The notes under the pieces: model-generated
Database searches by the model: none
Seen by the model: the letters and a program-made list of their open reading frames with translations, nothing else
Told to the model about the DNA's origin: nothing
Program-made: the position numbers and the translations under genes
Assembly (NCBI GenBank): GCA_036172245.1
Contig: JAYWIR010000039.1
Coordinates: forward strand, 620,001-684,000
Direction of reading: 5' to 3'
DNA: 64,000 bases
DNA from: Raillietiella orientalis
Taxonomy: Eukaryota
In this document: piece after piece, positions 1-64,000 of the stretch
Layout: the number at the start of each line of letters is the position of its first letter
How positions within the stretch are numbered: position 1 is the first letter of the stretch

Positions 1-576
1 GAAGCCAACCCCAATTTGTGGACGCTGTGAGTGTTTAGAATATTAATAAATACATGATACGTAAAAGGAACACGAGATTCACAAATGACGAGAAACTTGA
101 ATAAAACTGAGAGGCAGTTTTGAAGAGAACGGAGATCTGGAAGAATTCGGTTGAACAACGCAAAGTTGTAAATTTCATTCACTGTGTGGCTGAAAAGGTG
201 AGGGAGAAAGAGAAAAAGTTACCAGGGCAGGGAAAGGAGATCGGTTTCGGTATCCAACGCAAATCCTTTCATGCATCCGATTCTTTTTCACGGCAGAGAG
301 CACGGCTACTTGTACTTCCAGTTAATGTCATCTGAAGCTTTCCTTTTGAAGATTCAGCGAGACTTTTTTTTTCGTCTTCGTGGAAGCGCCCTGAGCGATG
401 AGGCGCACGTGACATCTGTTGGCGAAAATCGAAAACGCGTCATTTCCGAGACCGGAAGCAGAGATGGCTCGACGATGCTTTCTCTCCGTGCAGCATGCGT
501 GCCCCCCACCAAGTTGGTTCTTGCGATGTTGAGGAGGACGTGACCAAGGTTGACCGGAGTCCTCGCACGGTCAAAA

Positions 577-2141
577 ATGTTGCACCCAGACAACCGGAAA
601 CTTTGCGGCTGCAAAGGCGTCCGCACATGCCTGCTGTGTGAGCAGAATTGTGATGCCAAACCTTTCGACGGTGGCCTCAGTGGAAAACGACAGGTACATT
701 TACAAGTATCTCTTTGCTTGATGAAGTTGGCAGTGTGCCATCGCTGCTTGTTCGAATTTCCGTAGTGGTTGTTGAATCGGTTATCGAATATCGTTATTAC
801 TTTCTAAACGTGTATCGCACCATTAAGGCGTGTTTTCGAAGTTTGATGCCCATAAGGACCTTCGTTTAAGGACCGCCCTTACAGAAAGTTGTTAGTGCTG
901 CTACAGCTTTAACGGGCAGGTAGTATATCATAAGTCACTGAGGGCGCGGAAAGTTTAAGATATGCCCCCTTATCCAGTCGCACTCTCAAAGCTTTGCAAA
1001 TGTAAAACTTTGAGTGCAAGAGCTTCATCTTTCAAATAACAAGCATTTCTGAAGAATTCCGTGATGTACTTACAGTGATTATGGAATTGTGTTTTACAGA
1101 ATTCAAACTGTTTTTTCTACTGTGATATCTGTGAGAAGGCATGGCCAGGATGGGATGATCATGTAATTTCACAACACCCAAATCATGTGGGTCAGTGCAT
1201 TCATGTACCAGGAATTAAACTATACGTATGTATTTTTGTTTGTATTCATTTGATTGAATTTAGATGCTTTTAGTGTATGAGATTGCTTTTTGCATCATCC
1301 TTGTCTCAGCCGAATTCATCAAAAACAGATAAAGATTACACTTCATTTGCAGTTTTTTAATGAATTCATTAAATTTATTTGGTCCTGGTGAATTATGAAA
1401 TAATAATGTGGTGTGTTATTTATAGAAAGACTTCATAAGTGCAGCAGAAGAAGATTTGCTAATTGAGAAAATTGATTCTTGGGAATGGCAGTTATCACAG
1501 AGTGGGAGGAGAAAACAAGTAAAGTACATGTGTACATTTTTTTCTTAAAAAGCTCATCACACATTACTCAGAACTTTGGTCCCAAGTGCAATTTCAAAAA
1601 GCAGAAGATCAAGCCTGATGGGTTTTTTGGCTTTCCGATTTTTACAAAATTTATTCTTGAAAGAATGAACACCATTTCTGTATTAAAAGATTACCAGGCT
1701 ATTGAGCAGTGTGCTCTGGAATATGTTCCTGAAAGAGGTTCACATATAGAGCCTCATGTCGATGACTGTTGGGTGTGGGGAGAACGAATTGCCACACTCA
1801 GTATGCTATCTTCGTGTATGTTGAGTTTAACACCTCTTCCAACTGGATGCATTAAGTACAATCTTGGTGAATTAAAACATCAGACAAATTTAAGTATTCA
1901 GCAGGAATCAGTTGCACATACATTGAAGGATATCCTCATCCGAATTCCTATGCCAAGGCTCTCTTTGCTTTGTTTATATGGTAATGCAAGGTATTTGTGG
2001 GAGCACTGCATATTTCGGGAAGACATTACCAGCAGAAGAGTTTGCCTTACGTATAGAGAGTTTAGTGATCTGTATTTAAAAAATGGGCTATACTTTCATC
2101 AAGGAGAGGAAATTACAATGAGAGCACAAATGTTTTGGTAA
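577..2141 (+). CDS. ALKBH4: Alpha-ketoglutarate-dependent dioxygenase AlkB homolog 4; exons 577-693, 1100-1225, 1426-1518, 1572-2141 (301 aa)
   Basis: The N-terminal CGCKGVRTCLLCE and internal SQSGRRKQ|NFGPKCNFKKQK motifs are ALKBH4-specific. The Fe(II) ligands HVD (PHVDD) and WEH and the C-terminal RRVCLTYRE are present. All three introns are GT-AG, phase 0, and join into one open frame. AATAAA lies at 2330-2335. Confidence 0.95.
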
Positions 2142-5100
2142 TATCAGCTAGCCTTTTGAAGATGTTTCCGATAATGGAAATCATGAAAATGTACATGTGA
2201 CTCCATTCCTCCTCATATTTGCACATTTTTAAATTGAAGATCTCTATAAAAAAAATCTCCATGTATCATGGTGTTATCACATTAGCCTTGAAGATCCTTC
2301 TGTGCAAAGAATTTTGCAAAGTATTATGCAATAAAGCAATACTCTATTCAAACTGTTAATTGTCATTTTCATAATCAGTTTGAAAGCATCATTGGATGCT
2401 TTCCAATTAATTTAGTGAATAATTTCCTGAGATCAGTTAGATCAAGCATTATGGTTCCCAAACCAAAGAAACTCGAATTTCATTCCTCATTCCTTAGCAG
2501 TTTGAAACAGATTACGTTTACGGTCACAATGGATCATGCCAGAGTAATTCGACATGTTGGCCATACAGTGGCGCACTCAGAAATCTTCATATATGTACCA
2601 AGCACGTTGTCACGGATCATATTTTCCATGCTGTTTGTACACTTGAGGCCACTCCCAAACCTTTTCGAAGCCTCGCAATCGATCCATCCACATCCACATG
2701 GTTGGTGGCCATGGATTCGTTACCTCGAAAGTCAAAGACCTCCCCGTTTGCCGCATGACGAAAGGAGTTTCGGAGTCAATCGGAAAGCACACATCTTAAA
2801 TGCTGGAAATGTTCGCGGAAACTTTACCTTTCAACTGACGCAACCTGAATCGCAGAAATCGTTCCTTCTTCGTCTTCCCTGGTGATGTGGGCAGCAGCAG
2901 GGAACTTGCATGGCATGTAAACGTTACACACACCAAGGGCAGATGCATGTCTTCACCACACTCCAGGTAAACACACGGAGGCCTCTTCTGCCGGCGACCG
3001 CTCCTTCAGGACACCCTACGCCAGCGGCATTCAACACACATGAGAAGCTGACTCCACTATGCTTGACACTTTTTCTTCTCCAAGACGCATTTCGTGTCCA
3101 AATTGCGAGTCCAAATCTGTTTTACGTGACGGCTGACAATTTTCCGGCTGTTCAGTTTTCCCTTCAGATGCCTTTAGAACGAATTTACGTTTGGAAAGCA
3201 TTCGGGATCCTTGAGAACTAATCGAGGTGTGTGCGCATGTGTCCTCTTCGAAAGATTGGGCGTTCTCGTGCCTGCATGTTCTCTTTTCATCCACTTCCTC
3301 ATTCCATAATCAAAAGCTGATACCTCTTCATAGTTAATGGCCACTCATAATATCCACGAATGTCGGTTCAGTGAGAGTTTTCCCGAGATTCAAGAGTATC
3401 TGGCGTGCCAGATACCCTTTAGTAGTAAAAGCACCTTGAAATCTCTATTGCTTCCCGCAAGGCAATTTTAATTTCAAGATGCTTTCAAAGTTGTGTGAAG
3501 TTACGTGATTACATTTCAGCTTCAGTCAGGCACATCGGAAAAGAAGCCTGCTCCCAGAAAACTCTAACTAAATTAAGTTGAGCTTGTTCTTCATCAGCGT
3601 GTAAGGAGTTTTCTATTACCGTCCATGAAAACGTTCTACACAAGCTCTCCGATATCACCACTGAAAAAACTGCTACCTATGTATTCACTGCTTTAATCTT
3701 GGAAAAATCTCACATCTAGAACTTGGTGACATAACTTTCCCTAATTCCAAGGCAGGATTTAATGTAATTAAAGCTATTCATCGGTAGCTCGTGTCAGACG
3801 CCTGTGAATCTGGGATCATCTCTGAAGTAAATTTCAACTAGGTGGATATTTGGAGAAAACATTCATTTTTTAAGCATTGGATATGGTTGAATGCTTTAGA
3901 ATCGATTTCATTTGTTTTTGTTTTTTTTTTTGCCTGAAAATTTTGAAAATTATAACCGTGCGAAATCCGAAGCTAAACGCCTTCTTTCATGAATTTAGCT
4001 CCACATGGATAAGAGGGGCTGATTTATGTAAAGGCAGAACAACGAACTTATGAGTTCATGCCTCATTCGGAAAATCTTCGTTTATTTAGAACGGAACACT
4101 CAATGCATTGCTTCCTGGTATTATGTTGAAAGGTCATTGGGATGACTTCAATAACTAATTTTTAAAATACTTGATTTCAGTGACCTCAACGAGTTTTTTG
4201 GCTTAGGATCTCTATCCCAAAACAAGCGAACAAGATAAGGAAATCTACAGGTCATACAACTTTCAATAAGCCAAAAATCATTAATATCAAGTTTCACCTC
4301 GTTTTCTGAGGAAGTAGGGGTTCAGTATCCCGCTCATAAGTTCAAGCATCTAGCTCAAAAGACAATGGTTTATCAGCCACAGAACTCAGTGATTTAGCCA
4401 GCGACACCATTGAAGTATTATACAATTGCCAAACATGTGTTCAGTCTTAGTAACACCACGTAGCTCAACATCTTGACCACTACCTCTTTCATTCCTTCAA
4501 GAAGGGTCGGTTGTACTAAAAATAAGACACGCTTTTGCATCTCCATCTCCTTTTTAACTTCTAATACAAATTCCATCATATTTTTGCTAAGCTTTCCATT
4601 ATTTCACTTGCATGCTTTCCTTATGGCCATCTTCTAGTAGAAAACATGAACTACTTATACTTCCTTCGATTTTAATATCTTCGTTGTTTACGTCGTTCAT
4701 GAGCCGATGGAAATTCTTATTTTCAAACGAAGTAAAACTTCACAAAATCTGTTCCATTCCGTTGGAAACCATTATTCTGTTATTGCGGTTTATCCTCGAT
4801 TGGTTTATGGATGTCGGTTTCCTCTAGACTAGATTCTTTTTTTTTTTTTCTCCCCGTAGAGAGATTGAAGTGTTTCGAACACGAGGAGTACGGAGGCTGC
4901 AGATTACACGAAGGGGCATTAGGTGAAAGCAGATCATAAACTTGATCGCAAAAGCAGGAAGAAAGATCAAACCTTTGAAAGGCATTGTGAGAACCTTTTC
5001 CATGTTTTGTGAAAACTTTTGGAATTTGCACTGCTAAATACCGTTGGCATCCAATTCAGACTACACTTTCAAGTTGCAAAGGCAAAAAGGCGAATGTCGT

Positions 5101-5300
5101 CGTAACCATCTTTCTCACTAATGTGAATGTGATTTTAGAATTCTAAAGATCTTTTAGAACATGAATTTGTGATTCATACTCGAATGCGAGGGGATTACTC
5201 ATTCAAGTGCCCTGTGACCGAAAATTGTGTACAAGTTTATTTTCTGAAAAGACGCATGCGATACAGATGAAGTTGAGAACAAAGATCATGGTCAAGATTT

Positions 5301-5312
5301 TTTGGCGCGAAA
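5301..5312. promoter_or_regulatory. Overlapping double E2F site (TTTGGCGCGAAA) upstream of DNA2
   Basis: TTTGGCGC on + and TTTCGCGC on - both match the E2F consensus TTTSSCGC. The site is ~125 nt upstream of the DNA2 ATG. Confidence 0.6.
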
Positions 5313-5436
5313 TATGAAGAGGATCTCCGTTCAGGAGCAGCAGATGTGCCTGGACAGTGCAAGGCTTGCACTCATCGTTTCATATTTTTTCATAATGTTT
5401 CTGTAGCCTACACACAAAGTTTGCCAGCATTTGAAA

Positions 5437-8400
5437 ATGAGCAAAAAGAAAGAATTGAAGTTATCCTTGAAAAATAAATCACAGAAGAGGATATCCAGTT
5501 TCTTTCGAAAAGAAGTTGAAATAAGCCAAAGCAACCAGCAAAAGAATGGAGCTGCTGACGTGGACACTTTAAAAGCAAGTGTGAAGGTGGAACCAGAAGA
5601 CATTTCCATTGTAAACAGTAGTTTGACGATAGAGGGAAATACAGCACTATCAACAAATAAGAGCATCTTTGAAAATACTAAAGAACATGACAACGAAGTA
5701 ACAGTAATAAAAAAAACACTTAGCAGTCCAAAATGTATGCATGCAGCAGATAGTAAAGAGACAGGTAGTGAACACACATCTAAAAATGCTTCCATAACAA
5801 GTCAAGTGAGTTTTCTGAAAGGTGCACAAATATCTTGTCCAGGTTCAAGAGCTAATTTGCCCAGAGATAATGAAAGAAGTTGCAATGGAGATGCTATGCC
5901 AAACAAAAAAAGGTCTAGTGAATCAGGCATTGCTCGAAATTGTGATTTCTCAAAGATGTCTGTAATTCCTGGTACACCTAGTTCATTTAGTTTAATGGGT
6001 ATTTTCACCAAAAGAACCCGGAAGCAGTTGCAATCAACATATAAACCAAGGATTACAAGGAAGAGGTTACTTCAGCATCTTGAAGATAGTGATGGTTCTG
6101 CATGTTATACAAAAGTCAATAGGATGTATGAATGGTTAAAAGGATATGATGACAAAAAAGAACTTAAAACTGATGCCCCAATGGAAGAAAAAATATCTGT
6201 AGTTGCCTCGAAAACAAACTCGTTATTGACTGAAATCCCTGTTAAATTATCAGAACATTCATTTGTTGCTCCCCATGGTTGTCTGGACCAGAAGGATGAA
6301 TATCTGGTTTCAAGTACAGTATTGAAGGAAACTGAAAGGTAAGGAATGATGCTTTTTAGATTTTACATGCTCATAAATTAAAAGTTGCAATTGTAATCTC
6401 ATTTTCCATTTAAACCTAAAAAGAAATAACATTTCTTAAAGTATGGTAAAAGGTAAAAGTCAACAATGCTAAATTTATTTTTTTTTTATTTATCCTTGTT
6501 AGAAACTTTTGTGTTTGCATGTATTGTACCTTTGCACCTTTGCATTTTAGTGATTAACAAAAACAATTTCAGGAACAAGGAACTATTTGCAAGTTATTTG
6601 CTTAAAAGGTATAGAGTGAAGGAAGTAAATAACTTGGTCAATGAAGTCCAATTGCATGTAGAGGATGAAACAACCAAAACTGTGAAAATGTGTTCTTTAA
6701 AGGATTTATGGTGAAAGTTTTTTCCAAAAAGAAAAGAATTATTACTCTTTTCTGAAAATTGTATGCATGAATCTGGAATTTATTGAATTGCAGGTGTCAT
6801 AATATTATTCAGTCTGGAGATACCATTCACATCATCCATGAAAAACAGGATGAAGAATGTATACAAGTGACTAATGACAAAGGATTGCTAGTCATTAATC
6901 CTGATTTTCTGGTCTCAACTACTTCTGTGATACAAGCAACCAGGTGCTTGCGCAGAGCAGTGTTGAACGAATTATTTCATGAGACCACTCCACCCCAGAC
7001 TGCTGTTCTAGCAGGCAGAGTGCTTCATCAGATTTTTCAAGAGGTAATTTTGATTCCTTGCTGAATGATTAGCAGTTATTCTTACAGGCAATACAAATGA
7101 CTTCTTTAGATTTAAGTATTTTGGAACAGATAACTAAAGACATATTGAATTCTAAAGAAGTATTGATATCTCTGTTTGCTGGAAGGCATGATGTGACTTC
7201 ATTCCAAAAGGATGTATTGAGCATTCTGCCTAGCATACAAAATTGGTTGTCCAGACATAAGCTTGAATATTTCCAAAATGAAAAATTAAATACTCGTCTC
7301 CAGGAAAAGAATGCATGGTTAGGATACATTACCAAGGTTATGGATGTTGAAGAAAACATTTGGTCACCTCGCTTTGGTGTGAAGGGGAGAATTGATTTGA
7401 CAGTTGAAATGATCTCTGGAGAGTCACCTTCTGAAGTGAAGGTAGCACCTGTGGGAAGATGATCATTCATGGTCCTGGAAATAGATAGTTCCTCTAGAAT
7501 TGAAGACAGGACGATCAACTTTTTCAGCTGAGCATCGTGGTCAGGTGATCTTGTACTCTATGCTGCTATCTGATAGGCAACCTGATGCAGGATTTGGTCT
7601 TCTGTTGTACCTCAGGTTAGGCTCCTGATAAAGTGTTTGTGAGTGATTGTGTGAACTCAGGGATGGGTCGTTGAAAGAAGTTCCCAGTGGATGCAATGAA
7701 AAAAGGGATCTTGTTCATTTGCGCAATGATTTGACTAGATTTTTGCAAACCAGGAACATTTCTGAGGAAATCTGGAGGCCAAGTTTTCCTGAACCAATTG
7801 ATAACCATCGCGAATGTTCTCGTTGTCCTTTTTTGCTGCCTTGTGCCTTACTGCAGAAGTGAATGGCAAGCATTTTTGCAAGCATGAGTAATTCTTTGCA
7901 GGTCTCTGGTGCCTAATACTTTGTCTACTGCCCATGGCTTGGCTTCTCTTATTCCTGATGCTATTGCTCATCTGAAGCCACATCATATTCAATATTTTGC
8001 AAAATGGTATAAGTGGCTACACATGGATAGCTGTATTGTTCAGCAGAAGTCTAAGCATTTCTGGACTACCTCTGTCAGTGAAAGGTATGAAAATTTCTGA
8101 GGGCAGCATGCATTTGGTTTTCTGATAGGGAGGTTTTAGGGCATACAATTGGAGACCTGAAACTACATGTTAAAGATGACACTGCTGAAAATGAAAAATG
8201 CATAGCCGTTTTTGTTCGGAGATCGTGCCTAGTGCCCCAATGTCTGCTTAGTCCAGGAGATAGCGTTGTGATTAGTTCAGAGGATGGTAGACTGCTGGCA
8301 TTAGCTTCTGGAAGGATTCTGACCATGGATTCTAGTCATGTGCAATTAGTATTAGATAAAAGTCTCTCTTATCTGAGCCAGTGGAAAGATCATGTGTTTT

Positions 8401-11400
8401 GCATTGATCAGTGGGAGATCACAGGCACCACCAGTTTGCTTTTAACCAATGTGTGCCAACTGATGATGGATAACAGTCAAAGTGCCTATCTTCGCAAACT
8501 GTTTCTCGATTCAGATGATGCTGAATCACCTAGGACACTTAGTGTTAACGAGTTACATGAATTGCACCTTGAGTTGCAGGCCCTCAGCAGCCAGCAGCGT
8601 CATGCAGTACTCTCAGCTTTACAAACCAGGACCTATATGAAATTGAAAGGGATGCCAGGCGCAGGTAACTCAGTTTGTTAACTAGCATACAGTTCCCTGG
8701 ATCTTTCCAGGAAAGACGCACACAATTGTTGCGATGGTGAAAGCTTTTGTAATGACTGGTCGCACTGTCCTTCTCACAAGCTATACTCATTCTGCTGTTG
8801 ATAACATTTTATTACGTCTTCCATCAAGTGTGCCTTATTTAAGATTGGGGCACAAATCTCGCATTCACTCTGATGTTGTTCCCCATAGTGAGCACATGAT
8901 TCTTCAGGGAATTAAATCACTGGAAGAACTTGAGCACATTTTGCACAAAATACCTGTTGTTGCCACAACTTGCTTAGGTATTCGGCATCAGTTGCTGTCT
9001 AGTCAAATGTTTGATGTTTGTATCATTGATGAATGCACCCAAGTACTGCAAGCTGCTGCACTAGGACCACTGTTTTTTAGTCACGTCTTCATTTTAGTAG
9101 GGGATCCGATGCAACTTCCACCTTTGGTGCAATGTGATCAAGCAAGGTAAGGTTATTTTTAAGGGTCCCCATGTAGCCACTGTCTTTTTTTTTTTTTTGT
9201 TTGCAAGTAGTAGAATGAGTAGTGTAGATGCATATATTGGATGGAGTGAGTGCCATAGCCATTTGAGTTGATTCTTTCAATTGTACGAAGAATTATCATT
9301 GATTAGCAGACTCGGTGTTTGTTTCTGCATTTCCTAATTAATCAGGGAAAATTAATTTAATGCTGCCAGTAAATAGGAGTCGTTGCAAAACGGTGTACCG
9401 GAATTTAAAGAAATAGAAAGCTGGGGCTTTGTAATGTAATGAAAAAGTGACTGTTACCTGGGTGATGCATTTGTATCTCTACACTTTTTGTGTGGAAATG
9501 ACTGATCACATTTTCTGAGAATAATCAATTCTCGAGCCATAATTCGCGTTTAGAGGTATGGATAATTGGTTATGCATACTAGTGGGTGTCGACTTGTGGC
9601 ACGCCCCAACGCAAACTTTTACATATTTTGCCCCAGCAAAAAGGCACCATAAATTTTGTCCTCAACTTCATTTGAATTTCATGCGAATTTGCAGAGGGCG
9701 AATTTATTGAATTAGTTGCAAGTGATGCGTCTGCTTCGAATAAAAGAAAAAAACAAAATAAAAATGAAAAATCAAGAATGGCAAACTTCTTCAAAAGAAG
9801 TGTACTTCATGTTTTGTTTTGTTTTTTTTGTGCGATGTGGTCTTGAAATATTCGTGGATCACCGGAGTCGCTCTAAAAGTTCTCTAATGGCAAATTGTTT
9901 TGCACAGCAAAGTTGAACACCGGAAGCCTAATAATTTCTTTCGTGAGTGTTGGGAAGTGGCGGGAAGTCAAACAAATCCCGAGCACTTGCAGGGAAAGCA
10001 CCTTTTGCAAGATTTTCCACTTTCCGTTTCCAGCGGAAACCGGCAGAGAGAGATGCTTGCACCCTGCGCGCGCGTTCCCCCCCCCCCCTTCCCGTCCCCC
10101 CGCCGGCGCAAGCGCCAGGCGTGCGCTGGATGACCGCTTCTTGCTGTCCCCTCCCCCCCCCCCCCGTTCGTAGGGTGCGTGGGTGGGGTGTGTTGCAAGG
10201 CTGCGGTGCCTGCAACCCCTTAAGGCACGAATGATGCAGATTTTCGTTGCTATTCGGTCGCACGTAGCGGACCTTAAGCAGGTTGCGTCGTGGCAACGTT
10301 CCTTTGGTGGGTGGGTGCCAGATTCCAGTGCCCTTCGCACTAGGACAACGGAAGTCACTGTAGTCAATTATCCGGAATGTGGGGAGTCCGCTATTGATGC
10401 ATGAAATCAACGGCTTTGTCCGGGTACGGGTTCATGTACATTCAATAGTACTGAACTGGATCGCATTCACGCATGCATCTGTGTACGTTTATGTGTGTAC
10501 TCTGTACGAACGAACCGTTTCGCATTTTGAAAAGGTTGCATTCGAACAGTTTCTTAGTCCATTTAAATGGGAAGCGCAGCTATCGGAGGAAAAGGTGGAT
10601 TTTTCATCATCCATTTTTTTTTTTCTTTCTTTCTCAATCAGTCAGCATCAGAGATTCCAGTAATATACGCATACCTTTATCCCATTACTTTTATTGAAAA
10701 TTAAGTCGACAGACTCATGAATCTGTGTAGATCTGTCTTCCTATATGGAACGACAGTGTATACGTACGTCATTCTCAAAAGCCATAGAAATTCGGAAAAT
10801 ATGGATACATCATATTTCCAAATGATCCATACGTGGGAAACATAAATAATGTATTCAGTAATCCATTTCTTGGCATGGCGAACATTTCAGGAAAATTGTA
10901 GTAATTCCTGGAAGGGGGTACGGTGGGTTGGATTGGAAGCTGATATTGATTTCCTCTATTGAGTGGTCCATCGACGCTGTTCTGTGCAATGGATGTCCCT
11001 GTTAATTTTGATAGAGCGTTAGCTTTCGCCTCATCCGTTTCAAATGTGGGGGAAAGACTGCTTCGAAAACCCAAATGATCAGCCACATAGTAATTTCTTA
11101 TGATTTGTCCGTTGGGAGCTGTATAACTATCAAATTTCAATTCATCCCTGCGGAAGACATCACAGGATCGCACCAACCTGTAATATCCTCTGACGCTCCC
11201 ATCTGGGTATCTTATCTCCTGCTTGCTCGAATCCGGATTGGTATAACCATAGTTATAACCTCCCAGGTCATTCTGGCTGTGGTATTGGAATCCTATTGGT
11301 CTCTGTTTGGGGTTAATACGAAGCCCATATTCTGCCAAACTTTCCGTTGCCATACAGAACGCTAACAAAAGTATGTACTCCTTGGAAATAACTCATTAAT

Positions 11401-14400
11401 CTACATTGCAATAGGATATGTCAAGGGATTTGAGCAGACAAATACCGACCCCCACCCCCACCCCCCTCTTTCTTTGCTTAATTTGAAAGAAGGCTTTGGG
11501 TTAGCGATGAGCGCTCCTCCGCCCCTTGTCGTCGGTGTTACTGCTGCTGCGGCGCAAGAAGTGAATCCGCGAGTTACCCATCCCTTGAAGTATCTTTTTC
11601 GTTCCTCGATTTCCGAAATGCTGCAGATGCGTTCATTAGCATTTCAAGTGGGACGTTTCAGTGTGGTTTGTGATCAGTCGAAAAGTCGAAGTTTCATCGA
11701 CTTTTTTGTGGCGTCGTATTTCAGAGCAAAAACAGTCAATCACGAAAGATGCTGATGCTGGAGTGGTTTGGTCCTCGTGATGATGGCGTTCCCCTCAAGT
11801 TACTTCAGTTCGTCACTCCCTGCGTCGAAAGAGGGGAAGAAAAAAGAGGAAAAAAATTTACCGTGGACTTCGGAACGACAGTTTTGGAAGAATTTCACGC
11901 ACCCGCAAGGCCTTGTCCCGAGCAAGCCCTTATTGAGATGTTTGACATGAGACCCCCCCCCCCCCAGATTTCCGTTTCCCTCGCAAGCAGTCTTTTCATC
12001 GATATTCTCTCGAAATTCTGCGCCGACGGCTATCGATGCATTTTGATCAACGCAATTCGGCTCTAAGAAAATCGTGCCCTCAGCGTCCGTGACAAACGAT
12101 CGCGTTCGTTCATTCATTCATTTAAGAAGAGAACATTCTCGACGTACTCACCCATTGAAGCATGTTGTTTTCCGTCATCGTCTTCCACCATTAAGGAAAC
12201 GCTTCATATTTATTCCTGTCTGAGTTCAGTTTTCCTTTAATCTGGTTTTCTCGTATCTGATGGATGAATGCTTTATACTCCGGTCGTTGTGCAGATCTTC
12301 TCGAGATAATTCCACGTTATGTAACTTACACTGCTGGAGCCGTGCCTGCAACCAAGGTTGTTGTTCTTCTGCGGTTTGCTTTGTTACACTTCTTGGAGTC
12401 GATTCCTTTGTGTCACATTCCTTCCATTGCGATTATGTCCTTAAACCTCAAAGAAAGTGAAAGTGCGACAAGAAGTATCTGTGACAGGAAGTGCAGCAGG
12501 AATTCACAAGAGACTCCTTTCCTCCGGTCTGTTCGTTTTCAGTTCGTTCGCAGCCTCTGTGGCAATTAAGGCTCAGCTTCTGTTCGCAAATTCACCAATT
12601 TTCCTTTCGGGCATTGGCTTTATAATGAATAAATAAATGCCGAGGCTCATCATGGCTTCATGAAACTGTTCGCTGGAAATCGTGAAAGGGTACTTCCCAG
12701 GCGGGGCTGCAAAAAAAAAAAAAAAATAGTCCGGAGTGCTTGGCTCTCTTGCATGGAAATCACTTCGCATCCCCTTGTTTCATTTTAACCAAGTCATCCC
12801 CTCCCCCCCCCCCTTTCCTCCCCTCGAGTCATTTTGACGTGTGGCATCGCGCAGAACGAACGACACGTTTTGAATTTTAAAAGTGATTTCGGTATTCAAA
12901 TCCCTGTCCCTGCTTTATGACGGTGTCCTCGCTCATGGATCTAATGCTCTAGATAATGAATTCATCATCGCGGGTTAATGAGATCTGTTTTTGCTTTTGG
13001 AACCTCCCCAGTTTCCAGCTTCCTTTGACGTGCACTTCCAGTTCGTGGGTCCATGCTCGTTAGCAGGTCGACGTACGCGCCGTTTCTAGCGATAAGCTCT
13101 CCTACGTCCACCGTGAAACCAATCACTCTTGAAGACCATCTTTTCTCTAATCACCAGCGTGAAGTATACTGTGGATGAGGCAGCATCGCCGTGTACCATG
13201 CGGCACGATTTTCTAGTGCGAAAGTCGGACGATGCTCATTTATTCTTTTCCCAAAGTGTTCTGCGTGTGCAGCTCTTTTCCTCGCTCTAAAATGCTTGAC
13301 CTTGTTGTACGTACAGCGCTTGATTGAAATCAAGTACCGTCAGAAACGGGAAAATAATTATCCAAAGTTCCTCTCGCTGGTGATTCGATGATTTCCCCCC
13401 TTCCCCCTTCCTCCTGTGGCCCCTTGTTAAACACTTCAGTCTGGTATGGTGTCGGCTGCGATTTCGCTTTCACTTGTGTGTTTTCGTGTTTCGGCCATTC
13501 CGTTTTGCTGGCGGTCGCACCTTTTCCACGGCCGCCCGAGTTCTTTTTCCGAACGACGCCCAGCAGTGAGGTTATGAAAGTACTGTAACAGTGGTTGGCC
13601 ATCCTCCATTTCACCGCGTTAACCTGGAAGAATTCCTCGAGACGGGTTCACGTGATGAGTGTGTACTATCGTGTAAGTCGTGTATATAGAAGAACAGTGG
13701 GTAAGCAATTTTTAGGGGAGTAAAACTCTCTCTCTTCCTTTGCTTTCTGAAAAGTGGATCGTGGCGTTTGTGCAAACGTTTCGTTCGGAAGCATTTCTTT
13801 TAGCGTGGTCCGCTGCTCGTCGCACTGCCTAGAAGTGGTCCATGCCATGGTTGGGATGCTTGAAGAATCTCTGCGGGCGTTTTTCCCGGGCAGACGTCCG
13901 TACGCTTTCAGAAAGTTGCGGGCTGGCGTTTCCGGATGGGCTTTGGGCGGTGCCCGATGTAAAGCAGGATGAGCTTTCGGGTGTTTTCTGCGATCCGTGT
14001 TGCCGTTGGGTCGCCTGCCATGGCGCCCCTGCACGCGGGAAGACCCACCGTTGTGTTTTTCGGACTGATTCCTCCGCTGAGATTTTTTTTTTCCTTTTTC
14101 CCTTTTCAAAGATCTGAACATGCACGAATTATTTATTCGTCTGCATTATGGGATCACTGTGAGCGCATTCGTCTTTTCGCTGTCGTTAAAATGCCAATTC
14201 CTTTTCTCGTAAGAGACGATTTGTGTGTAATTTTTCAAGTTTCTCAAGTCAGCGTTCGTCCCTCCCCCCCTTTTCCCTCTCTCTTCTTTTTTCTCTTCCT
14301 CTCTCTTTCTCTCTCTTTCTCTCGCAACTGAACGAATGAAATCCGTTTAGCCCGACAAGTTCCCTCCCATTCCGGTTTCAACCAACGTTAAAGTGTCATC

Positions 14401-17400
14401 CTCGCTTTGGTGCTCTTATCCTGTTGAGTGGCGGCAAGATTTATCGAATGGTCTTCCAGACCGAACTTGAAAAACGAAGTACAGTAAGTAAATCAGAAGA
14501 CCAGAAATCAAGCGTTTTCAATTGATGCAAACACACACCTACACGATCGCCATCTTCCATTTGCTGCTCCACGTTGATCCACCTGAAAATAGAATCGCAG
14601 CTGACGTTCCTACCAGGAAAGTGACCTCTCTTCGAAATGTTGACGCAACGTTGAAAATGGAGCGCGTTAAGCTCTGGTTCCCTTCTCGAGGATTAATCTA
14701 TTTTCCCTCTATTGCTCATCTCGCGAAATTACACTCACCGGCGACGAGCTCTCCTTCTTTTTTTCTTTTTGCCACCGTGGGTTCGACGGTTCTCTTCCGA
14801 CCCCGCAACCTCTGGTTCTCGTTTGAATGCCGATGGCGTTGCCATCCCGTGTCGGGGATGCTCGTAACCGCAGCTCTCTTTAACTCTCTTTTTGCAAGAC
14901 TTTTCATCGTCTCCAGCTCTGGCGTTCGCCTTGCAAAATGCTAGCCAGGAAACACAAAAAATCTTCCGTGTCCCAGTAGACAGCTTGTTTTTTCAATAAA
15001 GGTAGTTTTTTTTTTTTTTTTTTCCTTCCTTTCCGATGAAGTCATTCATAAGTGAGTTGTATTTTCGCTGCTCGATCTTCTAGGGATTCTTCTTTGAGCG
15101 TTCCCCCAGTAACTCGCGTGCCACCTTGGGCGAATTTCTGCCCTCTTAATTTTGGGAGTTTCCACCATCACCCGTCGCGTGTGATCATTTCCCTTATCTC
15201 TGCACGTTCACCCTTTTCACACGATCGTTGCTGCTCGCACTGTACGCGGTCAGTCTCCTTTATCCGTACTGGTAACCTGGTTTGGTCTTGGGTTTCGGTC
15301 TGAGGCGAGGAGAGAGCTTCAGTATTGTATACATCGCTGCTGCGTACTCGGGACTATTGATTTCAAGATGCCACCATCCTGGGGATCACCATCGTTTTCA
15401 ACCGGGTCGCGCCGCAAATTTCTTCAATTGCAATTATTGTTTCCATTTTTGCCTTTCGATGCAAAAAGTTCTTCTTCCAAGGAGAGCACGGTGCGCATAT
15501 TCATTTATGAAACTCACCGGCGTGAGTTATTCTTCTCGTTCGATTTACTCTCTCATTCATTCTTTTTGATCGTCCATTCTCGGTTCCCGCTGCTAATTGA
15601 TAACCGGCCAACCCTTCGTTTCCTTGGATTAATGAACCGATGCTGTTCAAAGGCAGATTTCATTTCATTTTTCATTTCGGATGGCCATGTCGATGAATGC
15701 TTTGGTTTTCTGAAATTCGGCGCTCTCCGCGCGAGAAGTGCGGGGCGTCGGGCGGGTTCGTTTCATCTGATGATTTGCTTCGGGATCAGCGTCGTCGAAC
15801 GGATGCTGATCAGCGAGTCGGGTAGCCGGGATCGGACGAGTCATTACTCTGCGGAAACTTTCCTTTCCCTCGAAAGCCCCAAAAAGTTTGCCAAGGGGGG
15901 TTTTCCAGTCTGAATCGAATTTTTTTTCGAATTTTCCTGCACGCTTTTGTTCTGCTCAAGGAATTCGTTTTTCTTCGGTTTCCAAAGTTGAGGTTTCGGT
16001 GGCACGCAATCTGCAGTTTTTGCGCCTCATCCCCTTAGGCGGTCTTCCGAGCTCCCGTGGAAAGACATCATCGGTGTGAAAAGAGACAAATTAGTTGGCG
16101 TCTAAAAATTCCAGTCTTTCCGCGGAGTGACATTCGCTTTTCGGTCTTCAGGGCCTGCCAAGGGGCCTTCGTGAAAAGGTTTCTGTGCGTCATGAAAGCT
16201 TGCGTGTGTACCGTAAGCAGTCTGATCATTCCTGCCCATGTGCGTACGCTGGTGATTAACCATTCGTCATTAATTCGACGCACATGCCTTGCGCTCCCTG
16301 ACATGCTTCAGTGTACTTTACCTGGTACTCTAAACTCTATTGAATGGGATATAAGAAGTCTTTCTGACAAATTGATCCCTTCGTTCTGGGGGGGGAGGGG
16401 CAGAGGGGAAGAGGAAAGAGAAAGAAAGAAAAAAAAAAATGAAAAATTAATGTTAGGAGGATTTCCCTTTCTTCTCTTGAGATCGCTGATCTCCATGACT
16501 GCGCAGTCTTTCGAATCAATTATCGGAAGAGTGTGCAGGAAAGCTTATTAATCGATTTGTTTTGAACACTTGCATCCAAGTTACTCGAAAACAATTCGGA
16601 AGACGTCATTTCGTTACGATGATCACGGTGCAGCGTCGCCAAAGGGCACGGCAATGAGTTGTGAATGAGACGCACCTTAATTTCGTCTTCAGTGAGGAGA
16701 AGGACGTGGTGACTCACGTTGCAATTTCGTTCCCATCGTTCTGACGCCAGTACTTTGGTTGCCCGGGCGACGTTTCTTTTCGCGATCGTGGGATGGGGAT
16801 GCCACGGATGATCCTGTTCATCAAGGGTTCATAACGGAGCTGCTGTGGTCGCCAGCGTCCTCAAGAAAAGGTCTGGATCTCATTGCACAGTGAGAACCGA
16901 AAGGAATCAGCCTCGGCTGTCCTCCACGAAGATCGTTCGAGGTCCAAGCCTCCGATCGTTCTGGTGCGTCCGCACACGCATTCCCGGCTCACTCGAAGAA
17001 AAACGAAAGGGTGGATTGTGTGGTCGTGCGCGCACCGTGGCTCCAAGTGATCGCTCGTGCTAGCATGTGGCACGCGTGACCCGAAATATCGGAAAGCAGT
17101 GGCAGGCGATTGCTCCATCCTGATGGATGATGCGCCTCTCCATCCAAAAACATCTTTCGCTTATCTCGTTGTTTTCGGTTGGCGGGATGGAATCGTCCTG
17201 GTTGTCGTCCCATCTTCCCAAAGCTCTTGGAGGAGTACGGGAGGGTGGAAAACTGCAGTCTGTTCACGGGAATTTTCCCGATTCGGTTTGCTTTCCTTGG
17301 CATTCGTACTACGGTCAGGGCTTGCGAGTTCCTCCCCCCTAGCAGTGAAGCCTCTCCACGACCGTGTGCCCGACGTGTTCGTGGCAGTGTTCTTGTGTTG

Positions 17401-19136
17401 CAGCACCGGACTCGATTGTGAGTTTCCCTTGCAGTTGTTTTGACAGCATTTCCTTTTGCTGCTTTACGTCATCGCTTGCCTTTTGTTCGCATCCACGGTC
17501 TCGCAAACAACAGCGGCGACCAGGAATGCCCACTTGAGGACCGAATGCCCCATCGGTTAACCGGCAGGGGAAAAGTCCCTGCTCTTTTGTTCCTTCATTC
17601 GTGCTTTACGCCGTTTGACACGACACGATTTTTCCACTTGGTGGCATCTTTGTGTGTCGGTGGTACATCCAGTCGTTTGCGATCGAATACGGATAAGCTG
17701 CTCGTTCTTTTCGTCAGTTGTGCGATAGCACAGTTACTCACATAAACCTTTTCGCCGTGGTATCATTTCTATGATTGCCTGCATTCGAGAGGGAGACTCT
17801 CGCCTCGAAGGGAATTTGCTTAAATTCCAGTCGGTTGTGACTAACGGAATGCCGTACTAGATGAGAAAGCTGAATTTCGGTCCAGCTCGCTTCTGGCTTT
17901 GTGCGGTTGCATCTTTCCGTTTATTAATTGTAAATGCCCGATAGTGAAGGAAGTGAAGATTAATGATGGTAATAAAGAAATACGCGCCACCGTGAGGGTG
18001 CTGCGCTCTGCATTGTGATTTGTCTGCGCGTCCCCTCGTCTTTTGCAAGATTCTTTATCAATATCGAATTTCTTTCCTGGTAAAATGTCATTTGGCATTC
18101 GCTTCTTTTTGTTGTTTTCCAATCGACTGCCTATCTGTGATTATAAGGCGAAGAATTTGTTCTTTGTTTTGATTTCCTGCTGCTCTTAAATGCGCTCTCA
18201 ACGGGGTTGTTTTTTTTTTTTTTCTTTCAAGGAGAGAAGGAATGTCGGAGAGTCTTTTGGACAGATTGGATGATGAGGCAAGGACCGTTGTGCTCAGCAA
18301 ACAGTACCGCATGAATTCCGAAATCACCCGTCTTGCCAACATGTTGATCTATGACGGAGCTCTCGAGTGCGCCAATGATGCAGTTGCCTCTGGGACTCTT
18401 TTTGCAGAAGAGCAAACGGTACGGGCGATGTTAGCAGCTACCTGGGAAGACACTCTTAAACGTCATTTACAGGGTTACTCGAATCTTTCCGATTGGTTGC
18501 AAGTTGTGCTCGACCCTAGCATCGACCATTCCGTTGTGTACCTCGACACGTGGCCTCTGAATGCTCACCAAAGCTCCCAGAATGCGCCAAGAGAGCCTCC
18601 TGAAGAAGCCTGCATAGCGGCGGACATTTTGAAAGCGCTCGTGTCGGTAAGGATCCTCGGAGTGGTGGTGATGGAGCGCAGCTTCACTAGCACCTTGGGA
18701 TTCCGCACCACGCTTGCGGAGTGATTACCCCTTTCCGGGAGGATGTCCATCGTTTGCAGCGTGCGTGCTCCGCGCGCGACGTCGGTCAGGTCGAAATCAG
18801 TACCGTCGATAGGTACCAAGGACGAGACAAGAATGTGATCATCTTTTGCTGCACCAGAAACGCAGCAAATAAGAATTCCGTGAGTGGAAACGAATGGCAG
18901 GTTTAAAGTTTTTCGGGTCCTCATAGAAAAATTCCATATTGGAAGATGTCCGCCGCCTCAACGTCGCCATCACCAGATCCAAGCACAAATTGGTCATTAT
19001 AGGGAACAGCCGCTTCCTTGAAAAGTATGCCCCTTTCCGGAAGTTATTCAGCATCCTGCGATTCGATCGAAAGTACATGTTGAGACGACTCGCCACCACT
19101 TACTGTTTAGAATCGAGTTTTGTGACCACCTCTTGA
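5437..19136 (+). CDS. DNA2: DNA replication ATP-dependent helicase/nuclease DNA2; exons 5437-6338, 6573-6710, 6794-7043, 7088-7441, 7485-7615, 7661-7858, 7902-8084, 8129-8664, 8711-9146, 18232-18646, 18691-18879, 18927-19136
   Basis: Fe-S cysteines: CLRRAVL and CSRCPFLLPC. Nuclease motifs: EENIWSPRFGVKGRIDLT and PLELKTG...HRGQVILY. SF1B helicase motifs: GMPGAGKT (split by an intron), TSYTHSAVDNIL, IIDECTQ, LVGDPMQLPP, QYRMN, GVITPF, TVDRYQGRDK, RRLNVAITRSK. All introns are GT-AG with consistent phase. The start codon and the ~300 aa low-complexity first exon are less certain. Confidence 0.93.
10775..12163 (-). CDS. Cuticle protein with chitin-binding Rebers-Riddiford domain, nested antisense in DNA2 intron 9; exons 12163-12152, 11380-11178, 11126-10775
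   Basis: A micro-exon ATG CTT CAA TGG|GTGAGT splices to ttccaag|GAG, giving the signal peptide MLQWEYILLLAFCMATESLA. The R&R motif YHSQNDLGGYNYGY...KQEIRYPDGSVRGYYS|YTAPNGQ...YVADHLGFR is restored by removing a 51-nt GT-AG intron (11127-11177). AATAAA on - at 10690-10695. Confidence 0.88.
12272..12277 (-). promoter_or_regulatory. Candidate TATA box (TATAAAG) of the cuticle protein gene
   Basis: TATAAA on the - strand ~110 nt upstream of the predicted ATG. Position and sequence are the only support. Confidence 0.35.
14262..14324. repeat. Pyrimidine/(CT)n low-complexity tract
   Basis: Near-pure C/T run ending in ctctctttctctctctttctctc. Confidence 0.7.
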
Positions 19137-22100
19137 AGACTCTTCTTCCCCTTTGCGAGCAGGGTGGACTCGTAAGGGGAGTACACGCCCCTGTGACAGC
19201 GAGCTGGGCGAATAATAGTAATGCATATGCGCAGATTATTTGCTAATGACCTGCGTTTACCATTCATTTCTACTGTGTCTGTCGAATCGTGAAATTCTGA
19301 AATTGCGTTTTCAGTTCGGGCAGTTCTTTGCTCTGAATCTTCCAGGAGCATCGGTCCGTGCGAGCCAATTTTCACGAGTGGCTTTTAGTCTTTTCGTGGT
19401 CCCCCCCTCTTCTACAACGGAACGGCTCCCGGGCACGGCAATTTGTTGTTACCTTGATATAAATAGCAATTAGAGGAATGCATCGTGGCCACGTTTGTAA
19501 GCGGAAGTGCGTGTCTGAGTGACGAAGAGTTGCTGCAGCGCGCGTCTGGACCTCGTATCTCTGAAAATTCGAGTGTGCACCGGCTGGTGAAAGTTTGATG
19601 CGAGGGACTTCATTAGATTGCAGACAATTAAGCTGGTCACCCGTCGGGTGTTTTTTTTTTTTTTTTTTTGCTCTTTTATTCTTTTGGAAAAAAAGGAAAA
19701 AGAAAAAAAAAAAAGAGAGGACGTTCTTGGGAACGTTTTTGTTTAAGAAATGAAATCAGATGCAGCAAGAGATGGAAAAACCCTGAAAAGACAAGTATCC
19801 ACTGAATAAGATCCACATGCTGTTTGGATTCGGTGTGTGTTCTGCGTGTTTTAAGCGATCTCACTGCACAGGTGGTGGTCCACGTGCTGGCGAGATCGCA
19901 CGCCGTCTGTTTTCGTCCTCTGAAGAAACCTGCTCGAGTATTTTGCTTGGATCGAGCACTGCAGTCTTTGCGAGCTGCATCTGACCTTTGGTTCAGCATG
20001 GGGGTGTCCTGGACCGCGGAACCGTTTCCCCGTACCTCCATGAGAACACGTACTTGGGGTTCAGCACGGAGGCTGGCGAGATGGCTTTCAGTTTGCCATC
20101 ACGCCGCTACCCATGCGGGTGCGCGGATAAAAGAGTCGTGTCCGGTTTTATTTATTTTTTGTTTTCTGCCCCAGTTATCTTCCCGAAACTGGGGCTTAAA
20201 CCAGATTCACAGTTGAAAACACGCGGTTCGTACGTTCGACATTGATGCAGAAACGTCCTCCTACCGGAATGCCGATTTCCAGTTCATCTCGGCGAATTGG
20301 GTGCTGCATTTTTTTGCTTTCATCTTTTTTGTTTGCTTTCTCAGTTTCTAGGAGTGCTGCAACACAGAACAGCGTTTTTTTTTTTTTTTTTTCCCCGGCA
20401 AGAGGCCGGTGCGTGCGACTACTCAATGGTTCAGATTTCGAGAGTGATCTTTGACTATCTTCCGTCTGCGTGCTGCTCTCGAATCTGGCCTTCCGATCCA
20501 GGCACATGCGCGTGATCCTTTCTGGTGTCATCTGCGTCCGGAAGATACGTTTCACCTGATTTCGTTTTTGTTTGTTTTATGCACCGCATCATCAGACGAG
20601 AGAAGAGAACTGGTTGGCTGATTGATGAGCCAAAGGAGGGACCGCACGGTCGTTTCGTTAGGACCGTATTGATGGCCACGAAGCTCACTTTGTATCACTC
20701 CAGGTAGAGATAAGAAACAAAAGTGCCCTTGAGAACCCATTGGAAAGAGCGCGAGCAGCGTTTTTTCTTGCACTCGCAGCGCGATGAAAGAACGGGAGTG
20801 GCGGACAGGAGTACCAATGCATCTTTCTCTAGAAAACCATCTTCTTTCTCTCCCGATTTTGGCATTCCGAAATGGTAGCGCTGTTTCCCACTCGAAAAAA
20901 ATGCTATTCGAACGTGCGGCAGGATGAGCTAACAGCGATGTTGAAGGGGCGACCGATGGTGAGCATCGACGGCGTCCTCAGCCCATTCGAATGAAGAGCA
21001 AAATCGTCCTACCTGGCTCCTTGTTGCTTTTTACTCATGCTGCCGGAATTCTCTGCAAGATTGTAGCTCCCCTTTCCTCCCCCCCCCCACATCAAAAAAA
21101 AAAAAAAAAGAAATCCGATCACATTTCCCGGGTCTACAAAAGGAAGCAGGCGACTGGAATTTGAGAATTCCGTCCTTAAGGGTACGAATCGTGCGTGACA
21201 CTGATTAGTAACCTCCTCTGTCTTCGCGTGGCTCCCGAACTGCGTCGGCTATCACGAGGTTTTCTTTGCATGGAAGTGAAGAAAAGTGCAGTTTTGGGGG
21301 GAGTGTTGATCTTTCTGGAATTTGCTTTGGGCGCTGGTAAAATTTGGTCTGCATGAGGCGGGACGAAGGGGCGCGGATTTTGTCCTTCGGTTCCCAGAGC
21401 TTTGAACAGCTGTGCAGAGTCAACTACTACCTGTTCGACGTATCATCTTTGGCCATTTCTCTGATATGGGTTCAATCTTGAGAAGCAAAGAGCGAGCTCG
21501 CATGCGCAACAGCATCGTGTGACTCAACAAGACCAGACCTATCGGAAGTGATGCTGCTGCCTAGCGCTTGCCTAATCGATGAGGTCAGGTGTACTACGCC
21601 TACAGCGTTCTAGGTCAAACTACACAGCCGCCGCCATTCGCCACCTCTGGCTGCTGTTCATAAAGGCACACAGCAGCCGCTTCGGAACCGAGATCACCAA
21701 GACAAAGATTGAGACTGCAGACCTCTTGATGGAGGCCGCCAGATGCCTTGGGTTTTTTTCTTTTTTGGCTCTAATACTGCGCCATTAGAGCGCGATTTCA
21801 GAACTCACTGTTGTTGTCCGCGGGACACCAAGAACTCATGCCACTCGTGCGCGGCAGCTGCACATTCTCCTGGACGCCGGTCGGTTTCATGATGGTGCAG
21901 TTTGGGGTGCGTTTCACCTGGGCGTTCCGGTCGCGCTAGCGCTTCACTGGAGCCTTCGGCACTCCTTATTCACACAGCTCGAGATCGAACCAGAGCAGTT
22001 TGTAGTGCCCGAAGATGGTCTTGGAGAACCAGTATTTACTGAAGGTACCCTCTGGCGGGTGCAGAAGGTCATCTTGGACCGAATGTCTCAGAGGACACTC

Positions 22101-25100
22101 TGCCGCCTTGTCGGGCAGCTGGAAGCTGATAGCGAACCAGTTGGTTGATGACTTATCCTTGCACTCGGTTTCATAGAGTCAGCCTTTTCTGCAAGGATAA
22201 GCCATCGAGCGCCGAGGGTGTTCTGCCAACGTTGCACTGGGGCAGCAGGCGATTAGGAGGCCGCTTGGTCTGCCTCAGCAAGCTGGAATCAGTCCACTGC
22301 TCAGTAAGAGAGGCGTTGTTGGTCACGTCTTGCACGAGGTAGGGGCGCTGAAGCAAGAGGGTTTCCCGCGTGGAGGAAAGGTGCACGGATCCTCCTCTTT
22401 GCCGCCAGGCTGGATAAGCTGCCCCCGCCTAGCCAGCCAGAGATCGCGGTGCGCATCTTGCGTGAACACGCAGCGTTGACGCGTACTCGATCGCCAGGCC
22501 CTTGGTCCGAAATTTTCTTCGCTGCCGGAACTCGGATGGCTGCCTCCGCGAAGCGGAAGACCGCCCTCCGAGATGGGGAAGTCCTCCGAGGAAAAAGTTT
22601 AGGCGAAGAACGGAGCGGGATTGCGGAGACCTTCCTGCGAAAGCGCCTGACTTCCAGCGATGGGCACCTGAAAGAGCGGACCAGTTGTCCCGCCGGCACG
22701 CTTCGTGTCGATAGGTACAAAGGAGCGCTCCTTTTCTCGGGGATGTCGCTTCGGCTGAAAGAACCCGCGCGTTTCCGCGGAAACGGAGGCGCCTCCGGGT
22801 GTTCTTTCCGCCCGTCGCGTTCACTTTCCATCGCGGTCGCTGGTCGTGCCGCTCATTCACCCCCGACGGCTTCACCGTCATGACGCCGGTGCATCTGGGG
22901 CGAAGGCGCAGTCTGGCTGTCTCCAAGTAGGAGCCAAAAGGCCGTCCAGCGTCGCTCCTTTCGGCGCCGTCTTTCGGACCCTGCCGAGCGGGTGCCTCTT
23001 GAAAGTCCTTTCGTTCACCTCGTGCGGAAGTCTCCACGCGGATGCCTGGTCCATCGTGCGTGCGTGCGTGCCTGTTCCACGCTCTACCGGCGTCCAGGAG
23101 CCTCGGTCTGTCGCCCATAGGCAACTTTTGCATTTGCGAGTTCGCTCTTCTTGCCGACCCTGCCCGGTACCGACGTAAAAGCAGAGAAACGACGCCGTTT
23201 GGAAGCTGCAATGTCTCTCGATCTTCGTCGGAACCCTCTGTCCGGGTTGCGAGCACCGGAGAGCCCAGCGGTGCCTCCTCCTCCGCCGAAAGGACGTGTT
23301 TTGGAGAGTCTGGGGGGGAGGGGGAGAGTAGAAGTGTGCACGTGACCGCCGCCACCGTGCGCGTACTGTGCCTCATCCTCCTGTCCCTCACGAGGGTAGC
23401 TGGACGACGTCAGAACAAAGGAAAGCGAAAGTTCGTCCATGTTTTGGGGACGGGATCCTTCAGGTGGAGGAGGAGGAGGAGGGAGGAGCAAACACGTCCC
23501 GCCCTTCGCTCGAAATCTGGCGCTCCACGCGCTCGCCGAACCGAGAGGACAAGCACTCATGCCAGCGATCCGAACACTGGTGGTGGCCATCTCGTCCTTC
23601 GACCGCCAGACGCCCGCCATATTTCACCACCCCACGCCAGTCCCGAACAATAGTCCTGGCATTCCTTCCTCCCCGTCGGTGCTCGCGATGACGCCTGCGT
23701 TGTTGTCACGCCCGAGAAAGCTGGAGCGCGGGATGATTGATGCTGGCGCAACTGCAAGACGTCTGGAGGGTGGGGGGGTGGGGGGGACCGGAACGCGTTT
23801 CGCTCTTGTTGTTGTTTCCCTCCCCACCTGGATCCCTGCGTTCCCGGGAGACTCCTTCAGCTCTCGTATTTGCCCGCCTTCGCCTCATTCTTCAGCCGTC
23901 TCCCGGATGGTCTGGGGCGCGGTATCGCACGAAAATGGTCGCGGCACGCCGGGGGGTACCGCTTCGGCAGGGGAGAAGGCAGATACGTCGTGTTCCACCA
24001 GCCGGGCTTCACCAGCCCTTCCGATCGCCCCGAGAAGTCATCCTGGAGGTCCCGGGGGGATGCGCAATTTTTCTTTCTTTCTTTTTCTTTTTCTCCTACC
24101 CTCCCCAGTTTCGAGCTGAGCGCGCTGCATGTTGGCCTCCTGAGCGTCTCGGGTGCACGTGCGTGGCGACGCGAATGTGGGTCGGCATGGGAGGGAGGAA
24201 TCTCCAGGTGGCAGCATCACATCCTTCCAATGCGCGCGCGCGCCCTCTTCGCCTCGCCGCGTCAACCCGCGCGCGACGCGACTCCGACTCGAAGGGGCGT
24301 TTCGGCTTCCCCTCTTTTTCACGCGAGCAGCACGGACGACGCGAACGGCATTCCTGGCGTGCCGCGGAAGCTCGCAGCCCTTCGTCGCCGTTCCGGACGT
24401 CTTCCCGTTGCTGCGGAGACGTGCTCTCCCTCCCCCTTTCCCTTCCTTCCCTTCTCGTAGCTCTTTCCGTGCGGAGCGTCGCCTCGTCTCAGCATCGCGA
24501 CGGACGCGAAAGACAGAAAAAGCCGAAAAAGTTCCTTCCCGTGCGACGTGGTGGTGGTGGTGGGGGCCACAGAGTTGCGCGTTCCCACTCCCCGTCCCCA
24601 GCTCCATAAACCACGTGGACGCACGCGACGTCGGCATCTCCCCCCTAAGGATTCCCACTGCTGCATCCTTAACCGATTTGCGCTTTCGTAGGTTCCGCGA
24701 GTAGAAAACAGACAAGGAAAAAGAAAACAAGACAAAGAAAGACACAGGGAAGTGGCGGGAATTTCGCGCGCAATTCGTCTGCGCGAGCGTCCCTGGTCGC
24801 TATCCTTGCGAGATTGCCGAGTACCGCGGTCTCGCACGGGCTGTTGCCGTTCTCCTACGCTAAGCAAAGCCCATCCGGCGGCGGATAGTTTCCGTCGGTC
24901 TCGTATATAGGGGTGCCAACCTGAAGATCCCGGATGGTGGCCGTCACCTCGGTGATCCATGCGGAGGTATCAGAGGCGGGAACGCACTCAGCAGCATCTT
25001 CTCTGCCTTCCTCTGATCCCTCCTCCCGTCCACGTGATCTCGAAAGGTTCACGGGGGCATTCGACGCGGCACATGTCGTATTCTCTGGGAGAGGCAGCCA

Positions 25101-28100
25101 TCCACCGGACAATTAAGTGCGTATTCGATCGACCGATTCCATCAGATCCCCCTTTCTTCCCCTTTTTTCTCTCCTTCGTCCTGCGCTTTCTCCTCTTGCC
25201 TTCCTTAATTTTCCTCCACCCCCATCCCCCACCCTCGCGACATGTAGTTCCCCTTGCTGTTCGCCGGTCTCTGAGGGCAAGCGTTCGTTGTCTAAGGGAC
25301 CGTTGCTACGGGAGCGACCGGCGCGAATCCGAACGCCAGCCGAAACAACGCAGCGTCGTCGCTCCACAATCCACGCTCCACCATTTTCCCGCCATCCTTT
25401 CCTCGACTCTGCATGGTTGCCTCCCGTAAGGATTTTTTCCGTCTTGCACATTGTGTGTTCTGGACATTTCCAGGCGGCGTGTGGACGCGTGGTCAGTGCT
25501 CGGCGTTCCTGTTCTCCCAGATGCTCCGACCAAAAGATGGGCAGCGCCGTGAAGTGGGGGGTGGGGAGGTTTTTTCTTTTTTTTGACTGCAACCAGCACC
25601 ATTTTGCATCGGTGAAGCACCAAAGCAAACCCCTCGTGCTGAGAAAGGTGTCGCTCCTCCCGTTCTTACCTCCCATTCCTCCCGATTCTTCGGCCGGACC
25701 TCTTCAAGAACGCAGTTTTACGCAGTGGCACCGTTCCACATTGCAGTGGATGAAATTACAGCCCTGCGTTACATTACATTGCCTCCTAGTCAACGTTGTA
25801 CACGCAGACGGAGAATCCCCGGCGTAGTCATAGGAAGAGGCTTTCACGCGGATTCGCATGACCTCTCTGGCGACTTCATAATAGTAAGGGGTGAGTTGTT
25901 TACTTCTAGGGGAGAGGTTGGGAGAGTTTCCTGTTTTCAGGAGGAAACGAGAGTGGCCCCTTTTTTTTTTTTTTTTTTTTTTGTTTCTGAGTGGCTTTGT
26001 CGCTCGGATGGGAGCTTTCGAAATCTTTTGTAGGTCCCTCCAGATCCGATCCGATCCCCGGCCGAAGAAATTCCTCTCCTCGGAGATACCGTTGCGAGTG
26101 TGACCCGGAAGCCCTTGGCGACCTATTTTTTCCCCCGCCGGCCCAGGCTGTTGAACCACATGTTTTAACCCGGGGACTGGGTTTATTTCACCTCAGGTTC
26201 GCTTGCATCCGGGCAGTAAGGAAAGGCGAGGTAAGCAAGGATTCCTGTTCCTCTCTGGGAGACGGGTGGTGGTGGGTTGGTGGTGGTCGAGGCCGCACAC
26301 CGTCGCGGTGGCCGACCTGGCACCGGCTCGGCAGGGGCTCACCTCGCTCGGTCTTGGCCGCGAACCTTGAGGAAAGGGTGGGGAGTTAATGGGGTGTGAA
26401 CGGCGATGTACACCGAAGGAGAACGCGACGAGTTTACCGTGTACCGAGCACACTGCACGGTCGGGAACTTGCTCAGGAACCTCTGGGGAAATCACGCTCC
26501 CGGAGCGGTGCCGAAAGGAGGTGGCGGCGGCACAGAGGGCCGGGATCGGGCCGCAAAGGACTTCTGACTCTGGGTACTTCGCGATGGAGGTTGGACTTTC
26601 CCGCTGCGTTTTTCCCTTGCACCTCCTTCGGCAGTGTCAACGGTGGGAGTGGGAAGGGGGAAGGGGAACGGGGGGCGCTAGGAGTCTGGGAGGTGGTGAC
26701 GGTGGTCAGCCTTGACTGCCCCCTCCGCTTGTCGGCGAGGATTCGCAGCCATCACCTACCTTTGCAGGTACCACGCCTTACGGGTCCCTGCGTCCGGACG
26801 TGCACCCGGCGTTAGCGCGTGCGTGCGGCTGACGCAATTGGGAGGAAAGCGCGGAGGAAGAGCGGCTGCCTCCGAGATGAGCTCGAGTCGCGGATGGTAG
26901 GAGTTTCCTCAGGTCTCTCAGGAGGCGGCGGAGGAAGGGAGAGCCGGGATGCCCTCTTGAGGGCCTCCCGAGAGTCTCGGGGAGAGCAAGGGTCTTCCCT
27001 TTGGTTCCGGAAGTCGGGATAACCACGCGCGGGCAGTTTGCTGCTCCAAGGAGTGGCCGCGCCCCCTTCCGGCAGCACCAGCTCCCTAGTAAAGAGGGGT
27101 CACGTGCGGCAGACGCACGCACTCACCGCCTCCCTTTCGCTGAGGAGACCGCATGTCCATCTCGCGGAAAGACTGCGAGGCGTTGCTCGCTCGGATAGCT
27201 CCAAGCGCTGGTCGTCGTAAGGGGGAAGCAGGGCTCCGGAGAGCTCATCCATTCCGCTCGCTCGCAGGCACGGACGGGTTCCACCTCATATGCGCTCTTT
27301 GGGGCTCCACTGACACTTCCCGTGCGTTTCTTGGGCGCTGCCTTTCATGGTCCCTACGAGGAGGGAAGGGGAAAAGGGCGCTGGGATTTCAAGGGTGCGG
27401 CACCCAGGTGTCGCTCCTTCCAAGCAGCTGACTGCCGTGCTCTCTCACTCCGGAGAGCGGTCAGGGCGACAGAATGGATTTCGACCCAGAAGCAGGGCGA
27501 ACTGACCTGGCGGGTCGGAACTTGCTTGCGTAGCCACGCTGCAATCCCTGAAGCCGACTCCGTGGGGTTCTTTCGCAGCAGACGCACTCCGTTGCCGGCC
27601 GTGCCGGAGGGAATGCTCCGCCGGGCTAGGGACACTTCGCGTACAAACGGTGGTCAGTTCTGGGAGGGGTGGAGGCACCCGGCCAAGGGAGGAAAGGCGG
27701 CGGAAGCGATGCCTGAGGGCATCTCGACCGAGGGAGACGAGGGTTTCCGCCAACCCGCTCGGCATCGGAGGAGAACGAAAGGAGAGAGGAAGGGAAGACG
27801 ACAAGGGTGCAGAAGAGAAGAGCAGGGAGGCAGCGACGTCTCTCCTTTTCTGCCTGTCTGGTGCTGGCCGGAAGCTTGCCGAAGGGAAGGATCTTTGAGG
27901 AGCGTAAGCAAAAAGGAGAGGACTCCCAGAAAGCAGAACGTTCGGGATGTCCACCGCAGCCTCCTGACCCACCGAGAGACGGACTTCGAACGTGGGAAGG
28001 AGAGCAGCTTTTTGGCAGGCCCCTTGGGACTGAGCAGAGGTAGCAGGCATTTGTTGGCTCCGGGGGGCTGGATGGTCCCGCCGAATCACTCAGGAGACTC

Positions 28101-28510
28101 CGCCCTGTTCTCCATGTGCTCTTCCCTCTACCACTCGGGGCGTCCATCTTGAGTCGGGCCTCCTGCCGCAGGCAGGAAGCGGTAGGGCGGTGGCTGAGCT
28201 GCGCGGGACGCGAGACCTCGGACACAAGAGGCGAAAGGGAGTCCCCGGGGCAGGATGGGCAGTGGCGGGGAGACCGCGCACCTACCCTGCTGGAGAGGAA
28301 TGTGATTGGGAGGGGGTGGGGGAGGCACTCCAACTCCGTTCCGGAGCACGCCGGCTCGCTTGCGACCCCGTCCGTCCATCCGGGAGGAGAAGAACGAAAG
28401 GGAAGGGGCAAGCAGCGCCTGCGGCAGGGAGTGTGGGTGGCGGTTGCTGCGCTTCCTCGACTCAGCCCGACGTGCGCGTGCTCTCTTCCCGTGTTCCCTC
28501 AGGTCCGAAG

Positions 28511-30481
28511 ATGGCGGTGCCTCTCGAGTTCCGGTTTCTCTTGTGCTCCTGCCTGCTCCTGAGGATCGTTGCAACTCAAACCCTCGGGGAGGAAGAGAGC
28601 GATCCCAGTGGAACCTCCGCCAACACCACCCAGAAGTTCGGGAACCCGCTGGGCTTCCGGTGCGACTGCTCCAGCGGCGCCTGCGACTTCCCTATCCCAG
28701 AAAAGGCATCCAAGGTGCGTTTGCGCTCTGCGGAGGTGGAATAGGGGTGGAAGGATGGGAACGGAGCCGGCCACGCAACCGAGCCACTGCCATCCCCTTC
28801 CGGCGAGCCGGGCCTCTTCGTGCCCACTGAAGGCTCTTTCCAGGGAATTCAAAGAGTAAGAGATCTGGAAGGGGCATGCTGGACTCTGCAGCAATCGGTG
28901 AGGTATCTTCCATCCCTCCGTTCCCAGGCCAAGAAGGTGAAGGGAGATGTGCTCAGGGCCTTCGGCACAGGCGCCTGATGCTTCCGAAGCTCCCGATTCC
29001 GGGAGGAGGCCCTCCTTTCCCAATGAAGGGGAAGGGAGGGCGACATCCTGCCAACTCCGCTCTCCTTTCCCGTGTCTTTCCAGTGTCTCCCGGGAGAGCA
29101 GTTCTGCTGCTTCACCGAAGCGGCACCCTCTTCCCGGATCGACGAGAGCTCATCGCCCGCCCGCCTTTTGGAGAAAGAGCCCGGGGGGGCGTCGAGATGC
29201 CCCTGCAGGCCCTTCCACGCCTGCCCCAGGGAGCTGATTGACTTCTCCTTTGGCGTACAGTGCCCGGAGGCCCAGGTGCGGTGCTGCAGGAACGACACAC
29301 CCTCCGCACTGAGGGAACCCCTACGTGATGATGCCGCATCCGGGTCGGGCACGCCTCCCCCGCCCCAGGAGGTAAAGGACGCGGCGGCAAGGAGCCGCGG
29401 GACGAACGCCACGACGAATGCCCAGCTCTTCGCCCTGTCGAGGGCGTCCCCGCTCTTCCAGAACCTCTCCGGGGAGAGGCAGGTGCAAGAGCCGCGGAGA
29501 CAGGTGGCGGTGCATCCCTCGGGCGAAGGGATGCCTCCGGCGACAGGCCTCGTGGTCGAGAGGGACTTCGTGCCCATCATTACCGAGGAGGTTGTTGGGG
29601 GCACCCCCTCCGAAGAGATCCTTCCTGCCCTGGTCGCCCCCTCTCCGGCGGAGGATGGGTCCGACTTCAGCGCGGTTTTCCGGCTGCGAGATGGCCCACG
29701 CGACTCGCCGGGAGCAGGACCGCCCCAAGATCCCGTGGCCCCCATCGCGTACTTCGCTACAGGCCAGCAGCCGACGGCCGGAGAGCGCTTCCACCAGCCG
29801 CATCCTCCCCCGCTGGATGCTCAGGGGATGAGCCCACCTCCCTCTCCATCCCTCGACGGGAACGCCTGGAAGAGCTTCAGCCCACCGTCTCCTCCTAGGG
29901 AAGGAGCGTTCCTTCCGCAGACGCACCCGAACGGGCCGCCCCCGGCTCCCCCGGTCCAAGTTGAGAAGACCGCGGCTTTCCAGAGCGCGGGCAAGACGCA
30001 GTTTCCTCCGAAGATGCTCTCCGGGGAGACGGGGCTGCATCCGCCTCCCTTCCACCCGTTTCCCGGCGGGGACCGGCTCGTGCCCCCCCCACCGGGGTCT
30101 TTGTTCGTGCCACCGCCGCCTCCGCCTCCCGCCACCGGCGTGGGCATCCTGCAGACCGCTGTGTTCCCCCCTCAGCGGCTCCCGGACCGCCACCTCCCGC
30201 CGCCGCCGTCGGCGGAATCCGTCGGACCTCAGGAGGACCCGCAGCGTTTCCCCGCTCGGCCCCCAGCCCTCAGGCTCGAGCGGTTCCCGCGGCCCGTCGT
30301 GGCGGGCGTGGTCATCCGGTCCTCACAGCCGCCCTCCAACCCACCGGAAGTTCCTGCCAGCAGGCGCGTCTCCTTCCCGTTCCCGCCCACCGACCAGCAC
30401 GTCCACGGGCTGTTCGTGAGAGGCTCCCCGGCGACAGCCCCCTCCGGAGAATCCGGCCTACTGGGCAAGCTTTTCGGATGA
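28511..30481 (+). CDS. Secreted protein with two clip-like six-cysteine modules and a long proline-rich tail; exons 28511-28714, 29084-30481 (533 aa)
   Basis: Signal-peptide-like start MAVPLEFRFLLCSCLLLRIVATQT. The splice AAG|GTGCGT...ttccag|TGT is phase 0 and completes C-x-C-x4-C-x10-C-x6-CC; a second module reads C-x-C-x5-C-x12-C-x6-CC. Exon 2 is the longest ORF in the window. N-glycosylation sequons NTT, NAT, NLS. An acceptor at 28502 suggests a 5'UTR intron. Confidence 0.8.
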
Positions 30482-31899
30482 GGGCGCAGACTCCTCCGCT
30501 GCCGGTCCTCCATAAAGAGCGGCTCTCCAGATCGGGTCTTTTCCTTGTCCGGGAAAAGGGGGGGTGGGCAAAAGGCGCGTCAAGAAGTCCCGAGGGCCCT
30601 TCCACGGCACGGTTTCGTCCTCTGACATAGAGTGGGACTCATTATTTCTGCACCAAGAGGATGAAAGGAGAGGAGAATTCCCGGGCATACGAGGAAGCGG
30701 GAGGACAGCAACTTTGGAGAGGAGGAATGGCCTCTCTCCTTCCTCATCCCTGCGCGGTTCTCGGCGGATTGCCCCGGAGAGGGAGGGATCAGCTTCGGCC
30801 AGTCACCACCTTCACAAGACCTTGGAGGGAGAGCGGAAGCGCGTCATGGCCTCTACTGATGATGATCACGGCCGTTCGGCTTCTCTCGTGGCGCGCGCGA
30901 TTGGAGAGGTCTAATCTGCTCCTTTCTGCTCCTCTTCCTTTTTTTCCTTCCGGTGGGGTAGCGAGTACCACCGACTCTTTGCCAGGCATGCGAACTCCAG
31001 AACTTCTTTGTCTCCTCTCCTGCTACGAGCGCGCGCGCACGTCCGATAGTGGTGAGCCGAGGCTATCCACGTCCTCTTGCCTTGCTTGTTTCCGGCCGTA
31101 TCGCCCGGACGCCCATCTCATGGCACTTCCGCGCGCGTCGAAGAAGGAAGGCGGATGGGTGGTGGACACAGATGAGGCCGGGATCCCCGGGCATGCGGCA
31201 GCGACAACCAACTGGAGTGGGGGATCACGCTTCCAGATTCCAAGGGAGCGCTAAACGATTTTTCTTCCTCACTCTACCACGATTGAGGGCACCTTCCGTC
31301 AGACGCGTCTCTTTGCATCCTCGGCAGGCGCTGATCTCAAGGAGTTTTCCTAGCTCCTCGAGGGACGCTTCTCGGACCCCTTGTGACAATTCAGAGACAC
31401 GCCTCCATTCCAATTCGCGGGATCCTGGAAACGCATCCGCGTTCCTTTTCTTCTTCCCCCACCTAGCTCAGCGCTGTGGAACATCGTGCGCGGCCCTCCG
31501 CGCACGCCGTGAGCAGGGTTCTGAGCACCGAGAGCGGAGACTCTGGGCGGCAGCGGTTTCTGGCGGCGTTCGTGCGGTTTCCCAAGAGTGAGGGGAGGAC
31601 GGAAGAGAAGGCTTCCTCTGGCTTTTCGGGAGGCACCAACGATTGGTCCCGAGGAGCTCTGGAAGCGCCTGCTTCCCGCAAATGCCTCCTTCCGGTTGTC
31701 ACGACGAAGCGCTCAGAAGCTTCCGTGTCCCACCACTTCCGCCTCGCATAGTCATATGCGAGGCGGAGAACTGGTGAGCGTGGGCATGAAGGATTGACTG
31801 CGCTCTCTAAAAGACCTCGCTGACGGAGGGATGCGCCGAGACCCCGCGTCTCTCAGCGGACACGAGATCCTGACATCTCCGGGTGGTCACGGAGTGATG

Positions 31900-32630
31900 A
31901 TACTGCACATGTAGCGTCACCTCTTGAAGGTGGGAGCACCCATGTTTCGGAGCTCGCTGTCGACTTCGGAGGTTTACGGGCTCGGAATAGAGGAGGCACC
32001 CTTTGCTCGCAGAACTCAGGCGTGGTAGCTGAGCCTCCTTCAAGAGCTCAGACCGCCCTGAAGGCAAAGTGCACTCGTGCACGTGGACCTGAGTTCGCTC
32101 CAAGGACGTACTCGTCATGAGCTCTTTAGAGGGGCGCTGCTCGCTCTCCGAGTGTGAGCTCTTCTGTAGATGACAGACTAGCAGTAGCTCTTTGGGAACA
32201 AGGAAGAAGCGACCCCTGTGATTCTTCCTTCTTCTCAAGAAAAGACCTTCGTGCTTGAATGTGACCTCTGCCAGAGGGAGAAGAAGGGGCGCAGCCAGCT
32301 GGTGTTCCAGGAAAGAGAAGTCCATGTACCTCCGCTCGGCTAAGGTTAGTTGCTAAGACTCCGAGCGCTCCTAAGCGACACCTATTGCCTGCCCCCATGT
32401 GATTGCCCTCCTATCCTCCTTAACTGCAACTAGTCCGCTCAAGGGTTGCGAAGTTCGGCGCCTCTGTCCGCGACGGGATAAAGGTCATCCATTTTCTGAG
32501 GCTTCGCCAGAGCCATCGCAGGAAATGAGGAGAACTCTGAAAAGCGTCCATCCAACCTCCGTCCGCGTCCTTCTAAGGCTCCAGCTGGGAAGGCGACGGC
32601 ACCATGAGCTCCGGTGGGCCTTATTCTCCA
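31900..32630 (+). mobile_element. Possible decayed LINE ORF2 fragment (endonuclease-RT linker)
   Basis: Frameshifted peptides W*LSLL, RKEKSMY and GKATAP resemble the linker seen in the element at 48660-49270 (EKAKSMY, GAPPGHAGL). Weak support. Confidence 0.25.
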
Positions 32631-35600
32631 AGGATGCACGGGGAGGAACAAGGGGAAGAGATAGTGGTCACAGAGAACCTCCTTAGGAGCGTTCCGTCTC
32701 CCGGTCGATGCTAACTTTTCCAGCAAAGAGCGAATCGACCGTGGTCCCTTGCCTTCTGAGTCAGCCTTGTCAGATGACTGCCTTCTGGAGTCATGACAGT
32801 CTGACTCAAGTCTAGGCTCAACAGCAGCTAGGACGCCTGACAGTCTAGGCTCAACTACAGCTGAGCAACTTCTCAGAAAGTACGGACAGTGGCGACGACG
32901 GAGGAGGAATTATGGCTTCACGCATGCTACTGGAGCCATCCATCGACCAGTAGACGAAGACAAACAAACTGCTCCGAGCCTCGTCCGGGAGCCCCAAGGT
33001 TTCATCCAACTGCCGTTCCGGTCCGCGGCAAGCAGCGGTTCCACTTCATCGTACTGCGACCATGAAGCAAGGGCAAACAGGGACGAAATATGGGTCGCAG
33101 AGGGGTCGGGAGGCCCTGTCATCCAGTGAGAGTAGGCATCGACGCCCCTGAGCATTCGCGCGCTTTGGTCACCGACCCAGAGGATCTGACAGTCGAGACG
33201 ACCGTCTTGCTGCCGCAGCTCCTTCCAGAGGAACTGCTGAGAAAGGACCTGGACGACAGCCACCGCCCACTGCGGAGTCCCTTAGCGCGCACGCCGGAAC
33301 TGGCTCCAGGGAGGGTTTGGTCGCCGAAATCAGGTCTCCCGCGACGCTCCAGCAATCCGTGGCGTCCCGGCGCCGCCCCTTCGCAGCCGGGTTCCCGAAA
33401 TGCGCGCAAGAGGAAAGGGGAGTTTCGCCGGGAAGCCCGTCGCTCCCTCCAGGAATTGGGGGGAGAGAGCGCGGTTGGTGCACCGGGGGCGCGCCTCTTC
33501 GAGCTCCTGGCGGCCGCCATGTGAGACAAGCGCAGGGGCAAGCAGCCTGAGGGGATGCGCCGCGTCTCAGTGCGCGCACCCACCGCAAGTGCGCTCCTCG
33601 AATTCGCGCGGCGCAGGACAGAGAGCGGAAATCTCTACGCGCTCTCCGTTCATTGTTGCGTTTCCTTGGTTACCGGTTCGCCCCCGGTGTTTCTTCCTTG
33701 AATTTTTTATTTTTATTTTTTTTATAATTTTCCGCTGGCACGGAACGCAAAGGTTTCACAGATTTGCAGGCCGCTTCCGTGCACCGCAAGGCAAAAAACT
33801 CGGTGCGGTTTCTTTCTTTCTTCCTCCCTTTGCATCTTTCTTTCTTTCCTTTTTCCGCGCACAAACGAACGCAGGCGAATGCAAGTTTCACTCCGGATGC
33901 GCGCAACACCGCAGGAAGCAAGGAATATACTTTACCTTAAACGTTGCGCAGCTTTCTGGGAGATGGAATTCGGGAAACTGTACAACGTCTGCAAAAAGTT
34001 TCACCGTGTAAACAGTCATTCCAGAACAAACCCAGCAGAAGTGACACTAGACAACTAAGAAAACTTTATAAATCATAGGTTTCGTAGATAAGGCAAAATT
34101 TTTCTGCGGATAAGATATGCGCAAGTGTTGCGAGCATGACGGCGTCCTGGAGAAAACAGATGCTGTTTCTGAATTGAAGTTTTATGCGAACCAACTATAA
34201 ACAGGAACGTGTTGCTCGCACGGGAATAGGCAACTTTCATGACGTCTCTTTCCACTCTGCCTTTTTTTGCTGCAAAAGTGGTCAAACGCCCCTCGTGGAA
34301 CTGTTCCACCGCCCGTTTTTTGCAGTTTCCCGCCCGCCGATTTCGCGTACGCGCCCGGAGACGCCGCCCCGGATAGACGTGGAATCCAGAAGATTCAACA
34401 GATTAATCGGAGGATGCCGTGCTGCAGATCGGTCTGATTCGTGTCCTTGCATGGGGAAGAGCGAGTGGATCGACAACATATCGTTCGCGAAGCGGTGAGC
34501 GCATGCAGCTCCGCTGGCGTCCGGGGGCACATGGCAGCGCGGTCGCGTTTCGCTGCCTGGGAGCAGGTTTCGCAGGCATGCGGGAAAACGGGGTGCATCC
34601 TGGCAAGTTGTGCATTGCCGGTGTCTTCCTGAACGCTCGCAAACTGTTTTCGGAGCGTCCGCCTCCAGACCTCCCTCTCCGCCCGAGCCGTCGGAGATCC
34701 AACGCCAAGTGCCTTCGGGACTTGCAGCGCGTTCCGCGTCTGGCGCCGCCCTGGAAAAATCTCGTGCGCACGATGCAGGCATCTCGAATGGACGCGGATT
34801 CGTCGGGCGTCCCTTCCGAACAAGTTTCCCCTAATCCCGTGCTTCCGAAAGGAAAGCTTCCCTCTTCGAGTTTGCAGCCCTCGGAAGACGAAACGACATC
34901 TTGGAGATGACAAAATGCAAAAGTCTTAAGCCGGGTACCAGACTGTCGCATGCCGGCACTCCGATGCGCGAGCATCAACCCAATCGGGCATGCTCAACGA
35001 TGGCAATCGACACGAAGATGAAAAAGGAATAAGATGCAGATGCCCGTCTGCATCCGGAGACACCATTCGGCTGCTTTCGCCGAGGCCGAGGAAACAAAGT
35101 GGACTTCCTTTCAGCTTTGCGCGCTGCTTTTCTAGGACGAGGAAGAGAATGGCAGCTTCGAGGAGCAGCCAGTTACATGACCGCATCATCTCGTCCAAAG
35201 AGCTCGCACAGAAAACGGATGCGAGTCCGTCCAGAGTCTGCACGACACCCGAAGGAGCAGTTCGCATCACGAGTGCACGCATCGTGACCCTGCTGTGGCC
35301 AGCCACATCCCGCATACCCGCTCCAATTCGCCGGAAGCGCAGAAAACTATTTCCAGGTTTTCGAGAGATCTTGAGCTCTCCAGCAGAGAAGAGCAGACGA
35401 ACGAGCAACTCGATCCGACTGAAAGATTACGTGGCGCAGCTCCAGGATGATGGCCTGACCATCCACAAGATCGGACTGCAGGTGCAGTTGCGACTTTTGG
35501 TGGAAAGGTGTGAACTTTTCACTGGTGGGCTCCGGCACGCCACACTCTCCGGCGATGCTCTGGAAACGCAGGACTTTTCCGCTGCCGCCACGCAACCCAC

Positions 35601-36479
35601 TTGAGAGGACTGGATTTGGCTCCCCCTGAGCCATCTGTCCTCACTTCTGGTAGCTCATCCCTGGAATCCCTTCCATCCCCAGAACGGGAACGTCTAACGG
35701 CACTGGAGTCATGGGTTTCCACTTTGGAAATGGGCGCAGAGAAATACGGCGCCCACTGAGGAAACTCCTATGCGAGCCGCTGGCAGATCTCCAGCAGAAG
35801 TGGACGCAGCGGTCCCGGATAGCCGTCACACCCCTTGGCACAGCACTGCTTTCCCTGAGGGCAGTCGATGGCAGCAGCCAACCGGCGTAGTGAGAGCTGC
35901 CCTGCAAAATTACAAGAGTCGAGAAACTGCGGCTTCGCTGCAGGAGGAGCGAGTCGGTACACGTCGCCACACCTCGTTTCCCGACGAACGGACTGCTCCG
36001 GTGGAGTGCCCTGCCTCGCACAACTCGTGGTCCTTTGCCTGTGTACGGACACTTCCGAGTTCCCGTTCCATTAGGAGCGGGATGCTTTGCGTTTCTTCTC
36101 TGAGCATCCCGGTGCAATGAGCGCAGACACCAGGCTTCCGGGGGAGTTGCCTTCCTGAACTGTTCCAGGTGTGCGGGGCGAACCAAGCGTTCCCCCACCT
36201 CCTGTTGGAACTGCAGCTCCCTGGAGAACATGTGGCAGCGACTCTCTCCGGCGCTTCGTCCACCTTCGTACCCCCCCCCTCCGGACTTGCTGCGTCGGCG
36301 CTCCTTTGCTCAGTGCGGGCTGATGGCGAGCGCCGTGATTTCACATCCGGGTGCGCCTGGGCGTTTAATCCTCTTGCAGGAATCGATGGAGCCAAGAGCC
36401 TCACCGATTGCAATTATTACTTCAGGAAAAAGAGGGAGAGCCGTCGAGGTCCATCACGTACACGACGGAAAGGGGGGAT

Positions 36480-39400
36480 GAAACAAAAATAGAAAATGAA
36501 AACAAACTATAGCAAACAACAAGAAAAAGAAAGAAAAAAAATTAGATTGGAGGAAAGGAAGGGATCACATTTCGTGGCTGGTGAGGCCTCTGCATCCGTT
36601 GAAGGATGTCGGCGAGCTCCAACTTCTCCCTTTCCAGGTGGGGCCACGTCAAAGCTATCTGCAGGAAAGTGATGGCGTGCAGGACAGCCCCCCGTCGCTG
36701 CCGCTTCTCTCGGCGTCGCAGTTCGCCTCGACGACACGGCGCACGCAGCACAGCGCTGCGATTACGGCTGCGGGCGTCATGGCGTCTCGCACGAAGAGGG
36801 GCCTCAAGAGTCACCGGGATTGTTCATGGGGTGCGGAAGTTCCCACAAGTCCCGGAGGGCAACGCACTGCACTATGAGGTGGGGAATGTCTCCTCCCCTC
36901 ACCTGGCACAGATCGGCGATGCGTTTCCCCTCGTCCAGTGGTGCCGGCGCGCATTGCACGGGAGACCCCAGTGCAGTATCAGGAAAAAATTCAAGCGACC
37001 TTGCGCTGGCCAGAGAAGAGCAGCCGACCTACCAGCAGAGGGCTTTCGCGAGGTTTCGCGGACATGCGAAGGGCTGTTCAGGGGAGCTCTCGAAAGCGGC
37101 AGCGGCCCCCGGAAGAAGCGTTTCGTCGATATGGAAACCTTTGCCTCACATCTTCTTGTGCCCAACTGTGCTTTCATTGCAGGGGATGCGCAAGACAACG
37201 CACAACGGCGCCAGACAGCACCGCAGGCCGTTCCGCCAGTGTGGGACGCCGTCAGCGGAACTTCTGCGTTCCACAACGCTTGGGTGAATGCGAATCTCCT
37301 AGTTGCACGAATTCCCCTACTCTCTGGCTGGGAAAATCCGGCTGAAAAGCCCGAAAATCTTCATCCCACTGCACACGCCGCCATCCCACGTTAAGGTTTA
37401 GGATAGGGTACGGTACGGTTTCAGGATGGGTCCCGCCGGGAGTGCCAATCGGTTTCCAAGGCAGCCATCCCACCAACCCGCAACCACGCAGCGATGGACA
37501 TGCGTATCCGGGCATGCCCTCTCGTAAAGTTGGACCTCACGTCAGAGTGGAATCCCCGAGGGATGAAGAATCCGCCGCAACGCGAGAATGGGCGAACCGA
37601 CGACGGCACACCCGCGCCATCTACCATCGGAATGCTCCATCGTGGATTGACTTTCTCCGGAGGAACAGAGCTCTCCGTTTCCAGTTGCTTCTTTGCTGCA
37701 GCCATGCGAAACCCCCCGCAGTGCATCTGGTTGAACTTCCTCGCTGATTCTCCGCTGTCAGCGGCTCCCACACCTGCACAAGGTTTTTCGTAGAGGACTC
37801 GAGTCTCCCTCCCGGTTTCCTTCTCCAGACGCAGACGCCTGCGCTAGATTTTGCCGATCACGGTGACGCATACACGGATCCACTCCTTCGGAAGAAACGC
37901 TATCCCGACAACTGGATTCCTGTGAGGGGAACGTTCGACATCTTCAATGTGACCGCACACCATTTTCCCCTTCGGCCGCACTGCACGCGGTCAGAGTCAC
38001 CCCTATCCGAACCCGCGCTGGCCATTCGCCTCGAGCGCGGCCCACTCCCTTCTCCTCGACCGGTCCTGGTTCCTAGTGCGCACGCCTCGGATCCCAGGGA
38101 GCTCAGTATCGGATGGCTGCACCGCCTCGCGTCTTCCTTGCGCTGCCGCTTCTTGCTTCAAAGGGGCGTTGCTCTCCTCTCCTGCTAGTGCTCCTTAAAC
38201 AACCGAAGGACTACGACGCGACCACTCTCGGGATACCCAAGATCGTCTCGATTCGGGACCGCATATCGTGGTCATCTTGTTTCGGAAAGAAACCCAGACT
38301 TTGATCGGGATCGGAGGGAATCGCTTCAGGCCGAGATGACCCTGCTACACGAGCTGCATCGTTCCTTATCTGCTTCTCCGCCGTCAGCTTGGAGGCGGCC
38401 CTTCACGAATGACGTGTGGGACAGAAGACGCGATGCTTCCTTAAGTGGGCTGGCTGCTCCGAAGACGCAGGGTGAGGGAATCCCAGTTCCGCGATCCGTT
38501 CCCTGGGAATCCGCCCCGCCTTTCCTGGAAACCACTCGGAATTTCCCCTTCCGTTCGCTCCGATCCACGCGTCCTCCGCTCTCCCAGCAGCCGACACTCC
38601 CCCGAGGGCAGCCACCGAGAGGAAGGTCCGCTCCGATGCACTCCGCTCGCGTGTTCTCCTTGACTGCCGGACACACGTCGGGTGAAGAGTTGAGACAGCG
38701 GGCCTTCCGGCTTCCTGCTTGGGTCGCCTGTGGTTCGACCCTTATACCGAGAACTTCAGGCACCTCTTGAATGAGTCGTGCTGGCAGGTCCACGTTCCGT
38801 AGGCACCCATCGCTCTTGCTGGTTCCGCTCTGGCATTACTCGGGACTTGATCTCCCCGCATCCCGTTCCGCATCTGAAGTCCGCTTGGACCCGCGTGTCC
38901 GCGGCCGCCTATTCGGCCCTCTTTTGCCTGCTGCCGCGGTCGCAGTGGGGGACTCGGGCGGCTCGGCTTCGACGGCCGCTTCGTGCCTTTTCCGCAGAAA
39001 GAAAGGGGGGGTCTTTTCCTGAACATGTAGCTTGCGTACCGTCGTTACACATGCGCTGGGACCGCTGCTCCACGCCCTCGCCTGTCTCTTCCCTACCGCC
39101 AACTGCATCCAGGAAGTTCCGAAGGAAGACCGCGACCTGCTCTTGCGTTTGCGACATTCGTGCCGCGTCAGCTCCAAGTTTACTGGACCGTACGACTCTA
39201 GGAAGAAGCACGGGCACAGGCGTGGCTTGCTCCTGCGCGGATTCCGTTCGTTGGCTCCTGCCCTTCCGAGGTTGTCTACACCATCGGGCTGAGCACATAT
39301 TGTGGAGCCATGTGAGCCCGAAAGCAGCGCCTTTGGGCGGAAATCTTCGCGGCCGCCAGTTGACCAGTTGCAGCGCCTTGGAAGAAACGGACGTAACAGC

Positions 39401-42280
39401 TGCCAGGGGCGGTTCTGTCGGTTGCCGCAAGAAACGCAGTCTGCGGTGGCACCGCGAGCGTCTAGCGGTCCTGGAAAGGCACTTCGGGACGTCCTTCCGT
39501 TGCCTCTCTTGCAGCATCGGCACTTCCTGCGCCGCTTCCGCCGTGCTGCCGCGCGCGAGAGACCCGTGGCTCGGGTTAAAGACGGTGGACTCGGACACGG
39601 ATCGGCGTGTTTCGGAACGCGAGGTGATCCGACGGAGCGCGAGAGAGATGGCGAGGAGATCGCCGATGCAATCGCGCCTTCGTTATCAGGCGTCGTTTCC
39701 ATGGGAATGCGGAGGAAAGCCTTTTCGCAGCCTTCCTTGCGTACGCGACCCCCTTGTCCGCAGGATTGTAGGAAGGACACGGTTTGCGCGGCTCCGTATC
39801 CAAGTTTTAGCTCGGAAATCTGATGCTTCCGCTTCCGCCGAAAAGAAAAGGAAAAAGCGAAAAATCCCGCACGCCGCCACACCTTCTAGGATTTGCACTT
39901 TTGTTGTCTTCGTCAAGCTGATGGAACCCATGACGACGCGGTGATTTTTTTCCCTTCCGGATCCCGCAGAACGAAAGGAATGCTTCCTCGTTCGGGGTGC
40001 AGTGCACGCCGCACGCGCCTCTAGGAGATTGGCGCCGTAGCACCATCAAACGTGCGCGCGTCACCGTGATTCTTTGGCACCGGCACATCGAGTCCTCCTT
40101 CGAGATGACCAGCTCCAGCTCGAGGCTTCCATCTTCAAGCTGATGCGAGAGAGAATTCTCGCCGGGAGCAAACCCGTTTCTTCTCCTTGGTTCATGAATC
40201 CGCCATCGCTACTCTCCGCGATCTGTGAGGCTTCCGCTTTGAATCTCTTACAGAGGTCACGGCGCCAGCCAGCTCGCCTCCCGAGTTGCTTCGCTGCGGT
40301 CCGATGTCATGGGCAGAGAGAGTGGAGAGACCGACAGTGCGTGGCCGCTGTTGCGTAGATGCACGAGGAAGGACAGCCATAAAGAGGATGCGTTCGACAG
40401 GCTCTACACGAAGGAACGGAAATGGGAGTCGAGTCCCGCACCAAAGGGATTGGTGTTGCAGCTCCACACTTGCACTCGGATCTTCCACCAGCATCGCCAC
40501 TCGAGTACTCTTGTCTTCGTTGCCGAACGTGCAGCCCCCGGGCGCGACGCACTCCGGGAACCCGGCTGCCACGCGGAGGCTCTGGGGCTGCTTCCTGGCG
40601 TGTTCTCGCGAGGGACGGAGGTCGGGCTGCCTGTGCGGGAGCGAGAAAGCACCAACGTATGGCACTCGGCAGCTATATTGGCGACGATCCTGATGACTCG
40701 TCGTCTTGGCCGGCTCCACGATCCGGCGCAGCGGCCATGCCGGTAGGATCTTGTCCCCCTCCGCGGAAGCGAGTGGCTGCACTGCACGCCTGAGGTCAGC
40801 AAGGCTGTCCTCTTCCCAGGGGAAGAATAGCAGGTTCGTGGGTCGCCTGGCGCATCTCGCCGGCTGCGTGCCTCTCGGTAAAGGGAAGTGCTTGCGAGCA
40901 GGGCTGCCGAGGCATGAGCGAAAGGGGGGTCAGCCGCAGTCCTCTGTGGTCCATACGATTGGAAAGGAGCGTCGGAGGTCGAGCCGAAGTCGTCTCGGGG
41001 CAAGCCGGTGTTTTGGGTTTACGCGAGGTCAGGTGTGCTGTCGCCTCAAGGGTCAGCCGCGTGTGGCACGGCTCCACGGCTGGAATAGATGCATGCTGGG
41101 ACGCGGAGGGAAGGGGCGTTGCTGAGGTGGCTGCCGAGTTGGTCTGCCTTGAGCGGGTTTTCCGAGCTCCGTTCTGCTCGAGGCGTTTTGGTGCCGCTCT
41201 TCAGCATTCTGGGCTTCGATGAATGCGAAACTCTTTGGAACTGGTGGTGGCCCTCTGAACGCGAGGTAACTCCCCCCGTACGTCATCGGTTTGGGAAGGC
41301 CTTGAAGAATGGTCGCTGAGCAAAGAAGAGGGGTCTTGGCAGGTGCTTCTGGGACCGCTCGCACGTGGAAGAGCTGGTCGCGGATGCGTCCGCTGCGTCC
41401 ATGCTGAGGAAAGTGCAGCGTTGGACGGCGCGCGCACCCTTCCGTATTTCCAGCCATGTGTCTTCCCTTGAAGCCGTCTTCGTGATGACGCTGCGGTTTC
41501 TGCTGGGGTCTTCTATTGCCGGGGGTTACCCATGGGGCTTGTATCGCCTCCCATGGGATGAGGCCAGTGGCCTTTCGCTGTATCTCTCTGTCCTCTCCGC
41601 CTCATCGCCCACTCGTGGCTGCAGCTTCGCCGACGTGCCTTCAGCGCTCCTGCCGCGCGCTTAGGCCCCAGCGGATCTCCCCGCTGCGGCTCACGCTGTG
41701 CCTTCCCTCTCTTCGCGCCCCATCCGGCTCTCAGCGATCTTCGCCTTCTCTAAAGAGTCCGTCGTTTGCCTTTGCCTCACCCCGTTAAGAAAAGCTTATA
41801 CTGACTCACTACCACTCTTTTGGATGTCCTGTTTGAAGTGGCGTTCTCTTGCCATGGCTGTTGTTTCGAAAGGATCCTCACCCGCAGCCTGCTCACACCA
41901 CGCACTTCCATCCGCCGCACGTTCCAACGGCATCTGTCGCAGAAGATGGCCATTGCGGAACGCATGCTCCGCGAGAGCAAGCATCCTGTAGCAGCTGCCC
42001 ACCCCAGCTGGAGTATCATTGGGATGACACGTGATCCCCCGGGGAGCGTCCTGTAGATCCTCCACTTTCTGAAGAGCAGCTGGGGGCCTCTTCTGGCCGA
42101 AGGCCGCATGGGGACTCGACCAGGATCGGCTCCCGAATGAGTTGGGCTCGAGATGAGCGCCTGGGAACAGCGTGACGCGACGCGATTGAAGGGCACGGGA
42201 GTAATAAAATCTCGCACGCCTCGTAATTCGATGGCGACCGATGCGCAGGGATCGGTTTGCGTGCGCCAAGGACGGGTCAA
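36480..42280 (-). mobile_element. Heavily decayed near-full-length L1/Tx1-type non-LTR retrotransposon
   Basis: Motifs occur in the correct order on -: zinc-knuckle-like GHLLRQMP and RHFKQD (41820-41990, ORF1); APE-like KSTRVAMLV and IYA (~40350-40520); LVNWRP (~39355); IGANGRGNSEWFPGKAG (~38520-38580); TILGIP (~38235); C-terminal Zn domain FLILHWGLPCNARRHHWTRGNASPICAR*GEET/PHLIVQCVALRDLW (36840-37000); T-rich 3'UTR (36480-36550). Confidence 0.65.
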
Positions 42281-43084
42281 TCAACAACTGGTACTTGTTA
42301 CTGATGAGTGCGAAGACGCATCTTTGGTTGCAGTGCCGATTTCTGCGTTGTTCCGCTTGCTACTTGCAAGGACCCATCAGCTTGTTTCTTTCTTTCTTTT
42401 TTTCGACTCTGACGCCCTCTTTCAGCTTGCACGAAGCCGCTGCATTCTTATCGTTCGTCGTTTCCTGTGTATCTGGCCAAAAGTCTACGCAGTCATTAAT
42501 TTTTAATGATTAATCCGGATGCTTGGCTCTGGAAAGAGAGGCTTTGCTCCTGAGAAAAATTGCAGTAACCGAAGGAGTACCGTTGCTTTTCTCTGATTGT
42601 ATTTCCGCGAATCCATCAACCTTCTGCTGGATCCTCTTGATCTCGGAAAAGAAAAACAAGACAGATGTGCGTAGCTGCAACCAGCACGTTTCGTCCACGC
42701 ACACCCCGTCTTCGCCGAGCCGCGTGGCATCTTCTCGCCGTGCCCGCGTGACTTCCGCCTGCCTGAGCGCTTCGCAGGAGGCAAGGACCGCTCGTAGTTG
42801 CGCTTCTCACGAAGAGATGGCATCCCTGCGCGAAGGTGGTAACTGGAATGATCGAGGCCTGCAGCAGCACACCTTCCATGTGCCACCGCTCTCGTAAGCT
42901 GCACGTCGTCTTCTCGACCAGCCGGGATGAGCCGCAAACTGGGAGCGATGGCACACACCCCTGCGTGTTGTTGTCGAACCCCCAGTTAGAAGAACAAGGG
43001 CAATTTGCATATTTCTTGCGTGGATCCTTTTTCCCCAGCTGAGCGAGCAACGGTACTAATGCTTTCCGGGAAGCGCGTCCCGGA

Positions 43085-43260
43085 AAATAAATCGTCTGTT
43101 CTTCAAGGCCTTTCCTTTGAAAGTTCAACGTACGGAATTGCGAATTCGCTTCCTCTCGTTTGCAACCAGCTATCGTTGCAGAGGGGATCCCCAGAACGCA
43201 TCCCCGCGCGAATTGATTGCCTGCTAACCTAGAGAGTTCGAGCAACCGTTGGGAGCATTC
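43085..43260 (-). mobile_element. Possible hAT transposase C-terminal dimerisation-domain remnant
   Basis: ELSRLA...VLGIPSATIAGCKR...QRKGLEEQTI resembles the hAT consensus P-L-S-x-L-A...L-x-I-P-x-S/T-x-x-x-E-R-x-F-S...R-x-x-L. Confidence 0.3.
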
Positions 43261-45599
43261 GGCGTTGATTCGAATTCAGCTCGCCCGAGCAGGGAAAGAA
43301 AGAAAGAAGGAAAACGGCCTCTTGTCGTTTCTGCAGTGCCTTGGCTCCGTGGGTGATGGTTCGCCAACGCGTTCCTGGACGCGATGCGACACGGCAGGCA
43401 CACCACCGGGTTCTTCGAAACGAGGAGCTGCCTCCTCGAAAGGCTTGGGTGGCTCACCCGGAAGTTTCTCACCAGAGAACAGGGGGAAGGACAGGGGTTC
43501 GTCTGGCCGCCCTGATCCGCTGATCACGGTCGAATCCGTGAGACTTCTGCTTGCGCGGGATGACGTGACGCGATTTCGTGCCCACAAGAAAAGAGCGGAG
43601 GACCGGGGCTGCGAGCTGCTTTTTCGTCGTCGTCGTCGTCGTCCTCGTCGCTGTGTTCCGCTTTTTCGGGGCGGAGAGAGGGGCGGCGGGGAGGGGGAGC
43701 TCAGCATCACGCCGCAGCAGCACTGTGTCGTTGCGCCGGTTTACGATGGTGGGGAGGAGGGGAAGTGGAGAAACCAGCAATGAGCCACGGCACAGCGCCG
43801 GCCGCCGGCTTCCTATGCGGCCCGCGCTCCAGCCACTCACCGCGAGCCAACGTCCTCGAACGCGCGAGACGAGAAATTCCGAGGAAAATTATGATCTTCG
43901 CGTTTCGCGCACCTGCCCGTCCACCCCATTTCCGTTTTCCCCGTTTTTGGCATTCCGGCGATCGAAACCTCCGATTCAACAGCGCGACGTCCACGTATCT
44001 TCAGTAATGCAAAAAAAACAAGTGGATCTTTCGCCTTCAGGTTTTGCCGCGGAAGAGAAGCGTGGCGACGTGGGATGGGATGGCGCGCTGAGGGACCGGC
44101 TGGCAGTGACGTCTCCAGCGAGCCTTCTCACTTGCTTGACTCGGGACGGGAAACTGGCTCCAGCTGATGTATCGGTTCGTTTCCGGTTACATGATAAAAA
44201 GGCGCTCTTGAATCACGTCCCGATGCACTTCGCTCTTACCCATTCCGCCTCCCATCACGGACTCGAATTGCCTCTTCGCCCCGTTTCGTGCTCCCAGTCA
44301 CTGATGTCGTTTTGTGCATCCGTCCATTCCTCTCGGACGAACTGCCTGCTTCCATTTTTTCCGGGCTTTTCGATACCATTAAGCGTTTTCGCCCCTGTTG
44401 CTATGGTTACCCCCTTCCTCCCTCGCGTCGCACAACGGCGGTACGCGACGTGCGATCTTTGCGCTGACGTCACCTTCCGACTCGGCGTTTAACGGTGAGG
44501 GAGAATGTGACTCGTCTCGTGTGACGTGACTGGGAAACGTATCCGCGATTTGATCTCAGGCCGCGAAAACAAATGCGCCGTCGAATGCCTAATTAGTTCA
44601 TCGATTACCAAAATTAATATCTGTTAACTTTCGAAGTGCCGTCGCAGTCAGCGGGAGGAGATTCTTCCTGTCATCTGAGTTTTGCAGGCTCCTACAGCGC
44701 GCACGACACGATCATCCGCGCATTCACGTTACCGTGGAAAAACATGCTCCTCCCGTCGATGTGCAAGAAAAATGGTGGCCTTCAACCAATCGACCCGCTG
44801 TTCCCAGAACAGAGTCGAATCCGCGACCGCTCCGGGGCCGCGGGAGATCGACGAATCGTCCGCCGCTGCGCGGAGGTGGGCAGGACGACGATGGCAGGGA
44901 GGAGAGAGAGGATGAGGTGCTTCCCTGCTTCGCCGTTAGGGGAGCACCCGCGTCGGCGCGGGCGATGGTCTCAGGGCGCCGTCCCGCCTCGCCGGTTCCG
45001 GCGGCGAACGGCGAACTCTTCAGAAGAGGCGAACATCGCCAAGCGCCGGACGGGGCGCGAAGGCAGGGAAGAGCGGTGCGCTCCAGCATGGACCGTTGCA
45101 TAAAGATCCGTTGGGACTTGGGCGCCGGCGATGAGGGCGCACCGTGGACGATGAGGTCAAGAATTTCCCGCTCACGAGCTCGCATCCTCCGGCAGGAATG
45201 GAAGGAACACGAGCACGGATGAACCTCCGACACGGTCTCTTGTACGTTCGGAAGGTGGCGTGCTGTCGAATGGGCAGCAGCACGCGTCGAGTGCGATGGC
45301 GCGGCTCCCTCTTTTGCAGACGAGATTAACGAGGTGTCTCTCGCTCGGCTGCTGGCCAGGACTGCCCACCGTCCATACGCCGCCTTCTTGAGCCGATCCA
45401 TAGGTGAGGTGTCACGTTCCCGCGTTCAGAGTTGAACACACCGTACGTAACGGTCGAGAATGCGAGGCAGCGAATAGCCTTATCTGGGAAATCAGCAGCT
45501 GTATTAATCTCCTGTCTGTTTCCAAACTAGCGCTGTGATGAACAGGAGATTCAGATTGCCAGCTGTGAATCCATGTGTGATTTTATATTCTGCAAAGTA

Positions 45600-45850
45600 T
45601 AGGTGGTCCCTGCTGGCAAGAAAATGGTTGGAGGATGGTGCAATCCATAGCAAGTGGTCTCTGCAAGATCAGAAGGTTCCTCTATTAGGGGTGTTCACGC
45701 CTCGCTGCGTTGGACGGCGCAGCCTGAGGGCTGGCTCTCCTCTCGTGCTGAGATCGAACGTTGCTTTTCTTGGATTTGGAACATGTACTTCTGTATTTTG
45801 TACGTTCTTCCACAAGGTGAACGTGACACGCATGCGACACAACACGTAGC
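45600..45850 (+). mobile_element. Possible hAT transposase C-terminal remnant
   Basis: LSSRAEIERCFS matches the hAT SSAxxERxFS motif. The surrounding frame is broken. Confidence 0.25.
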
Positions 45851-46013
45851 AGCACTTTCCCACTTGAGAAGCCAATGATGTTTGGGGAGAAATTCCAGGT
45901 GCCCACTGGAAGTGGCTGTTTCAGAATGGTAGTCATCTGTGTTCGCAACAGAGCAAGGTTACTTACGTGTGATGTGTAGGAAGGGTTACTTAAAACCGAA
46001 CCACCTGGATTCA

Positions 46014-46121
46014 GGCTTCGCGGTATGACGTCAGAGTGAGCCATCAGCACGGTTCCCAACCGTGCCATCTAGAAACGCAGCCTGAGTGACTTGAAGCGGC
46101 AGGCTTCGAGCGTGGCTCTGC
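46014..46121 (-). repeat. Diverged inverted copy of the ~100-nt repeat family (see 63686-63920)
   Basis: ggcttcgcggtatgacgtcagag...atcagcacggttcccaac...ctgagtgacttgaagcggc...tcgagcgtggctctgc aligns to the reverse complement of ~63688-63796. Confidence 0.85.
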
Positions 46122-46379
46122 AGAGAAACGTAGCGAGGCTTCAAGCGGGCTGTTTTCAAGTGGCTCACACTGTATCACGTGCATCACGTCGGCTTCTCAT
46201 CAAGCGCATTATCTGTAAGCATGCTTTCTGACGCTTAGGAAACGCCTGCTCTTATTGGCAACCTGAGTTGGTCCCCACCTCCCATCTTTCGCGCCTTCGT
46301 TTCGATTCCTGCTTCCCGGAGAGTGGCTTCTCGAGGGTCGGATGGGAGCTCAAGCATCTGCTTTCCCCTCGTTCCTCTA

Positions 46380-48650
46380 GAAGTGAGGAGACTCACTCAG
46401 GATCGGCAACTGACGTCCGTTTACCGTTCTCAACGCGGACTCCAAGTCACTGGGCGGTGGGCCGAGCGACTGGGACGAGTGGAGGAGTGCATCATCAGCC
46501 CAGAGCAGACCTGTGCTGTCCCTGGACGAAGCACGGACGCCAACTTTTTCTTCGCTAGTGCATGGTTCCCGTTGCAACAGGAGAGACGCAAGTCAACTTC
46601 GGATAGCCCGTTGGCCATGGGTGGGATGCAGTCGATCTACAGAAAGCATTCGGCTGCGTCGACTAGGAGCTCCTGAAGGTCCTCGAACTCATGGGTCACC
46701 CAGCCATCTTTCCGACCACCTATCTTACTACTCCTGCCGGTGCTACGCGTTGCTGGATATTTCTTCTAGCGGCCGACACGTTTATGGTACGCCGGTGCGA
46801 TGCGACTCGCTGCGGGATGCACCCTGATCACCTTTGCGCTTCAGCAGCCACTTTGAGTTGGATCTGGTGTCCCGGTATGCTTTCGGTGTCTGCCTGTGCC
46901 GACGATCTTCTGCTGCCACTACCCCATGTCAATCTCGGCGGGGTCATTAGAGGATGTCTTCGAGCCGGTCCGCAACGGAGCTGGCATGAGCACCAACAGT
47001 GCGAGGTCGTGCCACACTTGCAGTTGGTGCGGCGCGAACCGGACCAACAGCAGACGAAATGGGTCCGTATCCACGCGAACAGGTACTTCAGATACCCAGG
47101 CGACCCATTCGGGATTTCTTCCTTGGAGGGGAGGGATCAGGCTGTCTCCAAACGGCAGAGCTGGTGCTCGTCCTGTTCCTCCGTGGGACATCTGTCCTGC
47201 AGGAACGGAGCCATCATGTGGGATAGTTCGTGGTTTATCTTCCCTGCTCCCATCGGGATCGAAAAGCGAACCGAAGGTCTCCCGAGACGAGCCCTGGGGG
47301 CACAGGGAGATCTTGAGCACGCTTAAAAGACATGCGCGCTCCGCGTCAAGGAGGCGGAACTGTCGTCCTGACGCTGAAGCGGATGGAGCGCCAGCTCCGA
47401 TTCCGAAGGCTGACCCTGGCTGTCCCACTTCGCATTGGGGGACCCATTGGTGTGCCTCTGTACTACTACTCCTGAACAAGCGAGCAGCCGGCCCCTAGGG
47501 AGCTGCACCAACCCTCTTGCACGGCCGGCGAAGACCGCCCCGATGAGGGCTCCAGCTTCGACACCTGACAATCGTCACCAATCTAGAAGAGTTCTCTTGG
47601 AAATAGAAGATTGACCGCTGCGCATCGATGAAGTCCGATCTACTGAGCAGACGGCTACCTTTGGGTTGTGGAACGTGTTGGCAACACTGGCGAGGTGAAG
47701 AGAGTCTCTGCGTGCCGAAGTTGCAATGGCTGTCTTGGCTCGGGACCACGACTGAACTTCCCTCTCTCCCGAGAACTGTGGTGCCTGGAAACACGAAATG
47801 GCCCAGGGTCAACGGCACGAGACCGGAGTGGTCGCAGCAGCTGAGGCACCCAAGTTCATTGGAGGGCACGATCGAAAGCCCCACGAAGAACAGGTGGGCG
47901 CAGAGCACCCCACTTGCAGCGACGCCGTCCTCCTTGTGCAGGAGTCACAATGGTGACCAGCCCGTAACATGAGAGATTCTCTGTGAAACCGCAGGAAAAA
48001 GTTGAGATGCTGGAAGGGGTGTCAGCTGGATGACGCTTCCATCCCCCGCGTCCAACTCCAAAGGACTTTCCCTCTGGAGGATCTTCTTGGAAGGCGCGGG
48101 GATTCCTGCGGTTTTTCGGACAGTTCTGCGCTCCCTCTGAAGTGGCGGGAGTCGGTAATGCAGGTGTTGCGGCGCTGGGGTCTCCTACGCGGCTGATCCC
48201 AGCGTCACCTCTGGACCGGGGAAGTGCGGCCGCGGACTGTGGCAGCTGCGAAGAGAGGGTGACCTTCCCGCAACCGCTTTTCGGGTGTGCTGCCTTCCAG
48301 ATTGCCCGGGAGCGTTCCTGGACACACCGAGTGACGACCAGAGAGACCTGTCGAGTTGCCTCTTCGGTTGCGGCGGAGCGTCTCCCGGGGCGTCGATCGC
48401 AGCTCCGCTCTGCTTGCGTGGTGCCGCGCGGCATCGAGAAGCCACGACGAGGATGCAGGCCTGATGACGAAAGATGCTATCGCGATGGTGGTTCCTTCCC
48501 TGAGGACGACCAAGACACGGCCGCACCTCGCTCGGCACAAGGAAGAACTCGCAGGCATCCCGCAAAGGCGGCGGAGGATGCCAGGGAGAGGGCATAGGTC
48601 GACCCCTCCCCTCCTCAGTATTCGTAAGTATAATTTCTTTTGCTATCCGT
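46380..48650 (+). mobile_element. Decayed 5'-truncated L1/Tx1-type LINE (RT plus C-terminal Zn domain)
   Basis: N*RPFTVLNADSK, AERLGRVEECIISPEQTCAVPGRST, SACADD (46895-46906, YADD equivalent), GAGMSTNSARS, FRYPG and WGL...RHLWT/RGSAAADCGSCEERVTFPQPLFGC occur in canonical order across frameshifts. Confidence 0.8.
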
Positions 48651-48659
48651 TGTTCGTTG

Positions 48660-51600
48660 GCTCCCTGTTTGCTCCCCTTCGTTGCCCATCTGCTCGCCAG
48701 AGAGAATCGCCTCCGGGTTTTTGGGATGCGGGACGTAGTGAGATTGTGATTCCACCGCGGAGGAGTGACCTTACTTTCGAGGAGCTGAGGTCACGACCGG
48801 TCAATTGTAAATGCACCCTTCTTTCCACAAGTAGCAATCCGGCGTGACCGGGTGGAGCTCCCGCACCTGCTTGTGGATCACGTTGCCCTCCGGCCCCTGA
48901 GGGAACGTTTCGCGACGGCTCTCCGGATCCCGGTAGGCAGTCCCAGGAAGCACCGCTCGCTGCGTCGCCGGCGGCTCTTCGCGGGGCCACGGCGGCCAGC
49001 ACGACGAGGGCGCCATCCTCGTCGCCGTTCGCTTTCTGAGGGTGGCCCCATCCGGAAATCCACACAGGGGCAACCCGCCGGCGTCCGGCAGAGTATGCAA
49101 CGACCCTTCCGGCAGGCTGTGATCCCTTCCAGGCTCTTCCTCCCCTCCCGTATACATTGACTTGGCTTTTTCCACCCTATTTGTTTGCCTTTCGCTCTGA
49201 GGCCTGCTGCAAAGGCGGGCCTTGCCGGCCCACGTGCGCCCGTGCTTCGGGCGCGTCCCTGAGAGCAAGAGCGGGAGCCGCTATGCGACCAACCGTCCCA
49301 CTACGACTTTCTTCATGTGTTCCCTTGTGAAAGAAACGCCACAGCACGATCGAATGGCAACTCTCCCCCCGAGTGTCAGGAGATCAGCTGGACGGTGGCC
49401 TCTGCTCCAAAGCGTAGGAGGTTCTCCCGTAGCATGAAAAAGGCAACGGGTCGCTAGCGTCCTGTGTTTGGGATCGTCTACCTCTGGTCATCGCTTGGGA
49501 GTTCTACCTCTCAGGCTCTCCGCTCCTGTGGACTGCGGCGGTCGAGGAGTCTGCCGGAAGGCATCTGCCCACCGCCGACCATCGCAGCTGTTCGTTTGCC
49601 GACGAAGACAGAGGAAGACTGCGTCAGGAAGCGCGTGTGGATGTTCTGTCGTCTTTGATTCTTTATGCCCACATAGAGCGCGAAGCTTCCCTTGACCTTT
49701 TTATCCTGGATTGTCAGAACGTTTATTTAAAATCAGTGAATAAAATCCGGAGAGGACCAGCATGCTCTGTCCTGAAGCCAAAGGCGCTGGCCTCTCTAGG
49801 GATGGGACTAGAGAGAAGAGGAAGGAGGACCAACATGTAAATAAATAAATAAGTAGAGAGTGAAGCGGACCTGTCCCACGGTGTTCAGCTTGATTCCCGG
49901 AGACCCCGCGTCGGATGGAACGGGAGTGCATCCACCGGGGTCCCGCTAGCCTGCCCACGATCATCCGGAGAGAGCCTCGAACCTCCCAACCCAGATGGAA
50001 CCCCTCCGTCTACAGGTGATGGTGTCTCGAAGGTACTCCGGGATGACGCGGCGGCCGCCGCTGCTCGCAACGTGGCGAAGGCCTCCAGCGAGGAGGCGGC
50101 TGGTAACCCTGGAGGAGAGAGGGTTCCTCGAAACAGGTCCAGGGGACAGGATCGTGGAAAATCGAACCACCCCGCTGCGACGCGGCCTTCCGCGCTCAAG
50201 GAGCAGCACGTGAGGCAGAGTTGCCATTGTCTTGGGGCGGGACCTCTCCCTTCCGAGGCGTGGTGGCGGCGTTCCTCGCTTCGGAGGCACTTCTGGTAGG
50301 ATGGCGGCGATCTGCCTGGAGTGCACGGGAGGTCCACCAGGGAGCCCTGAGCCTTCAAGCTTTCACGGTTAAGGCCAAGAGGCCGGGCCCGGGCGGGGGA
50401 ATGCCATCGGTTGCAGGCTGAGGGTAGTGGGATGGCGCCATCTGAAACGGAAGGTCCGAGGGGACCTCAGAGTAACAGAACCCCGGTGGATGCATTCTCA
50501 TCCTCCCCCTGTTCGACTCAGACATCCTGAGTCTTCTGGAACCTCCCGTCCCAGATGGTGCCATCTGACTGTTCTTCGCCTGCATGCGATGGCGTCGCGG
50601 ACGCACTCCGGGATGACGCGGCCACTCCCCTTCCTCCATTTTGGCCTAAATCCATCCCTGCAGTCTCCAAGAGAGGTCATTGGGCATGGCTACATTTGCC
50701 AGCAGAGGCGTTACCCACTGGACGATGGGCTTGGTGACCGCTATCAAGCAAGTCACCATGTCCCACGCTTCTGGGATATCTGTCTTTCTTCCTCCCATCA
50801 ATGCTCCAGGAGCTGCATAGCTTCCCGGATGACTTCGCTCTGGGAAGCAGGCGGCTTCCCCTGACCGGGTTCAATCCAGTACAGGTGGAACCTTCAGGAA
50901 GGTTTCCTCTCCCCCAGCGGCTTCCGAAAGATCTTACAGGACGTGAGGTGACCTGAGGGGACAAATGAGGAAGAGGAAGATGAAGCTGCCCCCGTCAGAT
51001 GTGGGGGTCTCGGTCGCCTTACGAGACTTTGATGGGGGACATTCGGAGAACAGGATCACTGGAGGTCACTGCCAGGTCCCAGGAGTTCTGGGAACTACCG
51101 CAGTGACTCCAGCGTCACTTCGAGGTAGAGAGATCCTTCCCAAGTCTGTCCAACGGGCCCCAGTGGGTGGGTGCCTGACGAGGTGTACCCAGGGAATGAC
51201 CATCTCAGCCAACGCGAGCAGAAAGCCGTCCAGGAGGGGGCGCGAGCATCGGAATGACCCCGGAGGTTCGCGAAGTTTCCTTTTTTTCCGTTTCCTACAG
51301 GACGCCGGAGGACCGGATGAGCGAACCCTTCCTGTGACACTTCGGAAAGCGCGAGGGCTGCAGAGGTATCAACGGTGGGGTGACGGGCAACCCCGCCTTT
51401 CCATGCGGCAGCCTCTCGGAGGCACGACCCGAGTCGCGAACCGCGAGGAGGGAACCCTCCGCCTCTTCGCCGCCACCTGGAACCTGAGGACACAACGGCC
51501 TGGCTCCCGAGAGTCCCGTGGGAACTGTGTGACACCTGTCCGAGAGGATGTTCCCTGCGTACCTGCCCTTCGTGTCCTGAACGAGCGGAGTCAAGTTCCC

Positions 51601-51700
51601 TCCCGCGGGTGACGCCGCCGTTCCGAGGCAGGCGTTTCCCTCCGCCCTTCTCGGCGCAGTTTCCCCGGAAGCGACATGGGGAACGCCGCACCCTGTCGGC
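48660..51700 (-). mobile_element. Decayed LINE 5' part (ORF1 knuckle plus pre-RT region), truncated at RT start
   Basis: QPSRFPKCHRKGSL (~51320-51365) is CCHC-like. GAPPGHAGL and RGGITISLRP..KPGGD (~48700-48870) resemble KSPGPDGL and GIISLIPKKGD. Confidence 0.45.
49838..49852 (+). repeat. (TAAA)n microsatellite
   Basis: taaataaataaataa. Confidence 0.7.
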
Positions 51701-52383
51701 GTGGCCGCTCATCCGGGGCACGAAGAGATCACTGGATCTGGGTCGTCTCGCGTGCCATCCGGGGAGCTGGCGCTTCGGCGCGATCGGATCGGATCTGGTT
51801 CGCGAACTCCCTGATAGATGGCAGGTCGCTATGTGCGAAATACAATCAATCCTTTCGGAGTGGCATTCACGGTCCTGCTGCTCGCTTCCGGGAAACCCTC
51901 CCAACTGAGTCAAGGGCGCTCGATCCCCTCCCGGTTCTGCGCACTTCTGGCTGATCAACCGTTCCACATGACGAAGCGTCCTGGGGAAAAGGATGCACCG
52001 CATCTCCTGTGGTTCCCCGTCACGGTAGGAGCGGTTGAGCCGACGGGTCCGTCCTTTCCCTCCCGTGCTGCGTGGACGTGGCGCTTAGATGAGGACGCGT
52101 GATATTTCGAATGCATGGACGCGCGGAAGCACGTGGAAGCGGACGCATGTGCTGCTGCTGCTTCACAGTTTCATGTACGCAGATGCACCCGTGCGATGCG
52201 TAGGCACGCGACACAGCACGCGCGCCGAAAGCGGTCTGGAGGCGAGCGCGCAGCAGCCTCGAACCGGAGCCGACGTTTCGCTGGTTGTCGAGAGCGTCTT
52301 CGGGAGGTGGAAGGGAGCCACACCCTTGCTGCGGGGCGCTCTCCTTGCATCTTCCGCGCCAGAGAGAGAGCGGCTTCTCGCAG

Positions 52384-52492
52384 TTTCCAGTCGCTCAGCC
52401 TGTATTATTGGATTGCACTGTTGCGAGCCGTGCTGATCGCGCACTCTGACGCCACACCACGAAACCGCACGCGAAGCGGGCCAGTTTCAAGT
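52384..52492 (+). repeat. Single diverged copy of the ~100-nt repeat family
   Basis: tcgctcagcctgtattattggattgcactgttgcgagccgtgctgatcgcgcactctgacgccacaccacgaaaccgcacg is collinear with 63721-63802. Confidence 0.9.
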
Positions 52493-53626
52493 AGGCAACG
52501 GGTTTCCAAGCAACGTTGACAAGGCAGCTTCGGCTTTCCCGACGTACACGCTTCGGCTGTACATGCACTCGAATCAGCTTTCCCGTTTCAGCAGCACGGC
52601 TTTGAGAAATGACCGTTGCCTCCCGAAGCCGTCGTTCCGGCGCGCATGCGCAACGGCAGGCAATGCGCCGTCATTCTCCGGACGTGCGTCTCTTCTCGTC
52701 TCTGGGCTGGAGCGAGCGCAGCTACTGCCGCCGTCTCGAGTTTTTCGGCAAGGTGCAGCTTTCATTCCCATCATGCGAACGTAGAGGTGCGGGCGCTACG
52801 GATGCGGATCCTCTGCCCCGTAGGCATGGGTTAGCCTCCCGCCACGCGCTGGTCAGGAAAGTCGCGCCGGCTATCTGCTCTGCGCGACCACGAAATCACG
52901 TGCGCTGCGCGACTCACGACTTACGACCACCGATCTCGCGGGCCGATGCAGATGCTGGACAAGATTGCTGCGGCGCAAATCTGCAAGCCATCGCTGTTTC
53001 CCGTGCTATCGCGGGTCTTTCAATCTGATCGCTGCCTGTCTCGTTCCGGAAATGGGAGAAAATCCCGCCAGCCCGCCCTTGGAATGGAACCAATTTCGGG
53101 TAACCTATTTTTCTTCCTATTCCATCTTCGGGAACGGCGCATGCCCCGAATCTCGGACGCGAAAGCGCACTGACGCAACAACCGCTCTCTGTTCAGCAGA
53201 GCGAAAAAGTTTCCCGTTTCCCGGACAACCCTATGCCAACGCAGACGTTTCGACGATTAAAATCTTATATCTTTGTTTGGGAGCAATTTGGGGGAGCTAT
53301 CTGGCGGTCGGATCTCTCTACGGGAGATGAATGATCATTTCCCGGTACTTCCAGTTTCGTGTGCACCCTTGCCGTCAAGTGAGTTCGGATTCTTCGCCCT
53401 TCTTCCGGGGGCTTGCCTCGGAAGGGAAGAAGGCACTTGGAAGATGCTTCTCGGGCGTCCCGGAAGGGAGGGAGAGCGCACTTTCCAAGGGGAGAGGTCC
53501 GCAGGAGGTTCGGTGGAGGAGAGGTCGCCCGCCATCTTTGGTCACCCACGACGTCGGACGGGGATCTGAGTGGGGAGCACCAGGGGACGTGCGCAAGCAG
53601 TCCTCATCGAGACTCCTGGACTTAGT

Positions 53627-53700
53627 GCCCGCGTCGGAGGCCTTGTGGTTAAGGCCTCCGCGTGTGGCACCGTGCGTCGCGGGTTCGAATACTTCGGCAG
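53627..53700 (+). ncRNA. tRNA-like Pol III promoter head (A box/B box); not a functional tRNA
   Basis: A-box-like AGGCCTTGTGG-TTAAGGC and B-box-like GGTTCGAATAC at tRNA spacing. tGTGgc sits at the anticodon position (His-like). The acceptor and T stems do not pair well. Confidence 0.65.
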
Positions 53701-53828
53701 AAACTCTGACGTCACTGCGTCGTCGGATTCCGAGTTTCTCCTGCAATGGCAATGGTTGGCCGAGACATTCGGGCGTGGCACCGGCGGTGGATTAAGCCGG
53801 AGGCCTCCGATGAAGGCCGGAACAATGG

Positions 53829-54382
53829 GAGTGGACCTTCGGGTCTTCCCAGGAATAAAGGAGTGGGGAGTTCCCCCTCCGGTTTCAAGATGGAACAGGG
53901 GCCCTCACGGGCACCTCTTCAGTTGTTCAAAGGAGCGGACCCTCCCCGTTGCGGGGGAGGACCCTCCGAGTCGTCGCCTCTTCACAGAGTACAAGGAAGC
54001 AAGCGAGAGCTATTCCCTGCGGGAAGCTGCAGCGCCCCTTCCGAGTTTCGGAAGCGTCCCTTCGGGGTTCTCTTCAGAGGAGTGAATAGAAGCGGTTCCC
54101 TTGCGGGTTCCCTCCGGAGAAGAAATTCCTACAAGCGGATCCTTTCCGGGTTCCCTTCGGAGAAGTTGAAATGGAGAGGACCACCCCCTATTACGGGGGT
54201 GTCCCTCCAGAGAGAATGAGGAAGGAGATTCCCTTCGAGGTTCCCCTCCGGGGACAACCAGGGTGGGAGGTGCGATCCCCCCATCCGGGGGGATCCCTTC
54301 CCAAGCGTGAGAGGAACGGACTCCGAGCCTTTCCTGGATTCATAAGGCGGACCCCCATCCCGGGATGCCCCTATCCTGAAGA
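53829..54382 (+). repeat. Degenerate array of ~12 hairpin units (period ~30-70 nt, core 38-47 nt)
   Basis: Consensus GAAGCGGA-[C-rich arm]-loop-[G-rich arm]-TCCCTCCGGAGAAG-variable spacer, e.g. aagcggttcccttgcgggttccctccggagaag and aagcggatcctttccgggttcccttcggagaag. Confidence 0.75.
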
Positions 54383-56089
54383 ATTACACTTCCCCCTGCG
54401 GGCTGCCGCGGGCGGAGGGGCGTTGAAATAAAACTGTATTTAATGTTTAAAAAGAGCCACTTGCGCCGCGAGGCACGCGACCGGTTCTGAGGTACTTAGC
54501 AAATCAAAATAAAAAAAGAAAACTCTTAAAAAAAAAAAAGCTGAAAGAAAAACAGCATACAGAAGAAAAAAGAAGAACTCAAGGATTTCCATCGTCCTAG
54601 GCCAATAGTAAAGATCTCCTCGTGGGGGTCGCTACTGGCCTTGAAAAAAAAAAAAAAAAACTCCTGGACTTACAGGATGCGGCTTTGCCCGAGGTCCTGA
54701 TATGCCCTCGAAGAGTGCCGCTTCATCGTACATCATTTCAGTTGCATTTCGGGGTAGTCAAGCCCTTGAGCGAAGGATCAACTTCATTTTCTTAATGTTT
54801 TTTTTTTTTTTTTTTCTACGAAAGATAATGCTGGAAACAGATGAAGGAGACGTCCCCTTTCGTCACCAGCCACCGTCTTCGCCTGCGTCTTCTTTCCGGG
54901 TTTCTTGCGCCGCGGGCAGTGTCCCTTTCGTTGCTTCCGGTGCACATCCGGGGAACGCTCTTTGTCGGAGCGCGCCCATCTCTTTTCCGAAGCATCTTCC
55001 GCCTGCTTCCTGGGAACTTTGACTCCTCAGAATGCTCCATCATTTTGTTCATCCCAGAGAGTGGGTCTCGCGTCCCTGCTTCTGTCTTGTCTTTCCCGCT
55101 GCTGTCGCTGGGTGGCGCCGAGTGCGAGAGGCGTTCCGCATGACTGCCTTCTCTTCGCCCTGGGGCACGGGATGCGCCGGCTGACTTGGATCCGTTCCCG
55201 GAACGGTCTGGTTGGCAGCTGACAGCTCTCCCAGTCTCGCAAGGTGGTGCCCCACCTGCGGTACGCTAGCTCATCGCATCTGTCCGCCATCTCTCGTGGA
55301 CTGCTAGAAACCGCAGGGACTCTTCCCACCAACCTGTCTCAGAGGCGATGGGCGCTCTGACCCCGGTGCGCGGTGCACGCGTGGGCAGAAAGCGCCTCAT
55401 GGGGCTAGCGAACTGAGCGTGTTTGTCACGGAGAGGGAGGTGTCTCGGTGTGCGATGCTGCTCCACCCAGGAGATGCTTGGCTTCTCTGCGACAAGCGAT
55501 GCTTCCTGCTGCCCTGTACCGAACTGTGAGTAGGCGGAAGGTGATCTTCTTCTTCATCTGCGCATCCAATCCTGCGTCCACAAATGTGATCTCGAGTCCT
55601 TTCCCCTCAGACTCAACATTTCAACTTGTTCCTCTTGGAAGCTTGCCTTCCCCCCCCTCCCCCCCGACAGGATGCTCACGATGCCACTGTGGGCTTCGTT
55701 TCGTTTTTCGCGGCCCATCCCGTAAAATTCATCCCCCATTTAAGCATTCACCGAAAGGCGGCGATCGTAACCAGCCCTATCCTGTCACCATCGAAGGGAT
55801 CGTTCCTTGGGATGAATTTAACGCTTTCGGATCCGGAGAGGTCAGCACTTTGGGGCAGCCTCCAGCGCCACCCGACTCGGTTTCGTTGGATTTGAGCAGC
55901 CGCGAGGCCACTTTCACAGGCAAAGATAAACACGAAGCGCGGAGCGTTCTAGGAGCCCAGGCCTCCCTGCTGCCGCCAGCGAGATAGCCGGAAGCGACTG
56001 TCCGTGCTCGTCCACCATCGGGCCAGGATTAGTTTAAGAAAAGGCTTGCAGGTGCCTCTAAAGCGAGGAGGCAGCAGGAGCGAGGCGAA

Positions 56090-56570
56090 GCATCGGAAGT
56101 GACGTTGAAGTCGTATCGGAAGCAACCGGGATCGAATCGATGAGGAGTGCACAATGAACGGGGACGGGGAGCAGCACGCAGGAGAGGCTCTAGTGCTCAT
56201 GTCTGAAGGAAGAAGAACCCTCAAGGCATCTCAGTAAGGGAGTGGGGGCTAGCACCGGTCCTCTTTATGAGGAAGAGCAACAGATCGCCAGCAAACTAAC
56301 GCACGAAGGAGCAGGCTACAAGCTCGCCTCAGGGACCATCCAGGTATTCAGAATTCCGCAGCAACAGATATGAAAAGGAACCAAGCGTCTTGGTTGGAAG
56401 CGCAGGAACGCTCCAATCCCTGATCGCCGGCACATCTATTTCAGACAAACGAACGAAAGTTCGGGAACACGTGAGAAGAATGGAGACACGGCGTTTCCTG
56501 CATACCCGCAGCCTTCTCCCTACCGAACTCCGGTACCATCCTCGGACACTGGGCCTCTTCAGCCACGAGG
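56090..56570 (-). mobile_element. Decayed APE-type endonuclease of a LINE ORF2
   Basis: PSVRGW (N-V-R-G-L like), AGMQET (LQET) and YDFNV (GDFN) occur in the expected order and spacing across frameshifts. Confidence 0.4.
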
Positions 56571-57849
56571 GATCCGATCGTTCCGGATGGAGATTGCCAT
56601 CGGAGGGTCGATCTGGCTTACATTTGCGCTCAGCTTGCCCGTCTCCTGACATCGTCGGAGGGGACATCCCGTGCAGGCCACGCTGCGGCCCCGAGCCGCT
56701 CCTCGACTTCGGTCGGCGCTTTTTTTCCGGGACACATCACTGACGCTCACGCTGCCTCCCAAGCGGGTGGACGTTCGTCTTCGAGGATTTGGAAGCTTCG
56801 CGCTCCGCGCCGCTGCCGTCACCATTCGCGAATCGAGCGGGTCCGGGCGGTGCGTCCTGCATCCGATGTCGGACGCTACTGCCAACTTTCTCCCCCGCGC
56901 CGATCGCCGTTGCCATCCGCCGGGCAAGAGAGTCGTAAGCATCGGCCCGCCTGCTGGATGCTATCTTCGAAGTCGCAGCCCCCGTCCGGAAAGATGAATC
57001 GATGTCCTCTTCGTGGCGCGAGATCGGGAGCGGTCGCCAGCGGACATCCGGCATTTCCGTGCCGCGGAGACGACTTCCCGTCCTTCCGGCGACGCTGCCT
57101 TGCTCTGAGGCCTGAGGACGCACTGCACTTCGGTGCGCGTGGACGAGAACGCCGGCGGCAGTGCTTCGGACGTGCGTCTGCGCCAGGTCCCAGGCACGCC
57201 CTTCGCCTTGCCCTGCGGCCGCTTGTCTGACGGCCAGCCACTGTGGTCGAACCGTACAACCAGCGCCTGCGCCTCTCAAGAGGAGCTACTGGACGATCAG
57301 CATGTTGAATCTTTCATCCCATATATGCGCCAACTCTTCCGCATGGCATGCAAGCGGGGCGGCTGGTCCTAGGCGACTCACAGAGTCGCTTTCAAAACGG
57401 ATAGATGGACCGGGAAGAATGAATGCCAGCACCAGTGGGGAAAAAAGGTTGTCAGGACAGAATTGATCCTATATGGGATCAGAAAGCAGCAGCATCAAGC
57501 AAGGAGGAACGAGGACACAATAGTCGCTCACAGCAAGGGATTGAGCGCAAAAGAACTTTCCAGGGCGATCGCGTCTTTCCTCCACGTTCTGACGCTCCAC
57601 AACAGAATGTTTAGAAGGAAGGAGTAATCCAGCCCTCCAGAAGCGCGAAATCTTCGTTCTTGGAAGTGCGGCTTCACGAAGTGCGCCTGTGCGCGCATAG
57701 TCAAGGTGAAAGAGCATGTGACATACTGGATGCGAGAGCTGCTCCGAGGCAGAAGCGCAGAGCTGTTCCATGCCAGCGGCGAAATCTGGAGCAGGCTGTT
57801 GAGAGCCCATTCATCGGCAAGAAATCACAACAATCCTGAGATGCCCCTA

Positions 57850-58330
57850 GCACCTGGAGCGGCGCCCTGGAAGGCTGATTTTCTGGAGTAGATGCCAGAT
57901 GACCTCCTCATGATTCCTCACAGAGATCTCTTGCGTGGCGCCAGGTCAGGGTTCTGCAAAGGAAACGCGAATCTCAGGGTGTGTAGCGAATCCGAAAACA
58001 TCCCGCACTCGTGCAAACACCACACACAAGAGCGAGATTGGAAAGTGGCAAGGCAAGCAGCTGGTTCGCAGGGAGAGATGCTGAAAGTTCTGCGAGCACT
58101 GCCAGAAGGAGAAGGAAATGTTCCGCGATGCAACCCCTGGTAGGGACGACCATCTTCTTGCTCCTCAGCAGCATCCCAGTAAGGAGGAATAAGCTACGAA
58201 GAGGTGAGTATGGAACGGCCTCAAACACCACGGTGGAACTGCTGGAACGAGAATCTGGCATCCGAGAATGTGTCAGATTTCCGTAGACCTGCCACTGCAT
58301 CCCGAAGAAGATCCAAAATGCGACCCGGAT
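57850..58330 (-). mobile_element. Possible decayed LINE RT fragment
   Basis: GLHRGTFPSP, MFSD, SSGIYSRKS and VLG follow the order of GxRQGxPLSP, FADD, SGLxxNxxKS, YLG. Very degenerate. Confidence 0.25.
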
Positions 58331-59438
58331 CGGATGGCGACTGATCATTCCCGGAAGAACGCGGAACGCGGCGATCGCAAACGTGGGAAGAACTAGTGCG
58401 AGGTGGTGGTGCAAAGGTCAATTCGTGTGGGTGGGTTCTGGGGCAGAGGACTCTGTTGCATTCTTGTGCGTTTTTCCTTTGCTACTGTTAATTCGCGAGC
58501 CAGTCAACCCTTTGGTCGGGGCTGGGAATGCCGCACAAACGTGGGACACGTCTCTCGGCGATGTGCGAAATTCCCGAGGTCTCGGAGTGGAGAGGGAAGG
58601 GGTGAGTTCCCAGCTCTGCTTTCAATTCGCACGGGAGCTCCTTCGCATGCCACTTCCCGCTTCGGGCCACTCCTCCGCTCTGTCTGCCGGGAAGGGGGGA
58701 ATCGCTCAAGGCCTCCTGAGACGGCGACAGCGAGAAGTCGACAGGCAAGCCCCCGATCCCCAGTTCCCCCTCACTGGGAGTCCACCTTCGCGGCGCCCTC
58801 GTGGAGGTCTCTGGACGTGGCATTGTGGAAGAGTCACAGAGGGGCAGAAATCGCCGATCGATGAAGGCTGCAATGCTTGGAAGAGTGAGTTGAGATCATG
58901 CGAATGGAATGCTTCCGGGTGTCGAAACTCTGTGCAGAGTCCGGGTGATGGTCCCCGGTTTCAAGGTCACACGCGATGGAGTTTCCGTGAAGGTCGTGAG
59001 AGCGACAGCGAAAACGAAGTGAGAAACGAAGCAAAAGACTTCGGCCGCCTTCTAAAAAGCGAGCTGAATAAGACATATCAGTGGACTTGCATTCTCTTCG
59101 GGAGTGTTCGGAATTTCAGAAGTCCCCTGCCCTGGCTCGATCCGCATGAAAGAACTCACGCCTTGACCCGCATCGCTTACGGAGCGGAATCGGCCTTGAA
59201 TCCCGCTACATGGGAGGTGCTACTGGCACAAAAGACGACGGCAGCTGAGGATAGCCCTCTGAGGCCACACGTTGACCACACAGCCAAAGCAGGGAACATC
59301 GGGGTGTTTGCTGTAAGTGCAATTTCCTTCCGAGATGCATCCCTCGTGGGAGGTGACCGAAGTTCCTCGACTTCGGATTAAGACAGTTGCCAGAGTGAAA
59401 TGTTGCTGCTTAGCAGCGAGCCCAGGCTCTGATCTCTG

Positions 59439-59463
59439 CACACACACGCACACACACACACAC
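59439..59463. repeat. (CA)n microsatellite
   Basis: cacacacacgcacacacacacacac. Confidence 0.85.
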
Positions 59464-60369
59464 TTGACCAGTTTGAAAGCGGGTTCCTGAGGTTCTCGCG
59501 AGTGGTCCGGCAAGCGCGACTTAGGAAGATGCATTTGAGGGCGGGGGTCGGGTCGGGATGAGACTGTGGGCGGGTGTCGAATGTGAAGAGGCAGACTGCG
59601 GACGTTTTTCCCACTCACAGGTACTCTTAGCCTCAGGGATGCCATCGGAGCCTTCCGGAGTACCGCCGTTCCCCCCAGCTGAGCAACGGACATCTCGTCA
59701 GGCTCTAGCCAGGGCAGGTCACGTTTCAGGGAAAGGTCCTCCACCCTACAGGTGCACCCTACGAGATTTGGCTGCTTCGCGCGTCGGCGCCTTCCCGTTG
59801 CGTTCTCCAGCCCCTGCACCTCGTTTCTGAGGGCTGCAGGACTCCAGCTCGGCGTCGTCTTGAAGGGAGGTGGATCGCTGGATCGAAACCGGATTCTCGG
59901 AGTTCCCGAAACTCCTCCGTAGATGCTGCCCGTTCGGTCGCCGCGCGCGCTGCAGCAGCTCGCGCAGGACCGAACCCTCTTTGTCTCGCGGCGACACTGA
60001 GAGGGTCCACAGAGGGCGACTGGAGGCTTCTTTTCGCTCTTCAGCGTTCGTCATCCATTCAAAGAGGAATTTCCGTCTGGAATGGAACATTCGACCTTCC
60101 TGGTAGGCAGTCCCAAGCGACCTGAATGCGGCCGAATGGGTTCTTCGTTTCCAGTCAATCATGCGGAAGAACTGCTTCTTTCTTTTCCTCATTGAGGGTT
60201 GACCCCGCCGATATTTGCCTCCTCGTGATGCAGCTGATTCTCCCTTTCAATGTCGATTTTCCCTGAGCTTTGGGAGAGTCCTGCCGTTTCTAGGAGCCTC
60301 AACAAGCTCTGCACCAAATCGTTTCCTTCCCCCCTCCCTCTCTCCCCCTCATTTTTCCCGAGAAATGAC

Positions 60370-60997
60370 TCTTCGGCCCCGGAATTTGGTAACGGAGTCG
60401 GAATCTACGGCGTGGGCTGTATCCTTTTTTGGGGAGCTGCGACATCTGGAAACGAGTGGTTTGTATCCTTCGCCCTCGTGGTCGCCGTGCACTCCGTTTG
60501 CGAATCCCGTTCTCGATCGGACCAAACAGATGGAACTCCTATAAGACCAAATCCCGGTTTCATGCTGGAATGGGTGGTGGGAGTGAGGGGTGGGGGGCTC
60601 GTCCCGCTGAGGGATTCTACTGTCTTCAATCTGGCTGCGACGTTCGTCGCTGTCGCTGAAGAGAAGGGCGTTTTGATGTTCCTCTCCGGTCGAACTGGTT
60701 TCATGCGCGCACGGATCCTTCCCAAAATGTTCCTCGCAATTTACTGTTGCTCCTTTCTCCGCAGTGTCGACTAAAATAACCCCTTTTATGTCCCAGAGGG
60801 CAGGGTTGCTATCACTTTCCCTACTGAAAGAGTTATGCTGAACTTCTTGCGTGGAGAAATCATGTGATGCCACTCCATGGATTGCAGCCTCCGTAAACGA
60901 CGTTTTTAGACATTTATGATCATCCCTCCCACTGTTATTCTGAAGCCATTAGGAGCTCGATGACAGCTCTGCAGCGCACTTCCCTCTCGGAGTCCAT
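60370..60997 (-). mobile_element. Internally deleted, frameshifted mariner transposase pseudogene
   Basis: N-terminal MDSEREVRCRAVIELLMA...HKCLK.VYG is joined directly to QSMEWHHMISPRKKFSITLSVGKVIAT/WDIKGVILVDTAEKGATVN...RIRARMKPVRPERN...EFHLFGPIENGIR. These match mariner motifs QSxEWxH, SAGKVMATVFWD-x-x-G and DFHLFGPLK. Confidence 0.85.
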
Positions 60998-63685
60998 TTA
61001 AAAGGCTGGTTGCAATGAGTGGCATCTGACGGAAGGTCCTGGAACTGCATAGCGGAGAGGAGGCGTGCACCGCTAATGCATATTAATTAATATACATAGC
61101 GACGTCGCATATTTCCGAGGGTCATCTGGGAGGACCCTGGGACTCCGAAATTCCTGCTCCCTTGCGACGAGGCTCCTCGAACGCTCTCCTGCCAGAGTGT
61201 TTTCGCGGCGCCTGCGGTCCGGCAAATCCATCCCCGCAGCAGTAGCGCCCAGGGCAGGAGAGCTGATTCTTCAATCCCCGGGCAAAAGTTGCTGGAGTTG
61301 ATTTTTGATGTGGGCGCACCATCGTCTCGGCGCCAATGAGTGAGCGGAATGTCGGCGGCGAGTGTTTTTCGGAGCCCATTAGCTCGAGCACAAGCGCGAA
61401 GCCGTCGAAGGCACAGATGTCTTCCGCTACCGCCTACCAGCACTGAGCGCCCGACTGTCGAGGAAGCTTCCTCACCCGCTTTGAGATTCTTTCCACCCTT
61501 TGCCGTCCTACACGGTTTGCCCGGCCGGTGGCTGCAGCACCCTCTGGCGATGCGTTCTGCTCCACTGCATCGACTCCAGCAGACCACTGGAATGAGAACC
61601 ATTCGGGATGGTGTCGGTCACAGGTCTGAACCCGACACGCGTCAACCGGAGGCCACGCACGCTCCTCCTAGAAAGTGCATTCGTGAATCCGAGGGAAGCA
61701 GTTTCCGGGAAAAAAACAGGGCGAGGGCCTTTCCCCTTCTAGCAGCTCCCCCTCCCTCGTGATCCCAGAAGGTGCTGCCTGGGTTCCAAGGCAGCACCTT
61801 CTGGTCAAGTCAAGGGTATCGGAGATGGGTCGAGCGTGCGGGAGCTGTCCGGGAAGTTGTCCGCGGGGTGAGGGCAGTGCCTGCTCTGCTAGCGGTCCTC
61901 TGGATTCCTCTTCGAGCGGGGCGGCATTCGAGGAAGGAGAAACAGATGTCTATCTGGCGCTTCCAGCTGCAGGGGAACCCAGTTCTTACGCACTAGCAGC
62001 CGGGCTAGGGGGCACAAAAATGCAGCCGGTGGGGAAGGGGGAGAGGGGAAGTTGATGCTCCCTGCGCCCTCCCAAAGCCAGGGACACGATGGAAGATGGG
62101 AACCTTGCAAGATTCGCGTCGTGCCCCACTTATCGTGGCCTCGCAGATCCCCCACGCCGAGAAGTCTACTCTCCTTCCCTCAAAAAAGGGGAAAAAAAAG
62201 AAACGGAGGGAGGTCTCTCTGGATTTCGGGTGCCAGCTCCTTCCCTTGGTCCAAGCCCCCATCCCCCATTGGAAGTCGTCATGGGCTTCGTGCTCTGAGG
62301 GTCACGGGCCGCTTAAAGGCTGCACTTTCGATTGCGGGTTGAATCCAACGCCTCAGGGATGACGCGACTCCGATTCGCACTTTCCCATTAGTCTTCCCCA
62401 CGCGAAATCCCACAGGAACACAACGCTTCCCCACACACCCCACGGTCATTGCAGTCGGTGATGGAAGAGGGGTTTTCCTTCCTTTTCTTTTCTCCTTTCT
62501 GAAAAAAAAAAGGATAAATCGGAAAGGAACAGGAAACTCCGGGAGCAGAGTTCCCCACCCTTTCAGTCCTGGTTGAAAATCCTCCCCCTCTTGCGAGTCT
62601 CGAACGAACCATACCCTGGGAGGCACGGGATGCTGCCTTGGTGACGCTGGTGGGGAATTCGGATCGGTGAGGAACTGAGCTGAGGCGTCGTGGACCGCGG
62701 GCACGTGGCGCATTCGACAGGCAAAGCTCCCTTGCTTTCGGCCCCCGTCCTCCTCTTCCCCCGCACTTCACCGGAGTACTCCTGCGAGGAGGCAGCCGCC
62801 CTTCTCTCACGAGCGACTCCACGTAACCCGACGCGCGTCCCTCAGGACGAGGCCTCCCAGGCTTGGGACAGGAACGCATCCAGCTTGGAGAACAGAAACC
62901 TTTGGAGTCGTTCTATCGGGAAGGAGAAGGGGAGAGGAACCCTCTTCTCTGTTTTGCACTGCCCAAGGAGCTCGGAGGGAGGGGGAGGATGGTGCGAAAA
63001 TCAGTGATTTCACCCTACGCGATCGAATCAAAGTGGTACCCTTCGAACGACACGAAGAGATCGTGAACCGCTCATGCTGAGCGCGGACTCATTTTCAGTG
63101 CGCAGCACATCAGCGAGCTGCGCTCCCTCAAGCTGCTGCTCCCCCACTTCCTCGCAGCCGAGACGGCTGCGAGGAACACTTTTCATGGACCTCACTGAGC
63201 TCGGCGTTTGTCACCCCGCTTGGCGGGATCGTGCGAATCCTGAGCTGTGCACGGGCCTCAGGGGCAGGCATTCCGCGTCTGCTCCCCATCGACCCCCAGT
63301 TATCCGCGCTCTTTCGGGTCACCGCCAACTCTCGAGATGGTCAGCTGATTTTTCAGAAGCAGCGAGTTCACGAAGCACGGAATCACCTCTGCACACCAAT
63401 CTCAAATTTCTCTTCTCCTTGATCATCCAACGTGATCAATGAGGTTCCCTTCTCAGTCTCCTGTTTGCCAGGCTTTAATGGAGACGCGACAGGGACACGG
63501 ACTTCTCCAGGCGAAACGCCTGAACTGCCACTGGTAAAACTCTGTTTCGGTACCCGTTATCGCATTCTTGAACTTGCGGGATTCAGCCTCTGCAGCCCTC
63601 CGGCATGGAGTGGCACAGGGTGAACCACTCGGAACCGGCCCGAAAAGTGTCTCTTGCCCTCCCTCACATTGTACCGCACTTTCCG

Positions 63686-63920
63686 CCGCAGAGCCACGCT
63701 CGAGGTGGGCCGCTTTCAAGTCGCTCAGCCCGTATGTGTGGACTGCATTGTTGGGAGCCGTGCTGATCGCGTGCTCTGACGTCACACCGCGAAGCCGCAC
63801 GAGAGGCAGGTCGGTTTCGAGTCGCTCAGCCCGTATGTGTGGACTGCATTGTTGGGAGCCGTGCTGATCTCGTGCTCTGACGTCACACCGCGAAGCCGCA
63901 CGAAAGTTTTCGAGTCGCTC
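63686..63920 (+). repeat. Tandem ~101-nt repeat (two near-identical units plus flanking partials)
   Basis: Units start at 63721, 63822 and (partial) 63915. The first ~83 nt of the two full units differ by one substitution. Each full unit contains the palindrome TGACGTCA. Confidence 0.95.
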
Positions 63921-64000
63921 CCTCTGTACCAATGAATAGGCAGTGCCTGGGTATGGGTTAATAAATGAGCGCGCCACGACAGAATCTGATTCATCAGTTT

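What the first reader, a model, noticed from the sequence alone, without database searches (positions are those of the whole stretch)
53613..54672. Unusually long (~1.04 kb) modular tRNA-headed retroposon with intact TSD and no Pol III terminator
Seen: a perfect CTCCTGGACTTA repeat flanks, in order, a tRNA-like A/B-box head, a partly reiterated head segment (53773-53809), a hairpin array, AATAAA (54427), an A-rich linker (54501-54577), a terminal stem-loop and A17. There is no run of four Ts in 1,036 nt; the first is just downstream at ~54787, followed by a long T tract. Known: tRNA head plus poly(A) plus TSD is the signature of LINE-mobilised SINEs, which are usually a few hundred nt, and Pol III stops at T4 or longer. 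Inference: this is a full-length Pol III-transcribable non-autonomous element, or a retrocopy of a long structured ncRNA, and is much better preserved than the neighbouring transposon debris.
Basis: partly seen in the sequence, partly recalled or inferred. Interest (0 to 1): 0.72.

Follow-up and report, generated by a model that had tools for sequence, protein, structure and literature searches.

The report
Young 1-kb tRNA-headed non-coding retrocopy
A recently inserted, non-coding 1-kb DNA copy of an RNA that begins with a decayed tRNA-like promoter and ends in a poly(A) tail sits in GC-rich DNA of an unsampled invertebrate; it is an ordinary kind of "copy-and-paste" insertion, and whether it belongs to an unusually long repeat family could not be tested.

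Summary
A perfect 13-nt direct repeat (12 nt if the first A belongs to the tail) flanks a 1035-nt insert ending in A17. It is the only one of 16 long A/T runs in the window with such a repeat. This marks a young product of LINE-type target-primed reverse transcription.

The 5' end carries two motifs, each unique in the window, in tRNA order and spacing: a tRNA-Ser-type D-arm motif and a T-loop/B-box motif. It does not fold as a cloverleaf. ARAGORN at default settings and Rfam do not call it a tRNA; it forms a 46-nt hairpin.

The body holds significantly more long hairpins than shuffles or neighbouring DNA. The lack of T4 runs is real but not specific to the insert: the T4-free interval starts about 500 nt upstream.

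No second copy was found in the window. No genome, sequencing run or repeat library was available, so family membership and the composite-versus-nested question remain open. No transposon debris was detected nearby.

Verdict: a new member of a known kind (SINE-like, LINE-mobilised non-autonomous retrocopy), of modest interest.

The parts
53612..53624 (+). Left copy of the target-site duplication ACTCCTGGACTTA (12 or 13 nt; the first A is ambiguous with the tail at the right copy)
   Evidence: D14, 100% identity; the only A/T run of 16 with a repeat of 12 nt or more
53625..53705 (+). tRNA-related head. A-box-like motif at 53638-53648 (read by eye against the recalled consensus, 7 of 9 specified positions). 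tRNA-Ser-type D-arm motif GTGGTTAAGGC at 53645-53655. B-box/T-loop motif GGTTCGAATAC at 53682-53692. The first 46 nt (53625-53670) fold as a roughly 20-bp hairpin, not a cloverleaf.
   Evidence: both motifs unique in the window; motif present in human tRNA-Ser primers; z = -4.0; ARAGORN only at the 85% threshold; no tRNA call
53763..53817 (+). Weak partial reiteration of head motifs (GTGGCACCG, GGTGGATTAAGCC, GGAGGCCTCC)
   Evidence: D9 76% over 21 nt; I2 73% complementary over 26 nt; its fold is not better than shuffles (z = 0.09)
53831..54420 (+). GC-rich non-coding body. It has 4 perfect hairpins with stems of 7 bp or more (53941-53960, 54038-54054, 54182-54201, 54274-54295) and 4-5 degenerate 40-43-nt tandem units at 54047-54257.
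   Evidence: 2/500 shuffles, 0/136 windows; D1, D2, D4; unit alignment; z = -2.57 plus strand, -1.83 minus strand; no protein similarity
54421..54577 (+). A-rich region (49% A) with AATAAA at 54427 and 54508 and a pure A12 at 54528-54539, 14 nt after the second AATAAA. It is either an internal linker or the tail of a first retro-unit.
54578..54643 (+). 3' module with a stable terminal stem-loop (54599-54641) directly before the tail. Candidate recognition element for the reverse transcriptase.
   Evidence: -27 kcal/mol, z = -3.5, 1 of 200 shuffles as stable
54644..54659 (+). Pure poly(A) tail (A17 if base 54660 is counted)
54660..54672 (+). Right copy of the target-site duplication
   Evidence: D14
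54787..54815 (+). First downstream T4 (54787-54790) and T18 (54798-54815). This is where a Pol III transcript of this copy would be expected to stop. It is not part of the insert.

Best explanation
The 1035-nt insert is a young DNA copy of a non-coding RNA. It was made by the endonuclease and reverse transcriptase of a poly(A)-type LINE through target-primed reverse transcription.

Inferred steps: the enzyme nicked the bottom strand at the left edge of ACTCCTGGACTTA. It primed on the RNA's A-tail and copied the RNA to its 5' end. Repair of the staggered second nick then duplicated 12-13 nt of target.

The template RNA began about 13 nt upstream of an A-box-like motif, which is followed 33 nt later by a B-box-like motif. 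Both derive from a class-II (Ser-like) tRNA. The simplest reading is therefore an RNA polymerase III transcript driven by an internal tRNA-type promoter. That makes it a SINE-like non-autonomous retroposon with four modules: a tRNA-related head, a hairpin-rich body with short tandem units, an A-rich linker, and a 3' stem-loop plus A-tail.

Shown: the duplication, the tail, the sharp 5' edge at the tRNA-related motifs, the excess of hairpins, the absence of coding similarity, and the young age (perfect duplication and pure tail).

Inferred: Pol III transcription, the LINE partner, and that all four modules travel as one unit.

The confidence of 0.45 is for the 'one-unit SINE-like element' reading. 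I put the narrower statement 'LINE-mediated retrocopy of a non-coding RNA' at about 0.9.
For: - Perfect 13-nt duplication abutting A17. It is the only one among 16 A/T runs, with about 0.013 expected by chance.
- GTGGTTAAGG and GGTTCGAAT are each unique in 128 kb. They occur on the same strand, in tRNA order, within the first 70 nt of the insert.
- GTGGTTAAGGC lies immediately 5' of the anticodon stem in human tRNA-Ser mutagenesis primers (PMC3299991, passage read).
- The 5' hairpin and the 3' stem-loop are each more stable than 199 of 200 shuffles.
- The body has 4 stems of 7 bp or more, against a shuffle mean of 0.51. Only 2 of 500 shuffles reach 4. The maximum in 136 other windows is 2.
- No Pfam domain in any ORF of the insert. 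The 169-aa ORF has no homologue in the word-indexed search of a 5.8-billion-protein collection or among 1.84 billion representatives.
- A-richness continues on both sides of the A12 (54501-54577). This fits an internal linker better than a junction with an unrelated truncated element.
- The outer target site is not T-rich. Read, the nick lies after ...GGAGT on the bottom strand. A second, independent hit into the A-tail is therefore not specially favoured.
Against: - No second copy in the window by blastn or nhmmer. No shared 3' ends among the 16 A/T-run tails.
- Copy number could not be tested elsewhere. No genome is held, and six exact-pattern scans were blank.
- The head is not a recognisable tRNA. 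ARAGORN at default settings finds none. Rfam finds no tRNA even at E up to 10. The relaxed ARAGORN hit is 1 of 14 in the window.
- At 1018 nt without the tail, it lies outside the 75-662 nt range of the 175 SINE families in SINEBase (PMC3531059, passages read). It would also be long for a Pol III transcript.
- The lack of T4 is not specific to the element.
- AATAAA sits 14 nt before the internal A12. That is the geometry of a polyadenylated RNA end, which suggests the last 104 nt plus A17 may be a separate unit.
Confidence: 0.45

Rival explanations
1. Two-part product. In one version, a first retrocopy (53625-54539, ending in its own poly(A)) later received a short 5'-truncated LINE or SINE tail (54540-54643 plus A-tail) inside its A-tract. 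In the other version, a single event produced a chimera when the reverse transcriptase started on the short RNA and switched template onto the poly(A) end of the long RNA. Either way the 1035-nt unit is a one-off and not a family consensus.
For: - AATAAA at 54508-54513 lies 14 nt before a pure A12, the canonical distance for a polyadenylated 3' end.
- An insertion into an A-tract would have an all-A duplication, which A12 and A17 can hide.
- The outer duplication would remain intact.
- Chimeric retrocopies flanked by a single pair of direct repeats are documented for LINE reverse transcription in fungi and mammals (PMC2104539, abstract read).
- No second full-length copy in the window.
Against: - The 40 nt to the right of the A12 are also A/purine-rich. 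The A12 therefore sits inside a 77-nt A-rich tract and not at a sharp junction.
- Both A-runs are pure and the outer duplication is perfect. Two separate events would both have to be very recent, at one spot, in a window with no other recognisable retrocopy.
- The outer target site is not A/T-rich.
Confidence: 0.3
2. A single retrocopy (processed pseudogene) of one long cellular non-coding transcript. The source could be a structured lncRNA, or a read-through Pol III transcript from a tRNA-like pseudogene lacking a terminator. In either case it is not a mobile family.
For: - Length of about 1 kb, three AATAAA motifs, no coding similarity.
- Significant hairpin content.
- No other copy seen.
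Against: - No AATAAA or ATTAAA within 130 nt upstream of the terminal A17, so the tail is not at a canonical Pol II poly(A) site.
- No Rfam family matches.
- The body's k-mer content correlates only weakly with surrounding GC-rich DNA (block means 0.11 or below, maximum 0.235). Its long-stem hairpin count is matched by 0 of 136 genomic windows. This argues against plain read-through into generic flank.
Confidence: 0.15
3. A 5'-truncated copy of an autonomous LINE, consisting of the end of ORF2 plus a long 3' UTR.
For: - Truncated LINE copies of about 1 kb are, from general knowledge, the commonest poly(A)-tailed, duplication-flanked insertions in many genomes.
- One frame is open from the 5' edge to 54085.
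- The 3' stem-loop is LINE-like.
Against: - No Pfam domain in any ORF of the insert.
- No hit for the 169-aa ORF among 1.84 billion representatives.
- No real PDB-sequence hit for the three plus-strand ORFs. The only hit is a repeat-summing artefact on designer PPR proteins at 3 bits per repeat.
- The 5' edge coincides with two tRNA-type motifs that are unique in the window. A random truncation point would not do this.
Confidence: 0.07

Closest known systems
tRNA-derived SINEs with head-body-tail structure (SINEBase definition, PMC3531059)
   Same: 5' module related to a Pol III-transcribed tRNA, with A- and B-box-like motifs at promoter spacing. Body of unknown origin. A-tail and target-site duplication. 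Non-coding. The 3' stem-loop could mimic a partner LINE.
   Different: At 1018 nt without the tail, it is longer than the 75-662 nt (mean 253) of the 175 families. The head does not fold as a cloverleaf and fails tRNA detectors. Repetitiveness, a defining feature, is untested.
Dimeric or complex SINEs with an internal A-rich linker (Alu-type architecture; general description in PMC3531059, the Alu detail recalled)
   Same: Two units joined by an A-rich stretch, with one terminal A-tail and one pair of duplications.
   Different: The right unit here is only about 66-104 nt. It has no promoter-like motifs and no similarity to the left unit (self-comparison gave no internal match).
Sadhu non-autonomous non-LTR retroposons of Arabidopsis (PMC2848041, abstract and Background read)
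   Same: Non-coding, poly(A) tract, 7-16 bp duplication, mobilisation by LINE machinery inferred, low copy number.
   Different: Sadhu has no similarity to tRNA and no A/B boxes. It is a plant family with no sequence relation to this insert.
Chimeric retrogenes made by LINE template switching (Magnaporthe WEIRD/Mg-SINE/MGL, PMC2104539, abstract read; U6-L1 chimeras in the search listing)
   Same: Several RNA-derived modules fused head to tail, ending in poly(A), flanked by one pair of short direct repeats (14 bp in the fungal tripartite case).
   Different: In those cases the parts are identifiable copies of known transcripts. Here no part could be matched to a source.
Mammalian T+ SINE tails (B2, Dip, Ves; PMC8466645, abstract in the search listing)
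   Same: AATAAA embedded in an A-rich 3' region of a Pol III-type element.
   Different: No T-run terminator follows here; the sequence is only CTCTT before the A12. The class is described for mammals, and here the motif is internal, not terminal.

Membership tests
LINE-mediated (target-primed reverse transcription) retrocopy | Short direct duplication of the target flanking the insert | tested here: met
   13/13 identical; chance expectation about 0.013
LINE-mediated (target-primed reverse transcription) retrocopy | 3' poly(A) or simple-repeat tail directly before the downstream duplication | tested here: met
   A17 at 54644-54660
SINE (SINEBase definition) | 5' head derived from a Pol III RNA, with an internal A/B-box promoter | tested here: inconclusive
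   Two tRNA-type motifs, each unique in the window, in the right order and spacing. No cloverleaf. ARAGORN at default settings and Rfam are negative. The relaxed ARAGORN hit is 1 of 14 in the window.
SINE (SINEBase definition) | Repetitive: many dispersed copies with different target-site duplications | not testable with these tools
   No genome held; no runs listed; no copy in the 64-kb window
SINE (SINEBase definition) | Short: 75-662 nt without the tail in the 175 families | tested here: not met
   1018 nt without the tail against the range in PMC3531059
SINE (SINEBase definition) | Non-coding, non-autonomous | tested here: met
   No Pfam domain; no homologue for the 169-aa ORF
tRNA gene or pseudogene | Cloverleaf recognised by a tRNA detector or covariance model | tested here: not met
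   The minimum-energy fold of the first 46 nt is one long hairpin.
Processed pseudogene of a Pol II polyadenylated RNA | AAUAAA-type signal 10-30 nt before the terminal poly(A) | tested here: not met
   The nearest AATAAA to A17 is at 54508, 130 nt upstream; no ATTAAA. The geometry is met only for the internal A12.
5'-truncated LINE | Similarity to LINE ORF2 or reverse transcriptase in the 5' part | tested here: not met
   This is a weak test, because ORF2 C-termini are poorly conserved.
Known structured RNA family (Rfam 15) | Covariance-model match at the gathering score | tested here: not met
   0 matches at gathering in the window; only chance-level hits at E up to 1 or 10
Described SINE or repeat family (Dfam, Repbase, SINEBank) | Full-length nucleotide match to a consensus | not testable with these tools
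   No such library is on hand. The SINEBase supplements with the consensus sequences could not be read.

The most novel reading that the evidence does not exclude
The insert is a full-length, recently active member of a Pol III-driven, tRNA-Ser-like-headed composite SINE family of about 1 kb. That is well beyond the 662-nt maximum catalogued in SINEBase. Its head has been remodelled into a 20-bp hairpin, and its body is an array of G/C-run hairpins and 40-nt tandem units.

A bolder variant, at a few percent at most: the tRNA-type promoter drives a hairpin-array transcript that is processed into small RNAs. This is recalled by analogy with the tRNA-miRNA (TMER) transcripts of murine gammaherpesvirus 68.
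Probability: 0.3. Interest if true: 0.55.

Novelty: new member of a known kind. Interest (0 to 1): 0.3.

Why it matters
If the 1035-nt unit proves to be a multi-copy family, it would be among the longest tRNA-headed, presumably Pol III-driven retroposons. It would also be a snapshot of how SINEs are assembled from modules: a tRNA head, a hairpin body, an A-rich linker and a LINE-like 3' stem-loop.

Either way, the perfect duplication and pure tail show that a poly(A)-type LINE machinery has been active very recently in this poorly sampled invertebrate lineage. If the insert is a one-off retrocopy or chimera, it is routine.

Tried and rejected
**Own genome.** Not held.

**Public sequencing runs.** None was listed for 53300-55000, and no RNA holder was listed.

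**Earlier findings of this scan.** Nothing for this genome or for look-alike sequence. The word search returned only unrelated elements from other genomes.

**Copies by proxy.**
- The 169-aa spurious ORF inside the insert gave no hit in the word-indexed protein search (68 candidates, none scored; lengths 92-296 aa only).
- It gave no hit among 1.84 billion representatives.

**Exact-pattern scans.**
- Head motif pair: 0 matches in metagenome, genome and viral contigs.
- 3' stem-loop: 0 matches in metagenome, genome and viral contigs.
- All these collections probably lack this organism, so the blanks say little.

**Taxon.**
- The protein atlas gave no taxon.
- The Dna2 rift-barrel exon gave no hit among longer proteins.
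- The Dna2 helicase exon gave at best 60% identity, to an ostracod, followed by molluscs, krill, horseshoe crabs and decapods.
- With the Chitin_bind_4 ORF, this suggests an arthropod without a close relative in the collection. I did not go further.

**PPR-like hit.** The hit of the frame-A ORF in the PDB sequences is rejected. It sums 8 identical repeats at about 3 bits each.

**Rfam hits.** CC2171, mir-4856 and psbT-asRNA are rejected as chance, being far below their gathering scores.

**Tandem Repeats Finder.** Nothing in 50-58 kb. The 40-nt units are too degenerate for it.

**k-mer comparison.** The body compared with the rest of the window gave only weak correlations.

**Literature.** The search for crustacean tRNA-derived SINEs returned nothing usable. 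The SINEBase supplements were not readable.

Full report
**What is there.**
- ACTCCTGGACTTA occurs at 53612-53624 and again at 54660-54672, 13 of 13 identical. The first A may belong to the tail, so the duplication is 12 or 13 nt.
- Between the two copies lie 1035 nt (53625-54659) ending in A17 (54644-54660).
- Inside there is an A12 (54528-54539) and no T run of 4 or more. The next T4 is at 54787 and a T18 follows at 54798-54815.
- AATAAA occurs at 53854, 54427 and 54508.

**Is the duplication more than chance?** I scanned all 16 A or T runs of 11 nt or more in the window for a flanking repeat of 10 nt or more within 7 kb.
- Only this run has one of 12 nt or more.
- Two runs gave A-rich 10-mers 2.3 and 6.7 kb away, and 13 gave nothing.
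- About 0.013 chance 13-mers are expected over all 16 runs.

A perfect duplication and a pure A17 mean the insertion is young. The structure is the signature of target-primed reverse transcription by a poly(A)-type LINE (established knowledge).

**The head.**
- ARAGORN at default settings finds no tRNA in the region or the window.
- Rfam finds no tRNA, even when only 231 nt are searched at E up to 10.
- With ARAGORN's threshold lowered to 85%, a class-II "tRNA-Leu"-like fold appears at 53623-53704. The same setting gives 14 such calls in the window, so the hit carries no weight by itself.
- What does carry weight: GTGGTTAAGG (53645) and GGTTCGAAT (53682) each occur exactly once in the 128 kb of both strands. 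They sit on the same strand, 37 nt apart start to start, within the first 70 nt of the insert.
- GGTTCGAAT is the T-loop/B-box motif (textbook consensus GGTTCGANNCC, recalled).
- GTGGTTAAGGC is the stretch just 5' of the anticodon stem in human tRNA-Ser mutagenesis primers (PMC3299991, passage read).
- Read by eye against the recalled A-box consensus TRGCNNAGTGG, positions 53638-53648 match 7 of 9 specified positions. That motif begins 13 nt from the 5' edge and ends 33 nt before the B-box-like motif, which is promoter-like geometry.

The head is therefore tRNA-derived but remodelled. Its first 46 nt fold into one roughly 20-bp hairpin; the 86-nt stretch holding it has z = -4.0, with 1 of 200 shuffles as stable. 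The "reiterated head segment" is weak: 76% over 21 nt, plus a 73% inverted match. It has no folding signal (z = 0.09).

**The body and 3' end.**
- The 590-nt body (53831-54420) holds 4 perfect hairpins with stems of 7 bp or more. Dinucleotide shuffles average 0.51, and 2 of 500 reach 4. None of 136 other 590-nt windows of the GC-rich part reaches 4; the maximum is 2.
- With stems of 5 bp or more the count of 7 is not unusual: 47 of 300 shuffles and 15 of 136 windows reach it.
- Whole-body folding is modestly better than shuffles on both strands: z = -2.57 plus strand and -1.83 minus strand.
- Four to five degenerate 40-43-nt tandem units lie at 54047-54257.
- The A-rich region 54421-54577 is 49% A.
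- The last 66 nt form a stable stem-loop (z = -3.5) directly before the tail.
- No ORF of the insert has a Pfam domain.
- The 169-aa ORF has no relative in the word-indexed protein search or among 1.84 billion representatives.
- The three plus-strand ORFs have no real match among PDB sequences. The PPR hit is an artefact of summed repeats.
- Rfam has no family for any part.

**The "no terminator" argument.** The insert does lack T4, but the T4-free interval runs from 53113 to 54786, so it starts about 500 nt before the insert.
- In the GC-rich part of the window, 28 of 387 plus-strand and 65 of 387 minus-strand windows of 1035 nt are also T4-free.
- The probability of no T4 is 0.0165 by dinucleotide shuffle and 0.27 by mononucleotide shuffle.

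The lack of T4 is compatible with Pol III read-through but is not evidence for selection.

**Copies.**
- Within the window there is no second copy by blastn (word sizes 9 and 7) or nhmmer.
- The 200 nt before each of the 16 A/T runs share nothing beyond trivial overlaps.
- Outside the window I could test almost nothing. No genome is held, and no repeat library is on hand.
- Six exact-pattern scans of metagenome, prokaryote-genome and viral contigs were blank.

The defining SINE feature, repetitiveness, stays untested.

**One unit or several?**
- AATAAA at 54508 lies 14 nt before the pure A12. This is the geometry of a polyadenylated RNA end. The last 104 nt plus A17 could therefore be a second unit. 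It may have inserted into the first tail, with its all-A duplication hidden. Alternatively it may have been joined in one event by template switching, as documented for LINE chimeras (PMC2104539, abstract).
- Against this, the 40 nt to the right of the A12 are also A/purine-rich. The A12 therefore lies inside a 77-nt A-rich tract, like the linker of a complex SINE.
- Two very recent hits at one spot would also be a coincidence, in a window with no other recognisable retrocopy.

I weigh the readings as follows:

| Reading | Weight |
|---|---|
| One composite SINE-like unit | 0.45 |
| Nested or chimeric one-off | 0.30 |
| Single retrocopy of a cellular ncRNA | 0.15 |
| 5'-truncated LINE | 0.07 |

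**Context.**
- The first 19 kb hold Dna2 exons: the Dna2, Rift-barrel, AAA_11 and AAA_12 domains. An antisense Chitin_bind_4 (arthropod cuticle) ORF lies in a 9-kb gap between them.
- The best Dna2 helicase-exon matches reach only 60% identity, to an ostracod, followed by molluscs, krill, horseshoe crabs and decapods. The source is an invertebrate, probably an arthropod, without close relatives in the collection.
- From 22 kb onward the window is 55-66% GC with CpG observed/expected near 1.
- There are no protein domains after 18.7 kb: 5 of 150 ORFs have hits, all before that point, and 0 of 118.
- The window has only 7 self-similar pairs.

I found no transposon debris beside the insert.

**Comparison with known kinds.**
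- It works like a tRNA-derived SINE, or like a LINE-dependent non-autonomous retroposon such as Sadhu (PMC2848041).
- It cannot be filed as a SINE. Repetitiveness is untested, the head test is inconclusive, and its 1018 nt exceed the 75-662 nt range of SINEBase's 175 families (PMC3531059).
- The SINEBase supplements with the consensus sequences, and Dfam and Repbase, could not be consulted. A match to a described family therefore cannot be excluded.

**Verdict.** A real, young, LINE-mediated retrocopy of a non-coding RNA with a tRNA-derived 5' module. It is a new member of a known kind. Its interest is modest unless a genome-wide search shows a family of full-length copies.

Noticed in passing
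window 1-22000 versus 22001-64000: Sharp compositional change. The Dna2 gene region is 37-41% GC with CpG observed/expected of 0.64. From 22 kb the window is 55-66% GC with CpG observed/expected near 1. That stretch is 42 kb with no Pfam domain in any ORF of 100 aa or more and almost no internal repeats. What this long GC-rich, unique, apparently non-coding DNA represents is unexplained.
   Followed up: partly
window 7073-9147 and 18173-18721 (+); 10778-11392 (-): Dna2 helicase/nuclease exons are separated by a gap of about 9 kb that holds an antisense ORF with an arthropod cuticle-protein domain (Chitin_bind_4, 37.5 bits). This may be a gene nested in an intron.
   Followed up: no
window 52383-52492, 63686-63920 (about two partly overlapping tandem units), 46014-46121 (-): A repeat unit of about 100 nt is present at three places, once as a tandem pair, at 76-85% identity. 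It is unrelated to the insert, and no ends or duplications were defined.
   Followed up: partly
window 54798-54815 and other T or A runs (15006-15023, 19651-19669, 20375-20392, 25961-25982, 12711-12726, 21094-21109): Many pure A/T runs of 16-22 nt have no detectable flanking duplication and no shared upstream sequence. They could be tails of old retrocopies or simple homopolymer expansions.
   Followed up: partly
window 61765-61804: A 40-nt near-perfect palindrome, 90% self-complementary.
   Followed up: no
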